In this document: in pieces, positions 1 to 64,000 of the stretch
Layout: every line of letters starts with the position of its first letter
How positions within the stretch are numbered: the stretch's first letter is position 1
Virus record (IMG/VR): IMGVR_UViG_3300028384_001500
Location: 172,653-236,652 of that record
Length of the DNA: 64,000 bases
Reading direction: 5' to 3' (one strand)
Notes under the pieces: model-generated
What the model was told of the DNA's origin: nothing
What the model saw: only the letters and a program-made list of their open reading frames with translations
Databases searched by the model: none
Position numbers and translations under genes: made by a program

Positions 1-18
1 ATGATCTAAAAATCCCAT
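1..18 (-). CDS. 5' end of a gene running off the window (MGFLDH...), probable virion protein
   Basis: ATG at 18-16, GGAG SD at 25-28, ATAATTATA motif at 40-48; N-terminus resembles MGILDK of 9226..10281. Only 6 codons visible. Confidence 0.4.
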
Positions 19-39
19 GTAATTCTCCGGTTATTTTTG

Positions 40-48
40 TATAATTAT
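40..48 (-). promoter_or_regulatory. ATANTTATA putative late-promoter motif
   Basis: ATAATTATA on the minus strand, about 22 nt upstream of the ATG at 18; the motif recurs before other genes. Confidence 0.4.
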
Positions 49-76
49 ATGTTTAATTATCAGCGTAGTAAATTTT

Positions 77-2164
77 TTATTCAACACCGTATTGAAAACT
101 TACATTTTTATCAGAAAAGTTTGCCGGACTTACTTCAAAAAAGTTTTCACCTATTCCGTTAGGGCTAGCAAAGTTTTGTAATTTAATGTTGACAACTTGA
201 TCTTTTTGATTATCGACGTTAATTAGCTGCATTTTATACCTAGCTTTTTTAGGATCAATTGCTAATAAACCTAAATCAATTTCAGAAACTAGCTCGTTAT
301 TTAGATTGTTTAACCTCTTGTACTTGGTCACTTTATAATGATCCGGATCTAAAAATACATTAATTCTATCATAGCCACTTACTTTTATACAGTCTTCAAA
401 AGCGTCAACATTTAAAAGAATATTAGGGTAAGGCTTAGGGGCACCTTCCCTACTAATGACTTTTCTATGAACTCTATTTGTATATCTATCTCTTTCAACT
501 TGAAGCTGAGGCCCATAATTAGAACTCATTCCGTGTGCATCGACACAAGCAACAGTATATATTGGTTTTTCTCCTTCTTTATGAGTCATATCGACAAAAG
601 AAAGCCTAGGACCGTCCAATGTTTCTATACTTTCATCAATTGCAATCTCTGAAACTCCGCCTTTTATAATAGAATCGTCAAAGTTGTACTCTTTTAAAAG
701 TGTAAAAGGTTGACTGGTGCTAAATCTTTTAAATATTTGAAATCGCTTAATGTCTCTCTGCTTATTTAGCGGAAATTGCCAAGTTATTCTAGGTTTAATG
801 ACATCAAAGTCAAAAGTAATCCTCATTGAATTAGGAGGTGGTGGAGGTACTTTTTCAACGCAAGTTACGCCTGCCAATACGCCTTCAGACGCCATTAACA
901 TTGTAGCCAGCACATTTTGATTTAGTGAGCTGTCATCTTTATGTTCACTGCTAGCAATTACTTTAACGGAACACAAACTTCTAATTTTATAAAAATAACT
1001 ACCACCGTACCTTACATCATTATCAATCGCATATGTTGAACTGTGACCTTGAATAAAAAGACGATTAACAAAATTAACAGATTCATTAGGGAGTATTTCA
1101 TATTTTTCAATGATATATCCAACAAACTTAATCTCTGGGAATTTCTTTATGAATTCATTAATAAAACTCTGAGGCCCGGAAATTTCTTTTTGAGAAATTG
1201 CATCAACTTGCAAGTCATAATCAGCCTCTCCAAAAGTATTTGCCGGAGGAATAGAAGAAAGAATCTCAGACTTAATATCTCTAGAAAATTTTTCTAAACT
1301 TCTAATTTCGTCTTGGTAAACGTTGTCAGGAACTATAGTTGAATTTGAAATGACGTCTGCCATTAAAAGATTATTAAATTGAACAGAAAAAGATTGTTTT
1401 CCGATTGGGTCATTTGCAAAGTTGGCAATTTCTGGAGAGACGTCAGAAGGAGCCAAAGTATAACCCTCAGAAGCCATATTTGTCATAGCTTCAACAATTA
1501 GCTTCTTATCTGTACCTTCAAGCCCTCCCTTGTCTTTAAGAGTTGAATGCAAAAGTTCAGCTGATTCTTTTTGCGATAATCTTTCTGTTGGTAAGTCATA
1601 AAAAAACGCTGACCCCTTGAGAATAGAATAGATATTTGATTCTTTTCCTGTGTCTATTAATTCTACACCTGTAAATATCTCTGACGAGGTTGTTCCTTCT
1701 GCAACGATTTTATTTAAAGAGTTTTGAAAATCAAAGTCTAGCTGATTGATTGGTATTGTGTTTATTAGGCTATTTTCGACTTTAGGCGGCTTAATTTCAA
1801 TTTTAACGTATCTTGGTAATTTTTTATTTTTTACCTGATGAAATATATCTGCTGTATTACTTGCGTCTAAACTAACTAGTCTTTCGTTAAAGTTTTCTTT
1901 TCCATTTCTTACTCTTTCATCTCTAGTAAAATAATTATAAACAAAAGTTGCTTTTGCTGAAACAATTTCTGGTAAGTTTATTTTATCAGCTGGCCTACTA
2001 GTAAACGTGTCATAAGGCGTTGCCTTAGATCCGTAATTTTCTAATGCCAGTGCAACCAAGTCTTTCTCTAAATTATCAACAGTGCCTGCTATGCTAGGAG
2101 GTAAAACTTTTGCCTCACCTAAGTTTGAATTTACAGCTAATGTTTTGCTAAAATAAGTACTCAT
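77..2164 (-). CDS. Large virion structural protein with a possible fibronectin type III-like beta domain
   Basis: 695 aa ORF in the tail operon; PPPPPN...ITW...FQIFKR...YTVACVD pattern resembles Fn3. Confidence 0.5.
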   Translation of the reverse strand: MSTYFSKTLAVNSNLGEAKVLPPSIAGTVDNLEKDLVALALENYGSKATPYDTFTSRPADKINLPEIVSAKATFVYNYFTRDERVRNGKENFNERLVSLDASNTADIFHQVKNKKLPRYVKIEIKPPKVENSLINTIPINQLDFDFQNSLNKIVAEGTTSSEIFTGVELIDTGKESNIYSILKGSAFFYDLPTERLSQKESAELLHSTLKDKGGLEGTDKKLIVEAMTNMASEGYTLAPSDVSPEIANFANDPIGKQSFSVQFNNLLMADVISNSTIVPDNVYQDEIRSLEKFSRDIKSEILSSIPPANTFGEADYDLQVDAISQKEISGPQSFINEFIKKFPEIKFVGYIIEKYEILPNESVNFVNRLFIQGHSSTYAIDNDVRYGGSYFYKIRSLCSVKVIASSEHKDDSSLNQNVLATMLMASEGVLAGVTCVEKVPPPPPNSMRITFDFDVIKPRITWQFPLNKQRDIKRFQIFKRFSTSQPFTLLKEYNFDDSIIKGGVSEIAIDESIETLDGPRLSFVDMTHKEGEKPIYTVACVDAHGMSSNYGPQLQVERDRYTNRVHRKVISREGAPKPYPNILLNVDAFEDCIKVSGYDRINVFLDPDHYKVTKYKRLNNLNNELVSEIDLGLLAIDPKKARYKMQLINVDNQKDQVVNIKLQNFASPNGIGENFFEVSPANFSDKNVSFQYGVE

Positions 2165-2175
2165 TAATCATTCCT

Positions 2176-5100
2176 TTATTTGTCAAAGTCATCTGGAAGT
2201 AAAGAAACTGTAACAGAATAATTATATACTTCCGGAAAATTTTCATTAATTGATCTTGCATATTTCAAAATGGAAGAGTCTTTAGACTGACTCACACCAG
2301 CTACGTCTCTTAAATTAATTAAATTTTCATAAGCTCTACTAACTTTATCAGGTCTTTGAATTTTACTGGTAATGTGATGACTAATAGGATCATCAAATAT
2401 TTTAAAATTTGAGTCAAGTATAAAGTCTTTTTCGTTAACTAAGATTGAATACACTTTATCGAAAGACTTAGGTGAGATAACCTTTTTAAACCTATTTTCA
2501 AAAGAAAAAGGCAAAGACTGCTTAAGTATCTTTGTCAATCTAAAGACTTCACTTTTTAACTGAATATCAGACTCTGTGTTTGGATATAGTTTGCTTAAAA
2601 GTTCTAAGACCCTTAAGTATTCATCAGATATGTTTGCACCCAATGAACTTTCAGAAGTCATGTTAAAATTTATAGGTTGGGGCAGTAATAAAAAACTGTC
2701 TTCGTCAAAATTTAGACCGGTCGTTAACTTAGAGTACTCTTTTAAGACATAGTCAAACAAATGATTAATTAGCAAGTCTTTGTTTTTAAAAGCTTTTCCT
2801 GTGCCTACTTTTCCTGATCTTCCAGGTAAACCTGCCAACAAAGCTTTACCAAATCCTTTTTTTGTATTTTTAATTAGTCCACCACTTTCATTAATAAAAA
2901 CCCTAGAAACCTCCAGACTATTAAGAAGTTGATTAAATGTCATATCGTCTCTAAAATCTTTTAGATGCGATGATAATTCAAAATTATTAGGATTATAATC
3001 TAGTATGTTGGCACTGACGTCAAATACAAAGTTTTTTGGAAAAAAGCTATATTCCGGATAAAAATGGCTTTTCTTGTAAACACTAATACAAATAAAATTG
3101 CTATCTAAGTACCTAATATCATCTGTTTCTTGAAAAGCATTAAGTCGCAAAGATGATATCATTGAGTTTGTAATTCCTACATTTAATATTGATTTACTAC
3201 CTCTTTTTTCACTTTTTAAGAAGCCGTAACCTTGCTCACTTAATACTTTGCCCACCAGTCTATTCTTTTTTGCCAAAAATCTTATGTCTTTAGGAAAAAG
3301 AGACTCACTATTAGTTTCATAATTCTTTTGAAAAGAAGCTAGCATTAGGCTTGCTGTATCATCATTATTTAGAGTCAAAGAATCTTCGTACACTTTTAAC
3401 TTTTTTAGAGAAGATATTGCTAATAATGTCTTCTTAGGTATTGTTTTTTCACCTATGCTGGACACACTTCCTTCTATTGTATTAAGCGCATAAGATTTAG
3501 ACTTCTCTAAAGAGTTTGCATGAATATTAAATAATGAAACACAGTCTCTTATTCTTTTTTGTCTTATAAAAACGCGCTTGTAGAGGTCGTTAACAATATT
3601 TTTTGCAGAATCATAAGCTTCTTTCCCACCTGAAGACTCAAAAATATTGTTTAGTTCGTTTCCACGAAGTGCAGCAATAACAGCTTTTATTTGATTACTG
3701 TGTACTCCTAATGTTAACCCTCCATCGTCATCAGTTTTAGCCGTTGCTTGCAGCGTTAGTTTTAAAAGATTGTGAACATAAGAAAACCAAATTAAAGATC
3801 TTTGCACAGCAGAAAACTGAACTATTGACCCGGTAACGGCTGGGTTCTTTTTACCTCTAATTTTATCATCTTTATTTTCATCTTTAACAAAAAAAGAATT
3901 AATTCTTTCTTCTCCACTAGGTGTCCTATAAGGTATTGATCCTTGTTTTCCTACTGCTTCTGATAAATTGCGATTTTCACCTAAAATAATTTTTTTAATT
4001 GAATTTCTAAATAAAGTGTAAAAACCGTAACCTTTAGTGTTTGCAGAGTGATTATACCTGTAATTCCTTATTGTTCTTAAGCGTGCTCCTGGTGCAAAAG
4101 TTTCAGAGAAAACATTGTCTAATTTATTGTGATTCATTTTAATTTTTAGATTAGAATTACTCTTATCATCAACAGTGCTATTTAAGTATTTCCCTTGATT
4201 AATTGCACCACTAACTTTATTTTTATTAGTTAAGTCACCATCTTCTGCAAGTACAACTTTAAACTTTTCATTTGAATTGTGAAATTTTCTTTTTCCTACA
4301 CCGCCATTTCTATAATCAATGTTGCAAATATCTTTTAAAAAGTAATCTGCCAAGTCTTCACAGTAGTATTGCACAAATGCTGCAATCGTTTCAAAAACTT
4401 TTTCGGTCGGTGTGTTTCCTAAATCTTCTCTATTAATAATGCTTCTTTCATTGTCATTATTTTTTTGTCGGTTGCCTATATCAAAAACAAATCCCCAAAA
4501 CATACTAGCAAAAAGCTTTGTCATTTTATCAGGTGGAAGATCAGATAAGAATATTGACAAGAGTGGTATTTTGCTAATTTTTCTGTCATCATAATCTTCT
4601 AACATTGCTTTTAAATCGTCAGCCAGCGCATTATTCATATCTTGCAAATAAGTGACAACTGAATTATTTTTAAGATAGCTGAAATTTGTCATTCCTTTGG
4701 TGCTATTTAAGGCCACCTGACTATCTGGAATCATTGTGAGAATGTCAGATTGCAATGATTTTGATAATGACTTATAAGTAGAAGTAAAGTTATTAATATC
4801 AGAAAAGTCTATGTTGTTGTTAGTGTTGTTAGAAATGCCTGACGCAACTATAGGGTTTTCAATAAAAAACTGAGTCGCCGGAATCAATCCTTTGCCATTT
4901 TTGTTCACTTCTTTTTTTGTCGACTCAATCGGAGAATAAAAAACACTGTTGTTAATTTCTGAAGACCCTGCCTGATTTTTTTCTTTTACACCTGCTATCT
5001 GTGCACCAAATATTCCAAACCCTTGTAAACTTTCATTAAAATCAGGAAGCCCTGTCCTTTGGATGTTATTGTCATCATTATCTACGCTTATTATGCTGTT

Positions 5101-6447
5101 TGGTACCCCTAAAACATCGCTAAGATAACTTCTAATTAAACCAGGATTGTTTGATCCGTAGTTGTTTCTTATCTGCAACTTACTGTTTACATTGTTAGTA
5201 CTACAAACAAAGCTAATGTAATCATACGATAACGCAGCTAGCAGCTCATTAATACTCGTAGTTTTATCAGAAACAGAATCACCTGCTGCATCAGATATTT
5301 TACCAAATACAGAATTTAAAAATGAATATGACATTGGTTTATGATCAATTTGCAAACCTAGAGTTTTATATTCGTTGCTTAGTCCAGATTTTGCACCTGC
5401 AAACATACTTCTTAAATTAATTTGCTTAAGCTCAGATATGGCCTCTTCTAGATCACCCTCAATTCCATATCTAATTTCTCCCGGATCAACTTCTAAATAA
5501 CCGTCATCTAAAGATGTTGCAGTTTCTAAGACAGTGCTAGAATCTTTTAACAATATTAAGCTGGCCAGTTGGGACAATGTATTTGCAAACATATCAGTGT
5601 CAGAGTTAAGCCCAGATCGATATAGGCTTAATAAACTCTTAGGGATATTTGATTCATTATTAAGTAATGTCTCAGCTGAAGCGTATGCACGCTTAAGTGC
5701 ATTTTCATCAAAAGCATTTGCTTGATCAAATGATTCGTTTTTATAAAAATTTTCTATGGACCAAACAGAAGACAAATATTCGTCAATTGATGAAACCCTA
5801 CCCACATACTTAATAATTTCCTCAATTATGTTTTCATAGATAATATACTCTATCATTCCTAGAAAAAACGGGTGATTTGTATTTCTATTTACAATATCTT
5901 TTGTACTTTGCGTTGCTTGTTCTTTTAAGGATGTGGTTATATTTTTAAAAGTTTTCTGTATATCTTCGTCAGCGTCGTTATCAAAATTTAAAGCTACTAT
6001 ATTTTTTACTTCTTGGATAAAAGATTTTTCACTTAACTCTGGATACATTTTATTTAAAACTAATTCAGCAGTTTGAATTATATATTCCCTTATTTGGCGA
6101 TGAAGCTCCATCAATCTTGCAACATTAGTTACAGACACCTGTTTTCCATCACCTAAATTATAATTTATAGTATTTTTATTTGTATCGTCTAGATCACCAG
6201 TTGCAAAAGGAATGAATTCAGAAATGCCGACAATTTCAGATCTTAACATATTTAGGCCTTTACTTTGGAGCCTAACATATCTTACTGTTGTGTCTTCATC
6301 AGTAAATGCGATAGCGCCTTCTTTTGTTTGGGGTGGGCGATCTTGATACTCTTTAAGCGATACTATCATTTTTCCCATTGAGGCTGGAATTTTAACTTCC
6401 TGATTTGTACTTAAACTAATTTTTGATTTATTAAGTTTTAATGGCAT
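2176..6447 (-). CDS. Very large hypothetical protein, probably virion-associated
   Basis: 1423 aa ORF co-oriented and closely packed in the tail/baseplate block; no recognisable catalytic motif. Confidence 0.5.
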   Translation of the reverse strand: MPLKLNKSKISLSTNQEVKIPASMGKMIVSLKEYQDRPPQTKEGAIAFTDEDTTVRYVRLQSKGLNMLRSEIVGISEFIPFATGDLDDTNKNTINYNLGDGKQVSVTNVARLMELHRQIREYIIQTAELVLNKMYPELSEKSFIQEVKNIVALNFDNDADEDIQKTFKNITTSLKEQATQSTKDIVNRNTNHPFFLGMIEYIIYENIIEEIIKYVGRVSSIDEYLSSVWSIENFYKNESFDQANAFDENALKRAYASAETLLNNESNIPKSLLSLYRSGLNSDTDMFANTLSQLASLILLKDSSTVLETATSLDDGYLEVDPGEIRYGIEGDLEEAISELKQINLRSMFAGAKSGLSNEYKTLGLQIDHKPMSYSFLNSVFGKISDAAGDSVSDKTTSINELLAALSYDYISFVCSTNNVNSKLQIRNNYGSNNPGLIRSYLSDVLGVPNSIISVDNDDNNIQRTGLPDFNESLQGFGIFGAQIAGVKEKNQAGSSEINNSVFYSPIESTKKEVNKNGKGLIPATQFFIENPIVASGISNNTNNNIDFSDINNFTSTYKSLSKSLQSDILTMIPDSQVALNSTKGMTNFSYLKNNSVVTYLQDMNNALADDLKAMLEDYDDRKISKIPLLSIFLSDLPPDKMTKLFASMFWGFVFDIGNRQKNNDNERSIINREDLGNTPTEKVFETIAAFVQYYCEDLADYFLKDICNIDYRNGGVGKRKFHNSNEKFKVVLAEDGDLTNKNKVSGAINQGKYLNSTVDDKSNSNLKIKMNHNKLDNVFSETFAPGARLRTIRNYRYNHSANTKGYGFYTLFRNSIKKIILGENRNLSEAVGKQGSIPYRTPSGEERINSFFVKDENKDDKIRGKKNPAVTGSIVQFSAVQRSLIWFSYVHNLLKLTLQATAKTDDDGGLTLGVHSNQIKAVIAALRGNELNNIFESSGGKEAYDSAKNIVNDLYKRVFIRQKRIRDCVSLFNIHANSLEKSKSYALNTIEGSVSSIGEKTIPKKTLLAISSLKKLKVYEDSLTLNNDDTASLMLASFQKNYETNSESLFPKDIRFLAKKNRLVGKVLSEQGYGFLKSEKRGSKSILNVGITNSMISSLRLNAFQETDDIRYLDSNFICISVYKKSHFYPEYSFFPKNFVFDVSANILDYNPNNFELSSHLKDFRDDMTFNQLLNSLEVSRVFINESGGLIKNTKKGFGKALLAGLPGRSGKVGTGKAFKNKDLLINHLFDYVLKEYSKLTTGLNFDEDSFLLLPQPINFNMTSESSLGANISDEYLRVLELLSKLYPNTESDIQLKSEVFRLTKILKQSLPFSFENRFKKVISPKSFDKVYSILVNEKDFILDSNFKIFDDPISHHITSKIQRPDKVSRAYENLINLRDVAGVSQSKDSSILKYARSINENFPEVYNYSVTVSLLPDDFDK

Positions 6448-6451
6448 GCTT

Positions 6452-9223
6452 TTACTCTATAATTTGTGCTGTTACTAGTCTTGGTAACAATATTCTTCCC
6501 GACTTAAGAAAAGGAACAACATAGTATTCTATTACGCCTTGTGCACCTGCGTGTTCAATTAAGTAAGAATAGCTTTTAGTTCTTTGATAATTGTCATTAC
6601 TATGCGCTGCTCCATCTAAATATACATTGTTTCCTTCTTTAATAAAAACTGCATAAAAATCAACGACTGAATCACCCTCAACGTCAAAGCTTAAATCATA
6701 GTATTTTTTTGTAATAGAATTATAGGATTCTCTTTCAATTAAGGCGTGTTGAATTTCTAATATATCTCCGTTTAATAAAGTAACATCTGTTCCTGAAGTA
6801 CTTCTATTACTGCCTCCCACTTCAATATAAGCTATGTCACCTGTGGAAGAGTCAGCAAATATGTCTGCACCGTTATTTTGAACTATTTTCTTAGGGTCTC
6901 TAATTAAGCCTTTTTTGAAAACTTGTCTGTCATTAAACTTGTTTCTTTTTGCTGAGAAAACTTTATCGTTTCTATTTCTTGCATTTGATCTTGCAGCAGC
7001 TGAGACAAAATTAACAGACTTTGATATCGTATATTTTGCGAGAGAGTTTAATTGTGCATTAATACTATCAATTGCTTCGCTAGCTGGTTTAACTCTAGGT
7101 ATTAGTTTATAAGTAACATCAGACAACAAAGGAGCCTCTTTATCTTCAAAAAAGCACATTCCTGATTCATTAGCAGTTACTTTTCCTATTGTTTTAGAGT
7201 CACCTGTGTCGTTGTCGATTCTTTGTATTTCAATAGAATAAACTAAACCTTGCGCATCTTTTACTTTTTTAAGTTCATCACTAAATATGTCAAAAAGGTT
7301 TCCAAACATGTTTTTAATGACTTTATCTATTTCATTTTCAATTTTTTCAATTTTAAAACTTATCGATATGCTTCTCGTAGGTTGTTCAAAGACATCTCTA
7401 GTAAAACTTTCTAAACTATCAAAAGACTCATCTATAACATTAGTGTCAGATATTAATACTGTCTCAGTTCTGGCTTCAAACTTTTCGATAAAATAGTCTG
7501 AAGCCAATTTTCTTTCTCCGTTTGACATTATACATTCTACAACATACATGTATGCTTTTCCCTCAAAGACATCACTATCAAAAAAGCTAATATTTTGTTT
7601 TCCTGAGGTTTTTTCTAGATAACTAAAGTCGTTATTATTTCCTTCCAAATCTTTAGTTGTTAAAAGTTTGCCTTTTGCTGATCCCTTAAATCTGTATTTT
7701 TTTAAACAAACAGCAGCTATATTTTCTGATATATCGTAAATATTAACATTAAATCCACGCCCACTTTCATCAATTTTTGCAATTAATTTTAAACTTGGAA
7801 AGTTCAAAGATCTTCTATTTCCTGACATGCTTTTACTTGATATTGACTTTGAATTTTGATATTGCTTGTCTCTGTAATTTAATGTTGATCGATAGAATAT
7901 TGATGATGACCTATTAAAGTTAATAGGTTGTCTAGGGTTAGCATCTACAACCCCGTCATTTAAAGTAGCAGTGTTTTTTGGAAAAACACCTATATTGCTA
8001 GCTATTTTTTTATAAAAAGAATCTAGCTTACCTTGTGATCTATTAATAGTTTTAGCTTCAATGTCAATACTTGCATAGTTTTTATTGTCTAAGTTAGAAA
8101 CTGTGAGTTTAGAAACACCTGTAGGTTTTCTTAAAGTTGAAAGTTTAACAATAGTACTTTGCTCTTTTACTTGGTCAGTTAGCGCTTTGACGCTAAAAGG
8201 TACAGATTGAGCTTGAATATTTAAACCGCCTAATGATTTAGCTATAAAAAGAATATAACCGTTTTTTCCAATTTTTAGCAGTTCGTCCTTACTAATAGAA
8301 CCTACTATTTCAATAATTTTATAATTCTCAGTTTTTTCTACTTTACTAAATTGATATTTCTGACCAGATAAAAGATTAATCTCTTCAACAAGAGTGTTGT
8401 TTATGTCTTTAAAAAATGCCGGAACTTTAATTGTTGTATTTTTAATTCCTTTTCTTTCTTGATTAAAAGACCTTTTACCTATCGGATTTTCGTAATATCT
8501 AATAGGATCGATATCACTATCAATTAAATTATTGTACGTGTTTAAAAAAGTATCTAAATTAGATCCTCGAGATCTTTTAATATTTTGATCTATTCTGTCG
8601 TCCAAAGATTTAATTTGTAGAACTTTTTTATTACTACTTAAAGTATTTGTTAGTTTTGCGCGAGCAATATTAAAAGATCCAATTTTTTTTGCGCTTTCAT
8701 ATATATCGTTGTTTTTTGATAGCATAAAATTAGCGCTGTTTCTAGAACTTCTAACTAGTGCTTTAGTATCTAAAATTACTTTTGAATTGACTCCAGATGT
8801 CAACCTGTTCTTATTAGATATTTTGTTTTTTTCTTTTTTTTCTCTTGCTCTTCGCCTTCTCTCTTTTCTTCTTTGTTGTCTTTTTGATGATTCTAAAAAT
8901 GACTTAGTTGTATTATCTTTTGTTTGAGCGTCAACTTCTTTATCAAGAATATTAGCGGCAACGACATTTGTCTGAGTCATTTTTCCTAATGTTCTGTAAT
9001 AAGATAAATCTTTTGAAGATAAACGTGCATCAATTTTTTCACATTCAACTTCATTAATGGTATCAAGATTAATTCTGCAAAATAATTTAATAGTCAGTAT
9101 TGACTTATCTCTACCATCTCTGTCTTTTACAATGTTTTCTTTAAGAATACGTGGCTGCAACTTGTCATTGCTATTTTCGTTTGCTAAAATTTTATATTTT
9201 TTAATTGGGTTTCTAATAAACAT
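6452..9223 (-). CDS. Large hypothetical virion protein with a basic tract and beta-rich domains
   Basis: 923 aa ORF; KRQQRRKERRRRAREKKEK tract; Fn3-like strands such as YMYVVECIMSNG. Confidence 0.5.
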   Translation of the reverse strand: MFIRNPIKKYKILANENSNDKLQPRILKENIVKDRDGRDKSILTIKLFCRINLDTINEVECEKIDARLSSKDLSYYRTLGKMTQTNVVAANILDKEVDAQTKDNTTKSFLESSKRQQRRKERRRRAREKKEKNKISNKNRLTSGVNSKVILDTKALVRSSRNSANFMLSKNNDIYESAKKIGSFNIARAKLTNTLSSNKKVLQIKSLDDRIDQNIKRSRGSNLDTFLNTYNNLIDSDIDPIRYYENPIGKRSFNQERKGIKNTTIKVPAFFKDINNTLVEEINLLSGQKYQFSKVEKTENYKIIEIVGSISKDELLKIGKNGYILFIAKSLGGLNIQAQSVPFSVKALTDQVKEQSTIVKLSTLRKPTGVSKLTVSNLDNKNYASIDIEAKTINRSQGKLDSFYKKIASNIGVFPKNTATLNDGVVDANPRQPINFNRSSSIFYRSTLNYRDKQYQNSKSISSKSMSGNRRSLNFPSLKLIAKIDESGRGFNVNIYDISENIAAVCLKKYRFKGSAKGKLLTTKDLEGNNNDFSYLEKTSGKQNISFFDSDVFEGKAYMYVVECIMSNGERKLASDYFIEKFEARTETVLISDTNVIDESFDSLESFTRDVFEQPTRSISISFKIEKIENEIDKVIKNMFGNLFDIFSDELKKVKDAQGLVYSIEIQRIDNDTGDSKTIGKVTANESGMCFFEDKEAPLLSDVTYKLIPRVKPASEAIDSINAQLNSLAKYTISKSVNFVSAAARSNARNRNDKVFSAKRNKFNDRQVFKKGLIRDPKKIVQNNGADIFADSSTGDIAYIEVGGSNRSTSGTDVTLLNGDILEIQHALIERESYNSITKKYYDLSFDVEGDSVVDFYAVFIKEGNNVYLDGAAHSNDNYQRTKSYSYLIEHAGAQGVIEYYVVPFLKSGRILLPRLVTAQIIE

Positions 9224-9225
9224 GC

Positions 9226-10281
9226 TTAATCCATTACGATTGTAAATATATTGACAAATGTGGGCGTATTAAAATCATCTAAAAAAGTTTTACCTACGTA
9301 GAATATTTGCTTTTGAATTCTTCCATTTTCATCTGATTCATCTTCAAATATTCCTGCGTCAACTATATCCAACTTTTGCATTGTTGGCCCTAAAGAATCT
9401 TCAAATAGCTGAATTAAAAGATTGTTTTCTGTTGACGTTTTGTTAAACCTTATAGTTTTGTTTTCTTTTTTAGACTGCTTAATATTAGGAAGCTTCCCAT
9501 TGATAAGTAGCTTTCTACTCTTTTTATTAATGCCTATTGCATTTTTTCTGATATCATTGTCATTTCCAAGAGGTGACATGTCTGATTCGCTAAAAACTTC
9601 ATAACCAATTCTAGCCTTAATATCATCCCATGTTTCTCTTGATCTAGATCTGATATCTGTATATGTACCATAGTTTGATCCATCTGTATTTACGGGAGGT
9701 AAAAACTGAAAATTTTCTAAGTGTGTAAGTTTTGGATCAATAAAAAAAGGATCAGCTTTATTAACATTTATTGTTTCTTTATAAGGGCTGCCGCCAAAAG
9801 GTTGCTCGTTATTGATTGTAAAAACTATCTCTGTATTATCAACTTCAAATTCATTGTTGTCTCTTTTATCGTTTGTCCCTATGAAGTAATTTTTTTTAAA
9901 ATGATTAAGCGAAGTGTCTAAAACAGAATTTTGCCCCACATCAAAACTACTGCCTGTTACAGCATTTAAACTTAGCTTTTGCGCGTTATTAGTGTCTTTT
10001 AGAAAAATATTGTTCCCAACAATAGATCCAGTCGGCGAAAAGTTAAAACTTATTAATTTTCCACTGTCATCTTTTTCTAAAACTATTGAGTTTTCTGGTC
10101 TTTCCATTACTTCAAAATAAAGTCTTTGTGATATATCATCTTTATGTGATTTGTCGTAAAATGCATTGCAGTCTGAAAGTGAAGCAAACTCAGCTTTAAG
10201 CTCTCCCGCAGCAATTTGGCGCTTACCTTCTTGTGTGACAACTAAGTCTATGAATCTTGTTTTTTTATCTAGAATTCCCAT
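9226..10281 (-). CDS. Phage structural protein (MGILD...DLVVTQEGKRQIA N-terminus)
   Basis: 351 aa ORF; AGGA SD; upstream ATAGTTATA motif; N-terminus of a type I recall from large-phage tail-region proteins (unverified). Confidence 0.5.
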   Translation of the reverse strand: MGILDKKTRFIDLVVTQEGKRQIAAGELKAEFASLSDCNAFYDKSHKDDISQRLYFEVMERPENSIVLEKDDSGKLISFNFSPTGSIVGNNIFLKDTNNAQKLSLNAVTGSSFDVGQNSVLDTSLNHFKKNYFIGTNDKRDNNEFEVDNTEIVFTINNEQPFGGSPYKETINVNKADPFFIDPKLTHLENFQFLPPVNTDGSNYGTYTDIRSRSRETWDDIKARIGYEVFSESDMSPLGNDNDIRKNAIGINKKSRKLLINGKLPNIKQSKKENKTIRFNKTSTENNLLIQLFEDSLGPTMQKLDIVDAGIFEDESDENGRIQKQIFYVGKTFLDDFNTPTFVNIFTIVMD

Positions 10282-10298
10282 ATTTGTTTCCTGTTAAC

Positions 10299-10307
10299 TA
10301 TAACTAT
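10299..10307 (-). promoter_or_regulatory. ATANTTATA putative late-promoter motif
   Basis: ATAGTTATA about 18 nt upstream of the ATG at 10281. Confidence 0.45.
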
Positions 10308-10324
10308 CTTGCCTATAAAAAACC

Positions 10325-13300
10325 TTAACCACAATGATAAGTACACGCCAGTAGTTTAGACTTGAACCCAAGATTACTATCTACGTCTATCGTTGAAAAG
10401 TCAATTGATTCTGTTGCTTTTGCAACTGTAAAGTTTTTTAAACTATCACTATCTTGCTTCATTCCATGACCTTCCCTATTGCTGCTGCATATATAATCAC
10501 CAACCTCAATATTTCCATTTTCGTCTGTAACAAGTAACATTCCTTCACCGACAGCATTATAACAATGTAGACTGCCGGAAACAAATGAGTTATATTCATC
10601 CCAAAGCCCGGTATAAACTCCTACTACTGCTTTATCTTTTGCAGACGTTGTTGTTTCAAATTCTACCCAAGCGTTAGATATATCGTTTGGCGAGTTTGAT
10701 TTATGGACAACATTGCCGGTCGATTTTACAATACTACCTAGTTTATAATCTAAACTTCCGCTTAACTTTACACCCGGGTGATTTCCCGTGAAAGTTCCGT
10801 ATATGACTTCGCTGTGTATACTACCTACAAGTGTTCCATTCTGAGTAAAAGTAATCCAATAATTAGTCGTACCCATAGACTGATCAGCTGAGTCTATTCT
10901 CATTATTCTTTGGCCTGTTCCCATAATTGTATCGTTAGAGTCAATGTAAAACATTCCAACTTTATCACCTGATCCGTCTGTAGTATTGTATGCACTAGTA
11001 AATCTTGCAAAAGTATTACCGCTATCAGCAATGTATAACTCGTTTCCTCCTGCATCCAACGTAATGTCACCTGATACGTCTAAAGTATAATCACCAGTTA
11101 CAGCAGCTGTCACACCTGAGAGTTGAGGTATATTATATGCAAGTTTAGTTACACCTGCTGATTTAAAAGTTATATCTGCGCCCCCGGCATCCAACGTAAT
11201 GTCACCTGAAACATCTAGTGTAAGATTTCCTGTTGCATCAATTGAATCATTTGTCCCATCAACGTTAAAACCTAGATAATTATTACCTCCATCACCAAAG
11301 TAAATTTGACCGCCATCTGCATCTAAAGTAATATCGCCAGTACAATCTAGTGTAAAATTACCTGCAACATCCATTTCAGGAGTACTATCTAGATTAAATG
11401 TCATCCTAGTTGTGTTATTATTTTTAAGCACAACTTGAGGCACAACGTCTGTTGCATTTAAAATTATACCACTTCCTGTTATTGCGTACGCACCAGTTGT
11501 TTCTATTCCAACCGGGTCGACACCAGAACCTCCGATATTGTATGTGATTCTTGTATTTCCAGAATCTTTAAAATAAATTTGATCACCGCCGGCGTCTAGT
11601 GTAATATCTCCTGACGCGTCAATAATGTATGCGCCAACAACATCAACCTCTACAGCACCGGCGTTTGGAATATTATGTGTTAACTTTGTAATACCGCCTG
11701 ATTTAAAGACAATGTCAGTACCAGCAGCGTCCAATATAATATCTGTAGAAGCGTCTAGCGTCATATCTCCTGTTGAATATATTCCTAATGGGCTTGGAGA
11801 TATAATTCTAGGTGTTGAGTCTAATTCAAATGTTAACTCTGTCACTCCTGACCCATTAAATTTAATTTCATCACTACCTGCGTCAAAAGTTAATCCACCA
11901 CTCCCAGTCAATGCATAATTTCCAACAACATCTACTTCAACTGCACCTAGTTGAGGAATATTGTAAGTTAATTTTGTAGTACCGCTATCTTTAAAATAAA
12001 TCTGATCACCGGCTGCATCTAGCGTAATATCTCCAGAAGAGTCTAGAGTTATACTCCCGTCTGCAGACAAGCTCATATTACCTGATGTGCCATCATTATC
12101 GTAGGTTGACAGTGTTGTACTTCCGTTTGCAGCAACTTGAATTCTAAAATAATCGTTTGAATTGGTGTCGTCATAAATTGACATGGAAGTGTTATCCATG
12201 TCAAAAAGAAAATGATTGGTTCCGCCATCCTTAAAATCTATTTGACCGCCACCCGCATCGATGACGATGTCACCTCCGCAGTCAATAGTAAAGTTACCAT
12301 TAATATCTAATTCAGGTGTTGAATCTAGATTAAATGTAAATCGTGTATTGCCTTGACCGTCATCCATAGTTATCTGATCACCGTCTGCTGATAGAGCAAT
12401 ATCCCCGGAAGCATCTAAAGTGATATCACCAGTTGCATTTAAATCAATATATCCATCAATGTTTGCAATTAATCGAGCATTTGATGCAGCATTATCTACT
12501 GTCGTTAAAGTAACACCGCCGTTAGGTACAACCTGGATGTCAAAATAATCACCGGTGTCTGCATCGTCTCTCATTCTAAATCGACCGTTGTCTAAGTCAA
12601 AATTAAAAATTGTGTTATTACTATTATCAACAAAGTTTATGTCACCTGTTAAACTATCAAGTGTAATAGAACCATCGACTTCAAAAGTCAAGTCGCCACT
12701 GGTTCCGTCATTGTCATTTGTTGATATTGTACTGGCACCATTTGTGTCCACTTTAAATTTTAAATAGTCACTGCTAGTTACATCATCATAGATTGTTAGT
12801 TCTGTATTGTCCATGTCAAAAAGAAAGTGTGTAGAAGTACTATCTTTTATTGTTAAAGAACCTCCATCTGCGTTAAGAACCATTGTTCCTGATCCGTCAA
12901 TAGTAAAGTTACCTGTGACGTCTATTGTTGGAGTTGCATCTAAATTAAATCTAAATCTTTCATTGCCGGCGGCTTTAAAATAAATTTGATCCCCGTCAGC
13001 ATCTAGTATAATATCCCCTGCCACGTCAAGGGTTAACTGACCTGAAGCAACATCAATTTCAGCGTCGTCTGTAAAGTTAATATTCCCTTCAAGGTGCAAA
13101 TCTTGCCATGCAGCCGTTGTAGATCCTAAGTCATAGGTGTCGTCTGCACCAGGCAATATCCTACCTGTCACAGTTAAGTCGCTACCGTCAAACGTCAAAT
13201 TTGTTTCGGCATTCATCCCATCGGTACCAGTTGCAGTTACAATTCTGTTATTTGCACCATTACTCATGAAATCAGAGACGTCGACAGCAAATTGCATATC

Positions 13301-13936
13301 GTAAGGATCAGCATCTGTACCGTCTGAAGTGTCTGTCCAGTTAATCTCAATGCCAGTTCCTTCTCTAAATTTTACTTCTTTATTCTCTGTAATTGTTACT
13401 TCTGTACCAGCTCCGTCTTCTAAAACAAATCCTGAACCCATTGTATTTTCTGTTACAAAACCACTGTCATTGTTAAAACCTGATAAATTAATGCTCCCTT
13501 TAGTCAACTTTTTATGAACGTTGCTGTTATTGACTACAACAAAATGATCTCCATCACCATCAGTTGTTGATGTTGGTATTTCTGAAAGATCTAGCTGTAT
13601 ATATGGTGTTGATGTTGGTGTAGTAATATCCAACCCAGTCCCAACAGATACTTCTGTTACTGTTCCGACTGCCTCACCAGAAGATGCATCGATTGTAATT
13701 TGTCCATTAGAAGCAGATGTAATTGTTATGTTGTCACCGGCAACTAAATAAGACTTACCTTGGCGTGTGTGGTGTATTGAACCGCTTATAGTTGATGCGA
13801 ATTCGTCACTAGACAAACCTACTTGTAGTGTATTTGGAAAGATTACTTTATTAATATTACCTGCAGAATTAATCTCTTTAAACGATTGCGTTTTTTTAAT
13901 ATCGTCGACACTTTTCTTGCTAGTGTTTTTACCCAT
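10325..13936 (-). CDS. Long tail fibre/spike with a repetitive beta shaft and a probable C-terminal intramolecular chaperone
   Basis: 1203 aa, D/G/T-rich; about 12 GDITLDAxGxxIxF repeats; C-terminus GTFTGNH...ENGNIEVGDYICSS...ACTYHCG resembles autocleaving chaperone domains of phage fibres. Confidence 0.75.
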   Translation of the reverse strand: MGKNTSKKSVDDIKKTQSFKEINSAGNINKVIFPNTLQVGLSSDEFASTISGSIHHTRQGKSYLVAGDNITITSASNGQITIDASSGEAVGTVTEVSVGTGLDITTPTSTPYIQLDLSEIPTSTTDGDGDHFVVVNNSNVHKKLTKGSINLSGFNNDSGFVTENTMGSGFVLEDGAGTEVTITENKEVKFREGTGIEINWTDTSDGTDADPYDMQFAVDVSDFMSNGANNRIVTATGTDGMNAETNLTFDGSDLTVTGRILPGADDTYDLGSTTAAWQDLHLEGNINFTDDAEIDVASGQLTLDVAGDIILDADGDQIYFKAAGNERFRFNLDATPTIDVTGNFTIDGSGTMVLNADGGSLTIKDSTSTHFLFDMDNTELTIYDDVTSSDYLKFKVDTNGASTISTNDNDGTSGDLTFEVDGSITLDSLTGDINFVDNSNNTIFNFDLDNGRFRMRDDADTGDYFDIQVVPNGGVTLTTVDNAASNARLIANIDGYIDLNATGDITLDASGDIALSADGDQITMDDGQGNTRFTFNLDSTPELDINGNFTIDCGGDIVIDAGGGQIDFKDGGTNHFLFDMDNTSMSIYDDTNSNDYFRIQVAANGSTTLSTYDNDGTSGNMSLSADGSITLDSSGDITLDAAGDQIYFKDSGTTKLTYNIPQLGAVEVDVVGNYALTGSGGLTFDAGSDEIKFNGSGVTELTFELDSTPRIISPSPLGIYSTGDMTLDASTDIILDAAGTDIVFKSGGITKLTHNIPNAGAVEVDVVGAYIIDASGDITLDAGGDQIYFKDSGNTRITYNIGGSGVDPVGIETTGAYAITGSGIILNATDVVPQVVLKNNNTTRMTFNLDSTPEMDVAGNFTLDCTGDITLDADGGQIYFGDGGNNYLGFNVDGTNDSIDATGNLTLDVSGDITLDAGGADITFKSAGVTKLAYNIPQLSGVTAAVTGDYTLDVSGDITLDAGGNELYIADSGNTFARFTSAYNTTDGSGDKVGMFYIDSNDTIMGTGQRIMRIDSADQSMGTTNYWITFTQNGTLVGSIHSEVIYGTFTGNHPGVKLSGSLDYKLGSIVKSTGNVVHKSNSPNDISNAWVEFETTTSAKDKAVVGVYTGLWDEYNSFVSGSLHCYNAVGEGMLLVTDENGNIEVGDYICSSNREGHGMKQDSDSLKNFTVAKATESIDFSTIDVDSNLGFKSKLLACTYHCG
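11030..13020 (-). repeat. Intragenic repeat array of the tail fibre
   Basis: About 12 copies of G-D-I-T-L-D-A-x-G-x-x-I-x-F; exact 23-nt duplicate gcatccaacgtaatgtcacctga at 11052-11074 and 11187-11209; HFLFDMDNT occurs twice. Confidence 0.85.
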
Positions 13937-16900
13937 TATACAACCTCGACAGTTTCTGTTCCATACGTTCTGTTTCTTGCAGTATTATCATCAAAGAAAG
14001 GCAAAGAAGACGTTGCAAATAAGCTTAAATTAGAGCTTTGAAATAACTCCTCCGAGGTGCCGTCAATATCGCCTGCTTTAATTAAACTAAACTTTCTAAA
14101 GTTTAAATTTTCTTCATCGTAATCATCTTCAACAAATTTAATTCTTACAGCAGCTTCTGTAATAGTTTGGTTGCCCCTTTCAATTACTCTTTTAAATTTA
14201 CCATCTAAACCTTGACGTAGATTATCAATGTAAAAACCGTAGTGTTTTTTATTAAAATAATACTTTGGTCTACCACCTAAATTTTTAATTCCGGTGCCAG
14301 GTAGCATTAAAGTTGTTGCTAAAGTTTGAGCCACACCATAAGCGTTTAGATTACCACTTCCGTTATCTGTTAAATTTTTCTGGAATTTTGTATCAGCATC
14401 GCTAAACTGCCTATCCGGATCCACAAAACTTTCAAATCTATTAATTTGTGGTAAAAGTAAGTTTTTTCCAAAGTCATTATTAAATCGACTAGTTAATGTT
14501 GAATTTGTAGTAAACTGTGTAATACTTAATACATTACCTGGGTATATAAAAGCAGGTATTGGTAAAGCGTCACTATAGGGCTTAGCTTTGATTCTTTGTA
14601 TTGGGTTTATTCCTATAACATAATTAGCATGAGTAGTATTTAATAGGTTATCATCAAAAAAAGCTATATTTCTACCTATAACATAAGATACATTATTGTC
14701 AGTATCAAGTGTAGAAAAAGAAAATTGATCAGAAAAACTACCAGTTAACTCACCCCTTGTTTCAATCTGCCACTGATCGATCACCGGTTCACTTCCAATA
14801 ACCTCATGCACTACATTTGATGTAAGGTTTTGATTCAGACCTTCGTGGAATTCTTTACCGTCTTTTACTTGCGAACCAAACAATTCTATATTTGTTATTC
14901 CTTTTAAAGTCATACTAAATTCATCAAACTCATCGTCACCCGAACCAATCCCGGCATCGGATTTCCTAGGTAGCGGATATTGCCAGCCAATAATTAATTC
15001 ATCTTCAGGAAATATTAAATAAGGTGAAGTTCGATCAAAAGAATTTAAACCTGCTATTTTTAAAGTTTTTGTCAACTCTGTTGTCAATCCGTCTGCTATA
15101 TTAATTTCTTTTGTTTCTAATAATGTCAAATTAGGATTAAATGCTGAACTAATATTTCTACTCAAACTATTAACTGTTATTGGTGTTCTTCCTCCTGCAG
15201 AATCTAATATTACCGTGTAATCTGTTCCACTTTTACCTATGTCAAATGTAGAAAAAACATCTTGGGATATAATGGGGCTTCGACATGGAAATTCCATGGT
15301 TAGTTGATTTATTTCTAAATTATTAGTGCTTGACGTTATTGTTAAAAGTTTAGCGTCCCTTGTTAATGCGTTAATAATATTTGACCCAAAAGGAGCATCG
15401 ATAAATGTGTAATTAGTACTATCATTAAAAACATTAATAAATGCACCCGGTTCTTCACTACCAGAGCGATAAACAGTAAACTGTCCGTAAGAAATTAGCT
15501 CTCTATTTGTTAAGACATTATCATTAAACGTATCTGGCGTACCTGAGTCTCTGTCAACAATATACCTATTACTAGGTATAGACAAATTTGATTTATAATT
15601 CTGAACTGTTGCCGATCCTACTTGATTAATGTATTGAACATTATTAGTAAATTCAACGCTATCTTTAAAGTTTCTTAACATGAAAAAAGTTGGAATATAT
15701 ATTTCTGTATTTTCTATATTAAATATTCCGTAATTTGATCCAGACCATTTTACTCCTTCCAGAGAGTAGTACTGTGAAGATGGAGATCCGTCTTCAATAT
15801 CAGAGAATTGCATTGATGCGTCAAACGATACTTTAATTTTTTCAAGCAAAAACGGCTTTGTAATTCCTATTTCTTTTGCTTTGATTGTTTGCCCTGATCC
15901 TGTTTGTGGTGCAAATTTAACATGTGAAGGAAAACCAAAAGTGTTTGTAGGCCTAACTCCTGAAGCAACAAAAAAGTCGCCATTGTAAGTAAAATCAGGA
16001 TATCTTATCGGTGTACTTAAAGATGTTGTTTGTGATTCGCCTATTAAGTTAAGTGATCCAAAACCTATAGAAGAGGACTCAATTAAATCAGTTAAATCTT
16101 GATCGTATCTTCTGAATCCTTGTAAAGCCCCATATTCCCATTTATTTTCTGTAAAATTATAGTAACACATCATATTTTGATAAGAAAAATTATTGTTTAT
16201 TGGGGGTGGGTAGATTAAACCAATTTGTGTTTCTTCGCTAGCAGATAACGTAAGTTTAAATTTGGTCTTGCTTAATAAACTACTGTTAAACCCAGGTAAA
16301 GTATCTTCTTTTGTTCCGACTGTATAAAAACCGTCATTTCTAAAATCTGTTACGCTTTCTTCATTAAACGGTGACGCTGTTTGATCGCTAAAAGAAAGGA
16401 TTTTACTATCTGATATATTTGATATAGATGATCCTGACGAAACTAAACTTCCAATATAGTTGGGTGTGGCGATTGATTGTGTCAAATGATAGTTTGTTGC
16501 GTGATCATTCACCCCCAAGTGAGGATAAGTAACTTGCTCTTCCCTAGAAATAATATTAACATGACCAATAGCCCAAACTGCGATATTGTCATCACTAATA
16601 GATGACTGGATAAAACGTAAATAAAACGGCTCTCTTAAGCCGGCTTTTGAAAAGTCCTGTATGTCTAATTTAATATTTAACACTGGCTTTTTTTGTTGCC
16701 CAGAAGTATTTTGTTGTTCGCCTGTTATCCCGTTAAAAAAAGTAAATATAGGTGTCGGTTGAAGCACACCCGAGTCTAAGTTAATATAATCACTATAAGT
16801 CGTCCCTAGATTATTAGCTGTAATATCAATATCATAATCCCAGTTAGTCCCGTCAATACTTGCCTGTATTTTAAAAGTATCAGTAATCTGACCTTGTCCT

Positions 16901-18174
16901 AAATTAAGTTTAAAATTTGCCAATGCGCCTGTGTTATTATATGGTCCTTGAAGCAGTGAAAATACTAATGTAGGATTTGCTATCTTATTTTTTGTTTTTA
17001 ACCACCTACCGTCAGAGTCACCAGCTCCCCCTAAAACAACAGCACCTGTTGTCAACTCTAAATCAGATGCTGGGTCAAATTCTTTCTTAACTAGTACATC
17101 TGAAGTCGACACTTCCCACAAGCTTGAATTAACTTGGCGAGAAAAAACATTATCTTCTTCAATAGTAAAGTCGTCCTTAATTGCGTTCCCAAATTTAATC
17201 GTCTTAGTATCGTCAAAGACAATATTAGATAATATACCAGTATTATCTTTTCTATTCATTCTGTGAACTGTGGGGTACGCTCCTGTTTTATTATCTAGGT
17301 CCTTAATAATAGTTCGAACTGGGTTATTAATTCTTCCTGATTTTATGACTGTTAACTGGACTTTATCTTTTGTACCTAAGTATATTGACTGGATTTCATT
17401 TGCTGTCAACTCTTTTGAAAATACAGAAAACTCTGCCATATATCCGTCAGCTTCTGCATTTCCATCCTTATCAGCGCCTATAAAAAACTTATCAGAAACA
17501 GATTCTAAAGATGTGTAAGATCCTGCTCCTGATCTAGCAGGTGAAGAAAGTTCAACACCATTAACATAGACAGTCATTCCATTTCTGCCGCTTGAACCAT
17601 CGTATGTAAAAGCGTAATGATCCCATTCGTCATTAATGTCGTCAATATTAAAAGATACTGCACAGTCTGGGTGGTATGCTGAATACGTTTCAGTACCTCC
17701 AGAAGAAGCATCTGTCAATTGAAATTCAATGTACCCGCTTGAGCTTATTTTTCCTCGATACTCACTTTTAGCAGCTGTGTCATCGCCTTTTTCAAAAAAT
17801 ACTTCTTGGGTTGCTGACTCATATGTGCTATCTCTATTATACCAAAAACTTATACTAAACGGGCTATCATTTGAACCGTCTCCAAAAGAAGTAGGGTTTG
17901 TTGTACTATTATATGATATCAATGCGTTTAAGTTTTCGCTATCATCAAATCTTGCAACATTATATTGTATACTTCCTATTGTTTGGAGTTCTGATGTGAC
18001 GGATCCTTCGTATTCTATAGTACTTATATCTGAGGAATAAACTGATCGATCGCTAGGAGATTCTGCAAAGTCCACCCAAAGCTTAAGATAACTTCTTAAA
18101 TCATACTCGTACCCGCTGATGGTGTACGCTCCTAAAAGATCATATTTTGATGTCATCGTCTTCTTAACTGGCAT
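13936..18174 (-). CDS. Large tail/baseplate protein with an N-terminal LamG/ConA-like domain
   Basis: FSISFW...WDHYAFTYDG...MTVYVNG...FFIG...GYMAEFSVFSKELTANEIQSIY is the LamG-like jelly-roll pattern; TAATG-coupled to both neighbours. Confidence 0.7.
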   Translation of the reverse strand: MPVKKTMTSKYDLLGAYTISGYEYDLRSYLKLWVDFAESPSDRSVYSSDISTIEYEGSVTSELQTIGSIQYNVARFDDSENLNALISYNSTTNPTSFGDGSNDSPFSISFWYNRDSTYESATQEVFFEKGDDTAAKSEYRGKISSSGYIEFQLTDASSGGTETYSAYHPDCAVSFNIDDINDEWDHYAFTYDGSSGRNGMTVYVNGVELSSPARSGAGSYTSLESVSDKFFIGADKDGNAEADGYMAEFSVFSKELTANEIQSIYLGTKDKVQLTVIKSGRINNPVRTIIKDLDNKTGAYPTVHRMNRKDNTGILSNIVFDDTKTIKFGNAIKDDFTIEEDNVFSRQVNSSLWEVSTSDVLVKKEFDPASDLELTTGAVVLGGAGDSDGRWLKTKNKIANPTLVFSLLQGPYNNTGALANFKLNLGQGQITDTFKIQASIDGTNWDYDIDITANNLGTTYSDYINLDSGVLQPTPIFTFFNGITGEQQNTSGQQKKPVLNIKLDIQDFSKAGLREPFYLRFIQSSISDDNIAVWAIGHVNIISREEQVTYPHLGVNDHATNYHLTQSIATPNYIGSLVSSGSSISNISDSKILSFSDQTASPFNEESVTDFRNDGFYTVGTKEDTLPGFNSSLLSKTKFKLTLSASEETQIGLIYPPPINNNFSYQNMMCYYNFTENKWEYGALQGFRRYDQDLTDLIESSSIGFGSLNLIGESQTTSLSTPIRYPDFTYNGDFFVASGVRPTNTFGFPSHVKFAPQTGSGQTIKAKEIGITKPFLLEKIKVSFDASMQFSDIEDGSPSSQYYSLEGVKWSGSNYGIFNIENTEIYIPTFFMLRNFKDSVEFTNNVQYINQVGSATVQNYKSNLSIPSNRYIVDRDSGTPDTFNDNVLTNRELISYGQFTVYRSGSEEPGAFINVFNDSTNYTFIDAPFGSNIINALTRDAKLLTITSSTNNLEINQLTMEFPCRSPIISQDVFSTFDIGKSGTDYTVILDSAGGRTPITVNSLSRNISSAFNPNLTLLETKEINIADGLTTELTKTLKIAGLNSFDRTSPYLIFPEDELIIGWQYPLPRKSDAGIGSGDDEFDEFSMTLKGITNIELFGSQVKDGKEFHEGLNQNLTSNVVHEVIGSEPVIDQWQIETRGELTGSFSDQFSFSTLDTDNNVSYVIGRNIAFFDDNLLNTTHANYVIGINPIQRIKAKPYSDALPIPAFIYPGNVLSITQFTTNSTLTSRFNNDFGKNLLLPQINRFESFVDPDRQFSDADTKFQKNLTDNGSGNLNAYGVAQTLATTLMLPGTGIKNLGGRPKYYFNKKHYGFYIDNLRQGLDGKFKRVIERGNQTITEAAVRIKFVEDDYDEENLNFRKFSLIKAGDIDGTSEELFQSSNLSLFATSSLPFFDDNTARNRTYGTETVEVV

Positions 18175-19280
18175 TACTTTTTTAAACCTCCAAATGCAAT
18201 AGAGTCTGTACCTAATGCATTACTTTCACCAAATATTAATCCGTTTGTTGCAGATTTAAATCTTGTACCAACTTCGCTTATTCTATTTCTAGAACTAGAT
18301 AAAAAATTTGTTATTAAATTATTCTGAAATGAATAGCTTCCTGATAAATAGTCTTGTGAATCATCAAACGGCGACAATAAATATTGACTGTCTAAGTCAA
18401 CAAAACCTGGAAGAGCAAATTTATACCCCGATGATCCAGTAACGCCGACCCTAGGAAATTCATGACCACCAAACTCAACTTCTTGTGAGTCTAAAAAAAC
18501 TTCATTAGACACTTTATCGACTTCAAATTTGTTAGAAATTGTAATTCCACCTTTTTTATTGGCTTCAATTCCGCCTCCTTGATAACTTCCACGACATCCG
18601 TAGACTCCAATGTCAGAAATTGCTGTGTTTGTTAAAGATGCACGAACTTCAAACACATCAATTGCGCCGTCGCTGGCGGGAGAAGAAGGGTCAGAATAAT
18701 GCTCTAGATTCCTAATATCGTCATGAACAAAAGGATAGGCAAAAACAGAGGATTTACCCATTAAATCTTTTGGAATTAACTTTCCAAAGTCTGCAAACGG
18801 TATAAACTCAAAGCTTTCATTGACTGTTTTGTAATTTTCTCCCATCCCAAAATTATTAAAAGACGCGTAATGATTAATTCTATCCCCAAAAGATTCCTCA
18901 AAAAAACCTTCCGGAGAAATTCTGATCATAGGTCTTACGTTTGTTGCACCACCAAAATGAATAAAATCCTTGATATTTTTACCAGATCTAAATCCATTAA
19001 AAACTGCGTTGTTGATTTCATCTTCAGTTGCGTCGCCATTTCCAAAAAGAGTTACACTATTAAATCTTACACCACCAACTAGATCTGTTGTTTCGTATTC
19101 TTTGGGTTCTAAAAGAGACTTAGATAAAAAAGTCCCAATTCTTCTAGTTGCGTCTGTGATAGCGACTGACGGTATACTTGAAGTTATGTAGCCTCTCTGA
19201 CTTAAGCTGCCCGTCATGTATTCTAGCATTTTTCTAGGAGCTGAACCTCCTTGATCAATAAAAGTGTTTGATATTGCCAT
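18174..19280 (-). CDS. Hypothetical virion protein
   Basis: 368 aa ORF in the structural operon; ends GTDSIAFGGLKK. Confidence 0.5.
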   Translation of the reverse strand: MAISNTFIDQGGSAPRKMLEYMTGSLSQRGYITSSIPSVAITDATRRIGTFLSKSLLEPKEYETTDLVGGVRFNSVTLFGNGDATEDEINNAVFNGFRSGKNIKDFIHFGGATNVRPMIRISPEGFFEESFGDRINHYASFNNFGMGENYKTVNESFEFIPFADFGKLIPKDLMGKSSVFAYPFVHDDIRNLEHYSDPSSPASDGAIDVFEVRASLTNTAISDIGVYGCRGSYQGGGIEANKKGGITISNKFEVDKVSNEVFLDSQEVEFGGHEFPRVGVTGSSGYKFALPGFVDLDSQYLLSPFDDSQDYLSGSYSFQNNLITNFLSSSRNRISEVGTRFKSATNGLIFGESNALGTDSIAFGGLKK

Positions 19281-19289
19281 TTTATTTTC

Positions 19290-22200
19290 CTAGTATTTTT
19301 TTCCTCTACCTACAAACTGAGATAAAAATATGTTTCCTCTGCTTCCGTCTCTTTGATTTGCTTTCATGTATATTTCGTCATATAAGTATTTAAATCTATT
19401 TCTTTCTAAGATATGAGATTCATATATAAAGTTTATTCCTAGAAAATTTGTTGTTCTTGGAACTAAAGAAAAAACAACGTCTGTAAAAGAATTGTCAATC
19501 CACTTAAAAAGATCTCTATACTTTTGCAAGTCCATGACTTCTATAACATTATTAAAATATACCTCTCTTAAATGTCTTAAATCTCCGTAAGATTCACCAA
19601 ACAAAATGTTTGGGCTTCCTAAAGCGTCGTCGAGTGCACTAAAGTCATTAAACATTTTTAAAGCGTTTGCATTAAAACCTTTCATCACAGACATGTCTAG
19701 CGAAAGCCTATTGTCGTCAACTGATTCTTCTGAAGGTAATACTTCGTGGACAGGTGCTATTGTTGAAAAATAACCTTGCTCCAAATTGCTAGCATCTTGA
19801 AAAGACCTTACACGAACCTTGTCACGAGAGTAGTTTAAGTCAAAATTATCACTAAGAGATTCAAAATCAACGCGTACATTTTTCATAACATTCTGAGACG
19901 TAGGAAAATTGCTCCCTTCAAGATGTAATTCATTTTGTGAAAAATCAAAGAGTCTAATATTGCCGTTTGAGTCTGATTCTTGTGTTGCTTGTTTTGCGTC
20001 TGTTCTTAAAATAACTCTTTCAAAAGAACCGGTTATTTCATCAACAAAACTATGATTAACAGATGGATTTTTAACGCCATAACTATCGTAGTTTTTAGCC
20101 CTATTAAGATACTCCTCGTAAGTTGTATTTTTAGAGAAAAATCTAGCATTTGCCAACATACCACTAAAATTAGTAATTTTTGCATCATCTGGTACATTTG
20201 ATGTATTTCCGTTTAAGAAAGTATTAGCAGCGCCACCTTGAAAAGATTGACTTCCTATAACAATAAAACTTCCAGAAGCATTAAATGTACTATTTTGCAC
20301 TGAGAAAAAGTCACCTGCAATATTGTCATAATGGACAAATGAAGATGTGGCATAATTTTCGACCAGATCTCCGTTAACTTGTTTTGCTGCCCTTAAAAAC
20401 AACTCATATTTTCTATAAGCACCCTCAATTTCATACCCAGCTTTTCTTCCAAAAGAAACATACCAGGTATCACGATCGTAAATGTTTAATCCTGTTAAAT
20501 AAAGCCTAGTAGTTTCCATTCCACTAAGTGGTTGTTCTCTTAAATACAAAGAAACGTTTGTGTCATCAGCAACTAAATTTGATAAGACTGCTTCTTTATT
20601 TGTAGGTAATGTACTACCTGTTATGTGCATTCTTACCAAGCTTTGTTTTTCGTCTCTATATCCATCTTCAAATCTATAAAGCGCTTCATATGTAAAACTG
20701 CCGGATGTAAAAAGTCCGTCAGAAGCATCGTTGCTAATTCCATGAGGTTTATATAGGCTTTTTTGAACAAACGTACCAGCAGCCGGTGGTGATCCCGCTT
20801 GAATTCTCGATCCGGATAAAAAACCAGACTTAAGTCTAGGTATGGCACTATCTGTCGGGTACCCTTGCGCGTCTACCCCTGTTGTTGTTTTACCGTAAGA
20901 GCTAGAAAAATTTAAAAATCGATAAACATCTTTTTTTAGAATTCTTGACGCGTCTAATGATTTTTGCTTTGACCCACCATACTCTCTAAAGGTCAGTATA
21001 TTGTCTGGTTCAATCCCAGCGTTTCGAAATGCACTTTTAATCGATCTAACAGTACCTTTGTGAAGCTTCATTTTGGGTGCTTCTGAAAGTATTCTTCTCC
21101 AAATAAGATTCTGTATTTCATTTAAGGATCGTGCTGATTTTGCTTTAGAATCTGCTAAGTCAATGCCTAGAAGTAATTGACTTATATCACCCGTAGAAAA
21201 CATGTAAGGTAATGTTGTATTTGTTATTTTTGCTTTTTCTTTAAGAAAAACGTCAGGTGTCGTATCATATTCGTCATACTCAGTTGCCTGATATGAAGTA
21301 ATTCCATCAATCATTAATTTGAGCTCATCAAAGAATTTTGCATATGTTAAAAGCAATTTAATTAGCATTTGAGAGTCAGGTAGATCACTTACACCCGACC
21401 CGGGACTATTTTTACTTAAAGCATTAAACCCAGTGCCAAGCTTATCAAATTCCTCGCTAAATTCTCTAAAATTAGTACCTTCTTGAAAATAGTGCTTTGG
21501 TATTAAATTAGTAATTAAGTTAGGATTGTACTCATCATAAAGTGAAGCAGTTGTCAAAAGATCAGTATTTAAGTCAATTGATGGTTGAAATGTTGGAAAA
21601 AGAACTGGGTTTCTATTAATATTTTCTGACAATACCGGTACATCAGATGATGTAAGCCGATTGCTGACTTCGAAGTTAACAATTCTTTCATGTAAAGAAT
21701 TGCCAGATGAATCCAACACTATGTCATTACCTCCATAACTTCCATAGGGTTCATTGAATCTATAGTAAAGCTTTAAAGTTGGGTCGCCCTCATGCGGGTA
21801 ATAACTTCTATACTTTCTTTTTTTAATTGTTTTTATAGTGTCAACAGAGTGAAAATATCTAAAATCATCAATCGAACCAGATAGTGTCTCTTGTGGTGTA
21901 AAAACTAAACCGTTCATTCTCGCTGCAACGCCTGTTCCAATTTTAAAGTCTGAAGCTTCATAGTTTAAAGTATTGAATAGTTTTGCATTACTTGATGATA
22001 GCACTGTGTCGTTTATTAAAAGCTTTGCCCTTTGATCACCTAGCCGGTCGTAAAAAGCAGTTACATGATTAAACTCATTTTTTGACAATGCTCCGGTTAC
22101 AAATAAGTAGTTTGACCCAGATGAAATTCCAAAATTAATATTGCATTCTGATGTATCAGAAGATGCTGATATTGCTAACGTAAAGTTATTTGAAAGGCTG

Positions 22201-22805
22201 CTAAACTTCTGTACAATAATTTGATTGTCGTTAACCTTTTCAGGTAACTTTATAAAAAACTCTAAAGAGAAAGGAGACTGATTAGGATCTAAAACCGGAG
22301 CTCCGTCAACCCTATCTGATATAGATTCAATAGAAGATCCACGTCTATCTTTAACAATAATTTGTGTACCGTTACTTGAGCTTTCACCCTTGACAGTCCC
22401 AGAAAAATTAAGATATCCTACGTTTTTTGGAAAACTGTCTAGAATATATTTTTCGAAACCGGTTAAACCGTCTTCAAATTCTTCAATAGATTTTTGACTT
22501 TTTTCAAAAGGGTAAAAGTTGACTATTCTATCAAAAGACTCGTTAACATTAGCAACAGCTGAATGGAAAAAAGTATGATTTTCATATCTAGACCAATCTA
22601 TTTTAAGTTGTTGTGTTGAGACTAAATAAGGTTTATCACCGTATCTAAAAGATGAAGTACTTTCTAGATTTGTATTTTTAAACTCTGAATTATCTAAATA
22701 TAAGTCATTTTGTGATGACAAATAATTACTAGATTCCTTATTGTTTCTAGAAAACCTAGGCTTAAAAAGTTTTCCCTGTGATCGATCAAATAGACTTTTT
22801 GACAT
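19290..22805 (-). CDS. Baseplate/tail protein with LamG-like domain(s)
   Basis: FSLEFFIK...FNHVTAFYD...FKIG...LSGSIDDFRYF and LYYRFNE motifs; next to baseplate genes. Confidence 0.65.
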   Translation of the reverse strand: MSKSLFDRSQGKLFKPRFSRNNKESSNYLSSQNDLYLDNSEFKNTNLESTSSFRYGDKPYLVSTQQLKIDWSRYENHTFFHSAVANVNESFDRIVNFYPFEKSQKSIEEFEDGLTGFEKYILDSFPKNVGYLNFSGTVKGESSSNGTQIIVKDRRGSSIESISDRVDGAPVLDPNQSPFSLEFFIKLPEKVNDNQIIVQKFSSLSNNFTLAISASSDTSECNINFGISSGSNYLFVTGALSKNEFNHVTAFYDRLGDQRAKLLINDTVLSSSNAKLFNTLNYEASDFKIGTGVAARMNGLVFTPQETLSGSIDDFRYFHSVDTIKTIKKRKYRSYYPHEGDPTLKLYYRFNEPYGSYGGNDIVLDSSGNSLHERIVNFEVSNRLTSSDVPVLSENINRNPVLFPTFQPSIDLNTDLLTTASLYDEYNPNLITNLIPKHYFQEGTNFREFSEEFDKLGTGFNALSKNSPGSGVSDLPDSQMLIKLLLTYAKFFDELKLMIDGITSYQATEYDEYDTTPDVFLKEKAKITNTTLPYMFSTGDISQLLLGIDLADSKAKSARSLNEIQNLIWRRILSEAPKMKLHKGTVRSIKSAFRNAGIEPDNILTFREYGGSKQKSLDASRILKKDVYRFLNFSSSYGKTTTGVDAQGYPTDSAIPRLKSGFLSGSRIQAGSPPAAGTFVQKSLYKPHGISNDASDGLFTSGSFTYEALYRFEDGYRDEKQSLVRMHITGSTLPTNKEAVLSNLVADDTNVSLYLREQPLSGMETTRLYLTGLNIYDRDTWYVSFGRKAGYEIEGAYRKYELFLRAAKQVNGDLVENYATSSFVHYDNIAGDFFSVQNSTFNASGSFIVIGSQSFQGGAANTFLNGNTSNVPDDAKITNFSGMLANARFFSKNTTYEEYLNRAKNYDSYGVKNPSVNHSFVDEITGSFERVILRTDAKQATQESDSNGNIRLFDFSQNELHLEGSNFPTSQNVMKNVRVDFESLSDNFDLNYSRDKVRVRSFQDASNLEQGYFSTIAPVHEVLPSEESVDDNRLSLDMSVMKGFNANALKMFNDFSALDDALGSPNILFGESYGDLRHLREVYFNNVIEVMDLQKYRDLFKWIDNSFTDVVFSLVPRTTNFLGINFIYESHILERNRFKYLYDEIYMKANQRDGSRGNIFLSQFVGRGKKY

Positions 22806-24331
22806 TATATTACCCTAAATTTAGATGCTGCGTCCTTAATTACTGTATCTTTTCCATTTCTTTTAATTAAAAAATCAAATGAGTAAAGTCTGTTCTTAGG
22901 AAGCGAATCTGTATAAAAATCAAAAAACATACCGTCCTGATCTGTTGATAACTTTGTTGAATTATTAATGGTGTCAAAGTCTATTACAATATTTCCATCA
23001 TTGACATCTCTTATTCTGTAGTACATTTGATTATATATTTCGCTTTTCTTTTCGTAAGGCGTCCGGACGTATGTAATGTCTCTATCTCTTCTTTCTGCAA
23101 AAACTCTTACATTTACGACTTCACCTCTTCTATATTCGTCACTTACGTTTAAAACTGACACAAGTAAGTTATTTTGATTTTGTGTATTTGAAAGCTTTCT
23201 ACCTTCTTTTTTAATTGTTATTGAAGAAGAAAGATACGTGACAGTTTCGTTAGAATTAGTCCAGACTTCATTAAAAGTTATTGATCCGGTAAGATTTGCT
23301 TGTTCATACAAGCTCGTATCAAAGCTTGAAATTGCAAAAGAAGCGCTATATACTCCTGTTTGCGCATGTCTTCCTAAGAGTGCTTGGGATACATTAAACG
23401 TTTCTTTAAAACTTCCACTCTCAATTTTTAGTACCAGACAATTTTCACCTGTTAGTTCTGTCCCGGCTGACCCAGAAATAATATTAGCTAAATTACCTTG
23501 ATGATAATTTCTCAAGTATAAAGATGATGTTGCATTAAATATAAATTCAGAATGGCTATCATTAATACTATCATCAAAATTAATAATTAGTTTTGGCCTT
23601 AAGGCAGATATCTGGACATCTTTTGATGCAAATCTTTTAACAAAATAAGATCGATCATTTTTTTCGTAGCTGCCTGACAATCCTATTAAAAAACCATTAT
23701 CAGGAATTTGCCCTGAAACAGTTCCAGAAACTATAGTTGTTACGTCTATTAAAAGATCTTCCTTTCCTGTCACAAAAGTTTGCTGGGGCGACAAAGAAAC
23801 AGTTGACGTCCCCGAAGGGCCTGCCAAAGATCCGCTTACGTAAATATCAATATTGCTATCACCTAACGATCCAGATGCTGCAGCTCCTGGCAAATCCCAC
23901 TCAACAGCTGAACCGTTAGTTATTGACGCTGTTATAAAGTTTGTTGTCCCTACGTCTGAAAAATTGACAACATTCATTCCAAAACCTTCATCAAAGTTCT
24001 TTGCTAAAGGAAAAAGTATTGCTTTAAAATTGCTAGGAGTTGTTTGACCGCCATATACATCATGAAGCTTAACATAGCATTTAAAAGTGTCATCATTGAT
24101 ATCAATTTTTCCATCTGAATCCATTGTACCAATTTCGTTTACAGGAAACTTTATTAAAAGTCGAGATAATTCAATAGGATTTGTTTCTCCAGAAATTTTA
24201 TTTTCATTGTAAAGTTTAAATAGGTCGAGTGTGCCTGCAGCGCCTACATTTGCATCTGTAGCTCTAAAATTATTTTTAATAATTTTGTTTGTAATGTAAG
24301 TGTCTTTTGATGCGCTTAATATTCTATACAT
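22805..24331 (-). CDS. Baseplate-associated structural protein
   Basis: 508 aa, TAATG-coupled directly downstream of the baseplate wedge gene. Confidence 0.55.
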   Translation of the reverse strand: MYRILSASKDTYITNKIIKNNFRATDANVGAAGTLDLFKLYNENKISGETNPIELSRLLIKFPVNEIGTMDSDGKIDINDDTFKCYVKLHDVYGGQTTPSNFKAILFPLAKNFDEGFGMNVVNFSDVGTTNFITASITNGSAVEWDLPGAAASGSLGDSNIDIYVSGSLAGPSGTSTVSLSPQQTFVTGKEDLLIDVTTIVSGTVSGQIPDNGFLIGLSGSYEKNDRSYFVKRFASKDVQISALRPKLIINFDDSINDSHSEFIFNATSSLYLRNYHQGNLANIISGSAGTELTGENCLVLKIESGSFKETFNVSQALLGRHAQTGVYSASFAISSFDTSLYEQANLTGSITFNEVWTNSNETVTYLSSSITIKKEGRKLSNTQNQNNLLVSVLNVSDEYRRGEVVNVRVFAERRDRDITYVRTPYEKKSEIYNQMYYRIRDVNDGNIVIDFDTINNSTKLSTDQDGMFFDFYTDSLPKNRLYSFDFLIKRNGKDTVIKDAASKFRVI

Positions 24332-26175
24332 TATACAACTCTCCCTTTGATATCACTATTTGGAAACTTAACTTCAAATATACCACCTATAGGAGGAAAT
24401 AGCATTCCTCTATCTAGATTTTGTTTGACATTAAAACTATAAGTGCTGTATAGTTTGTTATCAACAATACCTTTTTTATTAACAATGTTTAGCGAAAGTA
24501 TTGAAACAACACCGGGTACGTTAAGAATCAAATTTTCAATTTCGCCAACAATGATTGGTTTATTGATTTGAAAGTTTTTTATGTTAAAGTAATTTTTAAT
24601 TTTTGAATTAATTGCATTAATTACAATTTCAGATCGATATCCTTTTTCAATTGTGACGTTATAATTCATTCCAATATTAACTATCACTCCGTCTAAAATA
24701 TCTATTGCATCTGAAACTAATCTAAACTTATTTAAGTATTTAGCAAGATTATTTTTTAACGTATCAGAAGAAGTAACAATATTTCCTGAGCTGGATCTCG
24801 AAAGAATATGAAGTTGTGATCCCCTAGGGTTGCGTGGATTATCGGAAACTGCTACCCTAAAGACTCTTCCAAAGTTTGAAGGCATTGAGTATACTCTTGC
24901 AATTAAGTCCTCTCTTGTTACAATTCTATTTTGCGCATTTCTATTTAGTATTGCTATATTTCTTAACTCTTCGAGAGTAGGTTCATCTTCACCACCTGCT
25001 GCTTTTTTAAAGTTAGTGACGTCCAAAGAAGATCTTACAAACGCTTCAGTTGATGGTGAAAGTGACGAGTTAAATGTTGTCAAAAGAGATTTAACAGATG
25101 TTATTTTTCCTGCAGAAACATTATGTGATAATCCTCCACCATATCTGTATGTTACTGTTAGTGTAGTATTCCTGGGTGATATTCCTAAAGTCTGTGTTGT
25201 TAAAAAGCTATTTGGATCAATAGCTACAGTTGTCAATGCTGTTCTATCTCCATAAAGTCTAATTGCATGTTCACTAGGGTCCGGAATTACGTCTTCGTCA
25301 AAAGATTCTTCTGATCCAGCACCAAACCTTAATGTTGTTTTTCCTGTATTATTACTTCTAGTCTTTACAAATCTTTTTGGCGCATGCATGATTTCCATTC
25401 TAAAAGGAACGTCAGCACTATCGTAGGAATTATTTTCGTATGTTTTAAAAATTGTATCTTGGGATAGCGTGTCAACTTCATAGTAATTATCACCGCTAGT
25501 GTCAACAACAGATATGATCTCTGTTACCCCTTCCTGGTCAAGTGTAATTGTTCTAAATGGAATTAGTTGATCACTTATTGCGATTGATTCTGTGGCTATT
25601 TTCGAGCTAGCAGCGATACCATTTAACTTAACAATGAAGTTTGTAGGGACTCCTCCTGACGATGCACCAATAGAGTAATTAGCTATTAATTCACCTGCAT
25701 CGTTTGTTTTTGAAAAGTCCATATCTTCTAAAAGCACAAAGTCGATGCCATCAGGAGTAGAAAAGACTGAGTTTTTTCTTACGACAGGAAGTGCAATAGT
25801 TTGTGGTTTGTATTCGCCATTAACTAATTGGGCAGGAATAATTAAAGACAGCGTCACATCAGCATATGCAGGACTAGCAGCTGGTATTTCTATTCCTGCC
25901 TCCCTTATAAGTCTTTCAAGATTGTTTCTGTCCACAGCGTTTTCAATTGAGTTTTCATTAAATTGATGATCCATATAAAAGGTCATAACATCACCAACAT
26001 AAGAAGCTAAGTCTAATATAAGCCCACCCATACTTGCGTCAGAAAAATCAACAATATTGTCTCTAAAGTGTGTAAGCGCATATCTTCTTAGTTCATTTCT
26101 CAAAGACTTAAAGTCTTTATTTGTATAGCTTCTTTCCTTGTGCTTTTGGACTTCTTTTTTAATGTTTTTTGCCAA
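24331..26175 (-). CDS. Baseplate wedge subunit (Baseplate J / T4 gp6-like)
   Basis: YTNKDFKSLRNEL...DFSDASMGGLILDLASYVGDVMTFYMD; LRFGAG; AAGGEDEPTLEELR...QNRIVTREDL; TTG start with AGGAGG SD. Confidence 0.85.
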   Translation of the reverse strand: MAKNIKKEVQKHKERSYTNKDFKSLRNELRRYALTHFRDNIVDFSDASMGGLILDLASYVGDVMTFYMDHQFNENSIENAVDRNNLERLIREAGIEIPAASPAYADVTLSLIIPAQLVNGEYKPQTIALPVVRKNSVFSTPDGIDFVLLEDMDFSKTNDAGELIANYSIGASSGGVPTNFIVKLNGIAASSKIATESIAISDQLIPFRTITLDQEGVTEIISVVDTSGDNYYEVDTLSQDTIFKTYENNSYDSADVPFRMEIMHAPKRFVKTRSNNTGKTTLRFGAGSEESFDEDVIPDPSEHAIRLYGDRTALTTVAIDPNSFLTTQTLGISPRNTTLTVTYRYGGGLSHNVSAGKITSVKSLLTTFNSSLSPSTEAFVRSSLDVTNFKKAAGGEDEPTLEELRNIAILNRNAQNRIVTREDLIARVYSMPSNFGRVFRVAVSDNPRNPRGSQLHILSRSSSGNIVTSSDTLKNNLAKYLNKFRLVSDAIDILDGVIVNIGMNYNVTIEKGYRSEIVINAINSKIKNYFNIKNFQINKPIIVGEIENLILNVPGVVSILSLNIVNKKGIVDNKLYSTYSFNVKQNLDRGMLFPPIGGIFEVKFPNSDIKGRVV

Positions 26176-26176
26176 T

Positions 26177-26668
26177 TTATCCTCCTACGTTAATATCTAC
26201 TTCTAAAGCCATGTTGGGGCTTTTAAACTTAGGAATCGTATAGTCAATTCTTATTCTTACTTTTGTCATACCTAAATTGTTTAATTCGTTTTTTTCTGCA
26301 TCATCTACAAAAACAGCTTTAATGTTATTAATAGCTATACTAGGAATGTACTTCTTTGTTGTCTCAATAATTGTTTCGCTAACTGCTGTTTCAAAGTTAG
26401 GTGAGTTACTGTATTCAAAAACGACACTGTTTAAATTTGCACCAAAATTAAAAGTTCCTAATCGCTCACCGTGATTAGTCATGATTAAGTTTCTAAAGTT
26501 ATCTGCCAACTGTTTAACAGGATTTGTGTGCATTTCAAAAAGATCATCACCCTGTACTAGTGGTGTTTTAAACCCAATTGGTCGGTTTTGTGTAGGCGGT
26601 GCTTTTGTAAATTGTCGAGCTGATTTTCTAACACCACTACTTTTAAAATTGAATTGAGAATGACTCAT
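26177..26668 (-). CDS. gp25/GPW-like baseplate wedge protein
   Basis: NFRNLIMTNHGERLGTFNFGANLNSVVFE matches the gp25-like T..GER....FG pattern; 163 aa; next to the J-like gene. Confidence 0.85.
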   Translation of the reverse strand: MSHSQFNFKSSGVRKSARQFTKAPPTQNRPIGFKTPLVQGDDLFEMHTNPVKQLADNFRNLIMTNHGERLGTFNFGANLNSVVFEYSNSPNFETAVSETIIETTKKYIPSIAINNIKAVFVDDAEKNELNNLGMTKVRIRIDYTIPKFKSPNMALEVDINVGG

Positions 26669-26688
26669 ATTAACGCCTCATTTTTATA

Positions 26689-26697
26689 TATAAATAT
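26689..26697 (-). promoter_or_regulatory. ATANTTATA putative late-promoter motif
   Basis: ATATTTATA about 21 nt upstream of the gp25-like ATG. Confidence 0.45.
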
Positions 26698-26700
26698 ACC

Positions 26701-27837
26701 TTACTTTAAAATTCCCAATCCTATAGCTGCACTTTTCATAATTAAACCTTCCCCAAACAAAATTCCGACTACAGATACAACCAGTGACCCGACAAGCGTG
26801 AGTATAGTTTGATGCAAAGCAGATATTAAAGATGTACTATCTTTAAGAAGATTTTTAATTTTTTCATTTTTTTCTAATTCATTAAAAAACTTTCCAAAAA
26901 TAGAATCTGCAAGAGCTTTTAAAAAGTTAGGTATGCTAAACTCACCAGTTAGTATCTTTTTTGCTTCTTCGATTGCTGCTATAAGTATATCAGGCGGGTC
27001 AAGTATACCAGCTGGCGTCGAAGCTAGGGCGATTTCTCGAAGCATGTCAAGTTTTATCTTAAGCATTTCAATAAAAATCACACCAATAGGCGGCACATCT
27101 AGTTCAAAATTAAACAAAAAGGCTATTATCGACTCGAGTGATATAAGTTCTAGATCTATTCCTGGAATATCAAAATCAAACAAACTTATTGGATCTGTTA
27201 TGTCAGGTATTGCAGGTAACTCAGGTATTTCAATATTGAATCCTGCTGCTATTTTTTCGGCAGCTTCTAATATTTTCGTTTTAACGTCGTTAATGTTAAG
27301 TTCTGAAATTATTTCTTTAAAAACTTCTGCTATTTTTTCGGCAGCTTTTGTCACTATGTCTATATCGTCAATGCCCTCAGCTAGTTTTTTAATTTGATTC
27401 ATTAGCTCTTTGCTTCTTTCTAAAACTTCTGGTAATTTTGTAAGTAAAAATTCATTCGGGTTTGGTATACCTATATCAGATAGTATATCTGTTAAATTAT
27501 TCAAAACAGGCAGCAAAGCTGCTGTTGGATCTGACACTCCAACAGCAGATAGAACATTAACAGCAGGTATTGCATCGACAATAGAAAAAATAGGTTTAAC
27601 AGCAGGTATAAAAACAGATCTAAAGGTTGATTCATCTTTTGATGCTTGTGCGATAAAACCATCAGCTGCTGATTCTGCTGCTTCACCCGTAGGCAGTTCT
27701 ACGTCAAAACCAAAGTCTAAATCTAAAAAATCAATTCTAGGCTTTTTGCCAGCACGAATTCCTTCCTCTATAGCTTTGATAAACATATCTGAAAAACCAC
27801 CATCTAAGTCTATTCCTATGTTTTTTAAAGCTCCCAT
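26701..27837 (-). CDS. Hypothetical acidic/Pro-rich protein with a hydrophobic C-terminus
   Basis: 378 aa; IPELPAIPDITDP-type repeats; C-terminal LTLVGSLVVSVVGILFG segment. Confidence 0.5.
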   Translation of the reverse strand: MGALKNIGIDLDGGFSDMFIKAIEEGIRAGKKPRIDFLDLDFGFDVELPTGEAAESAADGFIAQASKDESTFRSVFIPAVKPIFSIVDAIPAVNVLSAVGVSDPTAALLPVLNNLTDILSDIGIPNPNEFLLTKLPEVLERSKELMNQIKKLAEGIDDIDIVTKAAEKIAEVFKEIISELNINDVKTKILEAAEKIAAGFNIEIPELPAIPDITDPISLFDFDIPGIDLELISLESIIAFLFNFELDVPPIGVIFIEMLKIKLDMLREIALASTPAGILDPPDILIAAIEEAKKILTGEFSIPNFLKALADSIFGKFFNELEKNEKIKNLLKDSTSLISALHQTILTLVGSLVVSVVGILFGEGLIMKSAAIGLGILK

Positions 27838-27841
27838 TTTA

Positions 27842-29407
27842 TTACCTAAACATTACTTTGCTAGCAAATTTACCAGCTGGTCCTGACGCATCTTGTGGGT
27901 CAATACCCACAACGCCACCCATCGTTGATGTTATTGGCACACCTGAAACAGTTCCTCCTGCTGGAATACCTGTTTGAACAAGTGCTACATTTAGTGCGTC
28001 TTCAGGTTCCCCACCTAGATATAAAAGACCGTTTGCACCTGGGACTATAGCTATTGAACCGTCCTGTCGTATGCTAATATACGCGCCGCCTTTGGCGGCC
28101 TTAAGAATAATATTGCCTTTGTCATCTAAATCAATAAACGTTTCCCCTATTTTAGATGCTAGCCTTACATCTTCACTTCCAACAACTCTGTTATGCTTAG
28201 CATAAGTAATTATTGACGGACCTAGTTTTAGGTTATCTCCTAGAATGTCAAAATTAATGCCAAAAACGTTGTCAACGTCACAATTGTGAGAAAGATACAT
28301 TCTTGCGCCAATGTCTATTGCATCTGTTTTATCGTCAACTAGTTCTTTATCAAAAACAGTGTCATCTTTGTACCTTATGTGCGCTAGCTTATCATTTTCT
28401 ATATAAGCATATAAGTCGTCATCTGTGGAGTTTTTGACTGTATTGATTTTATCTAATTTTTCTGTTGGTGTACTTTCTGTAAGTTGGTTTATGGATTCAA
28501 GTTTTCTTTTTACAAATATGTCAATCGCTGACATGTCTGTCTTTCTAGCAGCTAGTGTATCGCTAGATGATAACTTTCCTGTAAATTTTACAGGATCAGC
28601 GTTTACTTCTTCAGGAAGGCTAAACTTTTCTGTTGTTAAATGTATACCTGAATTGTTGGATCCTTGAAGAAGTAAATCAGAACAACCTTTTGCCATTCTT
28701 GGAACCGGTTCTCCTGTAAACTCACCTCTGTATGCATACGAATTAGAAAATAAGTCGATAAATGTAGTATCTAGGTTCGTAAATTCATCTTCACCTTTAT
28801 TTAGAATTGATCCTAGACTTAATAAATCATCAGACAAATCTCTTGCTCCGGCACTTTTAATGAATTCGTCAAGTATTACATTTGTTCCCGATGTTCTTTC
28901 AATATGAGTAAAGTTTAAGTCATCAACGTGAATTGAACCAACCTGGCGACACATCCAATAGTAGAGTTTTGATCCTCTCATATCAGCTTCAATTAGCCAG
29001 ACATACTCTCCTGGTTTTAAAGGTAAGGATAAGTGAGGAGGGAAGAATGGGTAACAAACAACAGGCAAAGCACCATCTTTTGAATTATTTCCAGCGTCAA
29101 CAATTTTTGCAAATATTGAATTAATAGGAGCAGTTTCAACTAACTCTTTGTTTTTTATACCCAGATTGATACCTTCTAGTTTTTTACGACCAGAAAGTAC
29201 CTCGCCAACAGTTGCTTCGTCTCCATTATCGTTTTTAATTTTGCTTCTTAAAAACTCATACGGGTTTGAGATTACGTCTGTTACAATACCTGTCAAAAAC
29301 CTGTATTCAACGCCTCTCTCTAGTCTGTCTTTTGAATTTTGCAACAAGTCAGAACCTGCAACCTTTCCGAGCGTCGACTTAAGAAATCGGTAATCTTTTC
29401 CTGCCAC
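27842..29407 (-). CDS. Baseplate central spike/hub protein (gp5/VgrG-like, no lysozyme domain)
   Basis: N-terminal OB-fold-like CYPFFPPHLSLPLKPGEYVWLI; C-terminal beta-helix-like FIDLDDKGNIILK/YISIRQDGSIAI; GTG start with GGAG SD. Confidence 0.65.
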   Translation of the reverse strand: MAGKDYRFLKSTLGKVAGSDLLQNSKDRLERGVEYRFLTGIVTDVISNPYEFLRSKIKNDNGDEATVGEVLSGRKKLEGINLGIKNKELVETAPINSIFAKIVDAGNNSKDGALPVVCYPFFPPHLSLPLKPGEYVWLIEADMRGSKLYYWMCRQVGSIHVDDLNFTHIERTSGTNVILDEFIKSAGARDLSDDLLSLGSILNKGEDEFTNLDTTFIDLFSNSYAYRGEFTGEPVPRMAKGCSDLLLQGSNNSGIHLTTEKFSLPEEVNADPVKFTGKLSSSDTLAARKTDMSAIDIFVKRKLESINQLTESTPTEKLDKINTVKNSTDDDLYAYIENDKLAHIRYKDDTVFDKELVDDKTDAIDIGARMYLSHNCDVDNVFGINFDILGDNLKLGPSIITYAKHNRVVGSEDVRLASKIGETFIDLDDKGNIILKAAKGGAYISIRQDGSIAIVPGANGLLYLGGEPEDALNVALVQTGIPAGGTVSGVPITSTMGGVVGIDPQDASGPAGKFASKVMFR

Positions 29408-29408
29408 A

Positions 29409-29744
29409 TTAATCTCCTATACTATTAAATATATCATCAGGAGATACTGTGTCTTGTCTTTCTTGTTCTTTTGCTATAACTTCTGCCAGTTTAATAATTT
29501 GATCATTACATTTTGACATTCTTTCTAGATATTTTGTTGCCAAACCGCCATAAGTTGAATGATTTGCTGCATTACCCGGGATTGTAACCAATAAGTCATT
29601 TAAAAGAATTGCAGCACTTTCTCTATCTTCAATGGCATTTTGATAGGACTCTCTCCACAAAAGCTTTTTTTTGTCTTCAGTATTCTCTAAACTGTCTAAT
29701 AGATCAGCAAATTCTTTTATTTTGTCTTCTTTGTTCTTTTTCAT
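29409..29744 (-). CDS. Hypothetical helical protein
   Basis: 111 aa, TAATG-coupled to the sigma-like gene, helical pattern. Confidence 0.55.
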   Translation of the reverse strand: MKKNKEDKIKEFADLLDSLENTEDKKKLLWRESYQNAIEDRESAAILLNDLLVTIPGNAANHSTYGGLATKYLERMSKCNDQIIKLAEVIAKEQERQDTVSPDDIFNSIGD

Positions 29745-30505
29745 TAAAGTCCCATTTTAAACATCGATGAATATTCATCATTGTTTTTAACTATTTCCCT
29801 ATAATGTTTTCTTACATTCGACATTGCTACTGAGAGCTGCTTTGGATTAAGTCCTGATATTTCCCTTAAATAGACAAAAATAGCTCTCTTGTTTAAAAAT
29901 TCTAGCTCATCTATGTTTTCAAATAGTTTTATCACAGCATGCACACAGAGTTTTTCATTTTCATTTCTAATTTTATTTGAAATAATATTAAGTACTTCAA
30001 ACATTCTTTTTCTGTCTTCCCTTCTTATCATTGTCGACTCTGGAGAAGGCACATAACTATACACTTCTATGCTTTGTTTATCTTTTGAACTTAAACTTGC
30101 AAAATTTTCAAAGCTAACATTTCTTCTCTCTTTTTTGTTTCGCTTGTTTGTTTGAATTATTAAAAAGTTTTTAGCACAAACATTAAAATATGAAAACGCT
30201 TTAGATCCTCTTTCAGGATCAAACTTTTCTAAAGTTTCATATAAAAAAGTAACAGCATCGTTTTTAAGAATACTAAAAGAAGCAGGGTCTCTTGCAAAAC
30301 TATGTATGAAGATTAAGTTTTCAACTAGCTTATTAAAAGAAGGCCTAATTTTTTCTTCATATATTTTATGCTTTTCTTTTACACATAGACTGGATTGGTA
30401 TTCAACAATGGCTTCGTGAGCTTCTTTTCCAAAATAAAGTTTTTTTTGTGTTGATTTTTTGCCTCTTTTAACTGTCTTCTTTTTTAATTTCGCCACTATT
30501 TTCAC
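29744..30505 (-). CDS. Phage sigma factor, gp55-like (late transcription)
   Basis: LEKFDPERGSKAFSYFNVCAKN resembles sigma region 2 (FDP..G..FSTYA) and T4 gp55; sits just upstream of the structural block; may start at GTG 30496. Confidence 0.65.
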   Translation of the reverse strand: MKIVAKLKKKTVKRGKKSTQKKLYFGKEAHEAIVEYQSSLCVKEKHKIYEEKIRPSFNKLVENLIFIHSFARDPASFSILKNDAVTFLYETLEKFDPERGSKAFSYFNVCAKNFLIIQTNKRNKKERRNVSFENFASLSSKDKQSIEVYSYVPSPESTMIRREDRKRMFEVLNIISNKIRNENEKLCVHAVIKLFENIDELEFLNKRAIFVYLREISGLNPKQLSVAMSNVRKHYREIVKNNDEYSSMFKMGL

Positions 30506-30788
30506 TCTCCATATTTTTTGTAATCTTATTAGCTATAACAAGTATTGATCTGTGACAATCTTTAATATCATTTATTACTTGCCTGATTTCAACTGAGTCA
30601 AAAAATATAGGTTTTTGAATAACTTCATTCATACTGCTATATTTTGCATTAAGTATGTCAAGAGACTCTTCAACAGCGTCTTCTATATCAATAATTAGCA
30701 AAGCAAATTGATATAGCTTCCACCCAAGAAACGCAGATAAAGACATTGACAGGCCACACAAAATCATAAGTATGATATTTAAACTCAT
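30468..30788 (-). CDS. Small membrane-anchored coiled-coil protein
   Basis: N-terminal hydrophobic helix (IILMILCGLSMSLSAFLGW) followed by a helical region. Confidence 0.55.
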   Translation of the reverse strand: MSLNIILMILCGLSMSLSAFLGWKLYQFALLIIDIEDAVEESLDILNAKYSSMNEVIQKPIFFDSVEIRQVINDIKDCHRSILVIANKITKNMESENSGEIKKEDS

Positions 30789-31972
30789 TTTTCTAAGTAC
30801 TCGCTCAAAAGATTATTATATTTATTAATAATTGCTGATCTATTGTAATTAAATCTTACATCCTTCATTAACAATTTGGCATTTTGTTTTGCAGATTGGT
30901 AGTCATCTTTTATTTTTCGAATTTCTTTTTTAAAGCTTTCTTCTTTAGGGTTTGCCCATTTAAACCCTTCTTTAAACACCCTATTATCTATTTTAGACTT
31001 TTGTATTTCAACCAAATCGTAATCAACTACTCCAAAATATTTTTTATTTAAAAATTCTAAATGTCCTGACCATCCTGTTGCAATAATTGGGATTCCAGAA
31101 GCAGCAGCCTCTACTAAAGGTAGTCCGTAACCTTCTCCTCTTGTTGCTGTGGCATAGCATTTAACGTAACGATGATTGAAAAGTGCAGACATTTCTTCTT
31201 TTTGCATATTACCATGAACTAGTTTAATTTTAGGGTGGCTAGGTAATTGATGTGCCTCTTTAAAAGATCTTAAGTAATCTATACACATTTTTTTATCTAC
31301 AGTCGACCCTTTTCCAAAACTAGTCTTAAGAATGATTTCTACATTTTCGTCGTCTTTAAATTCTTCACACGTCCATTTAATTGTATTTAGAATATTTTTT
31401 CTATCATTTTCAGGTATTTGACTTGTTAACGTTCCTACCATTAAGACATTAAACTTATTACTAATTTTTTTAAATCTATCATCATTTAGTATTTTATCAT
31501 TAAGACTTTTATTAGTTAAAACTGGATTAAACCACTCTTGTATGACAGAAAGTTTTGTGGTAACTATTCCTGATCTCTTAAGTACATTTTTTGTAAATGT
31601 TGAGGGTACAATTACATGATCCATGCTATTACATTTATCAACCCATTCCGGAGAACACTTGTCAGTTTCTACTAGCGCAGTCACACCAATGTTAAATTTT
31701 CCCAAAGAAGTATCCCACTCATCAGGAAGCTGAACTTGAATTGACATGTCTATTTCATTTTTATTAAAGGGTTTAGACTTAGCCATTATTCTTTTTACTA
31801 TTCCATTTTCTTCTTTTTCATCAATTATCCAACTTGTCCTTCCCCACTGGAGACACTCAACAATCAAGTCTATATCTTCTCTTCCATCTAACCAATCAAA
31901 TATTTGGCGTGAATGTACCCCGTAACCACTATTTGTGAGTAAAGGTGCTCTTAAAAGTATCTTTTTCATCAT
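30785..31972 (-). CDS. Glycosyltransferase, GT4-like (GT-B)
   Basis: SGYGVHSR N-terminal motif; TRGEGYGLPLVEAAASGIPIIATGWSGH (EX7E). Confidence 0.85.
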   Translation of the reverse strand: MMKKILLRAPLLTNSGYGVHSRQIFDWLDGREDIDLIVECLQWGRTSWIIDEKEENGIVKRIMAKSKPFNKNEIDMSIQVQLPDEWDTSLGKFNIGVTALVETDKCSPEWVDKCNSMDHVIVPSTFTKNVLKRSGIVTTKLSVIQEWFNPVLTNKSLNDKILNDDRFKKISNKFNVLMVGTLTSQIPENDRKNILNTIKWTCEEFKDDENVEIILKTSFGKGSTVDKKMCIDYLRSFKEAHQLPSHPKIKLVHGNMQKEEMSALFNHRYVKCYATATRGEGYGLPLVEAAASGIPIIATGWSGHLEFLNKKYFGVVDYDLVEIQKSKIDNRVFKEGFKWANPKEESFKKEIRKIKDDYQSAKQNAKLLMKDVRFNYNRSAIINKYNNLLSEYLEK

Positions 31973-33219
31973 AATTCCTCAATATCCCAGTGCTTTTTAT
32001 TTTTAAAGCGATTAATTGTTTTTATCATTGAGTCATGCCACTTATCAATTGTATCTTGGTATTTAAACTCAAAGTCAGCATAATCTTTTACTTTCTTAGA
32101 AAGTTTAACTTTTTCACTTTCTGGCAGTTGATAAATTTTCATCATTGCATCTGCGAACGTTTCTATCGATGTGTAGTCTTCATAGATATATGGGACAGAT
32201 TGGCTCCCTACAAGCGTTTTAAGTTCTACTTCACAAGCAACACCGTTATGACTTCCGTCTCTATAATCCTCAACTTGTCTAGTAAGCCCACCTGTTTTTG
32301 GTGCAATAATAGGAGTTCCTGTCATCATAGACTCTAGAGTTGCTAACCCAAAGCCTTCAGCGTAAGACGTGTTTATGCAAAAATCAGAAATATTATAAAG
32401 AACGTTCATTTTTTCAAATTCAATTCTGTCTCTAGAAAAGAAAACATGATCTTGAATGTTTAGCATTTCTGTAACTTTAAACAAATTAGGACCTTCATTG
32501 TCGTTAGGTTCAGTATGCATAATTAGCGTTGCTTTTTGATGACCTTCTTTTTCTTGTAGTTTATCTAAAAACGTCTTCCAAGCAACAAGAAGATCAGAGG
32601 GTCTTTTTCTTTTAGCGTTTCTATTGACCCATATTCCAACAAAATGATCTTTTCTATCGATACCTAAAAGTGATGATTTGTGAGTTTGAATATTATCATT
32701 TGACATTTTATAAAATAAGCTATCAGGCAGGGAGTGCGGAATAAAGTTAGTTTTTTCTGGATAAGTGTCTTTTAACATTGTATAGGTCATATGACTATGA
32801 CAGTTAATTAAATCAGTTGCCTGATAATAGCTATCATTAAATTTTGGGTATGGATAATTATCCCAAACATGCCACCAGACAATCGGACAAATTTTTCTAA
32901 CTTCATCTTCAATTTCAAATAGCCAAGTAAAAAATCTTGGATCAGTAAAAATAAAAAGAACATCTGGTTTTTCAGTTGCCAATGTTACCCTAATTAAGTC
33001 TGGACTTCCAAAACCATCTATAGGCTTAATAATAAAGTCTTCGTTAACAACGACTGTTCTATAGTCATTGTGCTTTAAAGCTGCTCCAAACTGTCTAAAA
33101 GACCAGCAGTCTTTTTTTAAAAGACCCTCTATTAAATGCCTTGTTTGTGTACCTACACCACTCGTTGAGAGTGCATGATCTGACAAGACTAAAACTTTAT
33201 ATTTGCCATCTTCTGTCAT
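31969..33219 (-). CDS. Glycosyltransferase, GT4-like (GT-B)
   Basis: SGVGTQTR; NRNAKRKRP; SYAEGFGLATLESMMTGTPIIAPKTGG. Confidence 0.85.
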   Translation of the reverse strand: MTEDGKYKVLVLSDHALSTSGVGTQTRHLIEGLLKKDCWSFRQFGAALKHNDYRTVVVNEDFIIKPIDGFGSPDLIRVTLATEKPDVLFIFTDPRFFTWLFEIEDEVRKICPIVWWHVWDNYPYPKFNDSYYQATDLINCHSHMTYTMLKDTYPEKTNFIPHSLPDSLFYKMSNDNIQTHKSSLLGIDRKDHFVGIWVNRNAKRKRPSDLLVAWKTFLDKLQEKEGHQKATLIMHTEPNDNEGPNLFKVTEMLNIQDHVFFSRDRIEFEKMNVLYNISDFCINTSYAEGFGLATLESMMTGTPIIAPKTGGLTRQVEDYRDGSHNGVACEVELKTLVGSQSVPYIYEDYTSIETFADAMMKIYQLPESEKVKLSKKVKDYADFEFKYQDTIDKWHDSMIKTINRFKNKKHWDIEEL

Positions 33220-33274
33220 AAATAATAATTCCTCTTTCTTGTTATAATATTATATCTAGTAATAAAAAAGTAAA

Positions 33275-34123
33275 CTATTTACAATGTTCAGTTTCAAAAA
33301 ACGGACAAAACTTACAACTATTTCTATTTTTAAGATAGAGGCCCCTTCTAACAGTTTTAATCATGCTTCTCATAAGCTTCATCCCTTTTTCATATGTCTT
33401 AGGCCCTACAGATACTTTTACGATATCACATACTTTTCCGGGTTTGGCACCTCTTTTAAGAAGAACAAATGCACATCGAACATCTTTTAGGTTAATTCCG
33501 TGCTTTTTTGCCCAAAAATGCTTATAGAGGATTAGCTGAGCAGTCATCCCTAAATCTTGTTTTTTATCTCTCCTCCAACCGTATGCTCCTGCCGTTTTCC
33601 AGTCAATGATCCAGTATTCGTGACCTTTGCCGCGCTTTTTAGGAACTTTGAGAATTCCATCAACAAAGCCTTTAAAGTTAAGTGGTTTATCTAATCCTTC
33701 AATAGGCTCGTAGAGCTCCTCTTCTGCTTTAAAACATTCCCACCCAGGAAACTCTTTGTCTAGAAAGCTGTTAACTTCATCCCACATGTTATTGGCCCAC
33801 TGTTCCCAAGTTTCAACCGGTTCGTGTTTATACCAACCAGGCTGCTTTGAATACCACTCCTCGTTCTCAAATCCAGCTTTCTCCCAGCTTTCTTTCATAA
33901 CCCCTAGTATTTTATCACGGTCAATATCACGTCCCTCTAAAAGACTTTCGCAACCTTCGTGCACAGCTGTTCCAAAGTGAAGATATGGACTGTCTTGGAA
34001 AGTGTCAATTTTATCAATATAGACTAATTTGTGTCTGTAGCTACACTCTTTCCATTGTTTAATCTCTGAAAAAGATACGTGGGGTTTTCCGTTAGGAAAG
34101 CTTGGAGTTTTATTATCACTCAT
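33275..34123 (-). CDS. PD-(D/E)XK nuclease, Cas4/AddB-like with a four-Cys cluster
   Basis: SFSEIKQWKECS; GTAVHE; GFVDG...IIDWKT; QLILY; C-terminal CKFCPFFETEHC. Confidence 0.85.
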   Translation of the reverse strand: MSDNKTPSFPNGKPHVSFSEIKQWKECSYRHKLVYIDKIDTFQDSPYLHFGTAVHEGCESLLEGRDIDRDKILGVMKESWEKAGFENEEWYSKQPGWYKHEPVETWEQWANNMWDEVNSFLDKEFPGWECFKAEEELYEPIEGLDKPLNFKGFVDGILKVPKKRGKGHEYWIIDWKTAGAYGWRRDKKQDLGMTAQLILYKHFWAKKHGINLKDVRCAFVLLKRGAKPGKVCDIVKVSVGPKTYEKGMKLMRSMIKTVRRGLYLKNRNSCKFCPFFETEHCK

Positions 34124-34172
34124 TTTTGCTCCTTTTTATTTTCTATAATACTAAGAAATGCAAAAATTTACA

Positions 34173-35045
34173 CTAATCAATGCTTATAGCTCGACCTTTC
34201 ATTTTTTCCCAATCTCTGTTGTTTCTAATTAAGGAGTTGTAATTTTCTACTTCTTGCAAGAACGATAACGAACCAAAGGTGTTGTTGTCCTTGCCAAACT
34301 TAATCATTGCGGATAGATCTTTTGGTAAACAGTGTCCACCAAAACCCATGTCACCATCTGGCCCGGGTACCATCATATGACTATTTCCAATCCTAGGATC
34401 TAAAAGTGCTAAAAATTTAACAGTATTATAATCTAACCCTATTGATTTGCAAATATTGTGCATTTGATTTGCAAAAATTACTTTTGTTGCAAGAAAACAA
34501 TTAATAAAATATTTGCACATTTCAGCTTCATCAGCTTTGACTATTTGTATTGTTACATTTTCCTTAAATGCTTTTTTAAACATTTTTTTAACTTTTTTAC
34601 CTTCAAAACTTACTCGAGTGTTGTCGTAATTAGGTACACCAATTATAATTCTATTTTGATTTTTAAAGTCTTCAAAAGAATTAGCTTCAGTTAAAAACTC
34701 TGGGCTAAATAATACCTTCATATCTTTGTATTTTGAATTAATTCTATTTGTTGTTCCAGGTGGTACAGTTGATTTAATAATTAATATTGGGAACGTTTTT
34801 GTTTTACAGCATTCATTATATACTTTGTCGATTACTGACTCTAAAATTCTCGTATCACAACTTCCATCAATTCTCATTGGTGTAGGTACACATATAAAAA
34901 TAACATTTGAACGATTGCAAACTTCTTTGTGAGTTGAATTGCATTTATCTTTATCTAGATCATATGTTAATATATCATAATGGTTTTTTAATCCTTCCTT
35001 TATTGCAGATCCAACAAAACCTTGCCCAATTATTCCAATATTCAT
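34173..35045 (-). CDS. ugd: UDP-glucose/GDP-mannose dehydrogenase family protein (C-terminally short)
   Basis: GQGFVG Rossmann motif; FSPEFL; AEMCKY; GFGGHCLPKD catalytic-Cys motif; start placed at MNIGII (ATGA overlap). Confidence 0.85.
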   Translation of the reverse strand: MNIGIIGQGFVGSAIKEGLKNHYDILTYDLDKDKCNSTHKEVCNRSNVIFICVPTPMRIDGSCDTRILESVIDKVYNECCKTKTFPILIIKSTVPPGTTNRINSKYKDMKVLFSPEFLTEANSFEDFKNQNRIIIGVPNYDNTRVSFEGKKVKKMFKKAFKENVTIQIVKADEAEMCKYFINCFLATKVIFANQMHNICKSIGLDYNTVKFLALLDPRIGNSHMMVPGPDGDMGFGGHCLPKDLSAMIKFGKDNNTFGSLSFLQEVENYNSLIRNNRDWEKMKGRAISID

Positions 35046-35608
35046 TTTTTTGATTTCCCTATCCAAGGATATATAATTTCTTTATAAACTTTAATATCAT
35101 TTTTAATTAAGAAATTATATATTTTTTCTTCTTTTTTTTCTTCAGTTAAATGTATTAACAAAAAGTTTTCTTTGTCTTTAAAGTAGTCTCTTACTTCCAT
35201 TTCATATTTTTCAAAAGCAATTTTAAGTTGTTTTTCATTAAAAGAGGTTGTTCCGTATACTTTTTCTCTAAGATATCCTTTCATAGTCTCTTTTTTAGGT
35301 TCTGGTCTAATACTAATGTGTTTTTTGTATGACCTTATCCAACTTTCATAGTCTCTAAATGTGTGTATGAAGACAGAATCAAAGGCTTGATCCAACTCTT
35401 TATAAATTGTACAAACCTGTATATCAGACATGCCATCGATTTTGTAAATATTTTTTAGGTTTTCTGTTGATGGTTTTTTTATCGCTTGATTTATAAGATC
35501 ATTGTTGATTGGGTAGTGAAGTATATTTAAGCAGCAAGAATTATTTAAAAAACTAGTCATACTTTTAGTACTTGTTTTACTTAACCCAGTTATAAATACT
35601 TTTTTCAT
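35042..35608 (-). CDS. Sulfotransferase-family P-loop protein
   Basis: VFITGLSKTSTKSM 5'-PSB-like loop; DIQVCTIYKELD; FIHTFRDYESWIRS 3'-PB-like motif. Confidence 0.7.
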   Translation of the reverse strand: MKKVFITGLSKTSTKSMTSFLNNSCCLNILHYPINNDLINQAIKKPSTENLKNIYKIDGMSDIQVCTIYKELDQAFDSVFIHTFRDYESWIRSYKKHISIRPEPKKETMKGYLREKVYGTTSFNEKQLKIAFEKYEMEVRDYFKDKENFLLIHLTEEKKEEKIYNFLIKNDIKVYKEIIYPWIGKSKK

Positions 35609-36259
35609 TTAAAACTTAATTCCTATTAAGACTTCTTTTTTACTTTTATTTATTTCTTGCGGTTTTGTTTTAATCTTTACGGACTTTACATCTCTGTTAA
35701 TTAGATTAACAATATCTTGAACATGACTTACATCTTCACTTTCAACATCTTTTTCAGTTACTTCTTTCATAATGTTGAAATGGGTTGGGTGCCCTTGTCT
35801 AGGCTCTTTTCCGGGAGGTAAGACTATATAAATGCCTAGTTTTGCTATAGATCCGGCAGACTCAAGAAATGAGTCAGGATCGATAATGTGTTCTAAACTA
35901 TGTCTAGAATAAATAATGTCAAATTCATTTTCTTTAAATGTATTAGAAATTTTAGCTGCGTCTAGTCTAATTATTCTAGGGGAAGGGTTGTCGTTAATAT
36001 CTACACCTTTTGCATCGATTCCGGAACTTATGAAAGATTGAAGCTCAGAATCATCTCTACACCCGATGCACAAAACACTTTTAATTTCTTTTTCAAAGAA
36101 TTCTCTCATAAAGCTTATATCTTCACTTCTACTTTTTTCTGACCTGGGGTCTTTAGTCAGTTGTATTTTTTCTTTAGTAGAATGCTTTTTTGACTCTAAC
36201 GTTAAAATGTTTTCAATTCTTACTTTTGATATATTTTTTGTTTCAAATAGTTTTTTCAC
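35609..36259 (-). CDS. Class I SAM-dependent methyltransferase
   Basis: VLCIGCR...GVDI...LDAAKI...FDIIYSRHSLEHIIDP. Confidence 0.75.
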   Translation of the reverse strand: MKKLFETKNISKVRIENILTLESKKHSTKEKIQLTKDPRSEKSRSEDISFMREFFEKEIKSVLCIGCRDDSELQSFISSGIDAKGVDINDNPSPRIIRLDAAKISNTFKENEFDIIYSRHSLEHIIDPDSFLESAGSIAKLGIYIVLPPGKEPRQGHPTHFNIMKEVTEKDVESEDVSHVQDIVNLINRDVKSVKIKTKPQEINKSKKEVLIGIKF

Positions 36260-37151
36260 CTTTTATCCCTTTTTTAGTAGTATCTTTTAAAAAGCTTTTA
36301 TTGTTCTCTTTAAAGAAATTTAGTAATCTTTCACTCTGAAACAGCTGAGGTCTGTTAAATTTTTTATAAGTTTCTACTCTTTGTTCCAGTTTTTTAATTA
36401 CGTCTCCGTGCCATTTAAAATGATGGACAAAAAACCCATGCTTGTCTTTCATCATTTGATAAGCTGATTCGTTAAAGTCTTCTTGGTTATATTCTTTGTT
36501 GCTGTTGTTAGGTTCGCCTAAGATCTTTATAGATAGATCATTATTTGCTAAACATTGATTGCCGCCGTGAGAATAATTAACTTTGTCTCTTAGTTGATTG
36601 TGAATCTGGCCTGATCCGTTATTTGCTCTTAAGTATCCTTTGTAAGCCATTAATTTTACACCAGATATTCCAATTAATTTTGTTAAGTTAATTTTCTTCG
36701 GAAACTGGTTTTGTATATTATCATCACTAGATATTTTTTTAATTGAACCGTCTGAAGTTATTCTATCTATTAAATACCCTTGAATGGCATTAACACCAAT
36801 ATTGTCACAGTGATTTAAAATTTCACTTACGCCGGCAGGAAATTCATGGAATTCATCTGAGTCGGGATGAATTACCCAATCTTGGGACGTGACATGTTTG
36901 TTTAACATCATATGAACTCTTTGCCATTTTTCTTCGCTTTCGTATTCATAACACCAAATGTCTTTAGGAAAAATATTGTACTTGTTTAGTATTTTTAATC
37001 CTTTCTCTAAATTATCTCTATCTTTAAAAACATTTAATACAAAAAGAAAATTTTCAGGATTTATTCCTAGGTTCATGTAATGCTTAATAAAATGATCTAA
37101 TAAACCTAAGTCAAAGTCTAAACTAAAACAAGTTGCTAAATATACTTTCAT
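36243..37151 (-). CDS. Glycosyltransferase, GT2-like (GT-A)
   Basis: LLDHFIKHYMNLGI...WVIHPDSDEF (DxD). Confidence 0.7.
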   Translation of the reverse strand: MKVYLATCFSLDFDLGLLDHFIKHYMNLGINPENFLFVLNVFKDRDNLEKGLKILNKYNIFPKDIWCYEYESEEKWQRVHMMLNKHVTSQDWVIHPDSDEFHEFPAGVSEILNHCDNIGVNAIQGYLIDRITSDGSIKKISSDDNIQNQFPKKINLTKLIGISGVKLMAYKGYLRANNGSGQIHNQLRDKVNYSHGGNQCLANNDLSIKILGEPNNSNKEYNQEDFNESAYQMMKDKHGFFVHHFKWHGDVIKKLEQRVETYKKFNRPQLFQSERLLNFFKENNKSFLKDTTKKGIKGEKTI

Positions 37152-38104
37152 CTTCTAACCTCTTTTAAAATATCGTAATATGAATTAACACATTTTACAA
37201 AATGCGAAACATTTTTGCCTTTTTTTCTATTGCTAAATTCTTTTTGTATTGCTATTTCTTTTGTCTTGCTGAAATCCACGTTAGGAGGTTTATAAAGCGC
37301 ACAAGGCTTCATATCCCATTCATCTTCTAAAATCATAGTGCCGTTATCGACAATTTCATGTGTGCCACCCGTAGAAGAACAAATAATCTTACATCCAGCT
37401 GCCTGTGCGTCAATAACTACATTAGGACAATGATCTAAATAAGCTAAATGTACAAAAGTAGAAGATCTATGATAAAGTGCTAAAAGATTTTGGTATGACA
37501 ATTCCCCTAAAACGTATATTCTTTCACTCATAGATAAGTACTGTTTTGCTTCATCCATTCCTAAACTTCCCGCTATAGCAAAAACAGCTTCAGGAGGTGA
37601 ATGATCTAAAAAGTATAATATGTTTTGTAAAAGTCTTTTATGCGGCCTCCAAGAAGCTGCACACGACCAAACTTCTTTTTCTTTATTCCACGGCCACTGC
37701 ATTGTTTTGTAAGATTCAATTACTATTGGATGATTTACAATGTCAGGATCAGCAGCATTATGAACAACATGACCATTTTTATGAGGGCCAAACCAAGACT
37801 CAGTTAGTTTTTTATTAAAGTTTGACTGAAATATCACTGCATCAGCATTGTTATAAGCAAATCTAATTGGTGTGTTCTGTTGTTTAAAGTCCTGTTCGGA
37901 ATTAAAGTATATTCCATCTAACCTAAGGACCATAGGTTTAACCTTATGGGCTTGCTGTTGAATTACACAGAATTCAACGTCAGCATCTTCTTGACTACTT
38001 AAAGAAACCTTTTTGTCATTTACAAGTTTTGAAAAAAGCGTTCTTGTGAACTTATTAGGTCCGCTATTAGATTGCGGATTGAAATTGTGAGTAAATACTT
38101 TCAT
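37148..38104 (-). CDS. Glycosyltransferase, GT4-like
   Basis: SGPNKF; ASWRPHKRL; DHCPNVVIDAQAAGCKIICSSTGGTHE. Confidence 0.8.
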   Translation of the reverse strand: MKVFTHNFNPQSNSGPNKFTRTLFSKLVNDKKVSLSSQEDADVEFCVIQQQAHKVKPMVLRLDGIYFNSEQDFKQQNTPIRFAYNNADAVIFQSNFNKKLTESWFGPHKNGHVVHNAADPDIVNHPIVIESYKTMQWPWNKEKEVWSCAASWRPHKRLLQNILYFLDHSPPEAVFAIAGSLGMDEAKQYLSMSERIYVLGELSYQNLLALYHRSSTFVHLAYLDHCPNVVIDAQAAGCKIICSSTGGTHEIVDNGTMILEDEWDMKPCALYKPPNVDFSKTKEIAIQKEFSNRKKGKNVSHFVKCVNSYYDILKEVRR

Positions 38105-38439
38105 CTTTTATAATCATCTTTGAGTCTTACGACATCGTCTAGTTCAGGAGTACTTACTTCAAATACTTGTGTGAGAATTCCTTCTGGTGATCCAAATCGA
38201 TGGACTTGCCCAGGTTTAACATGATATGAAGTGCCCGGATTTAAAATTAATTTATTGTCATCTTTATCGCTTGTCCAGACGATTAGTTTACCCATTGTGA
38301 CATATATAGTTTCTTCTTTCTTTTGATGATACTGGAGACTTAATCGTTGTCCCGGTTTAATTGTTAAAACTTTACCTACGTATTTATCAGTTTCTGCCCA
38401 AACCTCTTCATGCCCCCATGGTTTTTCAACTTTTCTCAT
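38101..38439 (-). CDS. Cupin, mannose-6-phosphate isomerase type II C-terminal-like
   Basis: KPWGHEE...LTIKPGQRLSLQYHQKKEETIYV...HVKPGQVHRF...DVVRLKDDYKR. Confidence 0.85.
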   Translation of the reverse strand: MRKVEKPWGHEEVWAETDKYVGKVLTIKPGQRLSLQYHQKKEETIYVTMGKLIVWTSDKDDNKLILNPGTSYHVKPGQVHRFGSPEGILTQVFEVSTPELDDVVRLKDDYKR

Positions 38440-39158
38440 TCTATTAACCCTCTTGATCTTACTAGCCTAATTGTGTCCATTTGATTTTTTTCTTTTTCCG
38501 GTCTAAATTTTAAAGAGTTTGAATTAATTCTGTACAGATAACATATTTCATTTAAGAATTTTCTATCTTTTGCAAGAAGTAACATAGGAAGATAAAGCGC
38601 TTGATCGTAACCTCTTTCAAACCAGTTACCATCTAAGTCTTTAAAGTTTTCTTCTTTAATTTTTTTAAATAAATTCACTTTAAAAGTTTTAAGATGTGAG
38701 CTTACCCATGGATAGTGATATGGATTAATTTTTTCTGGTAACTCTCTAGAGATATTCATACCGTTTATATCCCAGGAATGTGCTGTCCAAAGGGCATCTA
38801 ATTGAGGATTGTTGTCATACTCTTTAAGAATAAGATCAACAGTGTTTTCATTGCACAAGGCATCGTCGCCATCAAGAACTGCTATAATTTGCTCTGAAAA
38901 ATCATTATATCCGCTCAGATAATCATAAATACCCTTTAACGCAAATTTCTTATGATCATGATTAATAACAGTTACTCTTTCTTTTTCATCTGACAAAACA
39001 ATTTTATTAGCAATTTCAAAAGTATCATCATTTGACATGTCATTTAAAATGACCCATTCCCAATTTGGATTTAATTGCTCTTTTAGTGACTCATAACATT
39101 CTTTTAAATGAAAAGAAGCATTATAAGTCGGCGTAACAAAACATACTGTTTTTCTCAT
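38436..39158 (-). CDS. Glycosyltransferase, GT2
   Basis: VTPTYNA...WEWVILNDMSNDDT...LDGDD. Confidence 0.85.
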   Translation of the reverse strand: MRKTVCFVTPTYNASFHLKECYESLKEQLNPNWEWVILNDMSNDDTFEIANKIVLSDEKERVTVINHDHKKFALKGIYDYLSGYNDFSEQIIAVLDGDDALCNENTVDLILKEYDNNPQLDALWTAHSWDINGMNISRELPEKINPYHYPWVSSHLKTFKVNLFKKIKEENFKDLDGNWFERGYDQALYLPMLLLAKDRKFLNEICYLYRINSNSLKFRPEKEKNQMDTIRLVRSRGLIE

Positions 39159-39458
39159 TTATCTTCCTACTTTTGTTTTAGTTGAATCTTTAAGTGATCT
39201 AACTGATTCTTGAATAAAATCTCTTCTACTTTCTAACTCAGAAACGCTTCTTAAAATATGCAATGTATCTTCTTCTAAAGTTGCTACTATTGTTAAATCT
39301 GCTTTAAATGCGTCTTCTTCTAACTGTTCTACTAATCGATTAAGTTTTTCAGAAAGTGTTCTGCACTTTGTCCTAAGTTCAACGTCGCATTTGTTAAAAG
39401 ATTGCTGGCTTTGTATAAAAACCTGTGAAAAAACTTGGAATAAATTTTCTTGTTCCAT
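39159..39458 (-). CDS. Hypothetical coiled-coil protein
   Basis: 99 aa, abuts both neighbours in the operon, GGAG SD, heptad-like pattern. Confidence 0.55.
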   Translation of the reverse strand: MEQENLFQVFSQVFIQSQQSFNKCDVELRTKCRTLSEKLNRLVEQLEEDAFKADLTIVATLEEDTLHILRSVSELESRRDFIQESVRSLKDSTKTKVGR

Positions 39459-39459
39459 A

Positions 39460-41385
39460 TTAACTCCTTTTCTGTAACCAGCCTTTGATTACTTCTGGGT
39501 GATCCGACTCTACAAAATACCAATTTGTAGGTTTACTAAAGTCAACTCTACTGTGGAATATCCAGCCACCCATTTCATTATCTAATCTTTTTGCCATATT
39601 TACAATTTCTTTTTCTGAAACTTCTGACCATGGTTTATTAAAAAACTTATTGTTCTCTGCATTATCAACAACTTGCTTATTATACAAGCTAGCGTGAAAC
39701 TTGCTCCAAAAATCTCTATAGTTGTATATTTTTCTTTGAATGTCAAACCATGAATAATGATGAACTGACGGTAATTCTTTTAGTGCAGCGTTAATAAAGT
39801 TAACGTAAACATCTAGACTAGAATTTTTAAAATTTTCGTCTGTCAATATTTTCTGTCTTATTTGTTCATGTTGTGGTGTATAAAAATTCATATTAGGGAT
39901 AGGTTGATAATTATCAGTGTGAACGTAGTCACATCCGTCTGATCCTGCAGAGTATACATTTCCGTTTTCATCGTATCTTCTGTGTGCTGCAGGTATATCA
40001 TGCGTTATATGTGTATCATTTCTAGATAATCTCCATTTCCATGGGTGTACATCTAGTCTTACTTTGTTTTGTTTTCCCCAATAGTCTATGACAGGCAGGC
40101 AAACAACTTTAACAGCTTTAGGAATTTGCCTGGCTAGCTTTTTAACTTTTTTATAGTCACTTTCATGAACAATTTCATCAACATCAGACTGCCAACACCA
40201 GTCTCCCGTGCATAAAGATCTTGCAACTGCTTTTTGCTGACCATCGAACAAAGCAAATCGATAATGATCCCAGTCACGATTAACTTGGTACACTCTAAGT
40301 TTTTCTTCCTTTTCTGACCATTTTTGAAGTTGCTCCCAAGTCCCGTCTTTTGACCCACCGTCGACTACAACAACTTCATCACAAAAACCCAATAAAGATT
40401 TAATAGATTCTCTCCATGGGTAGTCAGCGTCTATTACATCTTTTGTTGTTGTATAACCGCTAACAGTAACTTCTCTTTCAAAAAAAGATGTTATAACACT
40501 CCAAAAAGTATCGTGGCGAGAAAGTAGGTAGAAAAGAAGTTCGTCTGGCGAGTCACTTTGACTATTTTTAAACCAGCCTTCTTCTGAGTGCTGAACATTT
40601 TCATTTATAGATAATTCTAATCCTAAGAGCTTAGCTTCAATAGTTGTTCTAGGGCATGTATCACCGCCAAGAGGATGAAATGACAATCCTTTGAATTCTG
40701 ATAACTTTCTTAATAAATCATAATAAGGTAAACCTGAAAGTATTTCTGCTTCATCCTGGAGAATGTCTGTCACTACTTTTTTACTCTCAACAATTCCTTT
40801 TATCCAGCTATTACCGTCTATGATTGCCCATTTATTATTATTTGATTTTCTATCTGCCCTTAGCCTGGTCATAAATTCTAAGTCTTCTAAGCTAAAAATT
40901 GAACTTAAGACTGTTTGTTTGTTTTCTTTTAAAAATGGAAATCTTTGGTGATATATTTCAGATTGTTTCTTTGACATCCAAAAAATATGTTCTGACCCAT
41001 GCAAAAACGCAGAAATGATTTTTCCTAACTGGCTATTTTGACAGTCACAATCTTCGCCCGTCTGTCGTTTGTGCAGATCAATTGATCGGTATTGACAAAA
41101 TTTATAGTCATATTCAACAATTGCGTAGTTTAAATTTGCAACAATCATAGGTATTAACTCATGATTCATTGATCGATAATTAAAAAATACCCAAAACTTA
41201 TTAACACCTTGTTGAATTAATTCTTTTGTTACTTCCGATGATTTTAGTTTAAAAGTCGTATAAGGAGAAGTTTCAAAAAGAGCCTCTGTTGATTTTTCAG
41301 CTCCTCCTCCATATTCATCTAAAAAAGCGTCTGCAACAAAAACGACGCTAGAATCTAAAAAATTATCCATACAGTAATACCTCAT
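39460..41385 (-). CDS. Two-domain glycosyltransferase (GT-B-like N-terminus fused to a GT2 C-terminus)
   Basis: YGGGAEKST and DTCPRTTIEAKLLG in the N-half; CDEVVVVDGGSKDGT and WQSDVDE in the C-half. Confidence 0.8.
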   Translation of the reverse strand: MRYYCMDNFLDSSVVFVADAFLDEYGGGAEKSTEALFETSPYTTFKLKSSEVTKELIQQGVNKFWVFFNYRSMNHELIPMIVANLNYAIVEYDYKFCQYRSIDLHKRQTGEDCDCQNSQLGKIISAFLHGSEHIFWMSKKQSEIYHQRFPFLKENKQTVLSSIFSLEDLEFMTRLRADRKSNNNKWAIIDGNSWIKGIVESKKVVTDILQDEAEILSGLPYYDLLRKLSEFKGLSFHPLGGDTCPRTTIEAKLLGLELSINENVQHSEEGWFKNSQSDSPDELLFYLLSRHDTFWSVITSFFEREVTVSGYTTTKDVIDADYPWRESIKSLLGFCDEVVVVDGGSKDGTWEQLQKWSEKEEKLRVYQVNRDWDHYRFALFDGQQKAVARSLCTGDWCWQSDVDEIVHESDYKKVKKLARQIPKAVKVVCLPVIDYWGKQNKVRLDVHPWKWRLSRNDTHITHDIPAAHRRYDENGNVYSAGSDGCDYVHTDNYQPIPNMNFYTPQHEQIRQKILTDENFKNSSLDVYVNFINAALKELPSVHHYSWFDIQRKIYNYRDFWSKFHASLYNKQVVDNAENNKFFNKPWSEVSEKEIVNMAKRLDNEMGGWIFHSRVDFSKPTNWYFVESDHPEVIKGWLQKRS

Positions 41386-41393
41386 TTAAGATA

Positions 41394-41421
41394 ATTTTAC
41401 TGTGATGATTGTGCAGGTAAA
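41394..41421 (-). promoter_or_regulatory. sigma70-like promoter upstream of the glycosylation operon
   Basis: TTTACC-16 nt-TAAAAT; could occur by chance in AT-rich DNA. Confidence 0.35.
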
Positions 41422-41425
41422 CCTT

Positions 41426-41878
41426 TTATACTATATAAGATGCTTTTATGTCGATATTAATTGTTCCTCCTGCAGCAGTAACTGCAGATTGAACTGTTGC
41501 TTGATTAACTGTATTTGTACTTGATGGGTTAACTAAGCCGGTTTTAAAATAAACGTCAATAATAATTTTGTCTGATGAAAGGGCTCTGGTTGTTTCTCTA
41601 ATATATGGGACTATATTACTGCCTAGTGAGTCGTAAGAATCAATGTTAATGTAAGGCATAGCTGTTGTTTTTTCATCAAGTACTAGAGAAGTAGTAAAAG
41701 TAACATAACCATTGCCGCTTGCGTTGTTTACATCAGAACTTATAAAAGAAAAACTTTCTTTAATTTCATACACAGTACCAACATCATCAGGTTCAGATTC
41801 AACCACTAAAGAGTGTTTTGGCTTTCTTCTAATAAATGAATATATTTTTCTATTTCTGTTAAGATCTTTATAAGCCAT
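41426..41878 (-). CDS. Hypothetical protein, possibly virion-associated
   Basis: 150 aa, beta-rich, S/T-rich. Confidence 0.5.
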   Translation of the reverse strand: MAYKDLNRNRKIYSFIRRKPKHSLVVESEPDDVGTVYEIKESFSFISSDVNNASGNGYVTFTTSLVLDEKTTAMPYINIDSYDSLGSNIVPYIRETTRALSSDKIIIDVYFKTGLVNPSSTNTVNQATVQSAVTAAGGTINIDIKASYIV

Positions 41879-41881
41879 AAT

Positions 41882-43246
41882 TTATCCTAAGATTGAAGCA
41901 GCTACTGCACTTAAATGAGATCTTTCTCCTCTTTTGAGTGCAATATGAGAAGCACAACTTTGATTTTTAAACTTTTCAGAAACTATAGTCAAACCATTTG
42001 AAAGAGTGTCAATGTAAGGAGTGTCAATCTGATCAACGTCACCTAGAAGAATAATTTTAGAATTTTCTCCCATTCGTGTAATTACAGTTTTTAACTCATG
42101 TATTGTCGCATTTTGCGCTTCATCCATGATAAGTATAGTGTCATTAAACGTTCTTCCTCTAATAAAAGAAAGTGGTGCAATTTCAATAACACCTTGCGAT
42201 CTTAGTGTATTGAAAAGTGAAAGATTATTATCTTTAAGGCCTACTCTTAAATTATCCATGATGGGTGCTAACCATGGTGCCATTTTTTCTTCCATTGAAC
42301 CAGGCAAGAAACCTATATCACGACCTACAGGCTGAACATTTCTTGTAAAAACTATTCGATCATAATAACCAGCCTGTACCATCGCATATGCTGACATCAA
42401 GGTGATAAATGTTTTTCCACTACCTGCTAATCCGGAGATGGTCACTAGAGGTAATGATGGATCTAGTAATGAATTTAAAGCATAAAGCTGTTCTCTATTT
42501 TTTGCTTTAATGTCAAGTCTAGCAAATGAATCGAGAAGATCTTTGGCTTTTTTTACGCGAATGATATCTCCTTCTTCATATCTACCAATAAATGATGAAG
42601 AATCATATTTAACACAAAGATACTCATTTTCATAAGGTTGACGATTATATTTTTCCTGAAACATGTCTAAAAGCTCTTCTAGAACATCACTATCATTTTT
42701 ATATCGATCTTTGCTTTTTGTGTAATCGTAAAGTTCATCAATTAAAAAAGGATCTAACGCTTCAATTTCAGAGTAACCTTTAAAAACACCTTTATCTTCT
42801 AGTTGTATTTTATCTTTATAATAGTCTTCAGAGTGTATTCCTAGAGAATCACACTTGACTCTAAAGTTAATGTCTTTTGTTACTAATATAACTTTTTGTT
42901 TTTCTTGGTTTTGTATTTCTAAAGCCAACGATATCATTTTATTATCTGAATATTCTGGGTCTAGACCGGCTGGTACTTTATTAAAACCTGAGAGTGCTAC
43001 TTTGATTGTCTGGCCATTTTCTAATTCTATTCCTGTGTGAAGAGATCCTTTTTGTCTAAGATCATCTAGAAAACGATTAACATGTCTTGCGTTTTCTCCA
43101 ACTAAACCTTTTTTATCTTTAAACCTGTCTAACTCGTCTAAAACCACTAATGGTATTAAAAGGTCGTTTTCTGGAAAAGAGTGAATTGAATCTTTATCGT
43201 ATAGCAATACGCAAGTATCAATAATGAATATTTTTCTATCTGACAT
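41882..43246 (-). CDS. phoH: PIN-PhoH fusion (PhoH2/YlaK-like)
   Basis: PIN motif IIDTCVLL...LDELD...DINFRVK; Walker A GLAGSGKT; DIGFLPG; RGRTF; DEAQN; GDVDQID; start placed at MSDRK. Confidence 0.9.
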   Translation of the reverse strand: MSDRKIFIIDTCVLLYDKDSIHSFPENDLLIPLVVLDELDRFKDKKGLVGENARHVNRFLDDLRQKGSLHTGIELENGQTIKVALSGFNKVPAGLDPEYSDNKMISLALEIQNQEKQKVILVTKDINFRVKCDSLGIHSEDYYKDKIQLEDKGVFKGYSEIEALDPFLIDELYDYTKSKDRYKNDSDVLEELLDMFQEKYNRQPYENEYLCVKYDSSSFIGRYEEGDIIRVKKAKDLLDSFARLDIKAKNREQLYALNSLLDPSLPLVTISGLAGSGKTFITLMSAYAMVQAGYYDRIVFTRNVQPVGRDIGFLPGSMEEKMAPWLAPIMDNLRVGLKDNNLSLFNTLRSQGVIEIAPLSFIRGRTFNDTILIMDEAQNATIHELKTVITRMGENSKIILLGDVDQIDTPYIDTLSNGLTIVSEKFKNQSCASHIALKRGERSHLSAVAASILG

Positions 43247-43256
43247 AATCATCCTT

Positions 43257-43285
43257 TTGTTAATTTTAAATTGTCGATGTATAAT
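43257..43285 (+). promoter_or_regulatory. sigma70-like promoter of the stand-alone sigma-region-4 gene
   Basis: TTGTTA-17 nt-TATAAT, then AAGGA SD before the ATG at 43315. Confidence 0.45.
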
Positions 43286-43314
43286 CTTAAATATCACATA
43301 AGGAAACGTATATT

Positions 43315-43560
43315 ATGAAATGTTTTAATTATAACAAAAAGAATAATACAAATTGCGCAAACAAAGATTGCAGATACTGGATTAATTGTAACAAATCAAA
43401 TAATTGTTGTATTTTACTCCTAAAGAATAAAGAATTCAATGAAGACAAAACAACTTTACAAGATATTGGTGATATATTTAAAGTTACAAGAATGAGAATA
43501 TGTCAGATAGAGAAAAATGCAATTAAAAAGTTAAAAGACAAAATTGGTAACTTGGTATAA
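43315..43560 (+). CDS. Small Cys-rich protein with a sigma70 region 4 HTH
   Basis: TTLQDIGDIFKVTRMRICQIEKNAIKKLK matches region 4.2 (TLEEIG..F.VTRERIRQIE..AL.KL); N-terminal C-x4-C, C and CC residues. Confidence 0.8.
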   Translation: MKCFNYNKKNNTNCANKDCRYWINCNKSNNCCILLLKNKEFNEDKTTLQDIGDIFKVTRMRICQIEKNAIKKLKDKIGNLV

Positions 43561-43586
43561 AAAAAGGTCGCCATGGCGACCTTTTT
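43561..43586. terminator. Bidirectional intrinsic terminator
   Basis: Perfect 26-bp palindrome aaaaaggtcgccatggcgaccttttt between convergent genes. Confidence 0.85.
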
Positions 43587-43609
43587 AAGCTTAATAATAA
43601 AATTAATTT

Positions 43610-43801
43610 TTAAGATTTGCTAGCTTCTAAAGACGTTTTAACAACAGCTGATGCCATTTTCTTAGCTTCTCTTAGGCCTTTTCTGGCTCTAATTCCTGCT
43701 GATTTATTACCTTGAGCATTTTTAACAACGTCTGTTTGCAAAGCCTCAATTAAAACTTTAAGTTCTTCAAATTGGGAAATTAATTCTTCGTTTAGTGACA
43801 T
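43610..43801 (-). CDS. Histone H1-like Hc1/HctA-family protein
   Basis: GNKSAGIRARK...SLEASK matches the GNKAAG.RARK core of Hc1-like proteins; GGAGG SD. Confidence 0.8.
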   Translation of the reverse strand: MSLNEELISQFEELKVLIEALQTDVVKNAQGNKSAGIRARKGLREAKKMASAVVKTSLEASKS

Positions 43802-43811
43802 ATCATCCTCC

Positions 43812-44072
43812 TTAATCTAAAATAATCTTTGGTTTGTCATCTTCTTTTAAATTATTATCTACTTCTTCTTCTTTGTTAATAACTTCTCTGTACTTTTTTA
43901 ATATATTATTAATATCTTTGAGTGCTTCATTGCTTTCTAGACTTAGGCATATACCATGTATTATGTCTAGTTTTTGTTGTTCAGAAACACCAAATTTAAG
44001 AACTTCAGAAACAATTTCTCTTGATTGTTGTTTTTGTCGGGCTAGTTTTTCTAACTTTACTGAATAGCTCAT
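43812..44072 (-). CDS. Hypothetical protein
   Basis: 86 aa in the operon, GAGG SD. Confidence 0.55.
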   Translation of the reverse strand: MSYSVKLEKLARQKQQSREIVSEVLKFGVSEQQKLDIIHGICLSLESNEALKDINNILKKYREVINKEEEVDNNLKEDDKPKIILD

Positions 44073-44555
44073 TTATTCCTCACTGTTTTTTATATAAAAT
44101 ATATCTTGTATAGTCTCTGATAGTATTTTTATTTTTTTACTACTTTCTAAGTTCAAAATTTTTAAATTGTGTTTATCATCGACAATATCTCTTTTTAATA
44201 CAATACTGCTAGGATACAAATCATTATCTATAACGTCCTCAACTTCTTCGTATAGATCAATAGTCGCATTATACTCGGATAAAATTTTAACTAACTTTTC
44301 AGGCAAACTAATTTCTATATCTTGTATTGATCTTACAGAACCGATCTCTTCGCTACCTACTTTAATTTCTGATTTGCATAACTCATAAACTAAATGTGTG
44401 ATTCCACAATTATTGCAATTTACATACTTAGGAATAATTTTTCCTGCATCGTCTATTTTAGAGTATACAGAGAACTTATGATATACAATTGGTTTGACAC
44501 CTTTATATAAGGGTAGTACACAGTGACATTCAATTAAGTGTTTTTGCCCGCGCAT
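44073..44555 (-). CDS. Hypothetical putative Zn-binding protein
   Basis: CHC and CNNCGITH motifs. Confidence 0.55.
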   Translation of the reverse strand: MRGQKHLIECHCVLPLYKGVKPIVYHKFSVYSKIDDAGKIIPKYVNCNNCGITHLVYELCKSEIKVGSEEIGSVRSIQDIEISLPEKLVKILSEYNATIDLYEEVEDVIDNDLYPSSIVLKRDIVDDKHNLKILNLESSKKIKILSETIQDIFYIKNSEE

Positions 44556-44557
44556 AA

Positions 44558-44794
44558 TTATTTAAGTGAGTTCTCTATTTGACCGGATGCTCTAGTAAAA
44601 GCTGTTGTCATGCTGGCTTCAACATAAAAACATACTTTTCTTAATTCTTCTGAATCTAGATTAATTTTTCCCTGGCCGGTTGCATCATTTAAGCTGGAAA
44701 CAACAGACTTTTTCATAAAGTCTACAACATCTGCAACGGATGCCATTACTTTGGATGCGTCAACTGTTTTTATTTTTTCTTCTTTTTTAGACAT
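44558..44794 (-). CDS. Hypothetical protein
   Basis: 78 aa in the operon, AGGAG SD. Confidence 0.55.
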   Translation of the reverse strand: MSKKEEKIKTVDASKVMASVADVVDFMKKSVVSSLNDATGQGKINLDSEELRKVCFYVEASMTTAFTRASGQIENSLK

Positions 44795-44804
44795 GATTAT
44801 TCTC

Positions 44805-46037
44805 CTATAGAATTATTTTTTGGATATTATTGAAATTATTTTCAATACTTTTGACCTTCTCATCAATAATTTTAATACAGTCATCAGGAATGTAAAACTT
44901 TTGTCCGTCAATAACTATTTGTCGGTATACTTTTTTAATATTTTTCACAAACCTTAAAAAATAGTCTAGTTCTCTTGTCATTTTTTTATCAGATAAAATT
45001 CTATCTGGAAGATAAACATTTATTCTTTTTCCAGTAAACATTTTTAATCTTTTCTTTAATGGATCTACGTTTACGTCAGTTTTGATCATAGCATCGTCAA
45101 TTCTTCTTTTTAAAAAAGACCTATGAAGTTCTATTTTTTTCTTAGCAACACAAGGTTTTATTACAATCCCTTTGTTTGTAAAAGTTATCTTTTTTCCCGT
45201 TCTAAGTTTTTTTCTAACAGCTTGTGATATTGATTCTCCCATATCGCTAGAAACTACATGTCCTCCGTGAATTGCAGCGAAGTCATTTAATATGTTGAGA
45301 GTGTTTTCATCATTTACATTCAAAGAGACAGGATAAACTCTAAGTCTACCCATCTTATTGTTTTTGAGTATTGTCTCTTTTACTTCCTCATTCATTCCAA
45401 AGCAAAATATAACGTAGGGTATTTTTGTTTGATTTGCTTCAGTAAGTAAATGATGAATTTCACCAACAGACTCTATATAACCATTGATAATTACGTATTT
45501 GTAGCTCTTTGCTTCTTTTGGGATATCTCTAGTAAATGATGTATCATAATCAATATCAAATAAAAATTCGTCTAGACACTCAATTGATATATCTTCGCCT
45601 GGATAAGAATTAATATTTATGCTTCTTTCTAGACAAGCATTCTCAAATAGCCATTTTGCTAGTAGCATATTTTCTTTTCTAGAAAGAGATGATAAAAAGT
45701 CTTGTTGCATTTTCTTTTCAAATACAAACTTTTTACCTTTTTTAACTTTTGATTTAAAAAAACTGTGAATAAAAAGATCACCCATGTATGGGTAAATACT
45801 TTCACATTTATAATATTCGCTCATAATTATGTTTTTTAAAACTTCTGATCCATAGCAACTAGGCACTATATTTAGATAGTTTAAAGATGTATCTTCAATT
45901 AATTCTTTTGTGTCGTAAAGCGCTTTTCTATTTAAAGAAAGGGAGTTAAATACTTCCCTTTCTTTTTTAAGAAAACTTTGCACAAAGTCTTTTTCTAGAA
46001 TCTCTTTATGAGTCTCGCCAAAGGTTGTTGCTTGCAT
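44805..46037 (-). CDS. Degenerate GroEL/Cpn60-like protein (apical/intermediate domains retained)
   Basis: ILNDFAAIHGGHVVSSDMG aligns with GroEL MLQDIATLTGGTVISEEIG; YVIINGYIESVGEIHHLL with LLVDKKISNIRELL; LKKRLKMFTG with LQERVAKLAG; no GDGTTT. Confidence 0.7.
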   Translation of the reverse strand: MQATTFGETHKEILEKDFVQSFLKKEREVFNSLSLNRKALYDTKELIEDTSLNYLNIVPSCYGSEVLKNIIMSEYYKCESIYPYMGDLFIHSFFKSKVKKGKKFVFEKKMQQDFLSSLSRKENMLLAKWLFENACLERSININSYPGEDISIECLDEFLFDIDYDTSFTRDIPKEAKSYKYVIINGYIESVGEIHHLLTEANQTKIPYVIFCFGMNEEVKETILKNNKMGRLRVYPVSLNVNDENTLNILNDFAAIHGGHVVSSDMGESISQAVRKKLRTGKKITFTNKGIVIKPCVAKKKIELHRSFLKRRIDDAMIKTDVNVDPLKKRLKMFTGKRINVYLPDRILSDKKMTRELDYFLRFVKNIKKVYRQIVIDGQKFYIPDDCIKIIDEKVKSIENNFNNIQKIIL

Positions 46038-47946
46038 AAGTCAATATTTCCTCTGCTGATGCTTCATTATAGCCATATTCTTCAATTAAAGTTTGGATCA
46101 TATCAGTATATTTCTTTTTCTGGTCGTCATCACGCGATTTTGAACGTGTAACAATCCTTGCGATATCTTTTACTGATGAAATTAAATATTGTTCGATTGC
46201 TTCTTTTAAAGGGCCGTATGAACGATAATCAACAGTTTCACCTTTTCTCATTTTAGAAAACATAAATGCAGTTACATCATTTCTAAATCCATCTCTAGCT
46301 GAACCAACAACACCAATCATTTCTTCAATTGTTCTCATGAACTTTTCATCTGGTTCTGACTCTTCTCTTGTGATTTTATTTTTTACTTTTGTTTTAGTTG
46401 TAAAACATTCTGCGTTATCTAAGTATGAATCAAATAGTGATTGTGCTTGCTCTTCATATGCAGTAATAAATGCTTTTGCAATTTCAGTTTCTAGAATTCT
46501 GAGATATTCTTCACGAATAATCTTTTGTAGAATTTCAAGATATCTTGTCTTAGCATCTTCATCAATAATCTGTTCTTTGACTTGCTTAATTAAAGAGTCG
46601 ACAACATTAATCGGTGTAATCATACCATTATCTGAATCTGAAAGTGCTGCATCCAAGGCTTTCATAATAAAGCGTGTAGAAATACCTTCCATACCTTCGT
46701 GCTTTGCCTCATCTTTAAGATCACGAATATCGACTTTCTTTACGCGACCTTTTTCAATAATTGCCTCACCATTGTAAATTTTCATTTTAGTTAGTAAGTC
46801 ACACTTTCTAGACTGTTGTAGGCGGCTCATCACTGAAAACATTGAAGCTATTTTTAAAGTATGCGGTGCGATATGTGCATCTGTAAAGTCAGACCTACGA
46901 ATTATCTTTTCATAAATTTTTTGTTCTTGATCTAATTCTAACACATAAGGTACTTCAATCTTTAATACCCTGTCCAAAATAGCCTCGTTAGTGTGTTCAG
47001 ATTTAAATCTGTTCCACTCTGACTCATTACAATGAGATAATATCACCCCATCAAAATAAAGCATATCGTTCTTACCTGGGGTAGGCACACGTTTCTCTTG
47101 GGTTGCTGTTAACATTGTATGTAAGAATTCAATCTCATTCTTGAAAACTTCTACAAACTCAACAATACCTCGATTACCTACGTTAAATGCTCCATTAAGT
47201 GACAAAACTCTTGGATCGTCTTCTGGATATAGGTCTAATTTACTAATATCTTCTGTACCAATAAGGACTGACACGTCTTGGCTATTAGCATCCATTGGCG
47301 GAACTACAGCAATACCTCTGCGTCCTCTTTGCGAGTAACCGGTTTGCTTTACTGGAAACTTTTCATACTCACCGTTAAATTCATTCATTAATCTATGACG
47401 ACATACCGGACATAAGTCACCTTCAATATGCACACCTAGTAATTCTTCAAAGTCTTTTCTGAGACTCCTAGGTAGAAGGTGAAGTGGTTCTTCTCTTACC
47501 GGGCAGCCATCTAAGTAGTAATAATCTTCTGCTTCTTCCAGTGCACGCTTTACTGAATCGATCAACGCTGATTTTCCTGCTCCAACAGGACCCATTAAGA
47601 GAAGAACCTGCCGACTTTCTTCACCTTTAAAAGCTGCCGACTTCATAAATCTCATCAATTTGTTGATGACAGACTCCATTCCAAAAAATTCTTTTTCAAA
47701 ATAGTCATACTTTCTAATTTTGTCGCCATTAAAAATATCTCGATAACCATCAGTCCCTACATCCAAAGTATCAACACCACGATTTTTAATAGTTTCATAT
47801 AATCGCTTATGTGCTAGCTTAACTGATCCCGGTTTTTCTCTGACTAATTCAAGATAGTCTAAAAAAGTACCTTCAAACTTAACTTTATTTTTTTGTTCTC
47901 TTTGCTTTTTAATCATTGTCAAAAAGTCTTTTTGATTGCGTGCCAT
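46006..47946 (-). CDS. prkA: PrkA/YeaG AAA+ ATPase (serine kinase family)
   Basis: Walker A GPVGAGKS; CPVREEPLHLLP; GDLCPVC; GNRGIVEFVEVFK; HCNESEW; EAILDR; EGMEGISTRF. Confidence 0.92.
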   Translation of the reverse strand: MARNQKDFLTMIKKQREQKNKVKFEGTFLDYLELVREKPGSVKLAHKRLYETIKNRGVDTLDVGTDGYRDIFNGDKIRKYDYFEKEFFGMESVINKLMRFMKSAAFKGEESRQVLLLMGPVGAGKSALIDSVKRALEEAEDYYYLDGCPVREEPLHLLPRSLRKDFEELLGVHIEGDLCPVCRHRLMNEFNGEYEKFPVKQTGYSQRGRRGIAVVPPMDANSQDVSVLIGTEDISKLDLYPEDDPRVLSLNGAFNVGNRGIVEFVEVFKNEIEFLHTMLTATQEKRVPTPGKNDMLYFDGVILSHCNESEWNRFKSEHTNEAILDRVLKIEVPYVLELDQEQKIYEKIIRRSDFTDAHIAPHTLKIASMFSVMSRLQQSRKCDLLTKMKIYNGEAIIEKGRVKKVDIRDLKDEAKHEGMEGISTRFIMKALDAALSDSDNGMITPINVVDSLIKQVKEQIIDEDAKTRYLEILQKIIREEYLRILETEIAKAFITAYEEQAQSLFDSYLDNAECFTTKTKVKNKITREESEPDEKFMRTIEEMIGVVGSARDGFRNDVTAFMFSKMRKGETVDYRSYGPLKEAIEQYLISSVKDIARIVTRSKSRDDDQKKKYTDMIQTLIEEYGYNEASAEEILTYASNNLWRDS

Positions 47947-47971
47947 ATATTGTTACTCCTGCTTCTCTATA

Positions 47972-48000
47972 ATAATATTTTATTATATTTTGTATGTAAA
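47972..48000 (-). promoter_or_regulatory. sigma70-like promoter upstream of prkA
   Basis: TTTACA-17 nt-TATTAT, then AGGAG SD. Confidence 0.45.
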
Positions 48001-48001
48001 A

Positions 48002-49327
48002 TTAAATTTCCCAAACTTCCTCTTCAATTATTGTATAAAGCTTAGCGTCAAAAGGCCAGAGATCTCTGACGTGATCCATTACTTTATCAGCATAGTCTAA
48101 GTCTAGGTCTCGACCGTCATGTTCATGCTTAAGAACTAAAGTGTTTTCACTGTCAACACTATCAACATAAACATGAGGTATCATGTTAATACCTGTGTTT
48201 CTAATAAGTTCATTCCTGACCGTCTTCCAGTCATCGTGATCTGTTACTTCAGATACAATTGCGCTACCGTCTTTTTGATTCTCGTAAGCGAAGAAGTTTA
48301 ATTCTCTAAAGTCTTCTTCATCAAGAAGCATTCTTAGAGCTGAGACATCATCGCTAGTTTCTCTGACTTCAAAGCACCTTTCTAGCCCGTATTCTCTCTC
48401 TAGTTTTTGGAAAATATAAAAACCAACATGATATGGGTTAACTCTTCCTAAATGAGGCCTGACAACTGCATTATGCATCTTTAAAAAAGGAAGATGCATT
48501 TCATCAGGTAATTTTAAATCATGCAATATTTTATAATGCCAAAATGAAGCCCACCCCTCGTTAAGGATTTTTGTTTGAATCTGTGGCATAAAGTACTGAC
48601 TGTCTTCTTTGACGATATCAATTAAGTCTAATTGCCAGTCTTCAAAATAGTCTGGATAGTATTCAGAAAAGAATGCCAACATATCGTGGTCAGGTTGAAG
48701 AAGTCTTTGCTTGTTAAGGACGTCTGAATTAAGAATAATCCCTTTTTCTTTGTATTTGTTGTATTTTTTAATTTCACCTGCTTTGATTTCAGACTTAGAC
48801 TTTCTTGGTGAGTTATATCTATTTGTTTGATATTTAATTGCATGTAAGTTATCTAAAAAAGTTTCTACTTTTTCTTGACCAATCAAAGGATCTTCAACAT
48901 ATCCTTGAATTCTTTTTTTAGCATTTCTCATTCTAGAAACTACATGACTCGGGTCAGTATTCTTAAAACATCTGTTGTTTTTAAAGAAGTCACTGTGTCC
49001 AACACAATGTGCCATAATTAATATCTGTAAGTATAACGGGTTTTGCATCATCAGATATGCTATTGAAGGATTGGAATTAATAATCATTTCATAAGGCAAA
49101 CCTGTCTGACCTAAATTATAATTAAAATGTGTCTGCTCAAATGATTTACCAAATGACCAATGGTTGTAGTGGCTAGGCATTCCATGATAAGACATGTGAC
49201 CAATCATCTCGTAATAGTCACATATCTCATAAGTTATTTCGTGCCAGTCTAATCCATAACCTTTAGCTATTTCGCATATTTTATCATCCCATTCTTTGAG
49301 ATCACTTACACCCCAATCAGAGCTCAT
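48002..49327 (-). CDS. spoVR: SpoVR/YcgB family protein
   Basis: GMPSHYNHWSFGKSFE; LPYEMIINSNPSIAYL; AHCVGHSDFFKNN; TKILNEGWASFWH; NPYHVG; start placed at MSSDW with GGAGG SD. Confidence 0.92.
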   Translation of the reverse strand: MSSDWGVSDLKEWDDKICEIAKGYGLDWHEITYEICDYYEMIGHMSYHGMPSHYNHWSFGKSFEQTHFNYNLGQTGLPYEMIINSNPSIAYLMMQNPLYLQILIMAHCVGHSDFFKNNRCFKNTDPSHVVSRMRNAKKRIQGYVEDPLIGQEKVETFLDNLHAIKYQTNRYNSPRKSKSEIKAGEIKKYNKYKEKGIILNSDVLNKQRLLQPDHDMLAFFSEYYPDYFEDWQLDLIDIVKEDSQYFMPQIQTKILNEGWASFWHYKILHDLKLPDEMHLPFLKMHNAVVRPHLGRVNPYHVGFYIFQKLEREYGLERCFEVRETSDDVSALRMLLDEEDFRELNFFAYENQKDGSAIVSEVTDHDDWKTVRNELIRNTGINMIPHVYVDSVDSENTLVLKHEHDGRDLDLDYADKVMDHVRDLWPFDAKLYTIIEEEVWEI

Positions 49328-50489
49328 ATTTTCCTCCAAAAAGTTTGGCAAATTGCGGCCAGACATCTTCTTTTTCTCTAATTCTACATACTTTAAAACT
49401 ATCACTAGTTAGAACTTCAAAAACTTTTGCCATTTCTTCTCCCCAAATGCTTTCTTGTTCAGGTTTAATTTGAATATAACCGGCAAGTTGACTAATATCT
49501 GAAAGATAAGACATTTTTTCCAATGCCTTGTCATTATCTTCAGACCAGTTATCACCATCTGAGCAGTGGAACGTATAGATATTCCAAGCTGAAGGACTAT
49601 ATCTTTCATCAATAATATCTTCTGCCATTGCTAAACCGGAAGAAATATAAGTTCCTCCACTGCTGGCTTTCTTAAAGAAATCGTCTTCATTTACTTCTTG
49701 AGCTTCAGTTGTATGTGAAATAAAAACAATATCAACAGTTTGATATTTATATCTAATAAATTGATAAAGCAAAAAGAAGAAAGATCTAGCCAAAAACTTT
49801 TTACGTTTACCCATCGATCCTGAAACATCCATTATCATAAAAATCACAGCATTAGTGATAGGTTTCTTTTTCACCTCAATATGTTTATATTTTAAATCAT
49901 CATAATGAAATGGAAACCTTTCACCACTTTCTGGGTCATATGTTCCGTTTTTTATCGCTTGTTTTTGTCTTCTTATTTTGTTTTTAAGAGTTTCCTTTTT
50001 AGACAGTCTTGCACGTATACCTTTCGGTCTATATCCCTTTCTTTTAATTTTTTCAGCCATTACAGTTGATGACTGTTTTTTATCTAGATCAGGAAGATTT
50101 AAATCGTCAAAAAGATACTTTGCCAATTCATCTAATGATATCTCTACATCATAAAAGTCTTCACCTTTATTATTTCCCGGTTTACCTTCTCCGGATCGAC
50201 CTTGACCTTTTTGTTTGGCTTGTCTTACAACTTGGCCCTTCTGAATATCTTGTCCTTGAGCAGAGCCTACTCCTTTAGAACCACTTCCTTTACCATGAAT
50301 AAATTGGTATTCTTTTATACCTCTTACAGGTATTTTAATCTTTTTCTTTCCATCTTGACCAATAATAGACTCTTCAGCAACTATATCATGAATTCCTTCT
50401 TTAATTGCTTTTTCAATCTTTTCTTTATGGCGTCTTCGATCAGAAGCTGATCGATCAGCAACTGTTTTATGATTTTTAAAAATTGACAT
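49317..50489 (-). CDS. yeaH: YeaH/YhbH (DUF444) VWA-domain protein
   Basis: DRRRH; FPFHYDDLKYK; MIDAS-like MDVSGSM; FISHTTEA; SGGTYISS; WNIYTFHCSDGDNW. Confidence 0.9.
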   Translation of the reverse strand: MSIFKNHKTVADRSASDRRRHKEKIEKAIKEGIHDIVAEESIIGQDGKKKIKIPVRGIKEYQFIHGKGSGSKGVGSAQGQDIQKGQVVRQAKQKGQGRSGEGKPGNNKGEDFYDVEISLDELAKYLFDDLNLPDLDKKQSSTVMAEKIKRKGYRPKGIRARLSKKETLKNKIRRQKQAIKNGTYDPESGERFPFHYDDLKYKHIEVKKKPITNAVIFMIMDVSGSMGKRKKFLARSFFFLLYQFIRYKYQTVDIVFISHTTEAQEVNEDDFFKKASSGGTYISSGLAMAEDIIDERYSPSAWNIYTFHCSDGDNWSEDNDKALEKMSYLSDISQLAGYIQIKPEQESIWGEEMAKVFEVLTSDSFKVCRIREKEDVWPQFAKLFGGKYEL

Positions 50490-50570
50490 ATATTATTAAC
50501 ATCCTAATTGATAATTACCTATATATTCTATACTTAGTAATAGATAAAGTTAATATATTAGGTACATATA

Positions 50571-51512
50571 ATGAATAAAGACAATAAATTAATAAAGCAA
50601 GTTTTAGATAATTTACAATTAGTAAGTGAAAAAAAGAAAGTAGATGGAATGAGAAGCGTTAAAAAAGGTGCAGACAACAATCCTAAAGTAACAAAAATGG
50701 ACTTTTTGCCCAATAAAGTTTTAGATAAAATAGCTAAAAATAAAAAAGTTAACGAAGGAGATACTAATCGATTAGTATGCCCTAATTGCGGTACACATAA
50801 TGAAGAAGGAATAGATAAATGTAAAAATTGCGGTCATCCTTATCCTTCTCCTAAAGATGGAAAAGAGTGGAAAGAGGTAGCCAGTGAAAGCTTAGAAAGT
50901 GTGCTCGAGTCTTTTATTAACTTAGATGAAAAACGTAAGAAAAGAAAAAAGGGTAGAAAAAAGAAGAAAAAAACTGATTTTGACGTTGGAGGACAACCGC
51001 AATACAGAGCAGGAAGGTCTAAAAAACAGATTAGTCGACAAGCTAGTTTAACTAGAAAGTATAACGCTGCAACAACTGAAAAGCAAAGGCAGAAATATAG
51101 AGACATGATAGATCGGTCAAGAGCAAAAGAAAGATTATCTGAAAGTTTAATATTAGATAAAGAATCACTTGAAGAATTGATTAATGAATCCATAGAAGCT
51201 GAAAAACTAGCTATTATGTTAGAAAAGATTGAAGAACTTGAAGAAAAAAAGAAACGTAAAAAAAAGAAAGGCGGCGGATTATCAGCAGCAGTTAAAAAGT
51301 CTTTAGATAAAAAAGCAGATAGAAGAGGACTTACACGTGGATCTGTATACGCTGAGTTTAGAAAAGGATTAGCAGCTTATTACTCTTCTGGATCCAGAAA
51401 AGGTATGTCAGCACATCAATGGGCTCATGCCCGCGTTAACTCTGCAAACCCAAGTAAGTCTTGGGCAGTTGTTAAAAAGCGCAAGGGTGGAAAGAAGAAA
51501 AAGAAGAAATAG
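50571..51512 (+). CDS. Lys/Arg-rich basic protein with a Zn-ribbon and a DUF5824-like C-terminal domain
   Basis: CPNCG...CKNCG; three poly-Lys/Arg tracts; VYAEFRKGLAAYYSSGSRKGMSAHQWAHARVNS. Confidence 0.6.
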   Translation: MNKDNKLIKQVLDNLQLVSEKKKVDGMRSVKKGADNNPKVTKMDFLPNKVLDKIAKNKKVNEGDTNRLVCPNCGTHNEEGIDKCKNCGHPYPSPKDGKEWKEVASESLESVLESFINLDEKRKKRKKGRKKKKKTDFDVGGQPQYRAGRSKKQISRQASLTRKYNAATTEKQRQKYRDMIDRSRAKERLSESLILDKESLEELINESIEAEKLAIMLEKIEELEEKKKRKKKKGGGLSAAVKKSLDKKADRRGLTRGSVYAEFRKGLAAYYSSGSRKGMSAHQWAHARVNSANPSKSWAVVKKRKGGKKKKKK

Positions 51513-52217
51513 TCAAAGACTTAAATCAACATCAAAAACGTTATCTTTCATGTCATAAAGTTTTTGTATATCTCCTTCAGAGCGTAGTACCTTATATATA
51601 ATATTCTCATCAGCCATCTCGCCGCTCTTTTCGAGACCTGCTGAACGCATATCACGAATTTTTTTTATGAGCTTTTCCAGTCCTTTAATGTTTCTATTCA
51701 TCTTGGCTTCTTCGATCTCCATATCAATAAGTCTTTTAAAGTACTTTACTTTTCTAGCAACATTAACGCCGTTAAACTCTTTTCTAAACTTTTTAGGTTT
51801 TTCAATCCATTTATCTTCTTTGACTGAGTATACTCCACTACTAGCATGGGGTTCATCCTTATCTTGTGCATACAATTCAACTTCTATGTTAAGTACTCTG
51901 ATGTCGTGCCTGTTATTCCAGAATTGTCTTTTAGCTTTTAAAAATTCTTCAACTAAATCTACATCTTTATTGATACCTGCTGGGTCTACAATTATATGCA
52001 GGTCAATGTCTGAATAGGGAGTGTAATTATAGTTTGCGTATGATCCAGTCATTGTAATATCAATAACATCAATAGGTACACCTAGGTATTCAATAAAGAC
52101 GTCTGCTATTTTTAACAACTGTTCGCGTATTGCAGGTTTTAACTTTTCTTCTTTCCAAAGTTTTTCTGATAACTCTTGGTGAGGTAAATGTTGTTTTATT
52201 TTGCCAGTAATTGACAT
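51513..52217 (-). CDS. Pol-beta superfamily nucleotidyltransferase
   Basis: TGSYANYNYTPYSDIDLH (GS...DxD) and a downstream VELYAQD acidic motif. Confidence 0.8.
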   Translation of the reverse strand: MSITGKIKQHLPHQELSEKLWKEEKLKPAIREQLLKIADVFIEYLGVPIDVIDITMTGSYANYNYTPYSDIDLHIIVDPAGINKDVDLVEEFLKAKRQFWNNRHDIRVLNIEVELYAQDKDEPHASSGVYSVKEDKWIEKPKKFRKEFNGVNVARKVKYFKRLIDMEIEEAKMNRNIKGLEKLIKKIRDMRSAGLEKSGEMADENIIYKVLRSEGDIQKLYDMKDNVFDVDLSL

Positions 52218-53128
52218 TTATTTTCTCCGTATAATTCTCTGTACTTAAGTATGGCTTGTTCTTTGGCTTTTGCCTCAAAAACAACATCAATGTCTAAACC
52301 GTAGTCTTGTACTTCTTTTAAAATATAATCACTATGTGCTTGAGGTTTAACGTCTAAGCCTTCATTAAGCGCCTTAGACTCTGAATAGTGACAACAAGGT
52401 CGTATATCACCCCAAGTGCTAGCAGCTAGCTTAAGAGCCTCTTCTTCTGTTTGACCACCGGTGCAGAACTTGTGATGGTGATAGTCAAATACAATAGGTA
52501 CACCGAGTCGTTCGTAGACCTGATGTAAGTCTTTCGTACTGTACATGCTAGCTTTGTCGTCATTTTCTAGTGTGATACGAGTTTTGACACTTTCTGGTAG
52601 TCTTTCGTAGTTTTTACACCAGCGATCGATAGCTGACTGCTTATCGCCGTAGGTAGCACCAATGTGTATATTAATCTTTGACCATCGATCACGAGGCATA
52701 CCGATAGTGTCCATAATTTTACCGTGTATAGATAAATCTTTGACAGCATTTTGCACAACATGTTCTTTAGGTGATGTAAGAATATTAAAAGGGCCTGGGT
52801 GGAAAGAAAGACGTATACCACAATGCTTTGCATAAGCACCAACTTTTTTGAGATTGATTTGAATTTGATCCCAATGTGGCAAGTCTTCCAATTCATATTC
52901 AGAGGCCCATGGGAATAGGCAGGATGTCATTCTGAATACTTTAATGTTGTGCTTTTGATTCCACATAAGAATAGGCAAAAGGTTTCTTGTATTATGTTCT
53001 GCCAACTCTGAGGCATATGCAATACCTTTTGCTTTGAAAGTACGCTTGATCATGCCGCGATTTGTAGTAATTTTTTGTGTTTTTTGAAGGTGCATATTAA
53101 TACATGCGTAACCTAACCTAATTGTCAT
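52196..53128 (-). CDS. uvsE: UV damage endonuclease UvsE/UVDE
   Basis: RLGYACIN; RLSFHPG; INIHIG; LENDD; FDYHHH; HYSES; AHSDY; EAKAKE. Confidence 0.92.
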   Translation of the reverse strand: MTIRLGYACINMHLQKTQKITTNRGMIKRTFKAKGIAYASELAEHNTRNLLPILMWNQKHNIKVFRMTSCLFPWASEYELEDLPHWDQIQINLKKVGAYAKHCGIRLSFHPGPFNILTSPKEHVVQNAVKDLSIHGKIMDTIGMPRDRWSKINIHIGATYGDKQSAIDRWCKNYERLPESVKTRITLENDDKASMYSTKDLHQVYERLGVPIVFDYHHHKFCTGGQTEEEALKLAASTWGDIRPCCHYSESKALNEGLDVKPQAHSDYILKEVQDYGLDIDVVFEAKAKEQAILKYRELYGENKCQLLAK

Positions 53129-53215
53129 AATAACTCCTTGATTGTATAGATATATTATATACTGTTATTTTATACGTTGCATTTTTGCATAATACTTAAA
53201 ATTATAAGGGTTTGT

Positions 53216-54004
53216 ATGTATGTAGATTATTTTATTAAACATTGGAGAGAAATTATGTGGGGATCTATTCTATCTTTATTTGGCTTGTTTTATTTATTTA
53301 GTTGTCAAGGTCACCCAAAAATAATTACGCCAAAGTTTAATAATAAATTTCAACATCAACTCTCTAACTTTGTGTTCTTAGTCAAAGAAGTCAAATTAAC
53401 TTTTTGTGATGAGATTGACAAAGAAATGGGAACATGTGACGAAGTCCAGTTTCCTGAAGCTTCTGCAAGTGGAGTTGTAATATCTCAGTCAAGTTCTCAT
53501 ATTTTTATTCTTACTGCAAATCATTTTTGTGTTGACGCTCCTCCCGAAGAAGACATGTCTCTTGTAGGTGAAAGAAAAATTAAAGTATTTATTGGTGACA
53601 CAGAAAGAGAGTCTCAAGTTCTCTATGAGGATGAAGAAAACGATCTATGTCTTTTAGGTTCTATTAAGCTCGAAAAAGAAAACTTTAAGACTGTAAAGTT
53701 CGCAAAAAGGATGCCTAAAATAGGAGAGAAGGTCTATAATTTTGCCGCTCCTAACGGTATAGGCTCACCTAATACAAGACTCGTGTTCGACGGATACTTT
53801 GCGGGTTGTGAACAAAAACTCTGCATGTACAGCATACCTGCAACTTTTGGAAGCAGTGGATCAGCTGTTTATAATGAAAAAGGAGAGTTAGTTTCAATTT
53901 TAGTTGCAGCAGCAATAGATTTTGAAAATGTATCAATGGGCCCGGATATACAAAAAATATCTGAATTAATAATATCTATCGATGATGTAATAGATATTTA
54001 CTAA
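53216..54004 (+). CDS. Trypsin-like (S1) serine protease, membrane-anchored or lipoprotein
   Basis: Triad motifs LTANHFC, NDLCLL, GSSGSAVYN; N-terminal hydrophobic helix ending LFSC. Confidence 0.85.
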   Translation: MYVDYFIKHWREIMWGSILSLFGLFYLFSCQGHPKIITPKFNNKFQHQLSNFVFLVKEVKLTFCDEIDKEMGTCDEVQFPEASASGVVISQSSSHIFILTANHFCVDAPPEEDMSLVGERKIKVFIGDTERESQVLYEDEENDLCLLGSIKLEKENFKTVKFAKRMPKIGEKVYNFAAPNGIGSPNTRLVFDGYFAGCEQKLCMYSIPATFGSSGSAVYNEKGELVSILVAAAIDFENVSMGPDIQKISELIISIDDVIDIY

Positions 54005-54019
54005 TAAAAAGAGGTAACA

Positions 54020-54427
54020 ATGAGATTAAATGTTGATCATGACCTGCATTATACACCTGAGCAGCTGAAACTTGCTGGAGAATTCATCCTATTCTGCGCA
54101 GATAGTTTACCAATAGAGGGAGACTTTAGTGTTTACCTGACCAATTCTCGGGAACAACACGGTATAGCAACAACTGCACTTTATGAAGTTGGAAATAATT
54201 GTTGCCGTGTCTATTGCAAAAACAGAGCACTGGCTGACGTATTAAGGTCGGTGGCACATGAAATGACGCATATGATGCAAGACCAAACCGGTCTAATAAG
54301 AGGACCAATTAGAGATGCAGGTGGATTTCATGAAGATCAGGCAAACGCAAAAGCAGGTGAGTTAATTAAACTCTTTGCAAAAAGTAAACCTGAAAATAGA
54401 ATGATTTACGAGCGTAGATTAAATTAA
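54020..54427 (+). CDS. Small HEXXH zinc metallopeptidase-like protein
   Basis: LRSVAHEMTHMMQ and downstream HEDQANA; GAGG SD. Confidence 0.7.
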   Translation: MRLNVDHDLHYTPEQLKLAGEFILFCADSLPIEGDFSVYLTNSREQHGIATTALYEVGNNCCRVYCKNRALADVLRSVAHEMTHMMQDQTGLIRGPIRDAGGFHEDQANAKAGELIKLFAKSKPENRMIYERRLN

Positions 54428-55138
54428 CTTTTGATAAAGTTTTGCCAATGCCTTGGTTGACGTAATTCTATTTGATGACATACCTACTTTTTTAAGCTCA
54501 TTTTCAAAATTTTTAAAATACTTAGGCATATCTTTATTAGCAAATTCAAAATGATGAAATTCAGTAATTCCTCTTCCCTTAGGTGTCTGACCTTTTTTTA
54601 GTGAAGCTTTTCCTGAGCTAAAAGCACCGCCCCAATACACTTTATTTTTATACTCAGGCAATTCTAAAAAAGAAATAATAGCATCAACTAATTTTTGATC
54701 TTTTACTAATATCGAATTAAACTTTTTATAGCTTGTATACTTTCCGTATTTTTTTGTGTGCATATAGACGTCTTGAGCAAGACCTGCCCCGTGCTTAGAT
54801 CCAGAAACCCTGTCTTTATTGCCTGCATTGTCAGCTGCAGCACTTAATGCTCTTGTCACGCCTAAGTTGTCAATTTTAAGTCCAATTTCTGGGTAAACAG
54901 AATTAACATAAGCTTCTAATTTTTTTCTAAATCCATCCCAGTAACCTTTTGGCGATATGCCTGTTCTAGGGTCACCTAAATACTTTTTTCCACCAGAGGC
55001 AGTTACTAGTTCTCCTTCATACGCAGATGATTTGTCTGTATTATTTGAATTATTGCTTGTTGTCTTGACATTATAGTCGCCTTTATTTTTGAGTTTTTCT
55101 CTTAATAACAGGCGTATTTTTTCTTCAGATATTATCAT
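54419..55138 (-). CDS. M15-family Zn peptidoglycan peptidase with the shared N-terminal leader
   Basis: SKHGAGLAQD (SxHxxGxAxD), YWGG, HHFEF. Confidence 0.7.
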   Translation of the reverse strand: MIISEEKIRLLLREKLKNKGDYNVKTTSNNSNNTDKSSAYEGELVTASGGKKYLGDPRTGISPKGYWDGFRKKLEAYVNSVYPEIGLKIDNLGVTRALSAAADNAGNKDRVSGSKHGAGLAQDVYMHTKKYGKYTSYKKFNSILVKDQKLVDAIISFLELPEYKNKVYWGGAFSSGKASLKKGQTPKGRGITEFHHFEFANKDMPKYFKNFENELKKVGMSSNRITSTKALAKLYQKLI

Positions 55139-56923
55139 TTAGTTGTACCTACCAGCAGGAAAATTTAAAACAATTTCAAATTTTCTTGTTTTGGACCTAA
55201 TTTTACTTCTAATTCTTGACGGCTCAATCTTTTCGTTGTCTGCGCTTCCGGCTTTTTCTAAATACCTTCTAACAACGTTTCTAAGATTTTCAAATTGCTT
55301 TGCAACTGGAGATCTTCTTTGACCAGGCGCTAATCTTACGTTTTTAACAACACCTTGACGATCTGTCACTATAGTTAAGTTAATTGTCCCACCAGAAATA
55401 TTTCCTTTAACCCTTTGAGAGACAGCATTTACTAAACCATTAGTAGTTCCTTCTTTAAAACCTATACTTTCTAAAGAAGATTTTCCTTGGCCTGCTAATA
55501 TTACTCTAACTGTAGGCTTAAGTCCAAAACCAGTATCAGTTAGCTCACTTCCTGAAATTGTTTCATTACCTGGTATTCTTTTTCGGCTGCGGCCTCCTGA
55601 ACCTCCACCTGATTTAATTTTTTTATTACCTGATCCATAATCAGTGTTTCCATTATAAGCATCAACAACAAACGCTAAACAACCGATTGATCTAGGTACA
55701 TATCCAGGAAAAGCTCCTATCATGTCACCTGAAACTTCCGTCCATGGATAAAAACCACTTTGATAAGTTTTTGAATATTCAAGTGTTTTAAAGACTGAAT
55801 GATATGTAAAAGAGTGGTTAAGCACTTTCCCCCAAAGATCGTCAGTTTGTGGGCCCCATTTACCATCAACTGTGATTTTCATTCCTAAGTTTCTTTCTTC
55901 TGAGTACTTGTTCATAACAAATTGTATTTTTTGAACGGTTGTTCCTTTTAAATCATTAGGATTGATAGGTACAATCTGAGTTGTAGGATCATCAGGTTCT
56001 GGTGGGTTGTTAATTAACTCGTTAACTTGATTTGAAAATTCAATCAATTCTTTTTCACTATAACAAGCTTTTTGTCCATTTCCGTCTTTGAAGCAAATAA
56101 CTGCCTTTCTTTTAAGATCTTGAATAGGCTTTCGGACATAGTCTTCCATATCGTTAGTAAAAGCTAAAGATTCTTCATCACTAAGTTCCTCATTAAAAAC
56201 TTTAACCAAGTCTTTTTTGTATTGCTGCTTAAAAGCTGATGCTGTTAACGACAAATCCATGAGTGAAGGCATTTCTCTAATAACAGTCTCAATTTCACCC
56301 TCATCAGTTCCCATTCCAAAAAAACCACCCTTGGTAGCTCTCCAGAGACGTTTGGCCATTTTAGTATGTAAGTCTAAGACATCATTGTAGTGTGTTAAAG
56401 AAGGAAAGTTTGCCAATTGATCTTGCATGCCGGCTTCTTTCATTTTAGCTTTTGTTTCTGTTTCAATTTTTTTAAGTTCAGCGTTTGTTTTTTCAGCCCA
56501 AGTTCCGTTAAGAATACCCTCAATGTCACTTCCCACGTCACCTTCATCTAATAAAATGTATGCAATTCCAAGTCCTATAGCAACGCCAGCACCAATAACC
56601 CAACCCGGAGGACCCCCCGATATAGCAGCTGCTGCACCGGATGCAGCACCACCGCCAGAAAGATAACCAGCTGCAATAGCAGCAGTAGTTGAATTAGCCA
56701 CACCACCTGCTGTTGCAAGCTGTGCTGCTGCGCCTAAAGTTAAGTTTGTAGCACCTAGCGCACCTAACCCACCTGTTACTCCGTATGTGGTAGCTGCCCC
56801 AGCGATACCTGCTGTTGCAAGATCACCAGCTATTTCTCCCCCACCTTGCTTGTATTTTTCTGCTTTTTCTGCAAGTATGCGCTTTCTAATTATTTTTCTT
56901 AATTCTACCTCTGATAATCTCAT
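55139..56923 (-). CDS. Multidomain protein: leader, Gly/Ala hydrophobic region, annexin-like repeat, peptidoglycan-binding-like domain
   Basis: AKRLWRATKG..GMGTDEGEI...FKQQYKKDL...EELS (annexin); VQKIQ...VDGKWGPQT (PG-binding). Confidence 0.65.
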   Translation of the reverse strand: MRLSEVELRKIIRKRILAEKAEKYKQGGGEIAGDLATAGIAGAATTYGVTGGLGALGATNLTLGAAAQLATAGGVANSTTAAIAAGYLSGGGAASGAAAAISGGPPGWVIGAGVAIGLGIAYILLDEGDVGSDIEGILNGTWAEKTNAELKKIETETKAKMKEAGMQDQLANFPSLTHYNDVLDLHTKMAKRLWRATKGGFFGMGTDEGEIETVIREMPSLMDLSLTASAFKQQYKKDLVKVFNEELSDEESLAFTNDMEDYVRKPIQDLKRKAVICFKDGNGQKACYSEKELIEFSNQVNELINNPPEPDDPTTQIVPINPNDLKGTTVQKIQFVMNKYSEERNLGMKITVDGKWGPQTDDLWGKVLNHSFTYHSVFKTLEYSKTYQSGFYPWTEVSGDMIGAFPGYVPRSIGCLAFVVDAYNGNTDYGSGNKKIKSGGGSGGRSRKRIPGNETISGSELTDTGFGLKPTVRVILAGQGKSSLESIGFKEGTTNGLVNAVSQRVKGNISGGTINLTIVTDRQGVVKNVRLAPGQRRSPVAKQFENLRNVVRRYLEKAGSADNEKIEPSRIRSKIRSKTRKFEIVLNFPAGRYN

Positions 56924-56924
56924 T

Positions 56925-57728
56925 TTATTCTTGTCCTTTTCCTAAAATTTGATTTGCCAAATCTTTTCCGCTACCGGCTCTTCTTGCATCGTCTCTATTT
57001 GATAATCCTTTGTTAGCAGCGTCTAAGCCGCCCTCAACACCAATTGCACCTAAAGTACCTACAGCACCCATCTTAGCAAAATCGCCTAGTTCATCTGCTA
57101 AACCACCTTTATATACGCCGTTGTATAAGAAGTCTTTTAAACTATCATATTCACAAAATATAGCCTCAATCTTAGGTTCAATAATCGGCCCAATCCATTG
57201 GTAAATAAACTGATTAACAACCTCTCTACCCGCTGCATTTATTAATCCGCCAAGCGCCTTATCTAATCTATCTAATAACTCAGGTGATTTAATTTTTTCT
57301 TGACCGGTAACTGTATAATAAATAACTTTGATCAGTTCAGCACCTTGAAGTTCTGTAATTGTTTCAATACCTGCACGAGCAACTAATGCTGGTATTTCTT
57401 TGCATTTCCCTTCCTCAAAATATTTACCCATACCTAAAATATTAAATTCTTCAATAAAATTCATTAAGAATCTAAAAACTACGCTTTGTTTATCAACACC
57501 CATAAGATCAGCAAGGTATTCAATCACTTGAGACTTAAATGCACTAACTAAACCACCGCCAAAAATATCCATAATATTTTCCTCAATAACACGAGGCTGA
57601 TATCCGGATAATTTGTAGTTGATTTGATCGATTCTTTCCATAATCAAATGATTGGTTTTTAATTCATTTAACATTACTTTGCTTTCAATAGACTCTTGCA
57701 CAAGCCTTCTTATTTGATATTTGTTCAT
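56925..57728 (-). CDS. Hypothetical protein with the shared leader and a C-terminal glycine-zipper-like segment
   Basis: Start placed at MNKYQIRRLVQE with GGAG SD; GAVGTLGAIGVEGG. Confidence 0.55.
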   Translation of the reverse strand: MNKYQIRRLVQESIESKVMLNELKTNHLIMERIDQINYKLSGYQPRVIEENIMDIFGGGLVSAFKSQVIEYLADLMGVDKQSVVFRFLMNFIEEFNILGMGKYFEEGKCKEIPALVARAGIETITELQGAELIKVIYYTVTGQEKIKSPELLDRLDKALGGLINAAGREVVNQFIYQWIGPIIEPKIEAIFCEYDSLKDFLYNGVYKGGLADELGDFAKMGAVGTLGAIGVEGGLDAANKGLSNRDDARRAGSGKDLANQILGKGQE

Positions 57729-57755
57729 TATTATGTTCTCCATGCATGATCTAAC

Positions 57756-57764
57756 TATAATTAT
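57756..57764 (-). promoter_or_regulatory. ATANTTATA putative late-promoter motif
   Basis: ATAATTATA about 28 nt upstream of the ATG at 57728. Confidence 0.4.
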
Positions 57765-57786
57765 TAACGTCTGATTAAATGTTATA

Positions 57787-58110
57787 TTATATTTCAATCA
57801 CATAAGAATATTTAACACCTGGATTGAATAATTGCTTCTGATACGGTCTGGCTTTGAAATCTTTAAGTATGTTGAAGTCTTTATCTAAAAATATAATATG
57901 AAGAGGAATTCCAGTATTTTTCATTGTAAAAGAATGATTTACGGGTGTATTATAAACAAACAACATACCGTGATTTTTTGGAAGTTCTTTTATTTTTGAC
58001 AGGCCTATTCTTTTTTTATTGGGAGTGTCAGCTATGGCTAGTGTGTAAGTCCTTCCCATAATTTTTGTTTTAATTCTCTTATAACCTTTAAAAAGTTGGT
58101 AAAAATGCAA
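57787..58110 (-). CDS. DUF192-family protein
   Basis: IADTPNKKRIGLS...GMLFVY...FTMKNTGIPLHIIFLD...YVIEI; start uncertain (TTG 58110 or a downstream ATG). Confidence 0.8.
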   Translation of the reverse strand: MHFYQLFKGYKRIKTKIMGRTYTLAIADTPNKKRIGLSKIKELPKNHGMLFVYNTPVNHSFTMKNTGIPLHIIFLDKDFNILKDFKARPYQKQLFNPGVKYSYVIEI

Positions 58111-58132
58111 CGTGCACCGCCTAATGATATAG

Positions 58133-58141
58133 TATAAATAT
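58133..58141. promoter_or_regulatory. AT-rich promoter motif in a divergent intergenic region
   Basis: Reads ATATTTATA on the minus strand (family motif) and TATAAATA (T4 late consensus) on the plus strand; orientation ambiguous. Confidence 0.4.
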
Positions 58142-58157
58142 ACACCAGGAGAAGAGA

Positions 58158-58616
58158 ATGTTTATGTTTGCAATATTTTTAACAATTCAAAATGCAAATG
58201 CTGACAAAGAGACGCTAGTAAAAGCATATGAATGGGAAAAAAAACCAGCAATACAAATTTGCGGTGATTCAAATGTAACAATTAAAGAAGTAAATAATGC
58301 CCTTTCTTATTGGCAAGATGAGCTAAATAATAAAAACTTGGTAAAAAGTGTATCTTACAAAGAAACATGCTCATTTAATAGATCAAATGTTATTTTATTT
58401 ACTAACGAATACAATAGAAGATTTGAAAAAGAACTGGCAAATACAAACTTAGACTGGTATTATTATGAAGGTGAAAGCCAAAAATATCTGAACACAGCAA
58501 AAGTAGCAATCCCTAATAATATATCATATAAGCGACAATTAACAATTACACATGAGTTAGGTCACGCCTTGGGTTATCACCACTCGAATCACGAAGTAAT
58601 GAAAAGCCATTTTTAA
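58158..58616 (+). CDS. Metzincin/matrixin-like zinc metalloprotease, probably secreted
   Basis: HELGHALGYHH (HExxHxxGxxH) with a Met-turn (EVM); signal-peptide-like N-terminus; AGGAG SD. Confidence 0.8.
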   Translation: MFMFAIFLTIQNANADKETLVKAYEWEKKPAIQICGDSNVTIKEVNNALSYWQDELNNKNLVKSVSYKETCSFNRSNVILFTNEYNRRFEKELANTNLDWYYYEGESQKYLNTAKVAIPNNISYKRQLTITHELGHALGYHHSNHEVMKSHF

Positions 58617-58620
58617 ACAA

Positions 58621-58644
58621 ATAAAAACTCCGGCCTGACCGGAG
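58621..58644 (-). terminator. Intrinsic terminator (minus strand)
   Basis: Stem ctccgg/ccggag with a 5-nt loop, followed by TTTTTAT on the minus strand. Confidence 0.65.
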
Positions 58645-58710
58645 CGAGCTGCCCAACTCTATGAGCGAAGAGCAGTACCCCGAGGGGGTCCTACTTTCTC
58701 TCCACCCTGC

Positions 58711-59169
58711 TTACTCAAGAAAATCATCTGGATATCGATTTGGGTTCCGATTTCTAGAATACCGATCAAGATTATAATCATCCGAACCCAAATAAGAGTC
58801 AGTCTTACTCCGAGCTAGATCATATGCTTTATCATCTAATGCACGTAGATCATGCAAAGAGTCAGGGTGAAGTGCACGATACCCGCCCGGGAAAAAAGGA
58901 TCAACCGGCTCATAGAGTGCAGCAGCCTCATTACCTAACCTTTCCATGTCACCAACTTCCATATACGCTATGTAGTTATCGACATAATCATCTGGACCGC
59001 CCAATGCGTCGACAAGAGAGTGGGCTTGTTCTACTGACCCCCTATCGATCAACGAGTTAATCTTTGCTACGTGACTATTAGGAATATGCGCAGGTAATGT
59101 CGGCTTAATCCGATGTTCAGATAAAACTTCCATGATTAGGTCTCGTAAACGTCTTCTATTTAATTTCAT
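58711..59169 (-). CDS. Single-unit paralog of the tandem-repeat protein, with the shared leader
   Basis: MKLNRRRLRDLIMEVLSEHRIKP...LVDALGGP...VGDMERLGN; start placed by GGAG SD. Confidence 0.75.
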   Translation of the reverse strand: MKLNRRRLRDLIMEVLSEHRIKPTLPAHIPNSHVAKINSLIDRGSVEQAHSLVDALGGPDDYVDNYIAYMEVGDMERLGNEAAALYEPVDPFFPGGYRALHPDSLHDLRALDDKAYDLARSKTDSYLGSDDYNLDRYSRNRNPNRYPDDFLE

Positions 59170-59191
59170 ATTATTTTCTCCAATTGCCTGC

Positions 59192-59578
59192 TTAAATAAA
59201 GTCATCATCATCATCGTCGAAATCATCGACAATAGTCGACACCGGATAAGTGTTCATATTACCAGGATAATATTCTCTAAATCGGCCTCGTCCTCCGCCT
59301 ATCTCATCATCGAAGTATTGGATCTGTGCGCCGATTGTATCTGTGTCACCGCTCTCTAAGCTGTGCACGTGAGTAAAACCCATACCTTTGAGTGCTACAA
59401 GAGCACCGGCAACTTCATCCATTTCGTCGACGACGATTTCTCCACCTGCTAGTTCAGGATGGCGCAGGGTGAATCCGGCACCTAGTGATAACTCTACAAC
59501 CTTCATAGTATTGTCTTGTAGCATTGTTAGCTCATTAAGGATCATGCGTCGCAACGCTCTTCTGTTTAAGCTTTTCAT
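59192..59578 (-). CDS. Acidic hypothetical protein with the shared leader
   Basis: MKSLNRRALRRMILNEL; poly-Asp C-terminus; AGGAGG SD; ATGA overlap. Confidence 0.7.
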   Translation of the reverse strand: MKSLNRRALRRMILNELTMLQDNTMKVVELSLGAGFTLRHPELAGGEIVVDEMDEVAGALVALKGMGFTHVHSLESGDTDTIGAQIQYFDDEIGGGRGRFREYYPGNMNTYPVSTIVDDFDDDDDDFI

Positions 59579-61680
59579 AAAGTAGGCCCTCCTGCGGCTT
59601 CTATCATTTCTTCCAGTTCATAAGCACGAGACTGCAATTCTTCTTTATCATCGTAGTAATCGGGATACTCCATTTCATACCCATAAGCAGCCTCGATGGG
59701 ATCAACACCGAATCGCTCTTGAGTCATGAGGTAGTCCTGTCTTTCCATTTCCATTTCTTCGAGTTGTGCCTCGATACGCTGCAATTCTTGCATCATTGCG
59801 TCGATCGACATGGGAGGCTGTCCGCCTATACCCATGCTTGACATCTCTTGCAAGATCATGCGTCGTAATCCGGCTCTGTTGGAGTTATGTTCATTTAGCG
59901 GTTTAACACTTCCCATGCCTCGCATGTATCTGTCACGCATGTATGGGTAACTTGCATGTGTACGCGCACCCGGTTTTGTAGTGCCATCGAACCCAGGGGC
60001 TAGTCCGCGTGAGACTTTGTCTGCCCCTAACCTGTAAGCCTGGTTGTCTAAGTCTTCAAGTTGTCTGTAGTCATCAGATTCGTACCATTCTGGATCTGAG
60101 TAATCAGCATTGGCAAGTATATCAGCTCGAGCATTACCTAGCTTTTCTAAGTCACCCACTTCTTCGTAGGCTCGATAATTTTCGACCCAATTTGGATCGC
60201 CACCAAAAGCGTCGATGAATGTCTGTGCCTGATCAAAATCGCCGGTATTAATTAAGTCATGGATCTTATCGATGTGCGACTGCGGCAAACCTAGTAGATC
60301 AAGCGGTGGAGGCGCAATACGATGTTCATTTAGTGGGTTGCCGTCGTCATCGAAATAGGTAGGCGACTTGTCTCCTCTATGGTCAACAAAAGTATGAGGC
60401 AAAGTGTTATTTCTAATGTTGAAGTATCTGTCACGCATATAGTCACGATCCCAAGTGGTGTCAGCTGGAAGTTCCCCTCTTTCTATTTTGCTATTGACAC
60501 TGTCATAAGCATGCTTATCGATATCGTAGACAGGCTGCATATCACTCATTGTTGACCAACCTCTTTCTGTTTTAGGTACTCTGGACATAACGTCAGCTGC
60601 CCGGTTACCCAGCTTTTCTAAGTCTCCGACTTCATCATACATTTGATAATCTCTTGCATAGTTAGGAGGACCACCAAAAGCGTCGATGAGTGACTGTGCC
60701 ATTTCTAATTCTCCATCACTGATGAGATCATGGATCTTGTCGACGTGATCCTGTGGTACACCCGGTAGATTAAGTGAGGGCGCAATGCGATGCTCAGATA
60801 GCGGCCTGTCTCTGTTACCTACATATCGTCGCATATCAGACTGAAAGCTACCACTACCACCAAAAATAGAATGAGCATCTCCGTCTATCATTTGCCCTCT
60901 TTTGTGAGCTATACCAACAGCTTCCCTATCTATGTTTTTGAGTGCATTTGTCAATTCTAAACTGTCGCGATCATATGTCGATCTAGCATCGTAGGCTTGA
61001 TTGCCCAATTTCTCCATGTCACCTACATTACTATAAAGAATATAGTCGTCAACGTAGTCAACAGGCCCGCCAAGAGCATCGATGAGCGACCGTGCCATCT
61101 CTATTTCACCTCCGTCGATGAGGTCTTGTATTTTGTGCAAATGGTGAAGAGGAATATTTGTGGGAACAGGAGGCGCAGTGAGATGCTCAAATAAGAATTC
61201 ATCCGGATCCGATTCATCATCGATATATCTATCTCTGTTACCTCTATAGCGATCCAGAGCTATGTCTTGGGCATCTGGGTTATAATACTCTTGACCGTCC
61301 TCAATTTCTACGGCTTTGTCCTGTGATAGCGAGTAAGCCTCCCTGTCTACATCACGTACTTTTTTCCAGTCATCAGTTTTCATAAAGTCACGCGCAGCGA
61401 ATTCTTCTGGAGAGTCAGGGAGGATGTCTGCAGCTCGATTACCTAGCTTCTCCATATCACCTACATTTTGGTACTCTAGATAATCCTGCGCATAAGTAGG
61501 AGAGCCACCCAAAGCATCAACCAGCGATTGGGCTTGGGATAAGTCACCGTGATCGATGATGCCATGTATAGTATCCAAGTGCTGAGGTGGTATTGCACCT
61601 GCGTCTGGCATTGTCCGGTGTTCTCTTAAAGCCATTCGCTCCAAGATCATTCGTCGTATTTTCTGTCGTGAGATTTTCAT
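59575..61680 (-). CDS. Tandem-repeat polyprotein-like protein (four units of about 131-156 aa plus an acidic tail)
   Basis: Four copies of LxEH..P...I..LID.G...AQ.L.DA.GG...VGD(M/L)EKLGN; start placed at MKISRQ by GGAG SD. Confidence 0.8.
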   Translation of the reverse strand: MKISRQKIRRMILERMALREHRTMPDAGAIPPQHLDTIHGIIDHGDLSQAQSLVDALGGSPTYAQDYLEYQNVGDMEKLGNRAADILPDSPEEFAARDFMKTDDWKKVRDVDREAYSLSQDKAVEIEDGQEYYNPDAQDIALDRYRGNRDRYIDDESDPDEFLFEHLTAPPVPTNIPLHHLHKIQDLIDGGEIEMARSLIDALGGPVDYVDDYILYSNVGDMEKLGNQAYDARSTYDRDSLELTNALKNIDREAVGIAHKRGQMIDGDAHSIFGGSGSFQSDMRRYVGNRDRPLSEHRIAPSLNLPGVPQDHVDKIHDLISDGELEMAQSLIDAFGGPPNYARDYQMYDEVGDLEKLGNRAADVMSRVPKTERGWSTMSDMQPVYDIDKHAYDSVNSKIERGELPADTTWDRDYMRDRYFNIRNNTLPHTFVDHRGDKSPTYFDDDGNPLNEHRIAPPPLDLLGLPQSHIDKIHDLINTGDFDQAQTFIDAFGGDPNWVENYRAYEEVGDLEKLGNARADILANADYSDPEWYESDDYRQLEDLDNQAYRLGADKVSRGLAPGFDGTTKPGARTHASYPYMRDRYMRGMGSVKPLNEHNSNRAGLRRMILQEMSSMGIGGQPPMSIDAMMQELQRIEAQLEEMEMERQDYLMTQERFGVDPIEAAYGYEMEYPDYYDDKEELQSRAYELEEMIEAAGGPTL

Positions 61681-61703
61681 TTCTGCTCCGTGATGCATCG
61701 TAT

Positions 61704-61712
61704 TATAACTAT
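61704..61712 (-). promoter_or_regulatory. ATANTTATA putative late-promoter motif
   Basis: ATAGTTATA about 24 nt upstream of the ATG at 61680. Confidence 0.45.
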
Positions 61713-61749
61713 TTACACTGTATTTATTTTTCTTATTAAATATTAAAAA

Positions 61750-62385
61750 CTAGTCACGAGTTATAAAAAGTTTATTGCCCATTGCCATAATAGTCGTGTT
61801 ACTCTTAGAATAGCGTTTACTCAGGGGAGACATTGCCCAGTAAATACCGTCGTAGCCTATCATGTTCTTAGGAATACGCTGAGACATGTTATCCCAGTCG
61901 TCAGGAGTCAAGGTGTTCTTTGTGTCATCACACTGAAAAACATCGATGTCTCCGGCGCCTGACTGGCTATACTGGGATCGATTTCTAAGATAGAAGTCCC
62001 AGACGTCTTGAGCATCTTTGCTGACCATGCGACGATCAGCGACCAGCCCTGACCCCTTCATCGAGGCGACTTCCATCGCGATATCATAGATAAGCGGGCC
62101 GTAACCGTTTGCCGCCATGGCCTGATACACCTCCCAAGCGCCGCCGCACGTGTCGTCTTTTAAGGGCACTATCGCAATATATCCGTATATGCCCTCAGGA
62201 GACGGACTGTGGTCTTCAGCGTAGAATCTACCCATAGACCCGTCGGCGTTGATTCCGCAATATGTCACACAAACGTCGCCCTTAGGGAAGAAATTGACAT
62301 TTACACCGATTGTCGGAGGTAACTCTCCGTGTGCGATCATGGCTTCAGAGATTATTTGATTTAGCTGCCTTCTTGTAATTCTCAT
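61750..62385 (-). CDS. GNAT-like protein with the shared leader
   Basis: WEV...NGYGPLIYDIAME...VSKDAQDVWDFY resembles GNAT motif A/B spacing. Confidence 0.5.
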   Translation of the reverse strand: MRITRRQLNQIISEAMIAHGELPPTIGVNVNFFPKGDVCVTYCGINADGSMGRFYAEDHSPSPEGIYGYIAIVPLKDDTCGGAWEVYQAMAANGYGPLIYDIAMEVASMKGSGLVADRRMVSKDAQDVWDFYLRNRSQYSQSGAGDIDVFQCDDTKNTLTPDDWDNMSQRIPKNMIGYDGIYWAMSPLSKRYSKSNTTIMAMGNKLFITRD

Positions 62386-62391
62386 AGTGAT

Positions 62392-62400
62392 TATAACTAT
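62392..62400 (-). promoter_or_regulatory. ATANTTATA putative late-promoter motif
   Basis: ATAGTTATA only 6 nt upstream of the ATG at 62385; no SD visible. Confidence 0.45.
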
Positions 62401-62402
62401 CT

Positions 62403-62430
62403 AAAAGTTCTCCAAAATTCAGGAGAAATT
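62403..62430. repeat. Degenerate third copy of the intergenic palindromic repeat
   Basis: aaaagttctccaaaattcaggagaaatt versus aaaagttttccaaattttccggagaaatt. Confidence 0.6.
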
Positions 62431-62710
62431 AACGTCGTCTTACCCATATGTTATCATCACAGCGACTAGTTCGCAAATGCCAACAACCGCAGTCATCCGA
62501 CCAGTACGCTGTATGCTGACGATCGTACTTCAAGAACTGATATCTTGAGTAAAGATCAGCAACTTCCTCGTAAGGAAAACGAATTTTCTTGCACCCGCTG
62601 TAGAAACAGTTACACTTACTGAACTCACCGCGGAAATGATATTTTCCGTTTTTAATAATTATTGACCAAGTTCTCCGCCCATCCCTGACAGACTTACATA
62701 CACGTTCCAT
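62429..62710 (-). CDS. Small Cys/Trp-rich hypothetical protein
   Basis: GAGGAG SD before MERVCK; several Cys residues. Confidence 0.55.
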   Translation of the reverse strand: MERVCKSVRDGRRTWSIIIKNGKYHFRGEFSKCNCFYSGCKKIRFPYEEVADLYSRYQFLKYDRQHTAYWSDDCGCWHLRTSRCDDNIWVRRR

Positions 62711-62920
62711 TGAACACACTCCTCTATGATAATCGTTTTTTTACGATATCACTTACGATGTGTCCCGAAACTTCACGTCCACCCATTAGCCTCTCTTCCA
62801 GAAGGACCTGCGCTTTCCCGTTCGGATCTAAGCTTTACCTCTATGTTGCTGTCTAGACACCGTCGATCTTTTAGGTTGGCCATTCTGGACTATGGCAATC
62901 TCTAGTACCCATACATTTAT

Positions 62921-62949
62921 ATTATATGCTGTTTCACACACGGTTACAA
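62921..62949 (-). promoter_or_regulatory. Near-consensus sigma70 promoter
   Basis: TTGTAA-17 nt-TATAAT directly downstream of a terminator and the palindromic repeat. Confidence 0.55.
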
Positions 62950-62959
62950 AAGTTTTGCA

Positions 62960-62984
62960 AAATTTTCCGGAGAAATTTTTGTGA
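62960..62984. repeat. 25-bp quasi-palindromic direct repeat, copy 1
   Basis: aaattttccggagaaatttttgtga, identical to 63642-63666. Confidence 0.9.
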
Positions 62985-62985
62985 G

Positions 62986-63013
62986 AAAAAGAAACGCCGG
63001 TGATGAGCCGGCG
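62986..63013 (-). terminator. Intrinsic terminator (minus strand)
   Basis: Stem cgccgg/ccggcg with a 7-nt loop, followed by TTTCTTTTT on the minus strand, just after the stop at 63034. Confidence 0.7.
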
Positions 63014-63033
63014 CGAGTTTTTACTTTTATCTA

Positions 63034-63591
63034 TTAACCCCAACCATCAATTCTCATATGCGGGTAATTTTCAACAATATACATCATTGCCATACGGCCC
63101 CAGTCATTTTCATCTTGAATATTTAAAAGCAAATTAATTGGGCCGTCTTTCCAACTATTAAATGGGCCAGGTCCTCGATTCTGGACCACGTAATCATAAT
63201 TACAATAATTAAGCAACGTCTGCTGCCTATCAATATCGATCGGATTTGTAGGTCCCATAGTGTCAGGAAAATCATCAGGTTTCATACCCGCAATACCGTA
63301 AGTTAACTCTAGTTCTGCCAAGATTCTCTCAAACTCCTGAATAGCTCGATCAATCGCTCTTTTAACACTAGCTTCAGAAGTTCCACCGTATATCGTCTTC
63401 AAAACATTATCACTAGCTTCGTCAAGATATATTTTTAAAATGGCTTCGCCTTTTCCGCCGGCTCGATCTTCTCCCATGCCAAAAAATCCACCTGGCGGCG
63501 ATATCACATTGTCTTTATCATCATCGTTAAAAATAGTGTCTCTAAACTCTTTTAAAACCATCTGTCGTAACTGTGTTCTAGTCAATTTCAT
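63034..63591 (-). CDS. Hypothetical protein with the shared leader
   Basis: MKLTRTQLRQMVLKEF; AAGGAG SD; TATAAT at 63607-63612. Confidence 0.7.
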   Translation of the reverse strand: MKLTRTQLRQMVLKEFRDTIFNDDDKDNVISPPGGFFGMGEDRAGGKGEAILKIYLDEASDNVLKTIYGGTSEASVKRAIDRAIQEFERILAELELTYGIAGMKPDDFPDTMGPTNPIDIDRQQTLLNYCNYDYVVQNRGPGPFNSWKDGPINLLLNIQDENDWGRMAMMYIVENYPHMRIDGWG

Positions 63592-63641
63592 AGCTTCTCC
63601 TTTATGATTATAATATACAATTTATATAGGAAAAGTTTTCC

Positions 63642-63666
63642 AAATTTTCCGGAGAAATTTTTGTGA
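63642..63666. repeat. 25-bp quasi-palindromic direct repeat, copy 2
   Basis: Identical to 62960-62984; flanking aaaagtttt is also shared. Confidence 0.9.
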
Positions 63667-63790
63667 CGAAATGTGCAATGTCCACAGTCTGGTGCGCAGA
63701 AAACAGGGTTGTAAATCGTATTGCTGCTGAGTGTACGTATGTTTAGGTAAGTTGATCAAAAAGTGGTCGTGTAGAAAATTTTGACTTAGG

Positions 63791-63860
63791 CCCGGCAGGG
63801 AGCGCTAGACGGGCCGGTGGGCATGGGGCTCTGCGCGGGGGGCGGGCGCCCCCAGCCCTC
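63791..63860. other. Non-coding GC-rich island with G-tracts and a hairpin
   Basis: 58 of 70 nt are G/C in an otherwise AT-rich genome; six G3+ tracts; gggggc/gccccc stem. Confidence 0.7.
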
Positions 63861-64000
63861 TAGAAGGGGCCTAAATAGGGGCTGCAGGAAGCTCCAGAAT
63901 GACGTGCAAGACACTTTTACTCGTGCGCCAGACAGATACATAAGTTCTCATCGGAAATGCAACCGGGCGCAAGATGATGTATAATATAGATGTCCACCCC

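Follow-up and report, generated by a model that had tools for sequence, protein, structure and literature searches.

Proteins that are carried in the heads of large phages and injected have been identified in just a few cultured models, by mass spectrometry. In T4, the capsid-targeting sequence (CTS) is MKTYQEFIAE (PMC8442874); gp21 cleaves at L/I-x-E (PMC9026906, PMC12991175), and ejection is known for Alt as well as for the internal proteins that bear the tag (PMC9026906). Other head components of T-even phages begin with peptides that end alike (gp21, MNEPQLLIE; gp22, MLKDILLQE; gp24, MANIHDLLRE; Inh, MLDKDYIAE). Gene clusters whose products share the targeting peptide only are also known and have been interpreted as an arms-race arsenal (PMC3012670, PMC9026906). 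In the giant phages phiKZ, 201phi2-1 and SPN3US, the last of which has about 50 head proteins, propeptides are thought to serve as capsid-targeting sequences (PMC5694885).

Here we describe an uncultured T4-like jumbo phage of 237 kb, of which a stretch of 64 kb, the window, was analyzed together with further parts of the contig. At least 21 of its proteins, with mostly unrelated bodies, carry an N-terminal leader of 10 to 19 residues, which probably acts as a T4-type propeptide for capsid targeting, to be removed by the prohead protease. The first-pass annotation had proposed such a leader for eight proteins of the window, plus an internal copy; all eight are real, as is the internal copy, which lies in p6 (Table 1), but the set is larger and reaches outside the window.

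Table 1. Leader genes and neighboring features, in window coordinates. For each leader gene (p1 to p8) the higher coordinate is the gene start, confirmed in 8/8 cases.
Feature	Coordinates	Strand	Leader (position)	Description
Trypsin_2-like protease	53177-54004	+		convergent with p1; possible lipoprotein signal; PHROG protease match, E = 3.8e-4
Small HExxH protein	54020-54427	+		convergent with p1
p1, 239 aa	54419..55138	-	MIISEEKIRLLLRE (55097-55138)	disordered linker; predicted LAS/M15-type peptidoglycan peptidase domain
p2, 594 aa	55139..56923	-	MRLSEVELRKIIRKRILAE (56867-56923), long form	Gly/Ala-rich hydrophobic stretch, ~residues 30-125; one marginal annexin-like repeat
p3, 267 aa	56925..57728	-	MNKYQIRRLVQE (57693-57728)	second, weaker leader-like motif, MLNELKTNHLIME, after the leader
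DUF192 protein	57787..58110	-		without leader; heads gene run DUF192-p3-p2-p1; Pfam DUF192, E = 7e-19
Metzincin-like gene	58158..58616	+		inside the cluster; motif HELGHALGYHH; hydrophobic N terminus; without leader; weak DUF3152 match only
Terminator-like hairpin	58627-58645			downstream of p4
p4, 152 aa	58711..59169	-	MKLNRRRLRDLIME (59128-59169)	body is a single p6 repeat unit
p5, 128 aa	59192..59578	-	MKSLNRRALRRMILNE (59531-59578)	very acidic body, pI 4.1
p6, 701 aa	59575..61680	-	MKISRQKIRRMILE (61639-61680)	four repeats of a ~140-aa unit (direct repeat family D1)
Internal leader copy in p6	~59845-59883		NRAGLRRMILQE	precedes an acidic tail of ~89 aa
p7, 211 aa	61750..62385	-	MRITRRQLNQIISE (62344-62385)	conserved globular body, no assigned function
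41-nt direct repeat	62949-62989 and 63631-63671			flanks p8
Terminator-like hairpin	62994-63014			at p8
p8, 185 aa	63034..63591	-	MKLTRTQLRQMVLKE (63547-63591)	

The eight leaders of the window, most of whose genes have a GGAG-like ribosome-binding site 5' of the start, share the consensus M-[KR]-[LI]-[STN]-R-x-x-[LI]-[RN]-x-[LMI]-[IVL]-x(1-2)-E; in a long-form variant, a second hydrophobic-x-E follows one helical turn downstream. A log-odds matrix of 12 columns proved highly specific. In a leave-one-out design, with seven leaders used for training and the eighth scored, the omitted leaders ranked 7th to 10th among 32,618 six-frame positions, right behind the training leaders. The eight leaders scored 23.7 to 32.7 bits, while the highest-scoring unrelated position of window 1-54 kb reached 7.5 bits, and no position comparable to them was detected in that region. 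The leader and the leader-like motif of p3 scored 29.7 and 11.2 bits, respectively. Scanning 102 kb of the contig yielded 16 matches outside the training set, 12 of which lay exactly at the N termini of called genes. An [L/I/V]-x-E tripeptide closes 21/21 leaders within the first 10 to 19 residues (P3 being L, I or V and P1 being E), but since this tripeptide is common, with 0 to 14 extra copies within the bodies, it is not diagnostic by itself.

Per-column identity among the leader-coding sequences is only about 52% at the DNA level, with differing codons and synonymous differences, thus indicating that selection acts at the peptide level. The leaders were more amphipathic than control N termini (mean hydrophobic moment, 0.63 versus 0.45; Mann-Whitney p = 3.7e-6), with net charges of 0 to +4 in the window and up to +5 among the others. 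In the AlphaFold2 models of p1 and p7, the N-terminal helix is detached from the domain, with a disordered linker. A Sec or Tat signal peptide, defined by a basic n-region, a hydrophobic core of at least 10 residues and an A-x-A-type cleavage site, was rejected, as the leaders alternate charged and hydrophobic residues without a hydrophobic core and end with Glu.

Like the CTS of IPI, IPII, IPIII and Alt, which is removed by gp21, the leaders are short N-terminal peptides of 10 to 19 amino acids on otherwise unrelated proteins (PMC9026906, PMC3012670, PMC8442874). A hydrophobic-x-Glu end and variable cargo genes are common to both systems, and this genome likewise encodes a T4-type portal and capsid along with a protease of the gp21 family. 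However, what MKTYQEFIAE and the leader share is limited to the starting MK, the spacing of hydrophobic residues (at -6, -3 and -2 relative to the Glu) and the Glu at the end, with no alignable homology. The leader consensus MK[IL][TS]RxQL[RK]x[LMI][IV]xE is longer and different, and it is basic whereas the T4 CTS is slightly acidic. The tagged proteins also differ in number, at least 21 here versus three internal proteins plus Alt in T4, and in kind: the cargo spans 49 to 811 amino acids and is mostly acidic (pI 4.1 to 5.1 for 12/21 bodies, counted from residue 21), in contrast to the small, basic internal proteins of T4. On these grounds, membership in the T4 IPI-III class (8 to 20 kDa, highly basic, DNA associated) was rejected. 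Compared with the known arms-race clusters, two clusters and a singleton are found here, in a lineage distant from the T-evens. In phiKZ, 201phi2-1 and SPN3US, giant phages as this one is a jumbo phage, many internal head proteins are likewise cut after Glu by a gp21-related protease, but the motif is (A/S/G)-x-E, the propeptides mostly exceed 100 amino acids and there is no common portable tag (PMC5694885). A head propeptide of the phiKZ/SPN3US type was rejected, P3 being L, I or V here and the leaders, of 10 to 19 residues, being common to all members.

Encapsulin cargo-loading peptides provide another parallel, in that a short conserved peptide and a flexible linker bring unrelated cargo into an HK97-fold shell. 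These tags differ, however, in being usually C-terminal, in the absence of removal by a protease and in the absence of genome packaging and ejection; no encapsulin is involved here.

Outside the window, genes for a head module of T4 type are present on the contig (Portal_T4, E = 1.3e-73; Peptidase_S77, E = 2.1e-27; Gp23, E = 9.8e-78). Its protease is 33% identical to gp21 of the T-even phage CC31 (E = 6e-28), the HP and SSRG motifs (His and Ser) being aligned, and is encoded beside a very acidic, scaffold-like protein of 487 amino acids and small core proteins. The capsid protein has a predicted propeptide of its own, ending ...NQAAQVLRE and followed by ANTLGGG, and the capsid-propeptide stretch LLENQARQLIDE of relatives was matched by the leader matrix. 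Thirteen further leader genes were found along the contig outside the window. Twelve of them occupy the interval from the protease to a gp13-like neck gene, namely, the two ORFs that immediately follow the protease and ten more located past the capsid gene. The remaining one (239 amino acids, Cys-rich) adjoins primase-like, RuvC-like and Fic genes, not structural genes. The contig therefore has one leader cluster in the head module, another 75 kb away at the contig end, and a singleton.

In relatives, a leader-like N terminus was found on the ORF just 3' of a related S77 protease at 59/70 IMG/VR loci, with an enrichment of 30% versus 8.7% (Fisher p = 6e-15). The closest huge phage, LR756508 (484 kb), has at least 15 small leader ORFs beside its head module, and the closest cultured relative, Flavobacterium phage immuto (47% identity in the capsid protein), carries the leaders MKKSQLRQIIKEAL and MKKSQIVKAVQEVLEE. 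The T4-like targeting role and hydrophobic-x-Glu site proposed by the first-pass annotation thus have strong independent genomic support, since a gp21-family Peptidase_S77 and a T4-type portal and capsid lie on the same contig, 12 leader genes lie in the head module and the leader stands beside the protease in relatives; the mostly acidic mature bodies (pI 4.1 to 4.9), unlike the basic T4 internal proteins, are among the points against it.

The bodies, described at first as unrelated, showed no mutual similarity by BLASTP apart from that of p4 to the four-fold repeat unit of p6 (E = 7e-23). The peptidase assignment of p1 stood, motif and fold being in agreement. Its AlphaFold2 model (mean pLDDT, 88.7) consists of a helix (residues 5 to 17), a disordered segment (19 to 37) and a compact domain (45 to 239), and the six best matches in a fold search of the PDB were all LAS peptidases (Ply500, EndoT5, VanY, LysB4 and RB49; E = 0.07 to 0.28, TM 0.3 to 0.46), while a profile-to-PDB sequence search with p1 was negative. 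In line with the marks of LAS enzymes, which besides the fold are His-Asp-His zinc ligands in SxHxxGxAxD and a C-terminal His motif, H116, D123, H195 and H196 are invariant across 23 homologues. It is thus reasonably supported, from sequence and model, that p1 is a LAS/M15-type cell-wall peptidase, the only cargo with an enzymatic identity supported to this degree. The annexin assignment of p2 proved weak, being limited to one marginal repeat (residues 177 to 250 against annexin A8, E = 0.0045); peptidoglycan binding was not confirmed by Pfam, and p2 matched no Pfam or PHROG family and nothing in phage records. Equally weak was the GNAT-like assignment of p7: several GNAT structures were among the top fold matches, at sub-threshold values (E = 0.2 to 0.8, TM 0.25 to 0.38), and there was no match in Pfam. 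The p7 model has a pLDDT of 81.5, its leader being a detached helix of low confidence. Among 38 metagenomic homologues of p7, the 26 that were aligned keep the leader, with Glu14 invariant. Some p7 homologues retain M-R-L-x-E only, too short for a targeting helix.

Judging from such comparisons, the leaders are modular, the same cargo body being found with other N-terminal modules, and the earlier idea of a swappable cargo is supported for this reason. Elsewhere, the p1 body is joined to another N-domain in a baseplate module, forms the C terminus of a protein adjoining a gp5-like spike, and is fused to the HExxH neighbor protein in homologue P0067. In both the p1 and p7 families the leader is conserved and the linker variable; in p7 the Glu is conserved too. 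The p1 body resembles virion-associated peptidoglycan hydrolases (the T4 gp5 lysozyme domain and T7 gp16, the latter delivered from the capsid), being a LAS/M15-type peptidase with baseplate- and spike-adjacent homologues. Its catalytic domain bears a head leader rather than a tail domain, implying delivery from the capsid rather than on the tail spike.

We infer a pathway of packaging, scaffold binding, cleavage after Glu, retention in the head and ejection. The amphipathic, mostly basic N-terminal helix, linked flexibly to the cargo, would bind the scaffold core as the prohead assembles, with the acidic 487-amino-acid protein or the small core proteins beside the protease as its likely partner. 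Closure of the Gp23 shell would enclose the tagged protein, and the gp21-family serine protease (Peptidase_S77) would cleave the terminal [L/I/V]-x-E behind its Glu, so that the tag is freed and the mature protein stays in the head; the internal copy in p6 would be cleaved likewise, giving two products. At infection, at least some cargo may exit with the DNA, the best candidate being p1, whose target would be the cell wall. With a tag this short and self-contained, further cargo genes could be acquired by fusion, which would account for some 20 unrelated bodies in two gene clusters.

If the leader targets the prohead, the proteins could still be structural components inside the head (scaffold, core or the inner body of a large capsid) that are degraded or retained and not delivered as effectors. 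Leader ORFs directly follow the protease here and in most relatives, where T4 has core and scaffold genes; many bodies lack a recognizable enzyme fold, and strong acidity, a scaffold-like trait, is frequent among the bodies. In addition, p4 and p6 are repeat proteins, and giant phages such as SPN3US show how many head proteins there can be (PMC5694885). We nevertheless consider this reading unlikely, since some 20 unrelated bodies with a patchy distribution among relatives are unlike a conserved structural core, the p1 cell-wall peptidase has homologues within tail and baseplate components active during infection, and the tagged internal proteins of T4 are ejected together with Alt (PMC9026906).

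The odds are poorer still that the leader is a tag unrelated to the capsid, whether a substrate of the adjacent Trypsin_2-like or HExxH proteases, an export signal or a docking helix for a host target. These two genes (53177..54427, plus strand) are conserved neighbors of p1 in relatives, the syntenic locus L006 carrying Trypsin_2, and the HExxH-p1 fusion, the metzincin-like gene within the cluster and the leader gene among replication-type genes point the same way. Yet both proteases come from the strand opposite to the leader genes, their N termini are hydrophobic or lipoprotein-like, and they accompany p1 only; moreover, the leader lacks the core of an export signal, 12 leader genes lie in the head module, distant from these proteases, and in relatives the leader is found together with S77 protease loci. 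That the similarity is a by-product of composition bias, of a nucleotide signal in the start region or of recent duplication of a 5' segment is scarcely credible. An AT-rich genome (~35% G+C) does favor K, I, N and L, and MK starts many phage N termini, but the leave-one-out ranks of 10 or better, the coincidence of 12/16 independent matches with gene starts and the divergent leader DNA effectively refute this explanation, and the motif is kept in distant homologues and other phages.

The capsid-targeting reading would most likely extend a principle known from T4 to a different tag and far more proteins. The tag marks some 20 unrelated proteins per genome, is linked through its genomic context with a prohead protease of T4 type and recurs in uncultured relatives. 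We tentatively suggest that it may define, in a form readable from sequence, the capsid-delivered arsenal of a whole clade of T4-like phages, jumbo and huge, that are uncultured and come from marine and freshwater habitats, with cargo gained by fusion and swapped between tail spike and capsid routes. If so, sequence alone would suffice to predict the packaged and ejected proteins of uncultured phages, and foreign proteins could be loaded into such capsids with the same tag. Acting like the T4 CTS, it would supply a list of candidate packaged proteins, likely host-takeover or counter-defense factors, in metagenomic phages, would reveal the exchange of cargo as cassettes and would be a second portable packaging tag. 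The idea is directly testable, since the cultured phage immuto carries the tag.

For the putative late motif noted at three of the genes, which had been left undefined, no confirmation was obtained; the T4 late promoter TATAAATA was not enriched (4 found versus 9.3 expected) and stood upstream of no leader gene. The start of p5 overlaps the stop of p6. Finally, p8, with its hairpin and flanking repeats (Table 1), seems to be a one-gene unit that has a terminator to itself.

The eight leader genes of the window (p1 to p8, numbered by rising coordinate) were found to be real minus-strand open reading frames with start codons exactly where the first-pass annotation had put them, and a GGAG-like ribosome-binding site precedes most of them. 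Their aligned N-termini follow M-[KR]-[LI]-[STN]-R-x-x-[LI]-[RN]-x-[LMI]-[IVL]-x(1-2)-E, p2 having a long form (…LRKIIRKRILAE). The hidden Markov model of the leader proposed by that annotation was built with HMMER over 15 residues and held too little information (best E = 0.28). Since such a profile is powerless on so short a motif, we used a 12-column log-odds matrix, evaluated by leave-one-out. The eight leaders scored 23.7 to 32.7 bits, whereas no unrelated site in the first 54 kb exceeded 7.5 bits, and each leader, when omitted, ranked 7th to 10th of 32,618 six-frame positions, right after the training leaders. The leader-encoding DNA is divergent among the genes and differs in codons, so that neither a recent duplication nor a signal in the nucleotides can account for the shared peptide. 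Compared with other N-termini of the contig, amphipathicity is significantly higher in the leaders, whose net charge is 0 to +4 in the window and up to +5 elsewhere. The only extra matches in the region were an internal copy in p6 (NRAGLRRMILQE) and a weaker second copy in p3. Another copy (MSRQRLRHIIMSE) ends P0030, a metagenomic p7 homologue. Judged by sequence, the p6 and P0030 copies seem to stem from neighbouring leader genes fused in frame, and both proteins would be small polyproteins should the leader serve as a protease site.

Walking the contig outside the window (loci L009, L011, L012, and L096) gave a merged sequence of 102,044 bp (contig 134,609-236,652) and reached a T4-type head module. 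Its S77 protease shares 33% identity with gp21 of T-even phage CC31 (E = 6e-28); the two align at the HP and SSRG motifs, where T4 gp21 has its catalytic His85 and Ser140 (PMC12991175). A 183-aa protein is encoded behind the protease. Further leader genes lie in this module and elsewhere (see the table); 12 of the 13 were found independently by the matrix made from the eight window leaders only, and 12 of its 16 nontraining matches in the merged sequence coincide exactly with gene starts. At least 21 proteins are thus tagged, confirming the original observation and extending it well beyond its initial scope. The N-terminal region of the capsid protein ends in …NQAAQVLRE|ANTLGGG, and T4 gp23 is cut at the matching position (PMC9026906). 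Directly after the tagged Cys-rich gene lies a 422-aa PAP2 plus Fic protein with no clear leader, by its sequence a candidate host-modifying enzyme.

Features of the window, the remaining contig, and related loci (L numbers, retrieved loci; L009 and L012, same contig; L098, LR756508)
Feature	Location	N-terminus or E value
Leader genes p1 to p8	window 54419-63591 (-)	
Terminase	head module	
Portal_T4	head module	E = 1.3e-73
280-aa protein with two KLIE sites	head module	
Peptidase_S77 (gp21 family), L012 12790-13392	head module	E = 2.1e-27
Acidic 487-aa scaffold-like protein, L012 15346-16809	head module	
Gp23 capsid protein	head module	E = 9.8e-78
gp13-like neck gene	head module, further on	
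Leader genes, two ORFs	directly 3' of protease	MNNKTRKAMKSIVKE… and MRKVFKLTPQTIKRLIKE…
Leader gene, 811-aa protein	3' of capsid gene	MLLTRRIFRKLIFE
Nine more leader genes, first five	up to neck gene	MKITRKQLRKLIKE, MKITRSQLKQLIWE, MKITRSKLRKLICKSVLKE, MKITISQLRKLIFE, MLMTKKQLRQVIYQE
Nine more leader genes, last four	up to neck gene	MNLLRKLIRE, MRITLGQLKYLIRE, MKLTKNQLKSLIKEE, MEKNINRSNIRKMILKE
Leader gene, Cys-rich 239-aa protein	away from head module	MSKLSKNMIRRLIMQE
PAP2 + Fic protein	L009 18691-19959 (contig about 164,858-166,126)	
Three genes with TGTAAC-N17-18-TATAAT	L012 1400-3180 (contig about 163,085-164,865)	
gp6-like match (myovirus baseplate/tail-fibre gene)	window 24331-26175	
gp25-like match, weak (myovirus baseplate/tail-fibre gene)	window 26177-26668	
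PhoH, glycosyltransferases	within window	
PrkA/DUF444/SpoVR-like operon	window 46006-50489	
Trypsin_2-like and HExxH proteins	window 53177-54427 (+); L006 842-2071	
Internal leader copy of p6	window 59845-59883	
Cys-rich ORF	window 62429-62719	
41-nt direct repeat	window 62949-62989, 63631-63671	
Terminator-like hairpin	window 62994-63014	
G+C-rich stretch	window 63790-63870	
Assembly breaks in relatives	L006 147-860; L008 25-750	
LR756508 five-ORF array	L098 25787-31666	

The bodies behind the leaders had been described as unrelated, and across the 21 tagged proteins this holds except for p4 and p6: BLASTP of the mature parts showed p4 to be one copy of a unit of about 140 aa that p6 repeats four times, and no similarity otherwise. 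Pfam assigned no family to any of the eight window proteins and nothing credible to the ten proteins of the second cluster, PHROGs matched only p6 (one PHROG of unknown function), and an ESM Atlas search with p8 was uninformative. Features of p2 are a hydrophobic stretch rich in Gly and Ala and a single, marginal annexin-like repeat; the GNAT fold matches of p7 were all subthreshold. p1 carries a LAS/M15 signature: in 23 homologues, H116, D123, and H195/H196 do not vary. The six best PDB matches of its confident AlphaFold2 model (pLDDT 88.7) were all LAS peptidoglycan peptidases (Ply500, EndoT5, VanY, LysB4, and RB49), at E values of only 0.07 to 0.28; a p1-family profile gave a single chance match to PDB sequences. 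One leaderless family member lies in a baseplate module, adjoining a gp25-like gene, and in huge phage LR745206 the p1 domain forms the C terminus of a 537-aa protein adjoining a gp5-like spike. These baseplate- and spike-adjacent homologues identify the p1 body, at the level of sequence, as a virion-associated cell-wall hydrolase, which here bears the leader in place of a tail domain.

The leader behaves as a separate module. AlphaFold2 modeled it as a separate N-terminal helix in p1 and p7, followed in p1 by a disordered linker. Most p1-family members start with MIISExxIRxLIRE or a long form such as …IIRSSILKE, then a variable Ser/Gly-rich linker, while others have a different 150-aa N-domain or a fusion to the HExxH neighbour. 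The leader is retained across the 26 p7 homologues that were aligned, with no variation at its Glu; in some it is reduced to M-R-L-x-E. Two neighbours of p1 are conserved in relatives, a Trypsin_2-like protease whose N-terminus (…LFYLFSC) is lipobox-like and a small HExxH protein; fusion of the latter to the peptidase domain in P0067, a p1-family member, suggests a functional link, possibly as inhibitor, activator, or partner.

The closest records by capsid protein were huge phage LR756508 (50% identity), Flavobacterium phage immuto (47%), Microcystis phage Mel-JY01, and LR756511. Of the IMG/VR loci containing related S77 proteases, 70 extended far enough downstream; in 59 of them the ORF just after the protease had a leader-like start (for example MKKSELKNIIKECVKE, MKLTKAQLKKLIKEE, and MKITKGKLKEIIMEE), and a loose leader pattern was found on 30% of ORFs at this place versus 8.7% of other ORFs (p = 6e-15). 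The matrix also picked up the end of the capsid propeptide in these relatives (LLENQARQLIDE). In immuto, formally vB_FspM_immuto (NC_055915), a 252-aa protein at L013 6287-7045 starts with MKKSQLRQIIKEAL and a 73-aa head-module protein at L013 16454-16675 with MKKSQIVKAVQEVLEE. Three more leaders occur in an unrelated-looking metagenomic phage locus (L003), and in L010, syntenic with the contig, leader genes are inserted among conserved genes. The head module of cyanophage P-TIM68 is without such a leader; the tag is therefore not universal in T4-like phages. LR756508 (484 kb) has at least 15 small leader-bearing ORFs, flanking the head genes on both sides. Adjoining its capsid gene is an array of five ORFs of about 250 to 280 aa whose N-termini (such as MRLKEILLE, MKLKGILKE, and MKFKELLKE) likewise end in hydrophobic-x-E and possibly represent a second tag class; an MKLKxLLxES start also follows the protease in many IMG/VR loci. 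Pfam assigned no family to the five ORFs. An Alt-like ADP-ribosyltransferase identity for a paralogue array in LR756508 was rejected, being without Pfam support.

T4 internal proteins and Alt carry N-terminal capsid targeting sequences of 10 to 19 residues that bind the scaffold core and are cut off by gp21 after L/I-x-E; the 10 residues MKTYQEFIAE suffice to package foreign proteins, and T-even internal proteins are diverse, with only the targeting tag in common (PMC9026906, PMC3012670, PMC8442874). CC31 head proteins have similar endings (MNEPQLLIE, MLKDILLQE, MANIHDLLRE, and MLDKDYIAE). Like these tags, the present leader ends in [hydrophobic]-x-E and has hydrophobic residues in register at -6, -3, and -2, but it is longer and basic, with its own consensus, and the tagged proteins are far more numerous than in T4, larger, and mostly acidic. 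The propeptides of phiKZ/SPN3US-type giant phages, which are long and protein specific and end in (A/S/G)-x-E (PMC5694885), did not fit.

We thus consider it likely that the leader acts as a targeting propeptide of the T4 type, which the S77 protease cuts off. In the earlier proposal of effectors addressed to the prohead for injection, targeting and processing are supported by the motif and its specificity, the head-module location, the protease family, and the modular architecture; the leader would bind the scaffold and be cleaved at its Glu, and the cargo would be retained in the head and might then be ejected. Against this, the tagged 239-aa gene sits among replication-type genes, and [hydrophobic]-x-E tripeptides are common. 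The main rival keeps the targeting step and takes the tagged proteins for internal structural components, not delivered effectors, which we regard as rather improbable. It is unlikely that the leader serves as a tag for export or for the adjoining proteases of Trypsin_2-like or HExxH type, and the leave-one-out ranks and the divergent leader DNA effectively exclude chance or a signal at the DNA level. Read in this way, the system varies a known theme and introduces no new principle; it is of value for its scale, for its spread through uncultured jumbo and huge phages, and for packaged protein sets that it would make predictable from sequence. The cultured relative immuto carries the tag and is open to direct experiment.

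The first-pass annotation had also noted a putative late motif on three leader genes. The T4 late promoter TATAAATA is below chance frequency and upstream of no leader gene, and its relaxed form ATAAATA lies upstream only of p6 and the capsid gene. Upstream of p6, p7, and a single tail gene there is a TAGTTATA[AG]T box, which the head module lacks, and sigma-70-like sites were no more frequent than in shuffles. TGTAAC-N17-18-TATAAT, found 5' of each of three consecutive genes (173 aa, AAA_5, and DUF2201) and not seen before head genes, represents a separate type of promoter, possibly early or middle. The repeat flanking p8 (copies 85% identical, containing TTTCCGGAGAAA) possibly marks the border of a cassette or arose by duplication of a regulatory region. 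A strong terminator-like hairpin, bidirectional, comes before its downstream copy, which itself overlaps a TTGTAA-17-TATAAT promoter-like site; beyond this copy lies a single Cys-rich ORF of 96 aa, which starts with GTG.

The contig, IMGVR_UViG_3300028384_001500, is viral and 236,652 bp long; the window covers its final 64 kb, with nearly all genes on the minus strand. No terminal repeat was detected at the contig ends, and Rfam had no matches in the whole window. In phage records, neither megablast with the region nor tblastn with p2, p3, p6, and protein P0035 found a match. A complete operon of PrkA (YeaG-like serine kinase), DUF444 (YeaH-like), and SpoVR-like genes is shared with the syntenic relative L006, Thermus phages, and huge phages. 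At the extreme end of the otherwise 35% G+C contig, a very G+C-rich short stretch (…GGGCATGGGGCTCTGCGCGGGGGGCGGGCGCCCCCAGCCC…), without Rfam match or terminal repeat, may come from misassembly or from foreign DNA. Horizontal transfer of p4 to p8 (G+C 39 to 48%) was not accepted, because the capsid gene likewise has 42%. The independent assemblies of this contig and two relatives each break in or beside the p1-adjacent leader-gene cluster, consistent with high strain-level variability there.

What the first reader, a model, noticed from the sequence alone, without database searches (positions are those of the whole stretch)
55139..56923. Phage protein joining a Gly/Ala membrane segment, an annexin-like repeat and a PG-binding-like domain
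Seen: about 100 aa of Gly/Ala-rich hydrophobic sequence ending in a TM-like helix (WVIGAGVAIGLGIAYILL). Then, at about 56170-56365, AKRLWRATKGGFFGMGTDEGEIETVI...AFKQQYKKDLVKVFNEELS, which follows the annexin consensus (A..L..AMKG.GTDE..LI.IL...Y...Y...L...L..ELS). Then VQKIQ...VDGKWGPQT at about 55840-55945. Established: annexin repeats bind anionic phospholipid via Ca2+; they are mainly eukaryotic with sporadic bacterial homologs. Inference: an ejected protein that spans the envelope, engaging membrane and wall to form or anchor a DNA-delivery conduit. I know of no characterised phage annexin.
Basis: partly seen in the sequence, partly recalled or inferred. Interest (0 to 1): 0.85.

Follow-up and report, generated by a model that had tools for sequence, protein, structure and literature searches.

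The report
Phage envelope protein with annexin repeat
A large uncultured phage encodes a membrane-anchored protein that contains a true, if divergent, annexin repeat (a calcium-dependent lipid-binding module known mainly from eukaryotes), which extends annexins to viruses; its role in infection is still only inferred.

Summary
Window 55139-56923 (-) is an intact 594-aa ORF.

Annexin homology is established by profiles, not by the single sequence:
- Pfam gives 15.1 bits, below the cut-off of 25.
- A profile of 77 phage relatives, with no recognised annexins among them, hits annexin VI and A8 in the PDB at E 6e-13 to 2e-12. All 60 listed hits are annexins.
- The family profile retrieves Pfam-positive annexins from 1.84 billion proteins.
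- The GxGT(D/E) calcium loop and its distal Glu are kept in nearly all relatives.

The PG-binding-like and a TonB/TolA-C-terminal-like domain rest only on fold and language-model leads. HMMER and hhalign tests were negative.

The gene sits in a syntenic block next to an M15/VanY cell-wall peptidase. At least eight neighbouring, otherwise unrelated genes share a 12-19-aa N-terminal leader ending in [LIV]-x-E, which resembles a T4 capsid-targeting sequence.

Best reading: an envelope-bridging protein (membrane, wall, outer membrane), possibly delivered from the virion. The route of delivery is unproven. This is a new variant of a known kind and moderately to highly interesting.

The parts
55139..56923 (-). 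Intact ORF of 594 aa (the finding)
   Evidence: There are 10 close clusters at 46-66% identity over the full length and 129 representatives at E<=1e-3 in 1.84e9 proteins.
56867..56923 (-). N-terminal leader, residues 1-19 (MRLSEVELRKIIRKRILAE). It is basic and amphipathic and ends in L-x-E. The same kind of leader opens at least seven neighbouring genes.
   Evidence: M1, L3, E5, R9, I12, R13, R15 and E19 are invariant in the close family.
56549..56821 (-). Uncharged Gly/Ala-rich stretch, residues 35-125. Its last 19 residues (107-125, nt 56549-56605) form the only TM-grade helix. An acidic flank (DEGDVGSDIEG) follows.
   Evidence: hydropathy, composition, flanks. Length varies from about 43 to 92 aa among relatives.
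56105..56371 (-). Single annexin repeat, residues 185-273. Predicted helices are A 185-198, B 208-217, C 221-235, D 239-247 and E 258-273.
   Evidence: Profile vs PDB gives only annexins, best 6.4e-13 and 1e-5. The reverse HMM scores 69.4 bits against <=4.6 for shuffles. The AF2 model has pLDDT mostly >90 here.
56300..56332 (-). AB loop, residues 198-208 (KGGFFGMGTDE). This is the GxGT(D/E) type II Ca2+-loop signature, with extra residues including two Phe relative to the canonical KGxGT.
   Evidence: Alignments. Family conservation: G203 47/55, G205 53/55, T206 55/55, D207 44/58, E208 52/58.
56186..56188 (-). Glu246, the distal acidic residue that aligns with the capping Glu of the annexin Ca2+ site (the ...ELS motif)
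   Evidence: E or D in 59 of 60 family members. It aligns to the E of K-S-E-L-S/T in annexins A8 and A7.
56060..56098 (-). Beta-hairpin, residues 276-288, flanked by Cys277 and Cys287
   Evidence: Both Cys are invariant in the close family. Strands 276-279 and 285-288 appear in both models. The Cys pair is present in the 11 closest relatives only.
55634..55972 (-). Helical module, residues 318-430. It carries V-x-x-IQ-x-x-MN...DG-x-WG-x-x-TD...PGY-x(4)-GCLAF-x-D-x-Y. It is PG_binding-like at fold level only, and is the most widespread module of the superfamily.
   Evidence: Found in 92 of the fetched proteins. Pfam, PDB and hhalign are negative.
55529..55633 (-). Gly/Arg/Lys-rich linker, residues 431-465, predicted disordered
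   Evidence: pLDDT <50 in both models. Length is variable in the alignment.
55142..55528 (-). C-terminal alpha/beta domain, residues 466-594. It is TonB_C / TolA-domain-III-like at fold level only.
   Evidence: About 20 of the top 50 Foldseek PDB hits are TonB, TolA, HasB or FusB C-terminal domains, but at E 0.4-6. ESM Atlas gives TM 0.50-0.61. HMMER and hhalign are negative.
54419..55138 (-). Downstream gene, abutting the target's stop: a 239-aa leader-bearing M15/VanY-type peptidase. Its likely substrate is cell-wall peptide.
   Evidence: Weak Peptidase_M15_4 hit here. Orthologues carry VanY and Peptidase_M15_4 hits. The orthologues are 675-779 aa, one with DUF2272, in distant relatives.
56925..57728 (-). 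Upstream gene, stop 1 nt from the target's ATG: a 267-aa leader-bearing protein of unknown function with a Gly/Ala-rich C-terminus
   Evidence: Conserved at this position in L001-L006.
58711..63591 (-). Five further leader-bearing genes: 58711-59169, 59192-59578, 59575-61680, 61750-62385 and 63034-63591. All are soluble and mostly acidic.

Best explanation
**What it is (shown)**
A modular protein of an uncultured jumbo myophage, built in this order:
- an N-terminal 19-aa leader;
- an uncharged Gly/Ala-rich segment ending in one transmembrane-grade helix;
- one genuine but divergent annexin repeat that keeps the GxGT(D/E)...Glu calcium-site signature and has a Phe-Phe-bearing AB loop;
- a helical module;
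- a C-terminal alpha/beta domain.

**How it most likely works (inferred)**
It bridges the host cell envelope.
- The hydrophobic segment sits in the inner membrane.
- The annexin repeat, next to it in sequence, clamps onto anionic phospholipid head groups through bound Ca2+, and its hydrophobic loop tip dips into the bilayer.
- The PG_binding-like module holds on to murein.
- The TonB/TolA-like end contacts an outer-membrane component.
- It acts together with the co-transcribed M15/VanY peptidase, which cuts the wall.

**Delivery (more speculative)**
The leader ends in [LIV]-x-E and is shared with at least seven otherwise unrelated neighbouring proteins. It may act like a T4 capsid-targeting sequence. 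If so, the protein and the peptidase would be packed in the head, trimmed by the prohead protease and ejected at infection. They would open the wall and anchor or line the DNA path across the periplasm and inner membrane.
For: **Annexin homology**
- The single sequence vs PDB returns only annexins (A8 at E 0.0045).
- The 10-sequence profile scores 1e-5.
- The 77-sequence profile, with no recognised annexins in it, scores 6.4e-13 and 2.3e-12. All 60 listed hits are annexins.
- The family profile pulls annexin-only matches from 1.84e9 proteins at E 8e-11 to 1e-3. Of those, 18 of 25 are Pfam Annexin, best 1.3e-155.
- An HMM built from those annexin repeats scores the target at 69.4 bits, against <=4.6 for 570 shuffles.
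- The Ca-site residues are conserved in 47-59 of 55-60 relatives.
- Five helices of annexin-like lengths are predicted at pLDDT >90.

**Membrane segment**
-.

**Wall and outer-membrane modules**
- Three independent kinds of lead agree on PG_binding and TonB_C/TolA-III folds (Foldseek; ESM features and structures).

**Cell-wall context**
- The order DUF192 - ~270-aa protein - target - M15/VanY peptidase - HExxH protein - Trypsin_2 is kept even in distant, differently built orthologues.
- The three core genes abut, with 0-1 nt gaps.

**Leader**
- Present on 8 of 9 minus-strand genes of at least 100 aa between 54.4 and 63.6 kb, and on 0 of 33 such genes elsewhere in the window. A strict pattern recovers 7 of the 8; its background rate is 3 in 17,302 residues.
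- The same holds in related contigs.
- The other leader-bearing proteins are soluble, so the leader is not a membrane signal.
- T4 internal proteins are likewise diverse, with only a conserved 10-20-aa N-terminal CTS removed by gp21 (PMC3012670, PMC5694885, PMC9026906).
- The neighbouring lysin is 675-779 aa with two hydrolase-type domains in relatives, which is more like virion-associated lysins than like Gram-negative endolysins (the comparison is from my own knowledge).
Against: - There is no experimental or proteomic evidence that the protein is in the virion.
- No head genes or prohead protease lie in the window or in the 10 kb beyond it.
- The T4 late-promoter motif is not enriched.
- The single sequence fails Pfam's Annexin gathering score (15.1 vs 25 bits).
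- Foldseek gives no significant structural match for any domain (best E 0.43).
- PG_binding_1 and TonB_C are not supported by HMMER or hhalign.
- A protein with a TM-grade helix may be hard to keep soluble for packaging.
- The basic N-terminus, the acidic flank after the helix and the Cys-flanked hairpin downstream fit an ordinary N-in/C-out inner-membrane protein made in the cell just as well.
- One annexin repeat alone may bind lipid weakly. Classical annexins use four.
Confidence: 0.5

Rival explanations
1. The domain anatomy is the same, but the protein is made in the infected cell. It is inserted by the host as an N-in/C-out inner-membrane protein built like TolA or TonB (anchor, long periplasmic part, globular end). 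It would then work from inside in one of three ways: as a spanin-like or holin-associated lysis factor that links and destabilises the two membranes once the adjacent peptidase has cut the wall; as a superinfection-exclusion factor; or as a Tol/Ton-mimicking factor.
For: - The first 28 residues carry net charge of about +5, and the 15 residues after the helix carry -5.
- The downstream part has a Cys-flanked hairpin, and relatives carry 2-6 Cys, which suits an oxidising compartment.
- The TonB/TolA-like and PG_binding-like leads place these domains in the periplasm.
- The gene sits next to a possible endolysin and to proteases with signal peptides that are clearly exported from inside the cell.
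- Annexins are known to aggregate membranes with Ca2+ (own knowledge; reviewed in PMC10882027, which was listed but not read).
Against: - The same leader opens soluble, TM-less proteins, including the peptidase, so it is not a topology signal.
- In orthologues at the same locus the annexin repeat lies before the hydrophobic segment (P0028-30, P0042, P0049, P0061, P0063). In a single-span protein that would put it in the cytoplasm.
- The TM helix comes after about 75 aa of odd uncharged low-complexity sequence rather than near the N-terminus as in TolA and TonB.
- The helix has no TonB-type S-x3-H motif (sequence).
- No outer-membrane lipoprotein partner gene overlaps or follows it, as spanin pairs have.
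- At 594 aa it is several times the size of known holins and spanins (own knowledge).
Confidence: 0.3
2. The annexin repeat serves to protect or repair the host membrane, in the way eukaryotic annexins patch damaged membranes. This would keep the infected cell intact and energised while the phage's wall-degrading and proteolytic enzymes act, or after tail puncture.
For: - The annexin homology and retained Ca site.
- Membrane anchoring.
- A neighbourhood rich in envelope-directed hydrolases.
- The repair role of annexins is established for eukaryotes (own knowledge; PMC10882027 abstract).
Against: - Purely analogical.
- It does not explain the PG_binding-like and TonB/TolA-like modules or the leader.
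- The annexin repeat is dispensable in orthologues such as P0034 (816 aa, no annexin) at the same locus.
Confidence: 0.08
3. The annexin resemblance is a chance or convergent match of a short helical, Gly-rich motif, and the protein has no relation to annexins.
For: - The single sequence is below Pfam's threshold.
- Only 4 of 10 close relatives reach even E<=1.
- Foldseek matches to annexins are not significant.
Against: - Profile E-values reach 6e-13, with annexins as the only listed hits.
- Bona fide annexins are retrieved in the reverse direction.
- The reverse HMM scores 69 bits against <=4.6 for shuffles.
- The match covers the whole repeat, helices A-E, not just the loop.
- The functional residues are conserved across at least 55 divergent relatives.
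Confidence: 0.02

Closest known systems
Bacterial annexins, including single-repeat and TM-anchored forms (Kodavali et al. 2014, PMC3894181)
   Same: - Contains the annexin repeat with the GxGTD/E type II Ca2+ motif and a hydrophobic residue at x.
- Has one or a few repeats instead of the eukaryotic four.
- Combines the repeat with transmembrane regions and unrelated domains.
- Has a sporadic distribution.
- The nearest non-phage matches are small proteins with an N-terminal TM helix plus one or two repeats (P0086, P0098, P0102, P0105).
   Different: - Encoded by a phage. The 2014 survey found none in viruses.
- The AB loop is lengthened and carries Phe-Phe.
- The partners are a PG_binding-like and a TonB/TolA-like module and a shared N-terminal leader. 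None of these is described for bacterial annexins.
T4 internal proteins (IPI-III, Alt) and their capsid-targeting sequence
   Same: - A set of otherwise unrelated, fast-evolving proteins share only a short N-terminal leader ending in a [LI]-x-E type site.
- The phage has a T4-type baseplate (PMC3012670, PMC9026906).
   Different: - The leader here is 12-19 aa, basic and Arg-rich, and has no demonstrable sequence relation to the T4 CTS.
- Packaging and cleavage are untested.
- T4 internal proteins are small soluble proteins that go to the cytoplasm. This one has a membrane segment and envelope-type domains.
Ejection and envelope-spanning proteins of tailed phages (T7 gp14/15/16, P22 gp7/20/16, T5 Pb2 with fusogenic and muralytic parts). 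Recalled from memory.
   Same: They join membrane-inserting segments to wall-degrading activity, supplied here by the adjacent M15 peptidase, to carry DNA across a Gram-negative envelope.
   Different: - No sequence or fold relation was found.
- None of them uses an annexin, PG_binding or TonB_C-like domain.
- This phage is a contractile-tailed myovirus.
TolA / TonB
   Same: - The overall plan: a membrane helix, a long mostly helical or disordered periplasm-length spacer, and a small alpha/beta C-terminal domain.
- The C-terminal domain gives TolA III and TonB C-terminal domains as its commonest fold matches.
   Different: - No sequence or profile similarity.
- No S-x3-H motif in the helix.
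- No ExbBD/TolQR partner genes nearby.
- The helix is not at the N-terminus.

Membership tests
Annexin (Pfam PF00191) | Single sequence scores above Pfam's gathering threshold (25 bits) | tested here: not met
   15.1 bits, E 0.025, residues 203-248 on model positions 12-56 of 66. Only 4 of 10 close relatives reach E<=1.
Annexin (Pfam PF00191) | Statistically significant profile-level homology to recognised annexins, in both directions | tested here: met
   - Family profile vs PDB: annexin VI 6.4e-13, A8 2.3e-12. All 60 listed hits are annexins.
- The family profile retrieves annexin-region-only hits, of which 18 of 25 are Pfam Annexin.
- The reverse HMM scores 69.4 bits against <=4.6 for shuffles.
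Annexin (Pfam PF00191) | GxGT(D/E) type II Ca2+ loop between helices A and B, plus an acidic residue about 38-40 residues downstream | tested here: met
   G203-M-G-T-D-E208 and E246. Conserved in 47-55 of 55 and 59 of 60 relatives. The motif definition comes from PMC3894181. The loop is longer than canonical (KGGFFGMGT vs KGxGT).
Annexin (Pfam PF00191) | Five-helix (A-E) repeat fold | tested here: inconclusive
   AF2 predicts five helices of fitting lengths at high confidence. However, Foldseek matches to annexin XII, V and Gh1 have E 0.5-1 and poor rmsd. I could not superpose the isolated repeat.
Annexin (Pfam PF00191) | Core of four (or eight) repeats | tested here: not met
   There is one repeat envelope per protein in the phage family. 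Some bacterial annexins are like this too (PMC3894181).
Annexin (Pfam PF00191) | Ca2+-dependent binding to anionic phospholipid | not testable with these tools
   Needs liposome binding assays.
PG_binding_1 (PF01471) / PGBD-like | HMM or profile match to the family | tested here: not met
   - No hit at E<=1 for the target.
- 0 of 35 whole relatives at 1e-3.
- 1 of 55 C-terminal halves at E 0.17.
- No PDB hit with the 55-sequence profile at E<=10.
- hhalign vs E. coli AmiD finds nothing in its PG-binding domain.
PG_binding_1 (PF01471) / PGBD-like | Three-helix PG-binding fold | tested here: inconclusive
   - Foldseek local match to the SleC PG-binding domain: probability 0.97, 42 columns, rmsd 1.1, but E 1.6. 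It is weaker with the better model.
- ESM Atlas for residues 318-430: 91 of the 100 nearest named clusters carry PG_binding_1 or PG_binding_3, with scores 0.85-0.90 and TM 0.46-0.55. By that tool's own calibration these are leads only.
TonB_C (PF03544) / TolA domain III | HMM or profile match to the family | tested here: not met
   hhalign vs E. coli TonB gives E 0.075 and vs TolA gives E 0.19, at probability <1%. The best local piece does fall on the equivalent beta-hairpin of both.
TonB_C (PF03544) / TolA domain III | Small alpha/beta C-terminal fold | tested here: inconclusive
   - About 20 of the top 50 Foldseek PDB hits are TonB, TolA, HasB or FusB C-terminal domains, with TM by target 0.35-0.51 and E 0.4-6.
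- ESM Atlas for residues 462-594: mostly TonB_C clusters, score 0.88, TM 0.50-0.61.
TonB | N-terminal TM helix with the S-x3-H motif, and ExbB/ExbD partners | tested here: not met
   The helix at 107-125 has no His or Ser-x3-His. No ExbBD/TolQR-like genes were found among the neighbours scanned.
T4-type capsid-targeting sequence proteins | A short N-terminal leader shared by otherwise unrelated proteins and ending in a [LI]-x-E processing site | tested here: met
   Eight genes at 54419-63591 show the pattern (seven by the strict pattern, one by eye), and none of the 33 other minus-strand genes of at least 100 aa does. The same holds in L001, L002, L005 and L006. This is a pattern match only.
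T4-type capsid-targeting sequence proteins | Packaged in the head and trimmed by a gp21-type prohead protease | not testable with these tools
   The head module is outside the window and outside the 10 kb I could reach. Needs virion mass spectrometry.
Spanin (two-component or unimolecular) | A small type II inner-membrane protein with a periplasmic coiled coil plus an overlapping or adjacent outer-membrane lipoprotein gene, or an N-terminal lipobox with a C-terminal TM | tested here: not met
   The protein is 594 aa with no lipobox at its N-terminus. No embedded or following lipoprotein ORF lies on the same strand. The only lipobox-like signal nearby belongs to the opposite-strand Trypsin_2 gene.

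The most novel reading that the evidence does not exclude
The shared N-terminal leader is a capsid-targeting signal of a new jumbo-phage lineage. This protein would then be the first annexin-domain ejection protein. On that reading, a virus uses Ca2+-bridged docking to bacterial anionic lipids, next to a fusion-peptide-like Gly/Ala segment, to build or anchor its DNA path across the envelope. A close alternative is that it acts as an annexin-based single-chain membrane-fusing lysis factor. Either reading would also mark annexin repeats as a widespread prokaryotic-virus module, present in at least 55 clusters at 50% identity. That bears on the unresolved origin of annexins.
Probability: 0.3. 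Interest if true: 0.8.

Novelty: new variant of a known kind. Interest (0 to 1): 0.62.

Why it matters
- **Annexins in viruses.** Annexins are textbook eukaryotic Ca2+/lipid-binding proteins. Their prokaryotic relatives are few, and a dedicated survey found none in viruses. Here a whole family of phage proteins carries a well-conserved annexin repeat with its calcium site intact, fused to envelope-type modules. At least 55 representative clusters at 50% identity, all from metagenomes, have it. This widens the known range of the fold, adds data to the question of where annexins came from, and gives a bacterial-membrane setting in which a single repeat can be tested.
- **Phage biology.** The gene marks a conserved cell-envelope module (lysin, proteases, DUF192) in an uncultured jumbo-phage lineage. 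Together with the shared N-terminal leader, it yields a testable list of candidate packaged or ejected proteins.

Tried and rejected
- **Isolate relatives.** tblastn of the protein, megablast of 20 kb and tblastn of the 28-aa leader against 50,697 phage records found nothing. No isolate is close enough to lend annotation or proteomics.
- **PHROGs.** No family for the target or its two partners.
- **Foldseek.**
  - The second was good (mean pLDDT 86.7).
  - Neither gave a significant PDB match. BFVD gave nothing useful.
  - A multi-domain query with one 70-aa helical repeat seems too weak for this test, and I could not crop the model.
- **PG_binding_1 and TonB_C.** I tried Pfam on whole relatives and on 55 C-terminal halves, a PDB profile search, and hhalign against E. 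coli AmiD, TonB and TolA. All were negative, so I do not file these domains as members.
- **Cys-pair topology test.** The hairpin Cys pair occurs only when the annexin follows the TM helix (11 against 0). However, all 11 are one close clade, so it counts as a single event and I rejected it as evidence.
- **T4 late-promoter motif TATAAATA.** 4 matches against 9.3 expected. Sigma-70-like sites are at chance level. No timing information came from this.
- **The 'GGFFGMGED' 9-mer in the 63034-63591 product.** There is no similarity beyond the 9-mer, so it is not a second annexin.
- **Reaching the head genes.** I walked 10 kb beyond the window's left edge and found tail-fibre-like and unrelated genes only. 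The right edge is the contig end.
Full report
**1. The observation**

Window 55139-56923 on the minus strand is a single intact ATG-started ORF of 594 aa.

- Residues 35-125 contain no charged residue, and G+A is 53%. Only the last 19 residues (107-125) reach transmembrane-grade hydropathy (2.05); the rest scores 0.6-1.0. An acidic run (DEGDVGSDIEG) follows the stretch.
- The annexin-like stretch is residues 190-248 (nt 56180-56356).
- The V-Q-K-I-Q ... V-D-G-K-W-G-P-Q-T stretch is residues 330-360 (nt 55844-55936).

The replicon is a phage.
- The window holds T4-type baseplate wedge genes. They are about 31% identical to those of Flavobacterium and Microcystis myophages and of a 484-kb uncultured phage.
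- It also holds PhoH, PrkA/DUF444/SpoVR and UvdE.
- It is the last 64 kb of a 236,652-bp metagenomic contig.
- No isolate phage has a detectable relative of the protein.

**2. Is the annexin resemblance real?**

By the single sequence it is only suggestive. Pfam Annexin gives 15.1 bits at E 0.025, below the 25-bit cut-off. phmmer against the PDB returns three chains, all annexins, best E 0.0045. The signal grows steadily as family information is added.

- A profile of the 10 close relatives gives annexin A8 at 1e-5. The top eight PDB hits are all annexins.
- An exhaustive profile search of 1.84 billion representatives found 129 relatives. About 25 of them match only the annexin-like segment. 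Of those, 18 are Pfam Annexin proteins, best E 1.3e-155.
- I built a profile from 77 members of the phage family and deliberately left out those recognised annexins. It hits annexin VI at 6.4e-13 and annexin A8 at 2.3e-12. All 60 listed PDB hits are annexins or annexin fusions.
- In the reverse direction, an HMM built from the retrieved annexin repeats scores the target at 69.4 bits over residues 187-252. It scores 55 phage-family members at 15 bits or more. 570 shuffled controls reach at most 4.6 bits. One caveat applies: those repeats were selected by similarity to the family, so this score is generous.

The functional signature is conserved across the divergent family.

| Residue | Conservation in relatives |
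|---|---|
| A196 | 49/49 |
| G203 | 47/55 |
| G205 | 53/55 |
| T206 | 55/55 |
| D207 | 44/58 |
| E208 | 52/58 |
| E246 (distal acidic) | E or D in 59/60 |

This is the GxGTD/E type II Ca2+ motif described for annexins (PMC3894181). The x residue is Met, and hydrophobic residues are usual at this position. The loop is longer than canonical (K-G-G-F-F-G-M-G-T against K-G-x-G-T) and places two Phe at its tip.

With the deeper alignment, AlphaFold2 gives a confident model (mean pLDDT 86.7). It has five helices of annexin-like lengths: 185-198, 208-217, 221-235, 239-247 and 258-273.

Foldseek does list annexin XII, V and Gh1 near the top, but at E 0.5-1. The fold is therefore predicted and consistent, not structurally proven.

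My conclusion is that this is one genuine, divergent annexin repeat. It fails Pfam's single-sequence threshold and lacks the four-repeat core, as several bacterial annexins do.

**3. The rest of the protein**

*Residues 318-430.* This is the most widespread module of the superfamily, found in 92 of the fetched proteins. Its consensus is V-x-x-I-Q-x-x-M-N ... D-G-x-W-G-x-x-T-D ... P-G-Y-T-x(4)-G-x-L-A-F-x-x-D-x-Y.
- The first half reads like PG_binding_1.
- No sequence method supports membership.
- Support is at the level of leads only: a local Foldseek match to the SleC PG-binding domain (probability 0.97 but E 1.6), and ESM Atlas neighbours that are 91% PG_binding_1/3 clusters with TM about 0.5.

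*Residues 466-594.* These form a confident alpha/beta domain.
- Its commonest Foldseek matches are TolA domain III and the TonB, HasB and FusB C-terminal domains (E 0.4-6, TM by target up to 0.51).
- Its ESM Atlas neighbours are mostly TonB_C clusters.
- HMMER and hhalign are again negative, although the best local hhalign piece falls on the equivalent beta-hairpin of both E. coli TonB and TolA.

I treat both modules as fold-level resemblances of moderate likelihood.

*Residues 276-305.* Between the annexin repeat and the 318-430 module lies a beta-hairpin flanked by two Cys that are invariant in the close family.

**4. Context**

The gene order is DUF192 - ~270-aa protein - target - M15/VanY peptidase - small HExxH protein (opposite strand) - Trypsin_2 protease (opposite strand) - UvdE.
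- This order is kept in close relatives.
- It is also kept in distant orthologues of different build. In L005 the annexin repeat precedes the hydrophobic segment. In L006 an 816-aa orthologue has no annexin repeat at all.
- In those relatives the peptidase gene grows to 675-779 aa, one of them with an added DUF2272 domain.
- The upstream gene, the target and the peptidase abut with 0-1 nt between them. A terminator-like hairpin lies upstream of the DUF192 gene.

**5. An unexpected feature that bears on function**

Eight of the nine minus-strand genes of at least 100 aa between 54419 and 63591, the target included, begin with the same kind of 12-19-aa leader. It reads M-[KR]-[LI]-[STN]-x-x-x-[LI]-R-x-[LIM]-[ILV]-x-E.
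- A strict pattern finds it in 7 of these genes, and one more is seen by eye. It finds it in none of the 33 other minus-strand genes of at least 100 aa in the window. The pattern's background rate is 3 in 17,302 residues.
- Related contigs show the same leader on many genes.
- Apart from the leader, these proteins are unrelated. All but the target lack hydrophobic segments, and most are acidic. The leader is therefore not a membrane signal.
- The pattern mirrors the T4 internal proteins. Those are diverse proteins with only a conserved 10-20-aa capsid-targeting sequence that gp21 removes at [LI]-x-E-type sites, and they are a suggested route by which T4-like phages load varied cargo (PMC3012670, PMC5694885, PMC9026906).
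- This is an analogy. I could not reach the head module to test it.

**6. Mechanism**

*Shown:* the domain anatomy and the annexin homology.

*Inferred:*
- The hydrophobic segment embeds in the inner membrane.
- The adjacent annexin repeat binds anionic lipid head groups through Ca2+.
- The C-terminal modules engage murein and an outer-membrane component.
- Together with the co-transcribed M15 peptidase, the protein forms an envelope-spanning tether.

Two delivery routes fit.
- **(a) Packaging through the leader, then ejection.** The leader, the hypervariable build at a fixed locus and the large lysin in relatives all favour it. It also copes with the permuted domain order, because a protein inserting from the periplasmic side is not bound by a single-span topology.
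- **(b) Synthesis in the cell as an N-in/C-out protein.** The charge distribution around the helix, the Cys pair and the exported neighbours favour this. The protein would then act in lysis, exclusion or Tol/Ton mimicry.

I put about 0.5 on the envelope-bridge reading with virion delivery as the more likely route. I put 0.3 on the cell-made variant, under 0.1 on a membrane-repair role and 0.02 on chance.

**7. Novelty**

- A dedicated survey reported no annexins in viruses (PMC3894181).
- The paper library holds no 'phage annexin', 'viral annexin' or 'virus-encoded annexin' phrase.
- Automatic annotation has touched the family: the ESM Atlas lists a viral cluster in which 27% of members carry the Pfam Annexin label.
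- The annexin domain in phages is therefore not invisible to databases, but it is uncharacterised.
- The architecture (leader, Gly/Ala membrane segment, annexin, PG_binding-like, TonB/TolA-like) matches nothing I could find.
- I rate it a new variant of a known kind.

Noticed in passing
window 54419-63591 (-): starts at 55138, 56923, 57728, 59169, 59578, 61680, 62385, 63591: Eight consecutive, otherwise unrelated genes open with the same 12-19-aa basic amphipathic leader ending in [LIV]-x-E. None of the 33 other minus-strand genes of at least 100 aa in the window has it. Related contigs (L001, L002, L005, L006) show the same leader on many genes. It may be a capsid-targeting or processing signal.
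   Followed up: partly
relatives P0028-P0030, P0042, P0049, P0061, P0063 (e.g. L005:6104-8065) and P0034 (L006:7130-9580): Orthologues at the same syntenic position have the annexin repeat before, rather than after, the Gly/Ala hydrophobic segment, or lack it altogether. The 318-430-type module is kept throughout, and the C-terminal domain in part of them. So there is domain shuffling at a fixed locus.
   Followed up: partly
window 53177-54004 (+), 54020-54427 (+), 57787-58110 (-), 58158-58616 (+): A conserved set of envelope-directed genes surrounds the target: a Trypsin_2 protease with a lipobox-like signal (LFSC), a small HExxH protein, DUF192, and a signal-peptide Zn-metallopeptidase (HELGHALG, weak M10/M57 hits). 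It is unusual for a phage to carry so many exported proteases.
   Followed up: partly
window 56001-64000: GC content climbs from about 0.32 to 0.44 towards the right end of the window, which is also the end of the 236,652-bp contig. The high-GC part coincides with the leader-bearing, acidic-protein genes.
   Followed up: no
window 46006-50489 (-): A complete PrkA - SpoVR - DUF444 (YeaG/YcgB/YeaH-type) stress-response triad is encoded by the phage and conserved in relatives (L002, L003, L005).
   Followed up: no
window 41882-43297 (-): A PIN domain is fused to PhoH in one 471-aa protein.
   Followed up: no
window 59575-61680 (-) and 58711-59169 (-): The 701-aa leader-bearing protein is very acidic (D+E 137 against K+R 74). 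It shares a motif of the type S-L-[IV]-D-A-L-G-G...D-Y-V-D-[DN]-Y-I with the product of 58711-59169 and with genes in L001. It hits only phrog_16324, of unknown function.
   Followed up: no
window 63034-63591 (-), residues 34-42: The 9-mer GGFFGMGED almost repeats the target's annexin AB loop (GGFFGMGTD). Nothing else in the protein resembles an annexin repeat.
   Followed up: partly
window 30785-41385 (-): A run of glycosyltransferase genes (GT1/GT4 and GT2 families) lies between the baseplate module and PhoH.
   Followed up: no
L007:18691-19959: Just beyond the window's left edge the contig encodes a 422-aa protein with PAP2 and weak Fic hits, followed by an AAA_5 (MoxR-like) ATPase and a DUF2201 protein.
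   Followed up: no
L001:9700-15174: The far part of the 59.6-kb contig carrying P0008 has differently organised genes, including a eukaryote-type protein kinase. The contig may be chimeric.
   Followed up: no

What the first reader, a model, noticed from the sequence alone, without database searches (positions are those of the whole stretch)
58711..61680. Tandem polyprotein punctuated by L-x-E-H sites, with a free-standing monomer gene
Seen: LREH (61618-61629), LFEH (61183-61194), LSEH (60790-60801), LNEH (60322-60333) and LNEH (59887-59898) divide the ORF into units of 145, 131, 156 and 145 aa. Each has I..LID.G...A..L.DA.GG and VGD(M/L)EKLGN. The tail after the last site starts with a second leader whose DNA (59853-59880) nearly matches the start of the next gene (59541-59567). 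ORF 58711..59169 is one unit with leader and LSEH. Inference: gene duplication and fusion produced a precursor that the prohead protease cuts after Glu into a family of diverged small acidic proteins, all imported with one leader; possibly a diversified anti-defence or sponge array.
Basis: partly seen in the sequence, partly recalled or inferred. Interest (0 to 1): 0.8.

Follow-up and report, generated by a model that had tools for sequence, protein, structure and literature searches.

The report
Phage head-cargo polyprotein with cleavable leader
A marine jumbo T4-like phage encodes four diverged copies of a small acidic protein as one precursor, and each copy is bounded by the motif that T4-type head proteases cut, so this looks like a new way to load several internal head proteins with one targeting leader; cleavage itself has not been shown.

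Summary
ORF 59575..61698(-), probably starting at ATG 61680, carries L-x-E-H at exactly the stated coordinates (5 found, 0.13 expected). These sites bound four units that are 38-44% identical to each other and to the monomer gene 58711..59169.

The window is the last 64 kb of a 236.6-kb marine phage contig. About 79 kb away, the same contig has a T4-type head module. It includes a gp21-family prohead protease (Peptidase_S77, 2e-27). Its major capsid protein has L-R-E|A aligned with T4 gp23's Glu65|Ala66 cleavage site.

The 15-20-residue leader heads seven consecutive genes here and an 811-aa gene next to the capsid gene. It always ends in [LIV]-x-E.

Across the family (66 clusters among 1.84 billion proteins), about 75 unit starts follow [LIMF]-x-E. 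[LI]xE is about 5-fold depleted inside units and 2.4-4.5-fold enriched in this phage's scaffold-like proteins. A near-identical strain lacks exactly unit 4 (435 nt) and the monomer gene.

Best reading: capsid-targeted cargo is cut apart by the prohead protease. This is inferred, not demonstrated. The His is clade-specific. The unit's fold matches nothing known, and an anti-defence role is untested.

The parts
59575..61680 (-). Polyprotein gene, 701 aa from ATG 61680 (the ORF is open back to 61698): leader, four units, internal leader, tail
   Evidence: Homologues P0002 and P0003 start at MKISRQ/MRISRQ.
61721..61730 (-). AAAATAAATA box 41-50 nt upstream of the start. It resembles a T4-type late promoter. 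The same 10-mer lies 28-37 nt upstream of the capsid gene.
   Evidence: It is the only copy in the 64-kb window and the only copy in the 20.8-kb L009. Weak and post hoc.
61621..61680 (-). Leader 1, MKISRQKIRRMILERMALRE (20 aa), with ILE and LRE sites. Predicted capsid-targeting propeptide.
   Evidence: leader HMM E=2e-5. In the monomer model the leader is a helix followed by a flexible stretch.
61186..61620 (-). Unit 1, 145 aa, pI 4.2, ends FLFE
60793..61185 (-). Unit 2, 131 aa, pI 5.1, ends PLSE
60325..60792 (-). Unit 3, 156 aa, pI 4.7, ends PLNE. Its body is replaced by a diverged, 13-codon-shorter version in a near-identical strain.
59890..60324 (-). Unit 4, 145 aa, pI 4.7, ends PLNE. Precisely absent (435 nt) in a near-identical strain.
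   Evidence: Joint 59886->60322 in runs X1 and X2. AF2 model pLDDT 80, all-helical, C-terminal site region disordered.
59845..59889 (-). Internal second leader, HNSNRAGLRRMILQE, ending in LQE. A relic of gene fusion.
   Evidence: leader HMM hit
59578..59844 (-). Tail module, 89 aa, acidic. Helical by eye only (Glu/Gln/Met-rich, coiled-coil-like; not modelled). It has two further LEE sites. Present in P0003; replaced by another module in P0002.
58711..59169 (-). Free-standing monomer gene: an 18-aa leader ending LSE, then one unit that ends ...DDFLE-stop. Absent in the X1/X2 strain.
   Evidence: AF2 pLDDT 86.
59192..59578 (-). Leader-bearing gene, 128 aa. Its homologue is fused behind the units in P0002.
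   Evidence: BLASTP 64% identity, E=4e-38.
61750..62385 (-). Leader-bearing gene, 211 aa (MRITRRQLNQIISE...). Homologues in L002 and L015.
63034..63591 (-). Leader-bearing gene, 185 aa (MKLTRTQLRQMVLKE...)
56925..57728 (-). Gene with a weaker leader, 267 aa (MNKYQIRRLVQE...)
   Evidence: Not significant by leader HMM.
55139..56923 (-). Gene with a leader-like start, 594 aa, basic (MRLSEVELRKIIRKRILAE...), followed by a Gly/Ala-rich hydrophobic stretch. Syntenic homologue in L003.

Best explanation
The gene encodes a precursor of internal head (cargo) proteins of a T4-like jumbo phage.

Shown:
- The architecture is a 20-aa amphipathic leader, four paralogous acidic helical units of 131-156 aa, a second leader and a tail module, with [L]-x-E at every junction.
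- The same contig encodes a T4 gp21-family prohead protease.
- This phage's capsid protein carries L-R-E|A at the position where T4 gp23 is cut.

Inferred:
- The leader works like the T4 capsid targeting sequence and docks the precursor onto the scaffolding core during prohead assembly.
- Once the shell closes, the prohead protease cuts after Glu of each [LI]-x-E. This removes the leaders and frees four separate proteins of roughly 15-18 kDa.
- The units lack internal sites, so they survive and are too large to leave the shell. They would stay with the DNA and be ejected into the host.
- One leader thereby loads four diverged paralogues in equal amounts.

The array grew and shrinks by recombination at unit boundaries and at leaders.

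What the units do in the host is unknown. An arms-race (counter-defence) role fits their diversification and copy-number flux but is speculation.
For: 1. The same contig (JGI Ga0307030_1000001 = IMGVR_UViG_3300028384_001500) carries a T4-type head module in T4 order: Terminase_6N, Portal_T4 (1e-73), Peptidase_S77 (2e-27) and Gp23 (1e-77). The protease keeps the columns of T4 His85 and Ser140 (A4).
2. In the capsid protein alignment E65/A66 is invariant. T4 has LTE|A, this phage LRE|A and Mel-JY01 ISE|A (A3). T4 removes 65 residues, and gp21 cuts after L/I-x-E (PMC9958956; PMC9026906).
3. The leader heads seven consecutive genes in the window. It also heads an 811-aa gene next to the capsid gene, a 69-aa gene beside the protease and a 239-aa gene in L007. 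It always ends in [LIV]-x-E.
4. In about 50 marine loci, unit genes sit in islands of up to 9 leader genes.
5. A leader-bearing protein (L003) aligns from residue 15, just after I-R-E, to residue 2 of a leaderless homologue (L002).
6. About 75 unit starts in 66 clusters have P1 = Glu in all but one, P3 = L/I/M/F and a variable P1'.
7. Some monomer genes stop right at the junction (...DFLE-stop: window monomer, P0026, P0029); others end one or two residues away or in an acidic tail.
8. [LI]xE inside units: 14 observed against 66 expected, with 0 of 2000 shuffles as low. Control triplets are not depleted, and half of the residual sites have Pro at P1'. In this polyprotein it is 0 against 3.7.
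9. In the same genome the scaffold-like 487-aa protein has 24 sites against 8.8 expected, the 280-aa protein 11 against 4.6 and the 183-aa protein 6 against 1.3.
10. The junctions lie in low-confidence, non-helical segments of the models.
11. Copy number varies from 1 to 4 across clusters. A contig in runs X1 and X2 that is 99.7% identical nearby lacks exactly unit 4 and lacks the monomer gene.
Against: - There is no protein-level evidence. No virion proteome, N-terminus or expression data exist. The RNA-library run X14 only shows presence.
- Within the 10-kb flanks, no other family-bearing contig reached a head module. Linkage to an S77 protease is therefore shown for this genome only.
- The leader has no sequence similarity to the T4 targeting sequence.
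- P1' His, and P3 Phe or Met in some clades, are not documented for gp21.
- The shuffle tests treat related sequences as independent, so their P-values are overstated.
- The cluster lies about 79 kb from the head genes.
- The units are acidic, unlike the basic proteins related to the T4 IPs that the review describes.
Confidence: 0.65

Rival explanations
1. The protein is an uncleaved tandem-repeat protein. It stays intact as a four-domain, beads-on-a-string virion or intracellular protein. E-H-R-I-x-P would then be a conserved N-terminal cap of each repeat, and the 'leader' an ordinary N-terminal helix.
For: Cleavage has not been observed. The residues after the Glu (x-R-x-x-P) are also conserved, as expected for a structural motif. 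Unit-exact deletions and monomer genes fit any tandem-domain protein equally well.
Against: This reading does not explain four things:
- Glu at P1 and a hydrophobic residue at P3 are near-invariant while P1' varies.
- [LI]xE alone is about 5-fold depleted inside units and enriched in scaffold-like proteins of the same genome.
- Unrelated neighbouring proteins carry the same leader ending in the same motif.
- A leaderless homologue begins exactly after that motif.
Confidence: 0.15
2. The precursor is cleaved, but by another protease and for another destination. Candidates are the neighbouring trypsin-like protease (53177..54004, +) or the metzincin-like protein (58158..58616, +). Both are conserved next to the cluster in a relative, and the leader would be an export or sorting signal.
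For: Trypsin_2 scores 2e-13 and there are weak zincin hits with an HExxHxxGxxH motif. Both genes are syntenic in L003. Some S1-family enzymes are Glu-specific (general knowledge).
Against: Both proteases begin with hydrophobic signal-like or lipoprotein-like N-termini (read by eye, not predicted by a tool), so they are probably exported. The leader is highly charged and amphipathic, not a signal peptide. The cargo proteins have no export signal. The capsid protein and the scaffold-like proteins share the same motif logic.
Confidence: 0.07
3. The units are prohead-core or scaffold accessory proteins, comparable to T4 gp67 and gp68. They would help build or size the large capsid and would then be discarded rather than delivered to the host.
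For: The units are acidic and helical and carry a core-type leader. T4 core proteins are small and are processed by gp21. The tail module does carry extra LEE sites, as a disposable segment would.
Against: Units avoid internal sites and so would remain as 15-18 kDa proteins. This contrasts with the site-rich scaffold-like proteins. Unit number differs between near-identical strains (3 against 5 per genome). The family is rare, with 66 clusters and none among deposited phages. That is unexpected for an assembly-essential part.
Confidence: 0.12

Closest known systems
T4 internal proteins IPI, IPII, IPIII and Alt, with their capsid targeting sequence (CTS), processed by prohead protease gp21
   Same: A short N-terminal propeptide is shared by otherwise unrelated proteins and ends in L/I-x-E. 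A gp21-family protease is encoded in the genome. The cargo genes are variable and non-core (PMC9026906, PMC3012670).
   Different: The leader is unrelated in sequence and longer (15-23 aa, against the 10-aa MKTYQEFIAE). The cargo is a new acidic family. One precursor carries four cargo copies separated by internal sites, whereas T4 IPs are single-unit genes. Packaging and cleavage are unproven here.
T4 scaffold and core proteins gp22, gp67 and gp68, which gp21 cuts at many L/I-x-E sites
   Same: One polypeptide carries multiple sites for the same protease. This phage's 487-aa scaffold-like protein is likewise rich in sites.
   Different: In those proteins the sites are dense and the products are small peptides that leave the head. 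Here the sites occur only at the boundaries of folded units, and the units otherwise avoid the motif.
Inner-body and ejection-protein paralogue families of phiKZ-like giant phages (phiKZ, 201phi2-1, SPN3US)
   Same: Paralogous head-internal proteins whose number varies between phages. They have N-terminal propeptides removed after Glu by a gp21-related protease (PMC5694885).
   Different: Those paralogues are separate genes with long propeptides (over 100 aa) and an S/A/G-x-E motif. Pfam finds no PF12699 or any other domain here.
Polyvalent proteins of phages and conjugative elements (Iyer et al. 2017, PMC5512222)
   Same: The concept is shared: several effector modules in one polypeptide, delivered with the DNA and released by proteolysis.
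   Different: Polyvalent proteins combine different enzymatic domains and usually carry an embedded metallopeptidase. Here the modules are homologous copies with no recognisable domain, and cleavage would be in trans by the head protease.

Membership tests
T4-type CTS-bearing internal head proteins | The genome encodes a gp21-family (Peptidase_S77) prohead protease | tested here: met
   L009:10845-11447, PF03420 E=2e-27. 33-49% identical to annotated prohead proteases. T4 H85 and S140 columns conserved.
T4-type CTS-bearing internal head proteins | A short N-terminal propeptide shared by otherwise unrelated proteins of the same phage | tested here: met
   Seven consecutive window genes and at least three more on the contig. 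Islands of up to 9 such genes in other marine contigs.
T4-type CTS-bearing internal head proteins | The propeptide ends in the protease motif L/I-x-E | tested here: met
   All window leaders end in [LIV]-x-E. About 75 family junctions have P1 Glu and P3 L/I/M/F.
T4-type CTS-bearing internal head proteins | The protein is found inside the capsid, with its propeptide removed | not testable with these tools
   The phage is uncultured and no proteome is available.
T4-type CTS-bearing internal head proteins | Sequence homology to the T4 CTS or IP proteins | tested here: not met
   No Pfam, PHROG or NCBIfam hit. No tblastn hit to 50,697 phage records, T4 relatives included. The leader sequence is unlike MKTYQEFIAE.
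phiKZ-like inner body protein family (PF12699) | Match to the family profile | tested here: not met
   No Pfam hit at E<=0.1.
Polyvalent proteins (Iyer 2017) | Several different effector domains plus an embedded processing peptidase | tested here: not met
   The units are homologous to each other. No domain of any library matched.
Tandem-repeat polyprotein (operational) | Homologous units in one ORF, with the same junction motif as the leader-unit junction of single-unit genes | tested here: met
   A1, A2, junction table.

The most novel reading that the evidence does not exclude
This is the first recognised case in a tailed phage of a head-cargo polyprotein: a tandem array of diversifying paralogues that the prohead protease releases inside the capsid. 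It would be one instance of a previously undescribed, widespread capsid-targeting leader system in marine phages (MK[LI]T[KR]xxL[KR]x[IL]IxE...[LIM]xE) that marks whole islands of injectable proteins. The acidic units would be a rapidly evolving counter-defence payload, such as DNA mimics or decoys, whose dose and variety are tuned by gain and loss of units.
Probability: 0.25. Interest if true: 0.85.

Novelty: new variant of a known kind. Interest (0 to 1): 0.62.

Why it matters
If the reading holds, it extends the T4 model of a targeting propeptide plus a Glu-specific head protease in two directions.

First, it adds a polyprotein strategy. One leader would deliver several cargo proteins in fixed ratio. 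I found no description of this for tailed phages in the literature searched.

Second, it points to a new leader shared by dozens of unrelated proteins in uncultured marine phages. That would give a simple sequence tag for predicting which 'hypothetical' genes encode injected proteins. It would list candidates for host-takeover or counter-defence functions in the ocean virome.

The protease-site bookkeeping (sites avoided in cargo, concentrated in scaffold) could also be reused as a computational test on other phages.

Tried and rejected
- DNA and protein searches of the polyprotein and of a divergent monomer against deposited phages found nothing. A 31-aa leader query also found nothing credible.
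- Pfam, PHROGs and NCBIfam gave no family for the units or the other leader proteins. The only hit was a sub-threshold PHROG of unknown function.
- A PDB profile search and three Foldseek searches of two confident models gave no hit with E below 1. The ESM Atlas gave nothing usable.
- The contig shows no terminal repeat, so I could not reach genes beyond the window's end.
- Look-ups of two family members returned only contigs of 1-1.7 kb.
- The HVA1-like domain fused to some units led to pelagiphage HTVC008M, but its neighbourhood has no leader genes.
- 185,579 bacterial and archaeal genomes hold no relative, so there is no host clue.
- No metagenome locus reached a head module within its 10-kb flanks, so co-occurrence with S77 could not be tested beyond this genome.
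- My first regular expression for the leader was too strict and missed genes. I replaced it with an HMM.
- A ParB-like reading of one leader protein (DGNHR motif) got no Pfam support.
- Literature searches for the leader strings returned only unrelated influenza papers.
Full report
**1. Observation**

ORF 59575..61698 on the minus strand is 707 aa. The pattern L.EH occurs five times, at residues 24, 169, 300, 456 and 601. From the protein's own composition 0.13 occurrences are expected.

The four segments between the sites are 145, 131, 156 and 145 aa. They are 38-44% identical to each other and to the mature part of the neighbouring ORF 58711..59169.

The likely start is ATG 61680 (MKISRQ...). 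It has a GGAG upstream, and the two closest homologues start at the same residue. That gives a 701-aa product.

The segment after the last site begins with a second copy of the leader (HNSNRAGLRRMILQE). Its DNA resembles the start of the next gene only moderately: about 77% over 26 nt by eye, with a 14-nt near-identical core.

**2. What genome this is**

The window is the last 64 kb of IMGVR_UViG_3300028384_001500, also filed as JGI Ga0307030_1000001, a contig of 236,652 bp. It has no detectable terminal repeat.

The window holds the following genes:
- a gp25-like baseplate protein and very large tail or fibre-like proteins
- glycosyltransferases
- PhoH
- a PrkA/YeaH/SpoVR-like trio

DNA and protein searches find no deposited phage with this gene. 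Public runs holding the region are marine metagenomes.

I walked along the contig by exact-protein look-ups and reached a T4-type head module about 79 kb from the polyprotein, on the same strand:
- large terminase (Terminase_6N, 3.5e-16)
- portal (Portal_T4, 1.3e-73)
- a 280-aa protein
- a 200-aa Peptidase_S77 protein (2.1e-27)
- four small proteins
- an acidic 487-aa scaffold-like protein
- a Gp23 major capsid protein (9.8e-78)
- an 811-aa protein

The protease is 49% identical to the annotated prohead protease of Microcystis phage Mel-JY01. It is 33-45% identical to gp21 of cyanophages and T-even phages. It keeps the columns of T4 His85 and Ser140 (A4).

In an alignment of capsid-protein N-termini, Glu65 and Ala66 of T4 gp23 are invariant. 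T4 reads LTE|A, this phage LRE|A and Mel-JY01 ISE|A (A3). T4 gp21 removes the 65-residue propeptide of gp23 and cuts after L/I-x-E (PMC9958956; PMC9026906).

**3. The leader**

Seven consecutive minus-strand genes between 55139 and 63591 begin with variants of M-K/R-(L/I)-x-R-(R/Q)-x-L-R-x-x-I-x-E. Each leader ends in [LIV]-x-E.

A leader HMM built from the family finds the leader only at N-termini, with one exception: the internal copy in the polyprotein. It also picks up a 69-aa gene beside the protease and a 239-aa gene in L007. The 811-aa gene immediately after the capsid gene starts MLLTRRIFRKLIFEALLLE.

In about 50 marine metagenome loci, unit genes lie in same-strand islands of two to nine leader genes with unrelated bodies.

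The leader is a separable module. A 124-aa leader protein of L003 aligns from residue 15, the residue after I-R-E, to residue 2 of a leaderless homologue in L002 (51% identity).

In the AlphaFold model of the monomer (pLDDT 86), the leader is a helix at residues 5-18. It is followed by a low-confidence, non-helical stretch and then the helical domain.

This is the behaviour described for the T4 capsid targeting sequence: a 10-20-residue propeptide shared by diverse internal proteins and removed by gp21 (PMC9026906; PMC3012670). The sequences are unrelated, however.

**4. The family and its junctions**

An exhaustive profile search of 1.84 billion representative proteins finds 66 clusters. Almost all are single units that start at residue 16-26, behind a leader. 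A few have two units, and the window protein, with four, is the largest. No bacterial or archaeal genome carries the family.

For about 75 unit starts I read off the preceding residues:
- P1 is Glu in all but one.
- P3 is L, I, M or F.
- P2 is free.
- P1' is H in this clade but V, T, Y, I or A elsewhere.
- P2' is mostly Arg.
- P5' is Pro.

The leader-unit junction and the unit-unit junction are therefore the same. Several monomer genes place their stop codon right at it (...DFLE-stop: the window monomer, P0026 and P0029). Others end one or two residues away or in an acidic tail.

**5. Site bookkeeping**

Inside the four units of the window protein there is no [LI]xE at all, against 3.7 expected (P=0.017).

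Over 54 unit bodies from the family there are 14, against 66 expected, and none of 2000 shuffles is as low. Five control triplets are not depleted: [LI]xD, [LI]xQ, [VA]xE, [LI]xxE and [LI]E. Half of the residual sites have Pro at P1'.

In the same genome the opposite holds for proteins that a T4-type maturation would destroy:

| Protein | [LI]xE observed | Expected |
|---|---|---|
| Scaffold-like, 487 aa | 24 | 8.8 |
| 280-aa protein between portal and protease | 11 | 4.6 |
| 183-aa protein after the protease | 6 | 1.3 |

The shuffles ignore relatedness among family members, so the exact P-values are too small. The direction and the contrast with the controls are clear all the same. This is the pattern expected if a [LI]xE-specific protease sees these proteins and the units are meant to survive it.

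**6. Gain, loss and fusion**

- P0002 is 80% identical. It has three units, and its tail is the homologue, leader included, of the window's separate gene 59192..59578 (64% identity, E=4e-38).
- P0003 has two units and the window's tail. P0004 to P0007 have two units and another tail.
- The syntenic contig L003 has two single-unit genes. One of them ends in a decayed leader.
- Laying public contigs on 58600-62400 shows a strain in two 2025 marine runs with 5 differences in 1,627 nt over 60774-62400. Beyond that stretch it differs in three ways:
  - It skips 59886->60322. That is 435 nt, exactly unit 4, with 12 nt of identity at the joint.
  - The body of unit 3 is replaced by a diverged copy that is 13 codons shorter.
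  - The monomer gene is missing (58627->59211 replaced by 99 nt).
- Another run joins unit 2 to a unit-4-like copy.

Unit number per genome thus differs (5 against 3) between near-identical strains, always in frame and at unit boundaries.

**7. Structure and function of a unit**

Models of unit 4 (pLDDT 80) and of the monomer (pLDDT 86) are all-helical. The variable acidic middle and the C-terminal site region have low confidence.

Foldseek against the PDB and BFVD, a PDB profile search and the ESM Atlas gave nothing significant. The units have pI 4.2-5.1. Function therefore cannot be assigned by homology.

**8. Most likely mechanism**

I read the gene as a head-cargo polyprotein.

Shown: the architecture, the protease gene, the conserved capsid-protein site, the shared separable leader, the site statistics and the copy-number flux.

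Inferred by analogy with T4:
- The leader docks the precursor to the scaffolding core.
- The activated protease cuts at every junction.
- The leaders, and probably the site-containing tail, are cleared.
- The four units stay in the head and enter the host with the DNA.

A 10-mer, AAAATAAATA, resembles the T4 late-promoter core. It occurs once in the window, 41-50 nt before the polyprotein start. It occurs once in L009, 28-37 nt before the capsid gene. This hints at co-expression but is post hoc.

**9. Rivals**

- An uncleaved repeat protein is not excluded. It would leave unexplained the Glu/hydrophobic junction rule, the selective depletion of [LI]xE, and the leader shared with unrelated proteins.
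- The neighbouring trypsin-like and metzincin-like genes are syntenic in L003. Both start with signal-like or lipoprotein-like hydrophobic N-termini and are probably exported.
- A scaffold-accessory role fits the acidity but not the site avoidance, the rarity or the strain-level copy variation.

**10. Comparison and novelty**

The system works like T4 internal proteins with their targeting sequence, and like the paralogous, protease-processed inner proteins of phiKZ-like phages (PMC5694885). It is not a sequence member of either. It also lacks the mixed enzymatic domains and embedded peptidase of 'polyvalent proteins' (PMC5512222).

My literature searches found no description of this leader or of a tandem-unit head polyprotein in a tailed phage. 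I rate it a new variant of a known kind.

The anti-defence idea remains speculation.

Noticed in passing
window 58158-58616 (+), 53177-54004 (+), 57787-58110 (-): Beside the leader cluster sit a small metzincin-like protein (HELGHALGYHH motif, signal-like start), a trypsin-like protease with a lipoprotein-like start (…LFSC) and a DUF192 protein. All three are conserved in the same arrangement in L003. The two proteases look like exported phage proteases of unknown role.
   Followed up: partly
window 44805-50489 (-): A PrkA-like serine kinase (33% identical to those of Thermus phages), a YeaH-like protein and a SpoVR-like protein form a three-gene block in this phage.
   Followed up: partly
window 58700-63600, compared with the rest: Third-codon-position GC of the leader-cluster genes is 0.33-0.54, against 0.20-0.25 for other genes of the phage. 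The capsid gene is 0.29. This could reflect recent acquisition or different codon usage. It is unexplained.
   Followed up: partly
window 61721-61730 (-) and L009 14865-14874 (+): The 10-mer AAAATAAATA occurs once in the 64-kb window, before the polyprotein gene. It occurs once in the 20.8-kb L009, before the capsid gene. It resembles the T4 late-promoter core.
   Followed up: partly
window 58627-59211, in runs X1 and X2: A near-identical strain lacks the free-standing monomer gene. 583 nt are replaced by 99 nt.
   Followed up: partly
L003 2768-3316: A single-unit gene ends with a second, orphan leader (…KLTRNQIRKIIIQEIRAIGRY-stop). This looks like the remnant of a lost downstream fusion partner.
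   Followed up: no
L053 (14.2 kb), L041, L059, L061: These are islands of 6-9 consecutive same-strand genes that all begin MKLTKETLKRIIKEE… or MKITRRQLRRLI… and have unrelated bodies. The leader system is much wider than the unit family.
   Followed up: partly
L003 2360-2734, L028 2718-3089, L002 9553-9885: A small protein with a DGNHR motif (ParB-like by eye, no Pfam support) occurs with the leader in two contigs and without it in a third. The leaderless form starts exactly after the predicted cut.
   Followed up: yes
P0030, P0060; L004 54-347; L005 195-554: Some units are fused to a Lys/Cys-rich C-terminal domain. This domain is also found in Pelagibacter, Roseobacter, Methylophilales and Flavobacterium phages, where some records annotate it as 'HVA1 family'.
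   Followed up: partly
window 55139-56923 (-): The 594-aa leader-like protein is basic (pI 9.0) and has a long Gly/Ala-rich hydrophobic stretch just after the leader. It could be a membrane-active ejection protein. No tool confirmed this.
   Followed up: no
L009 11448-11999 and L010 12625-13089: A small protein directly after the prohead protease has a conserved start (…IVKECLLEILAE… / …IVQEVVREVIAE…) in this phage and in Microcystis phage Mel-JY01. It may be a core protein.
   Followed up: no
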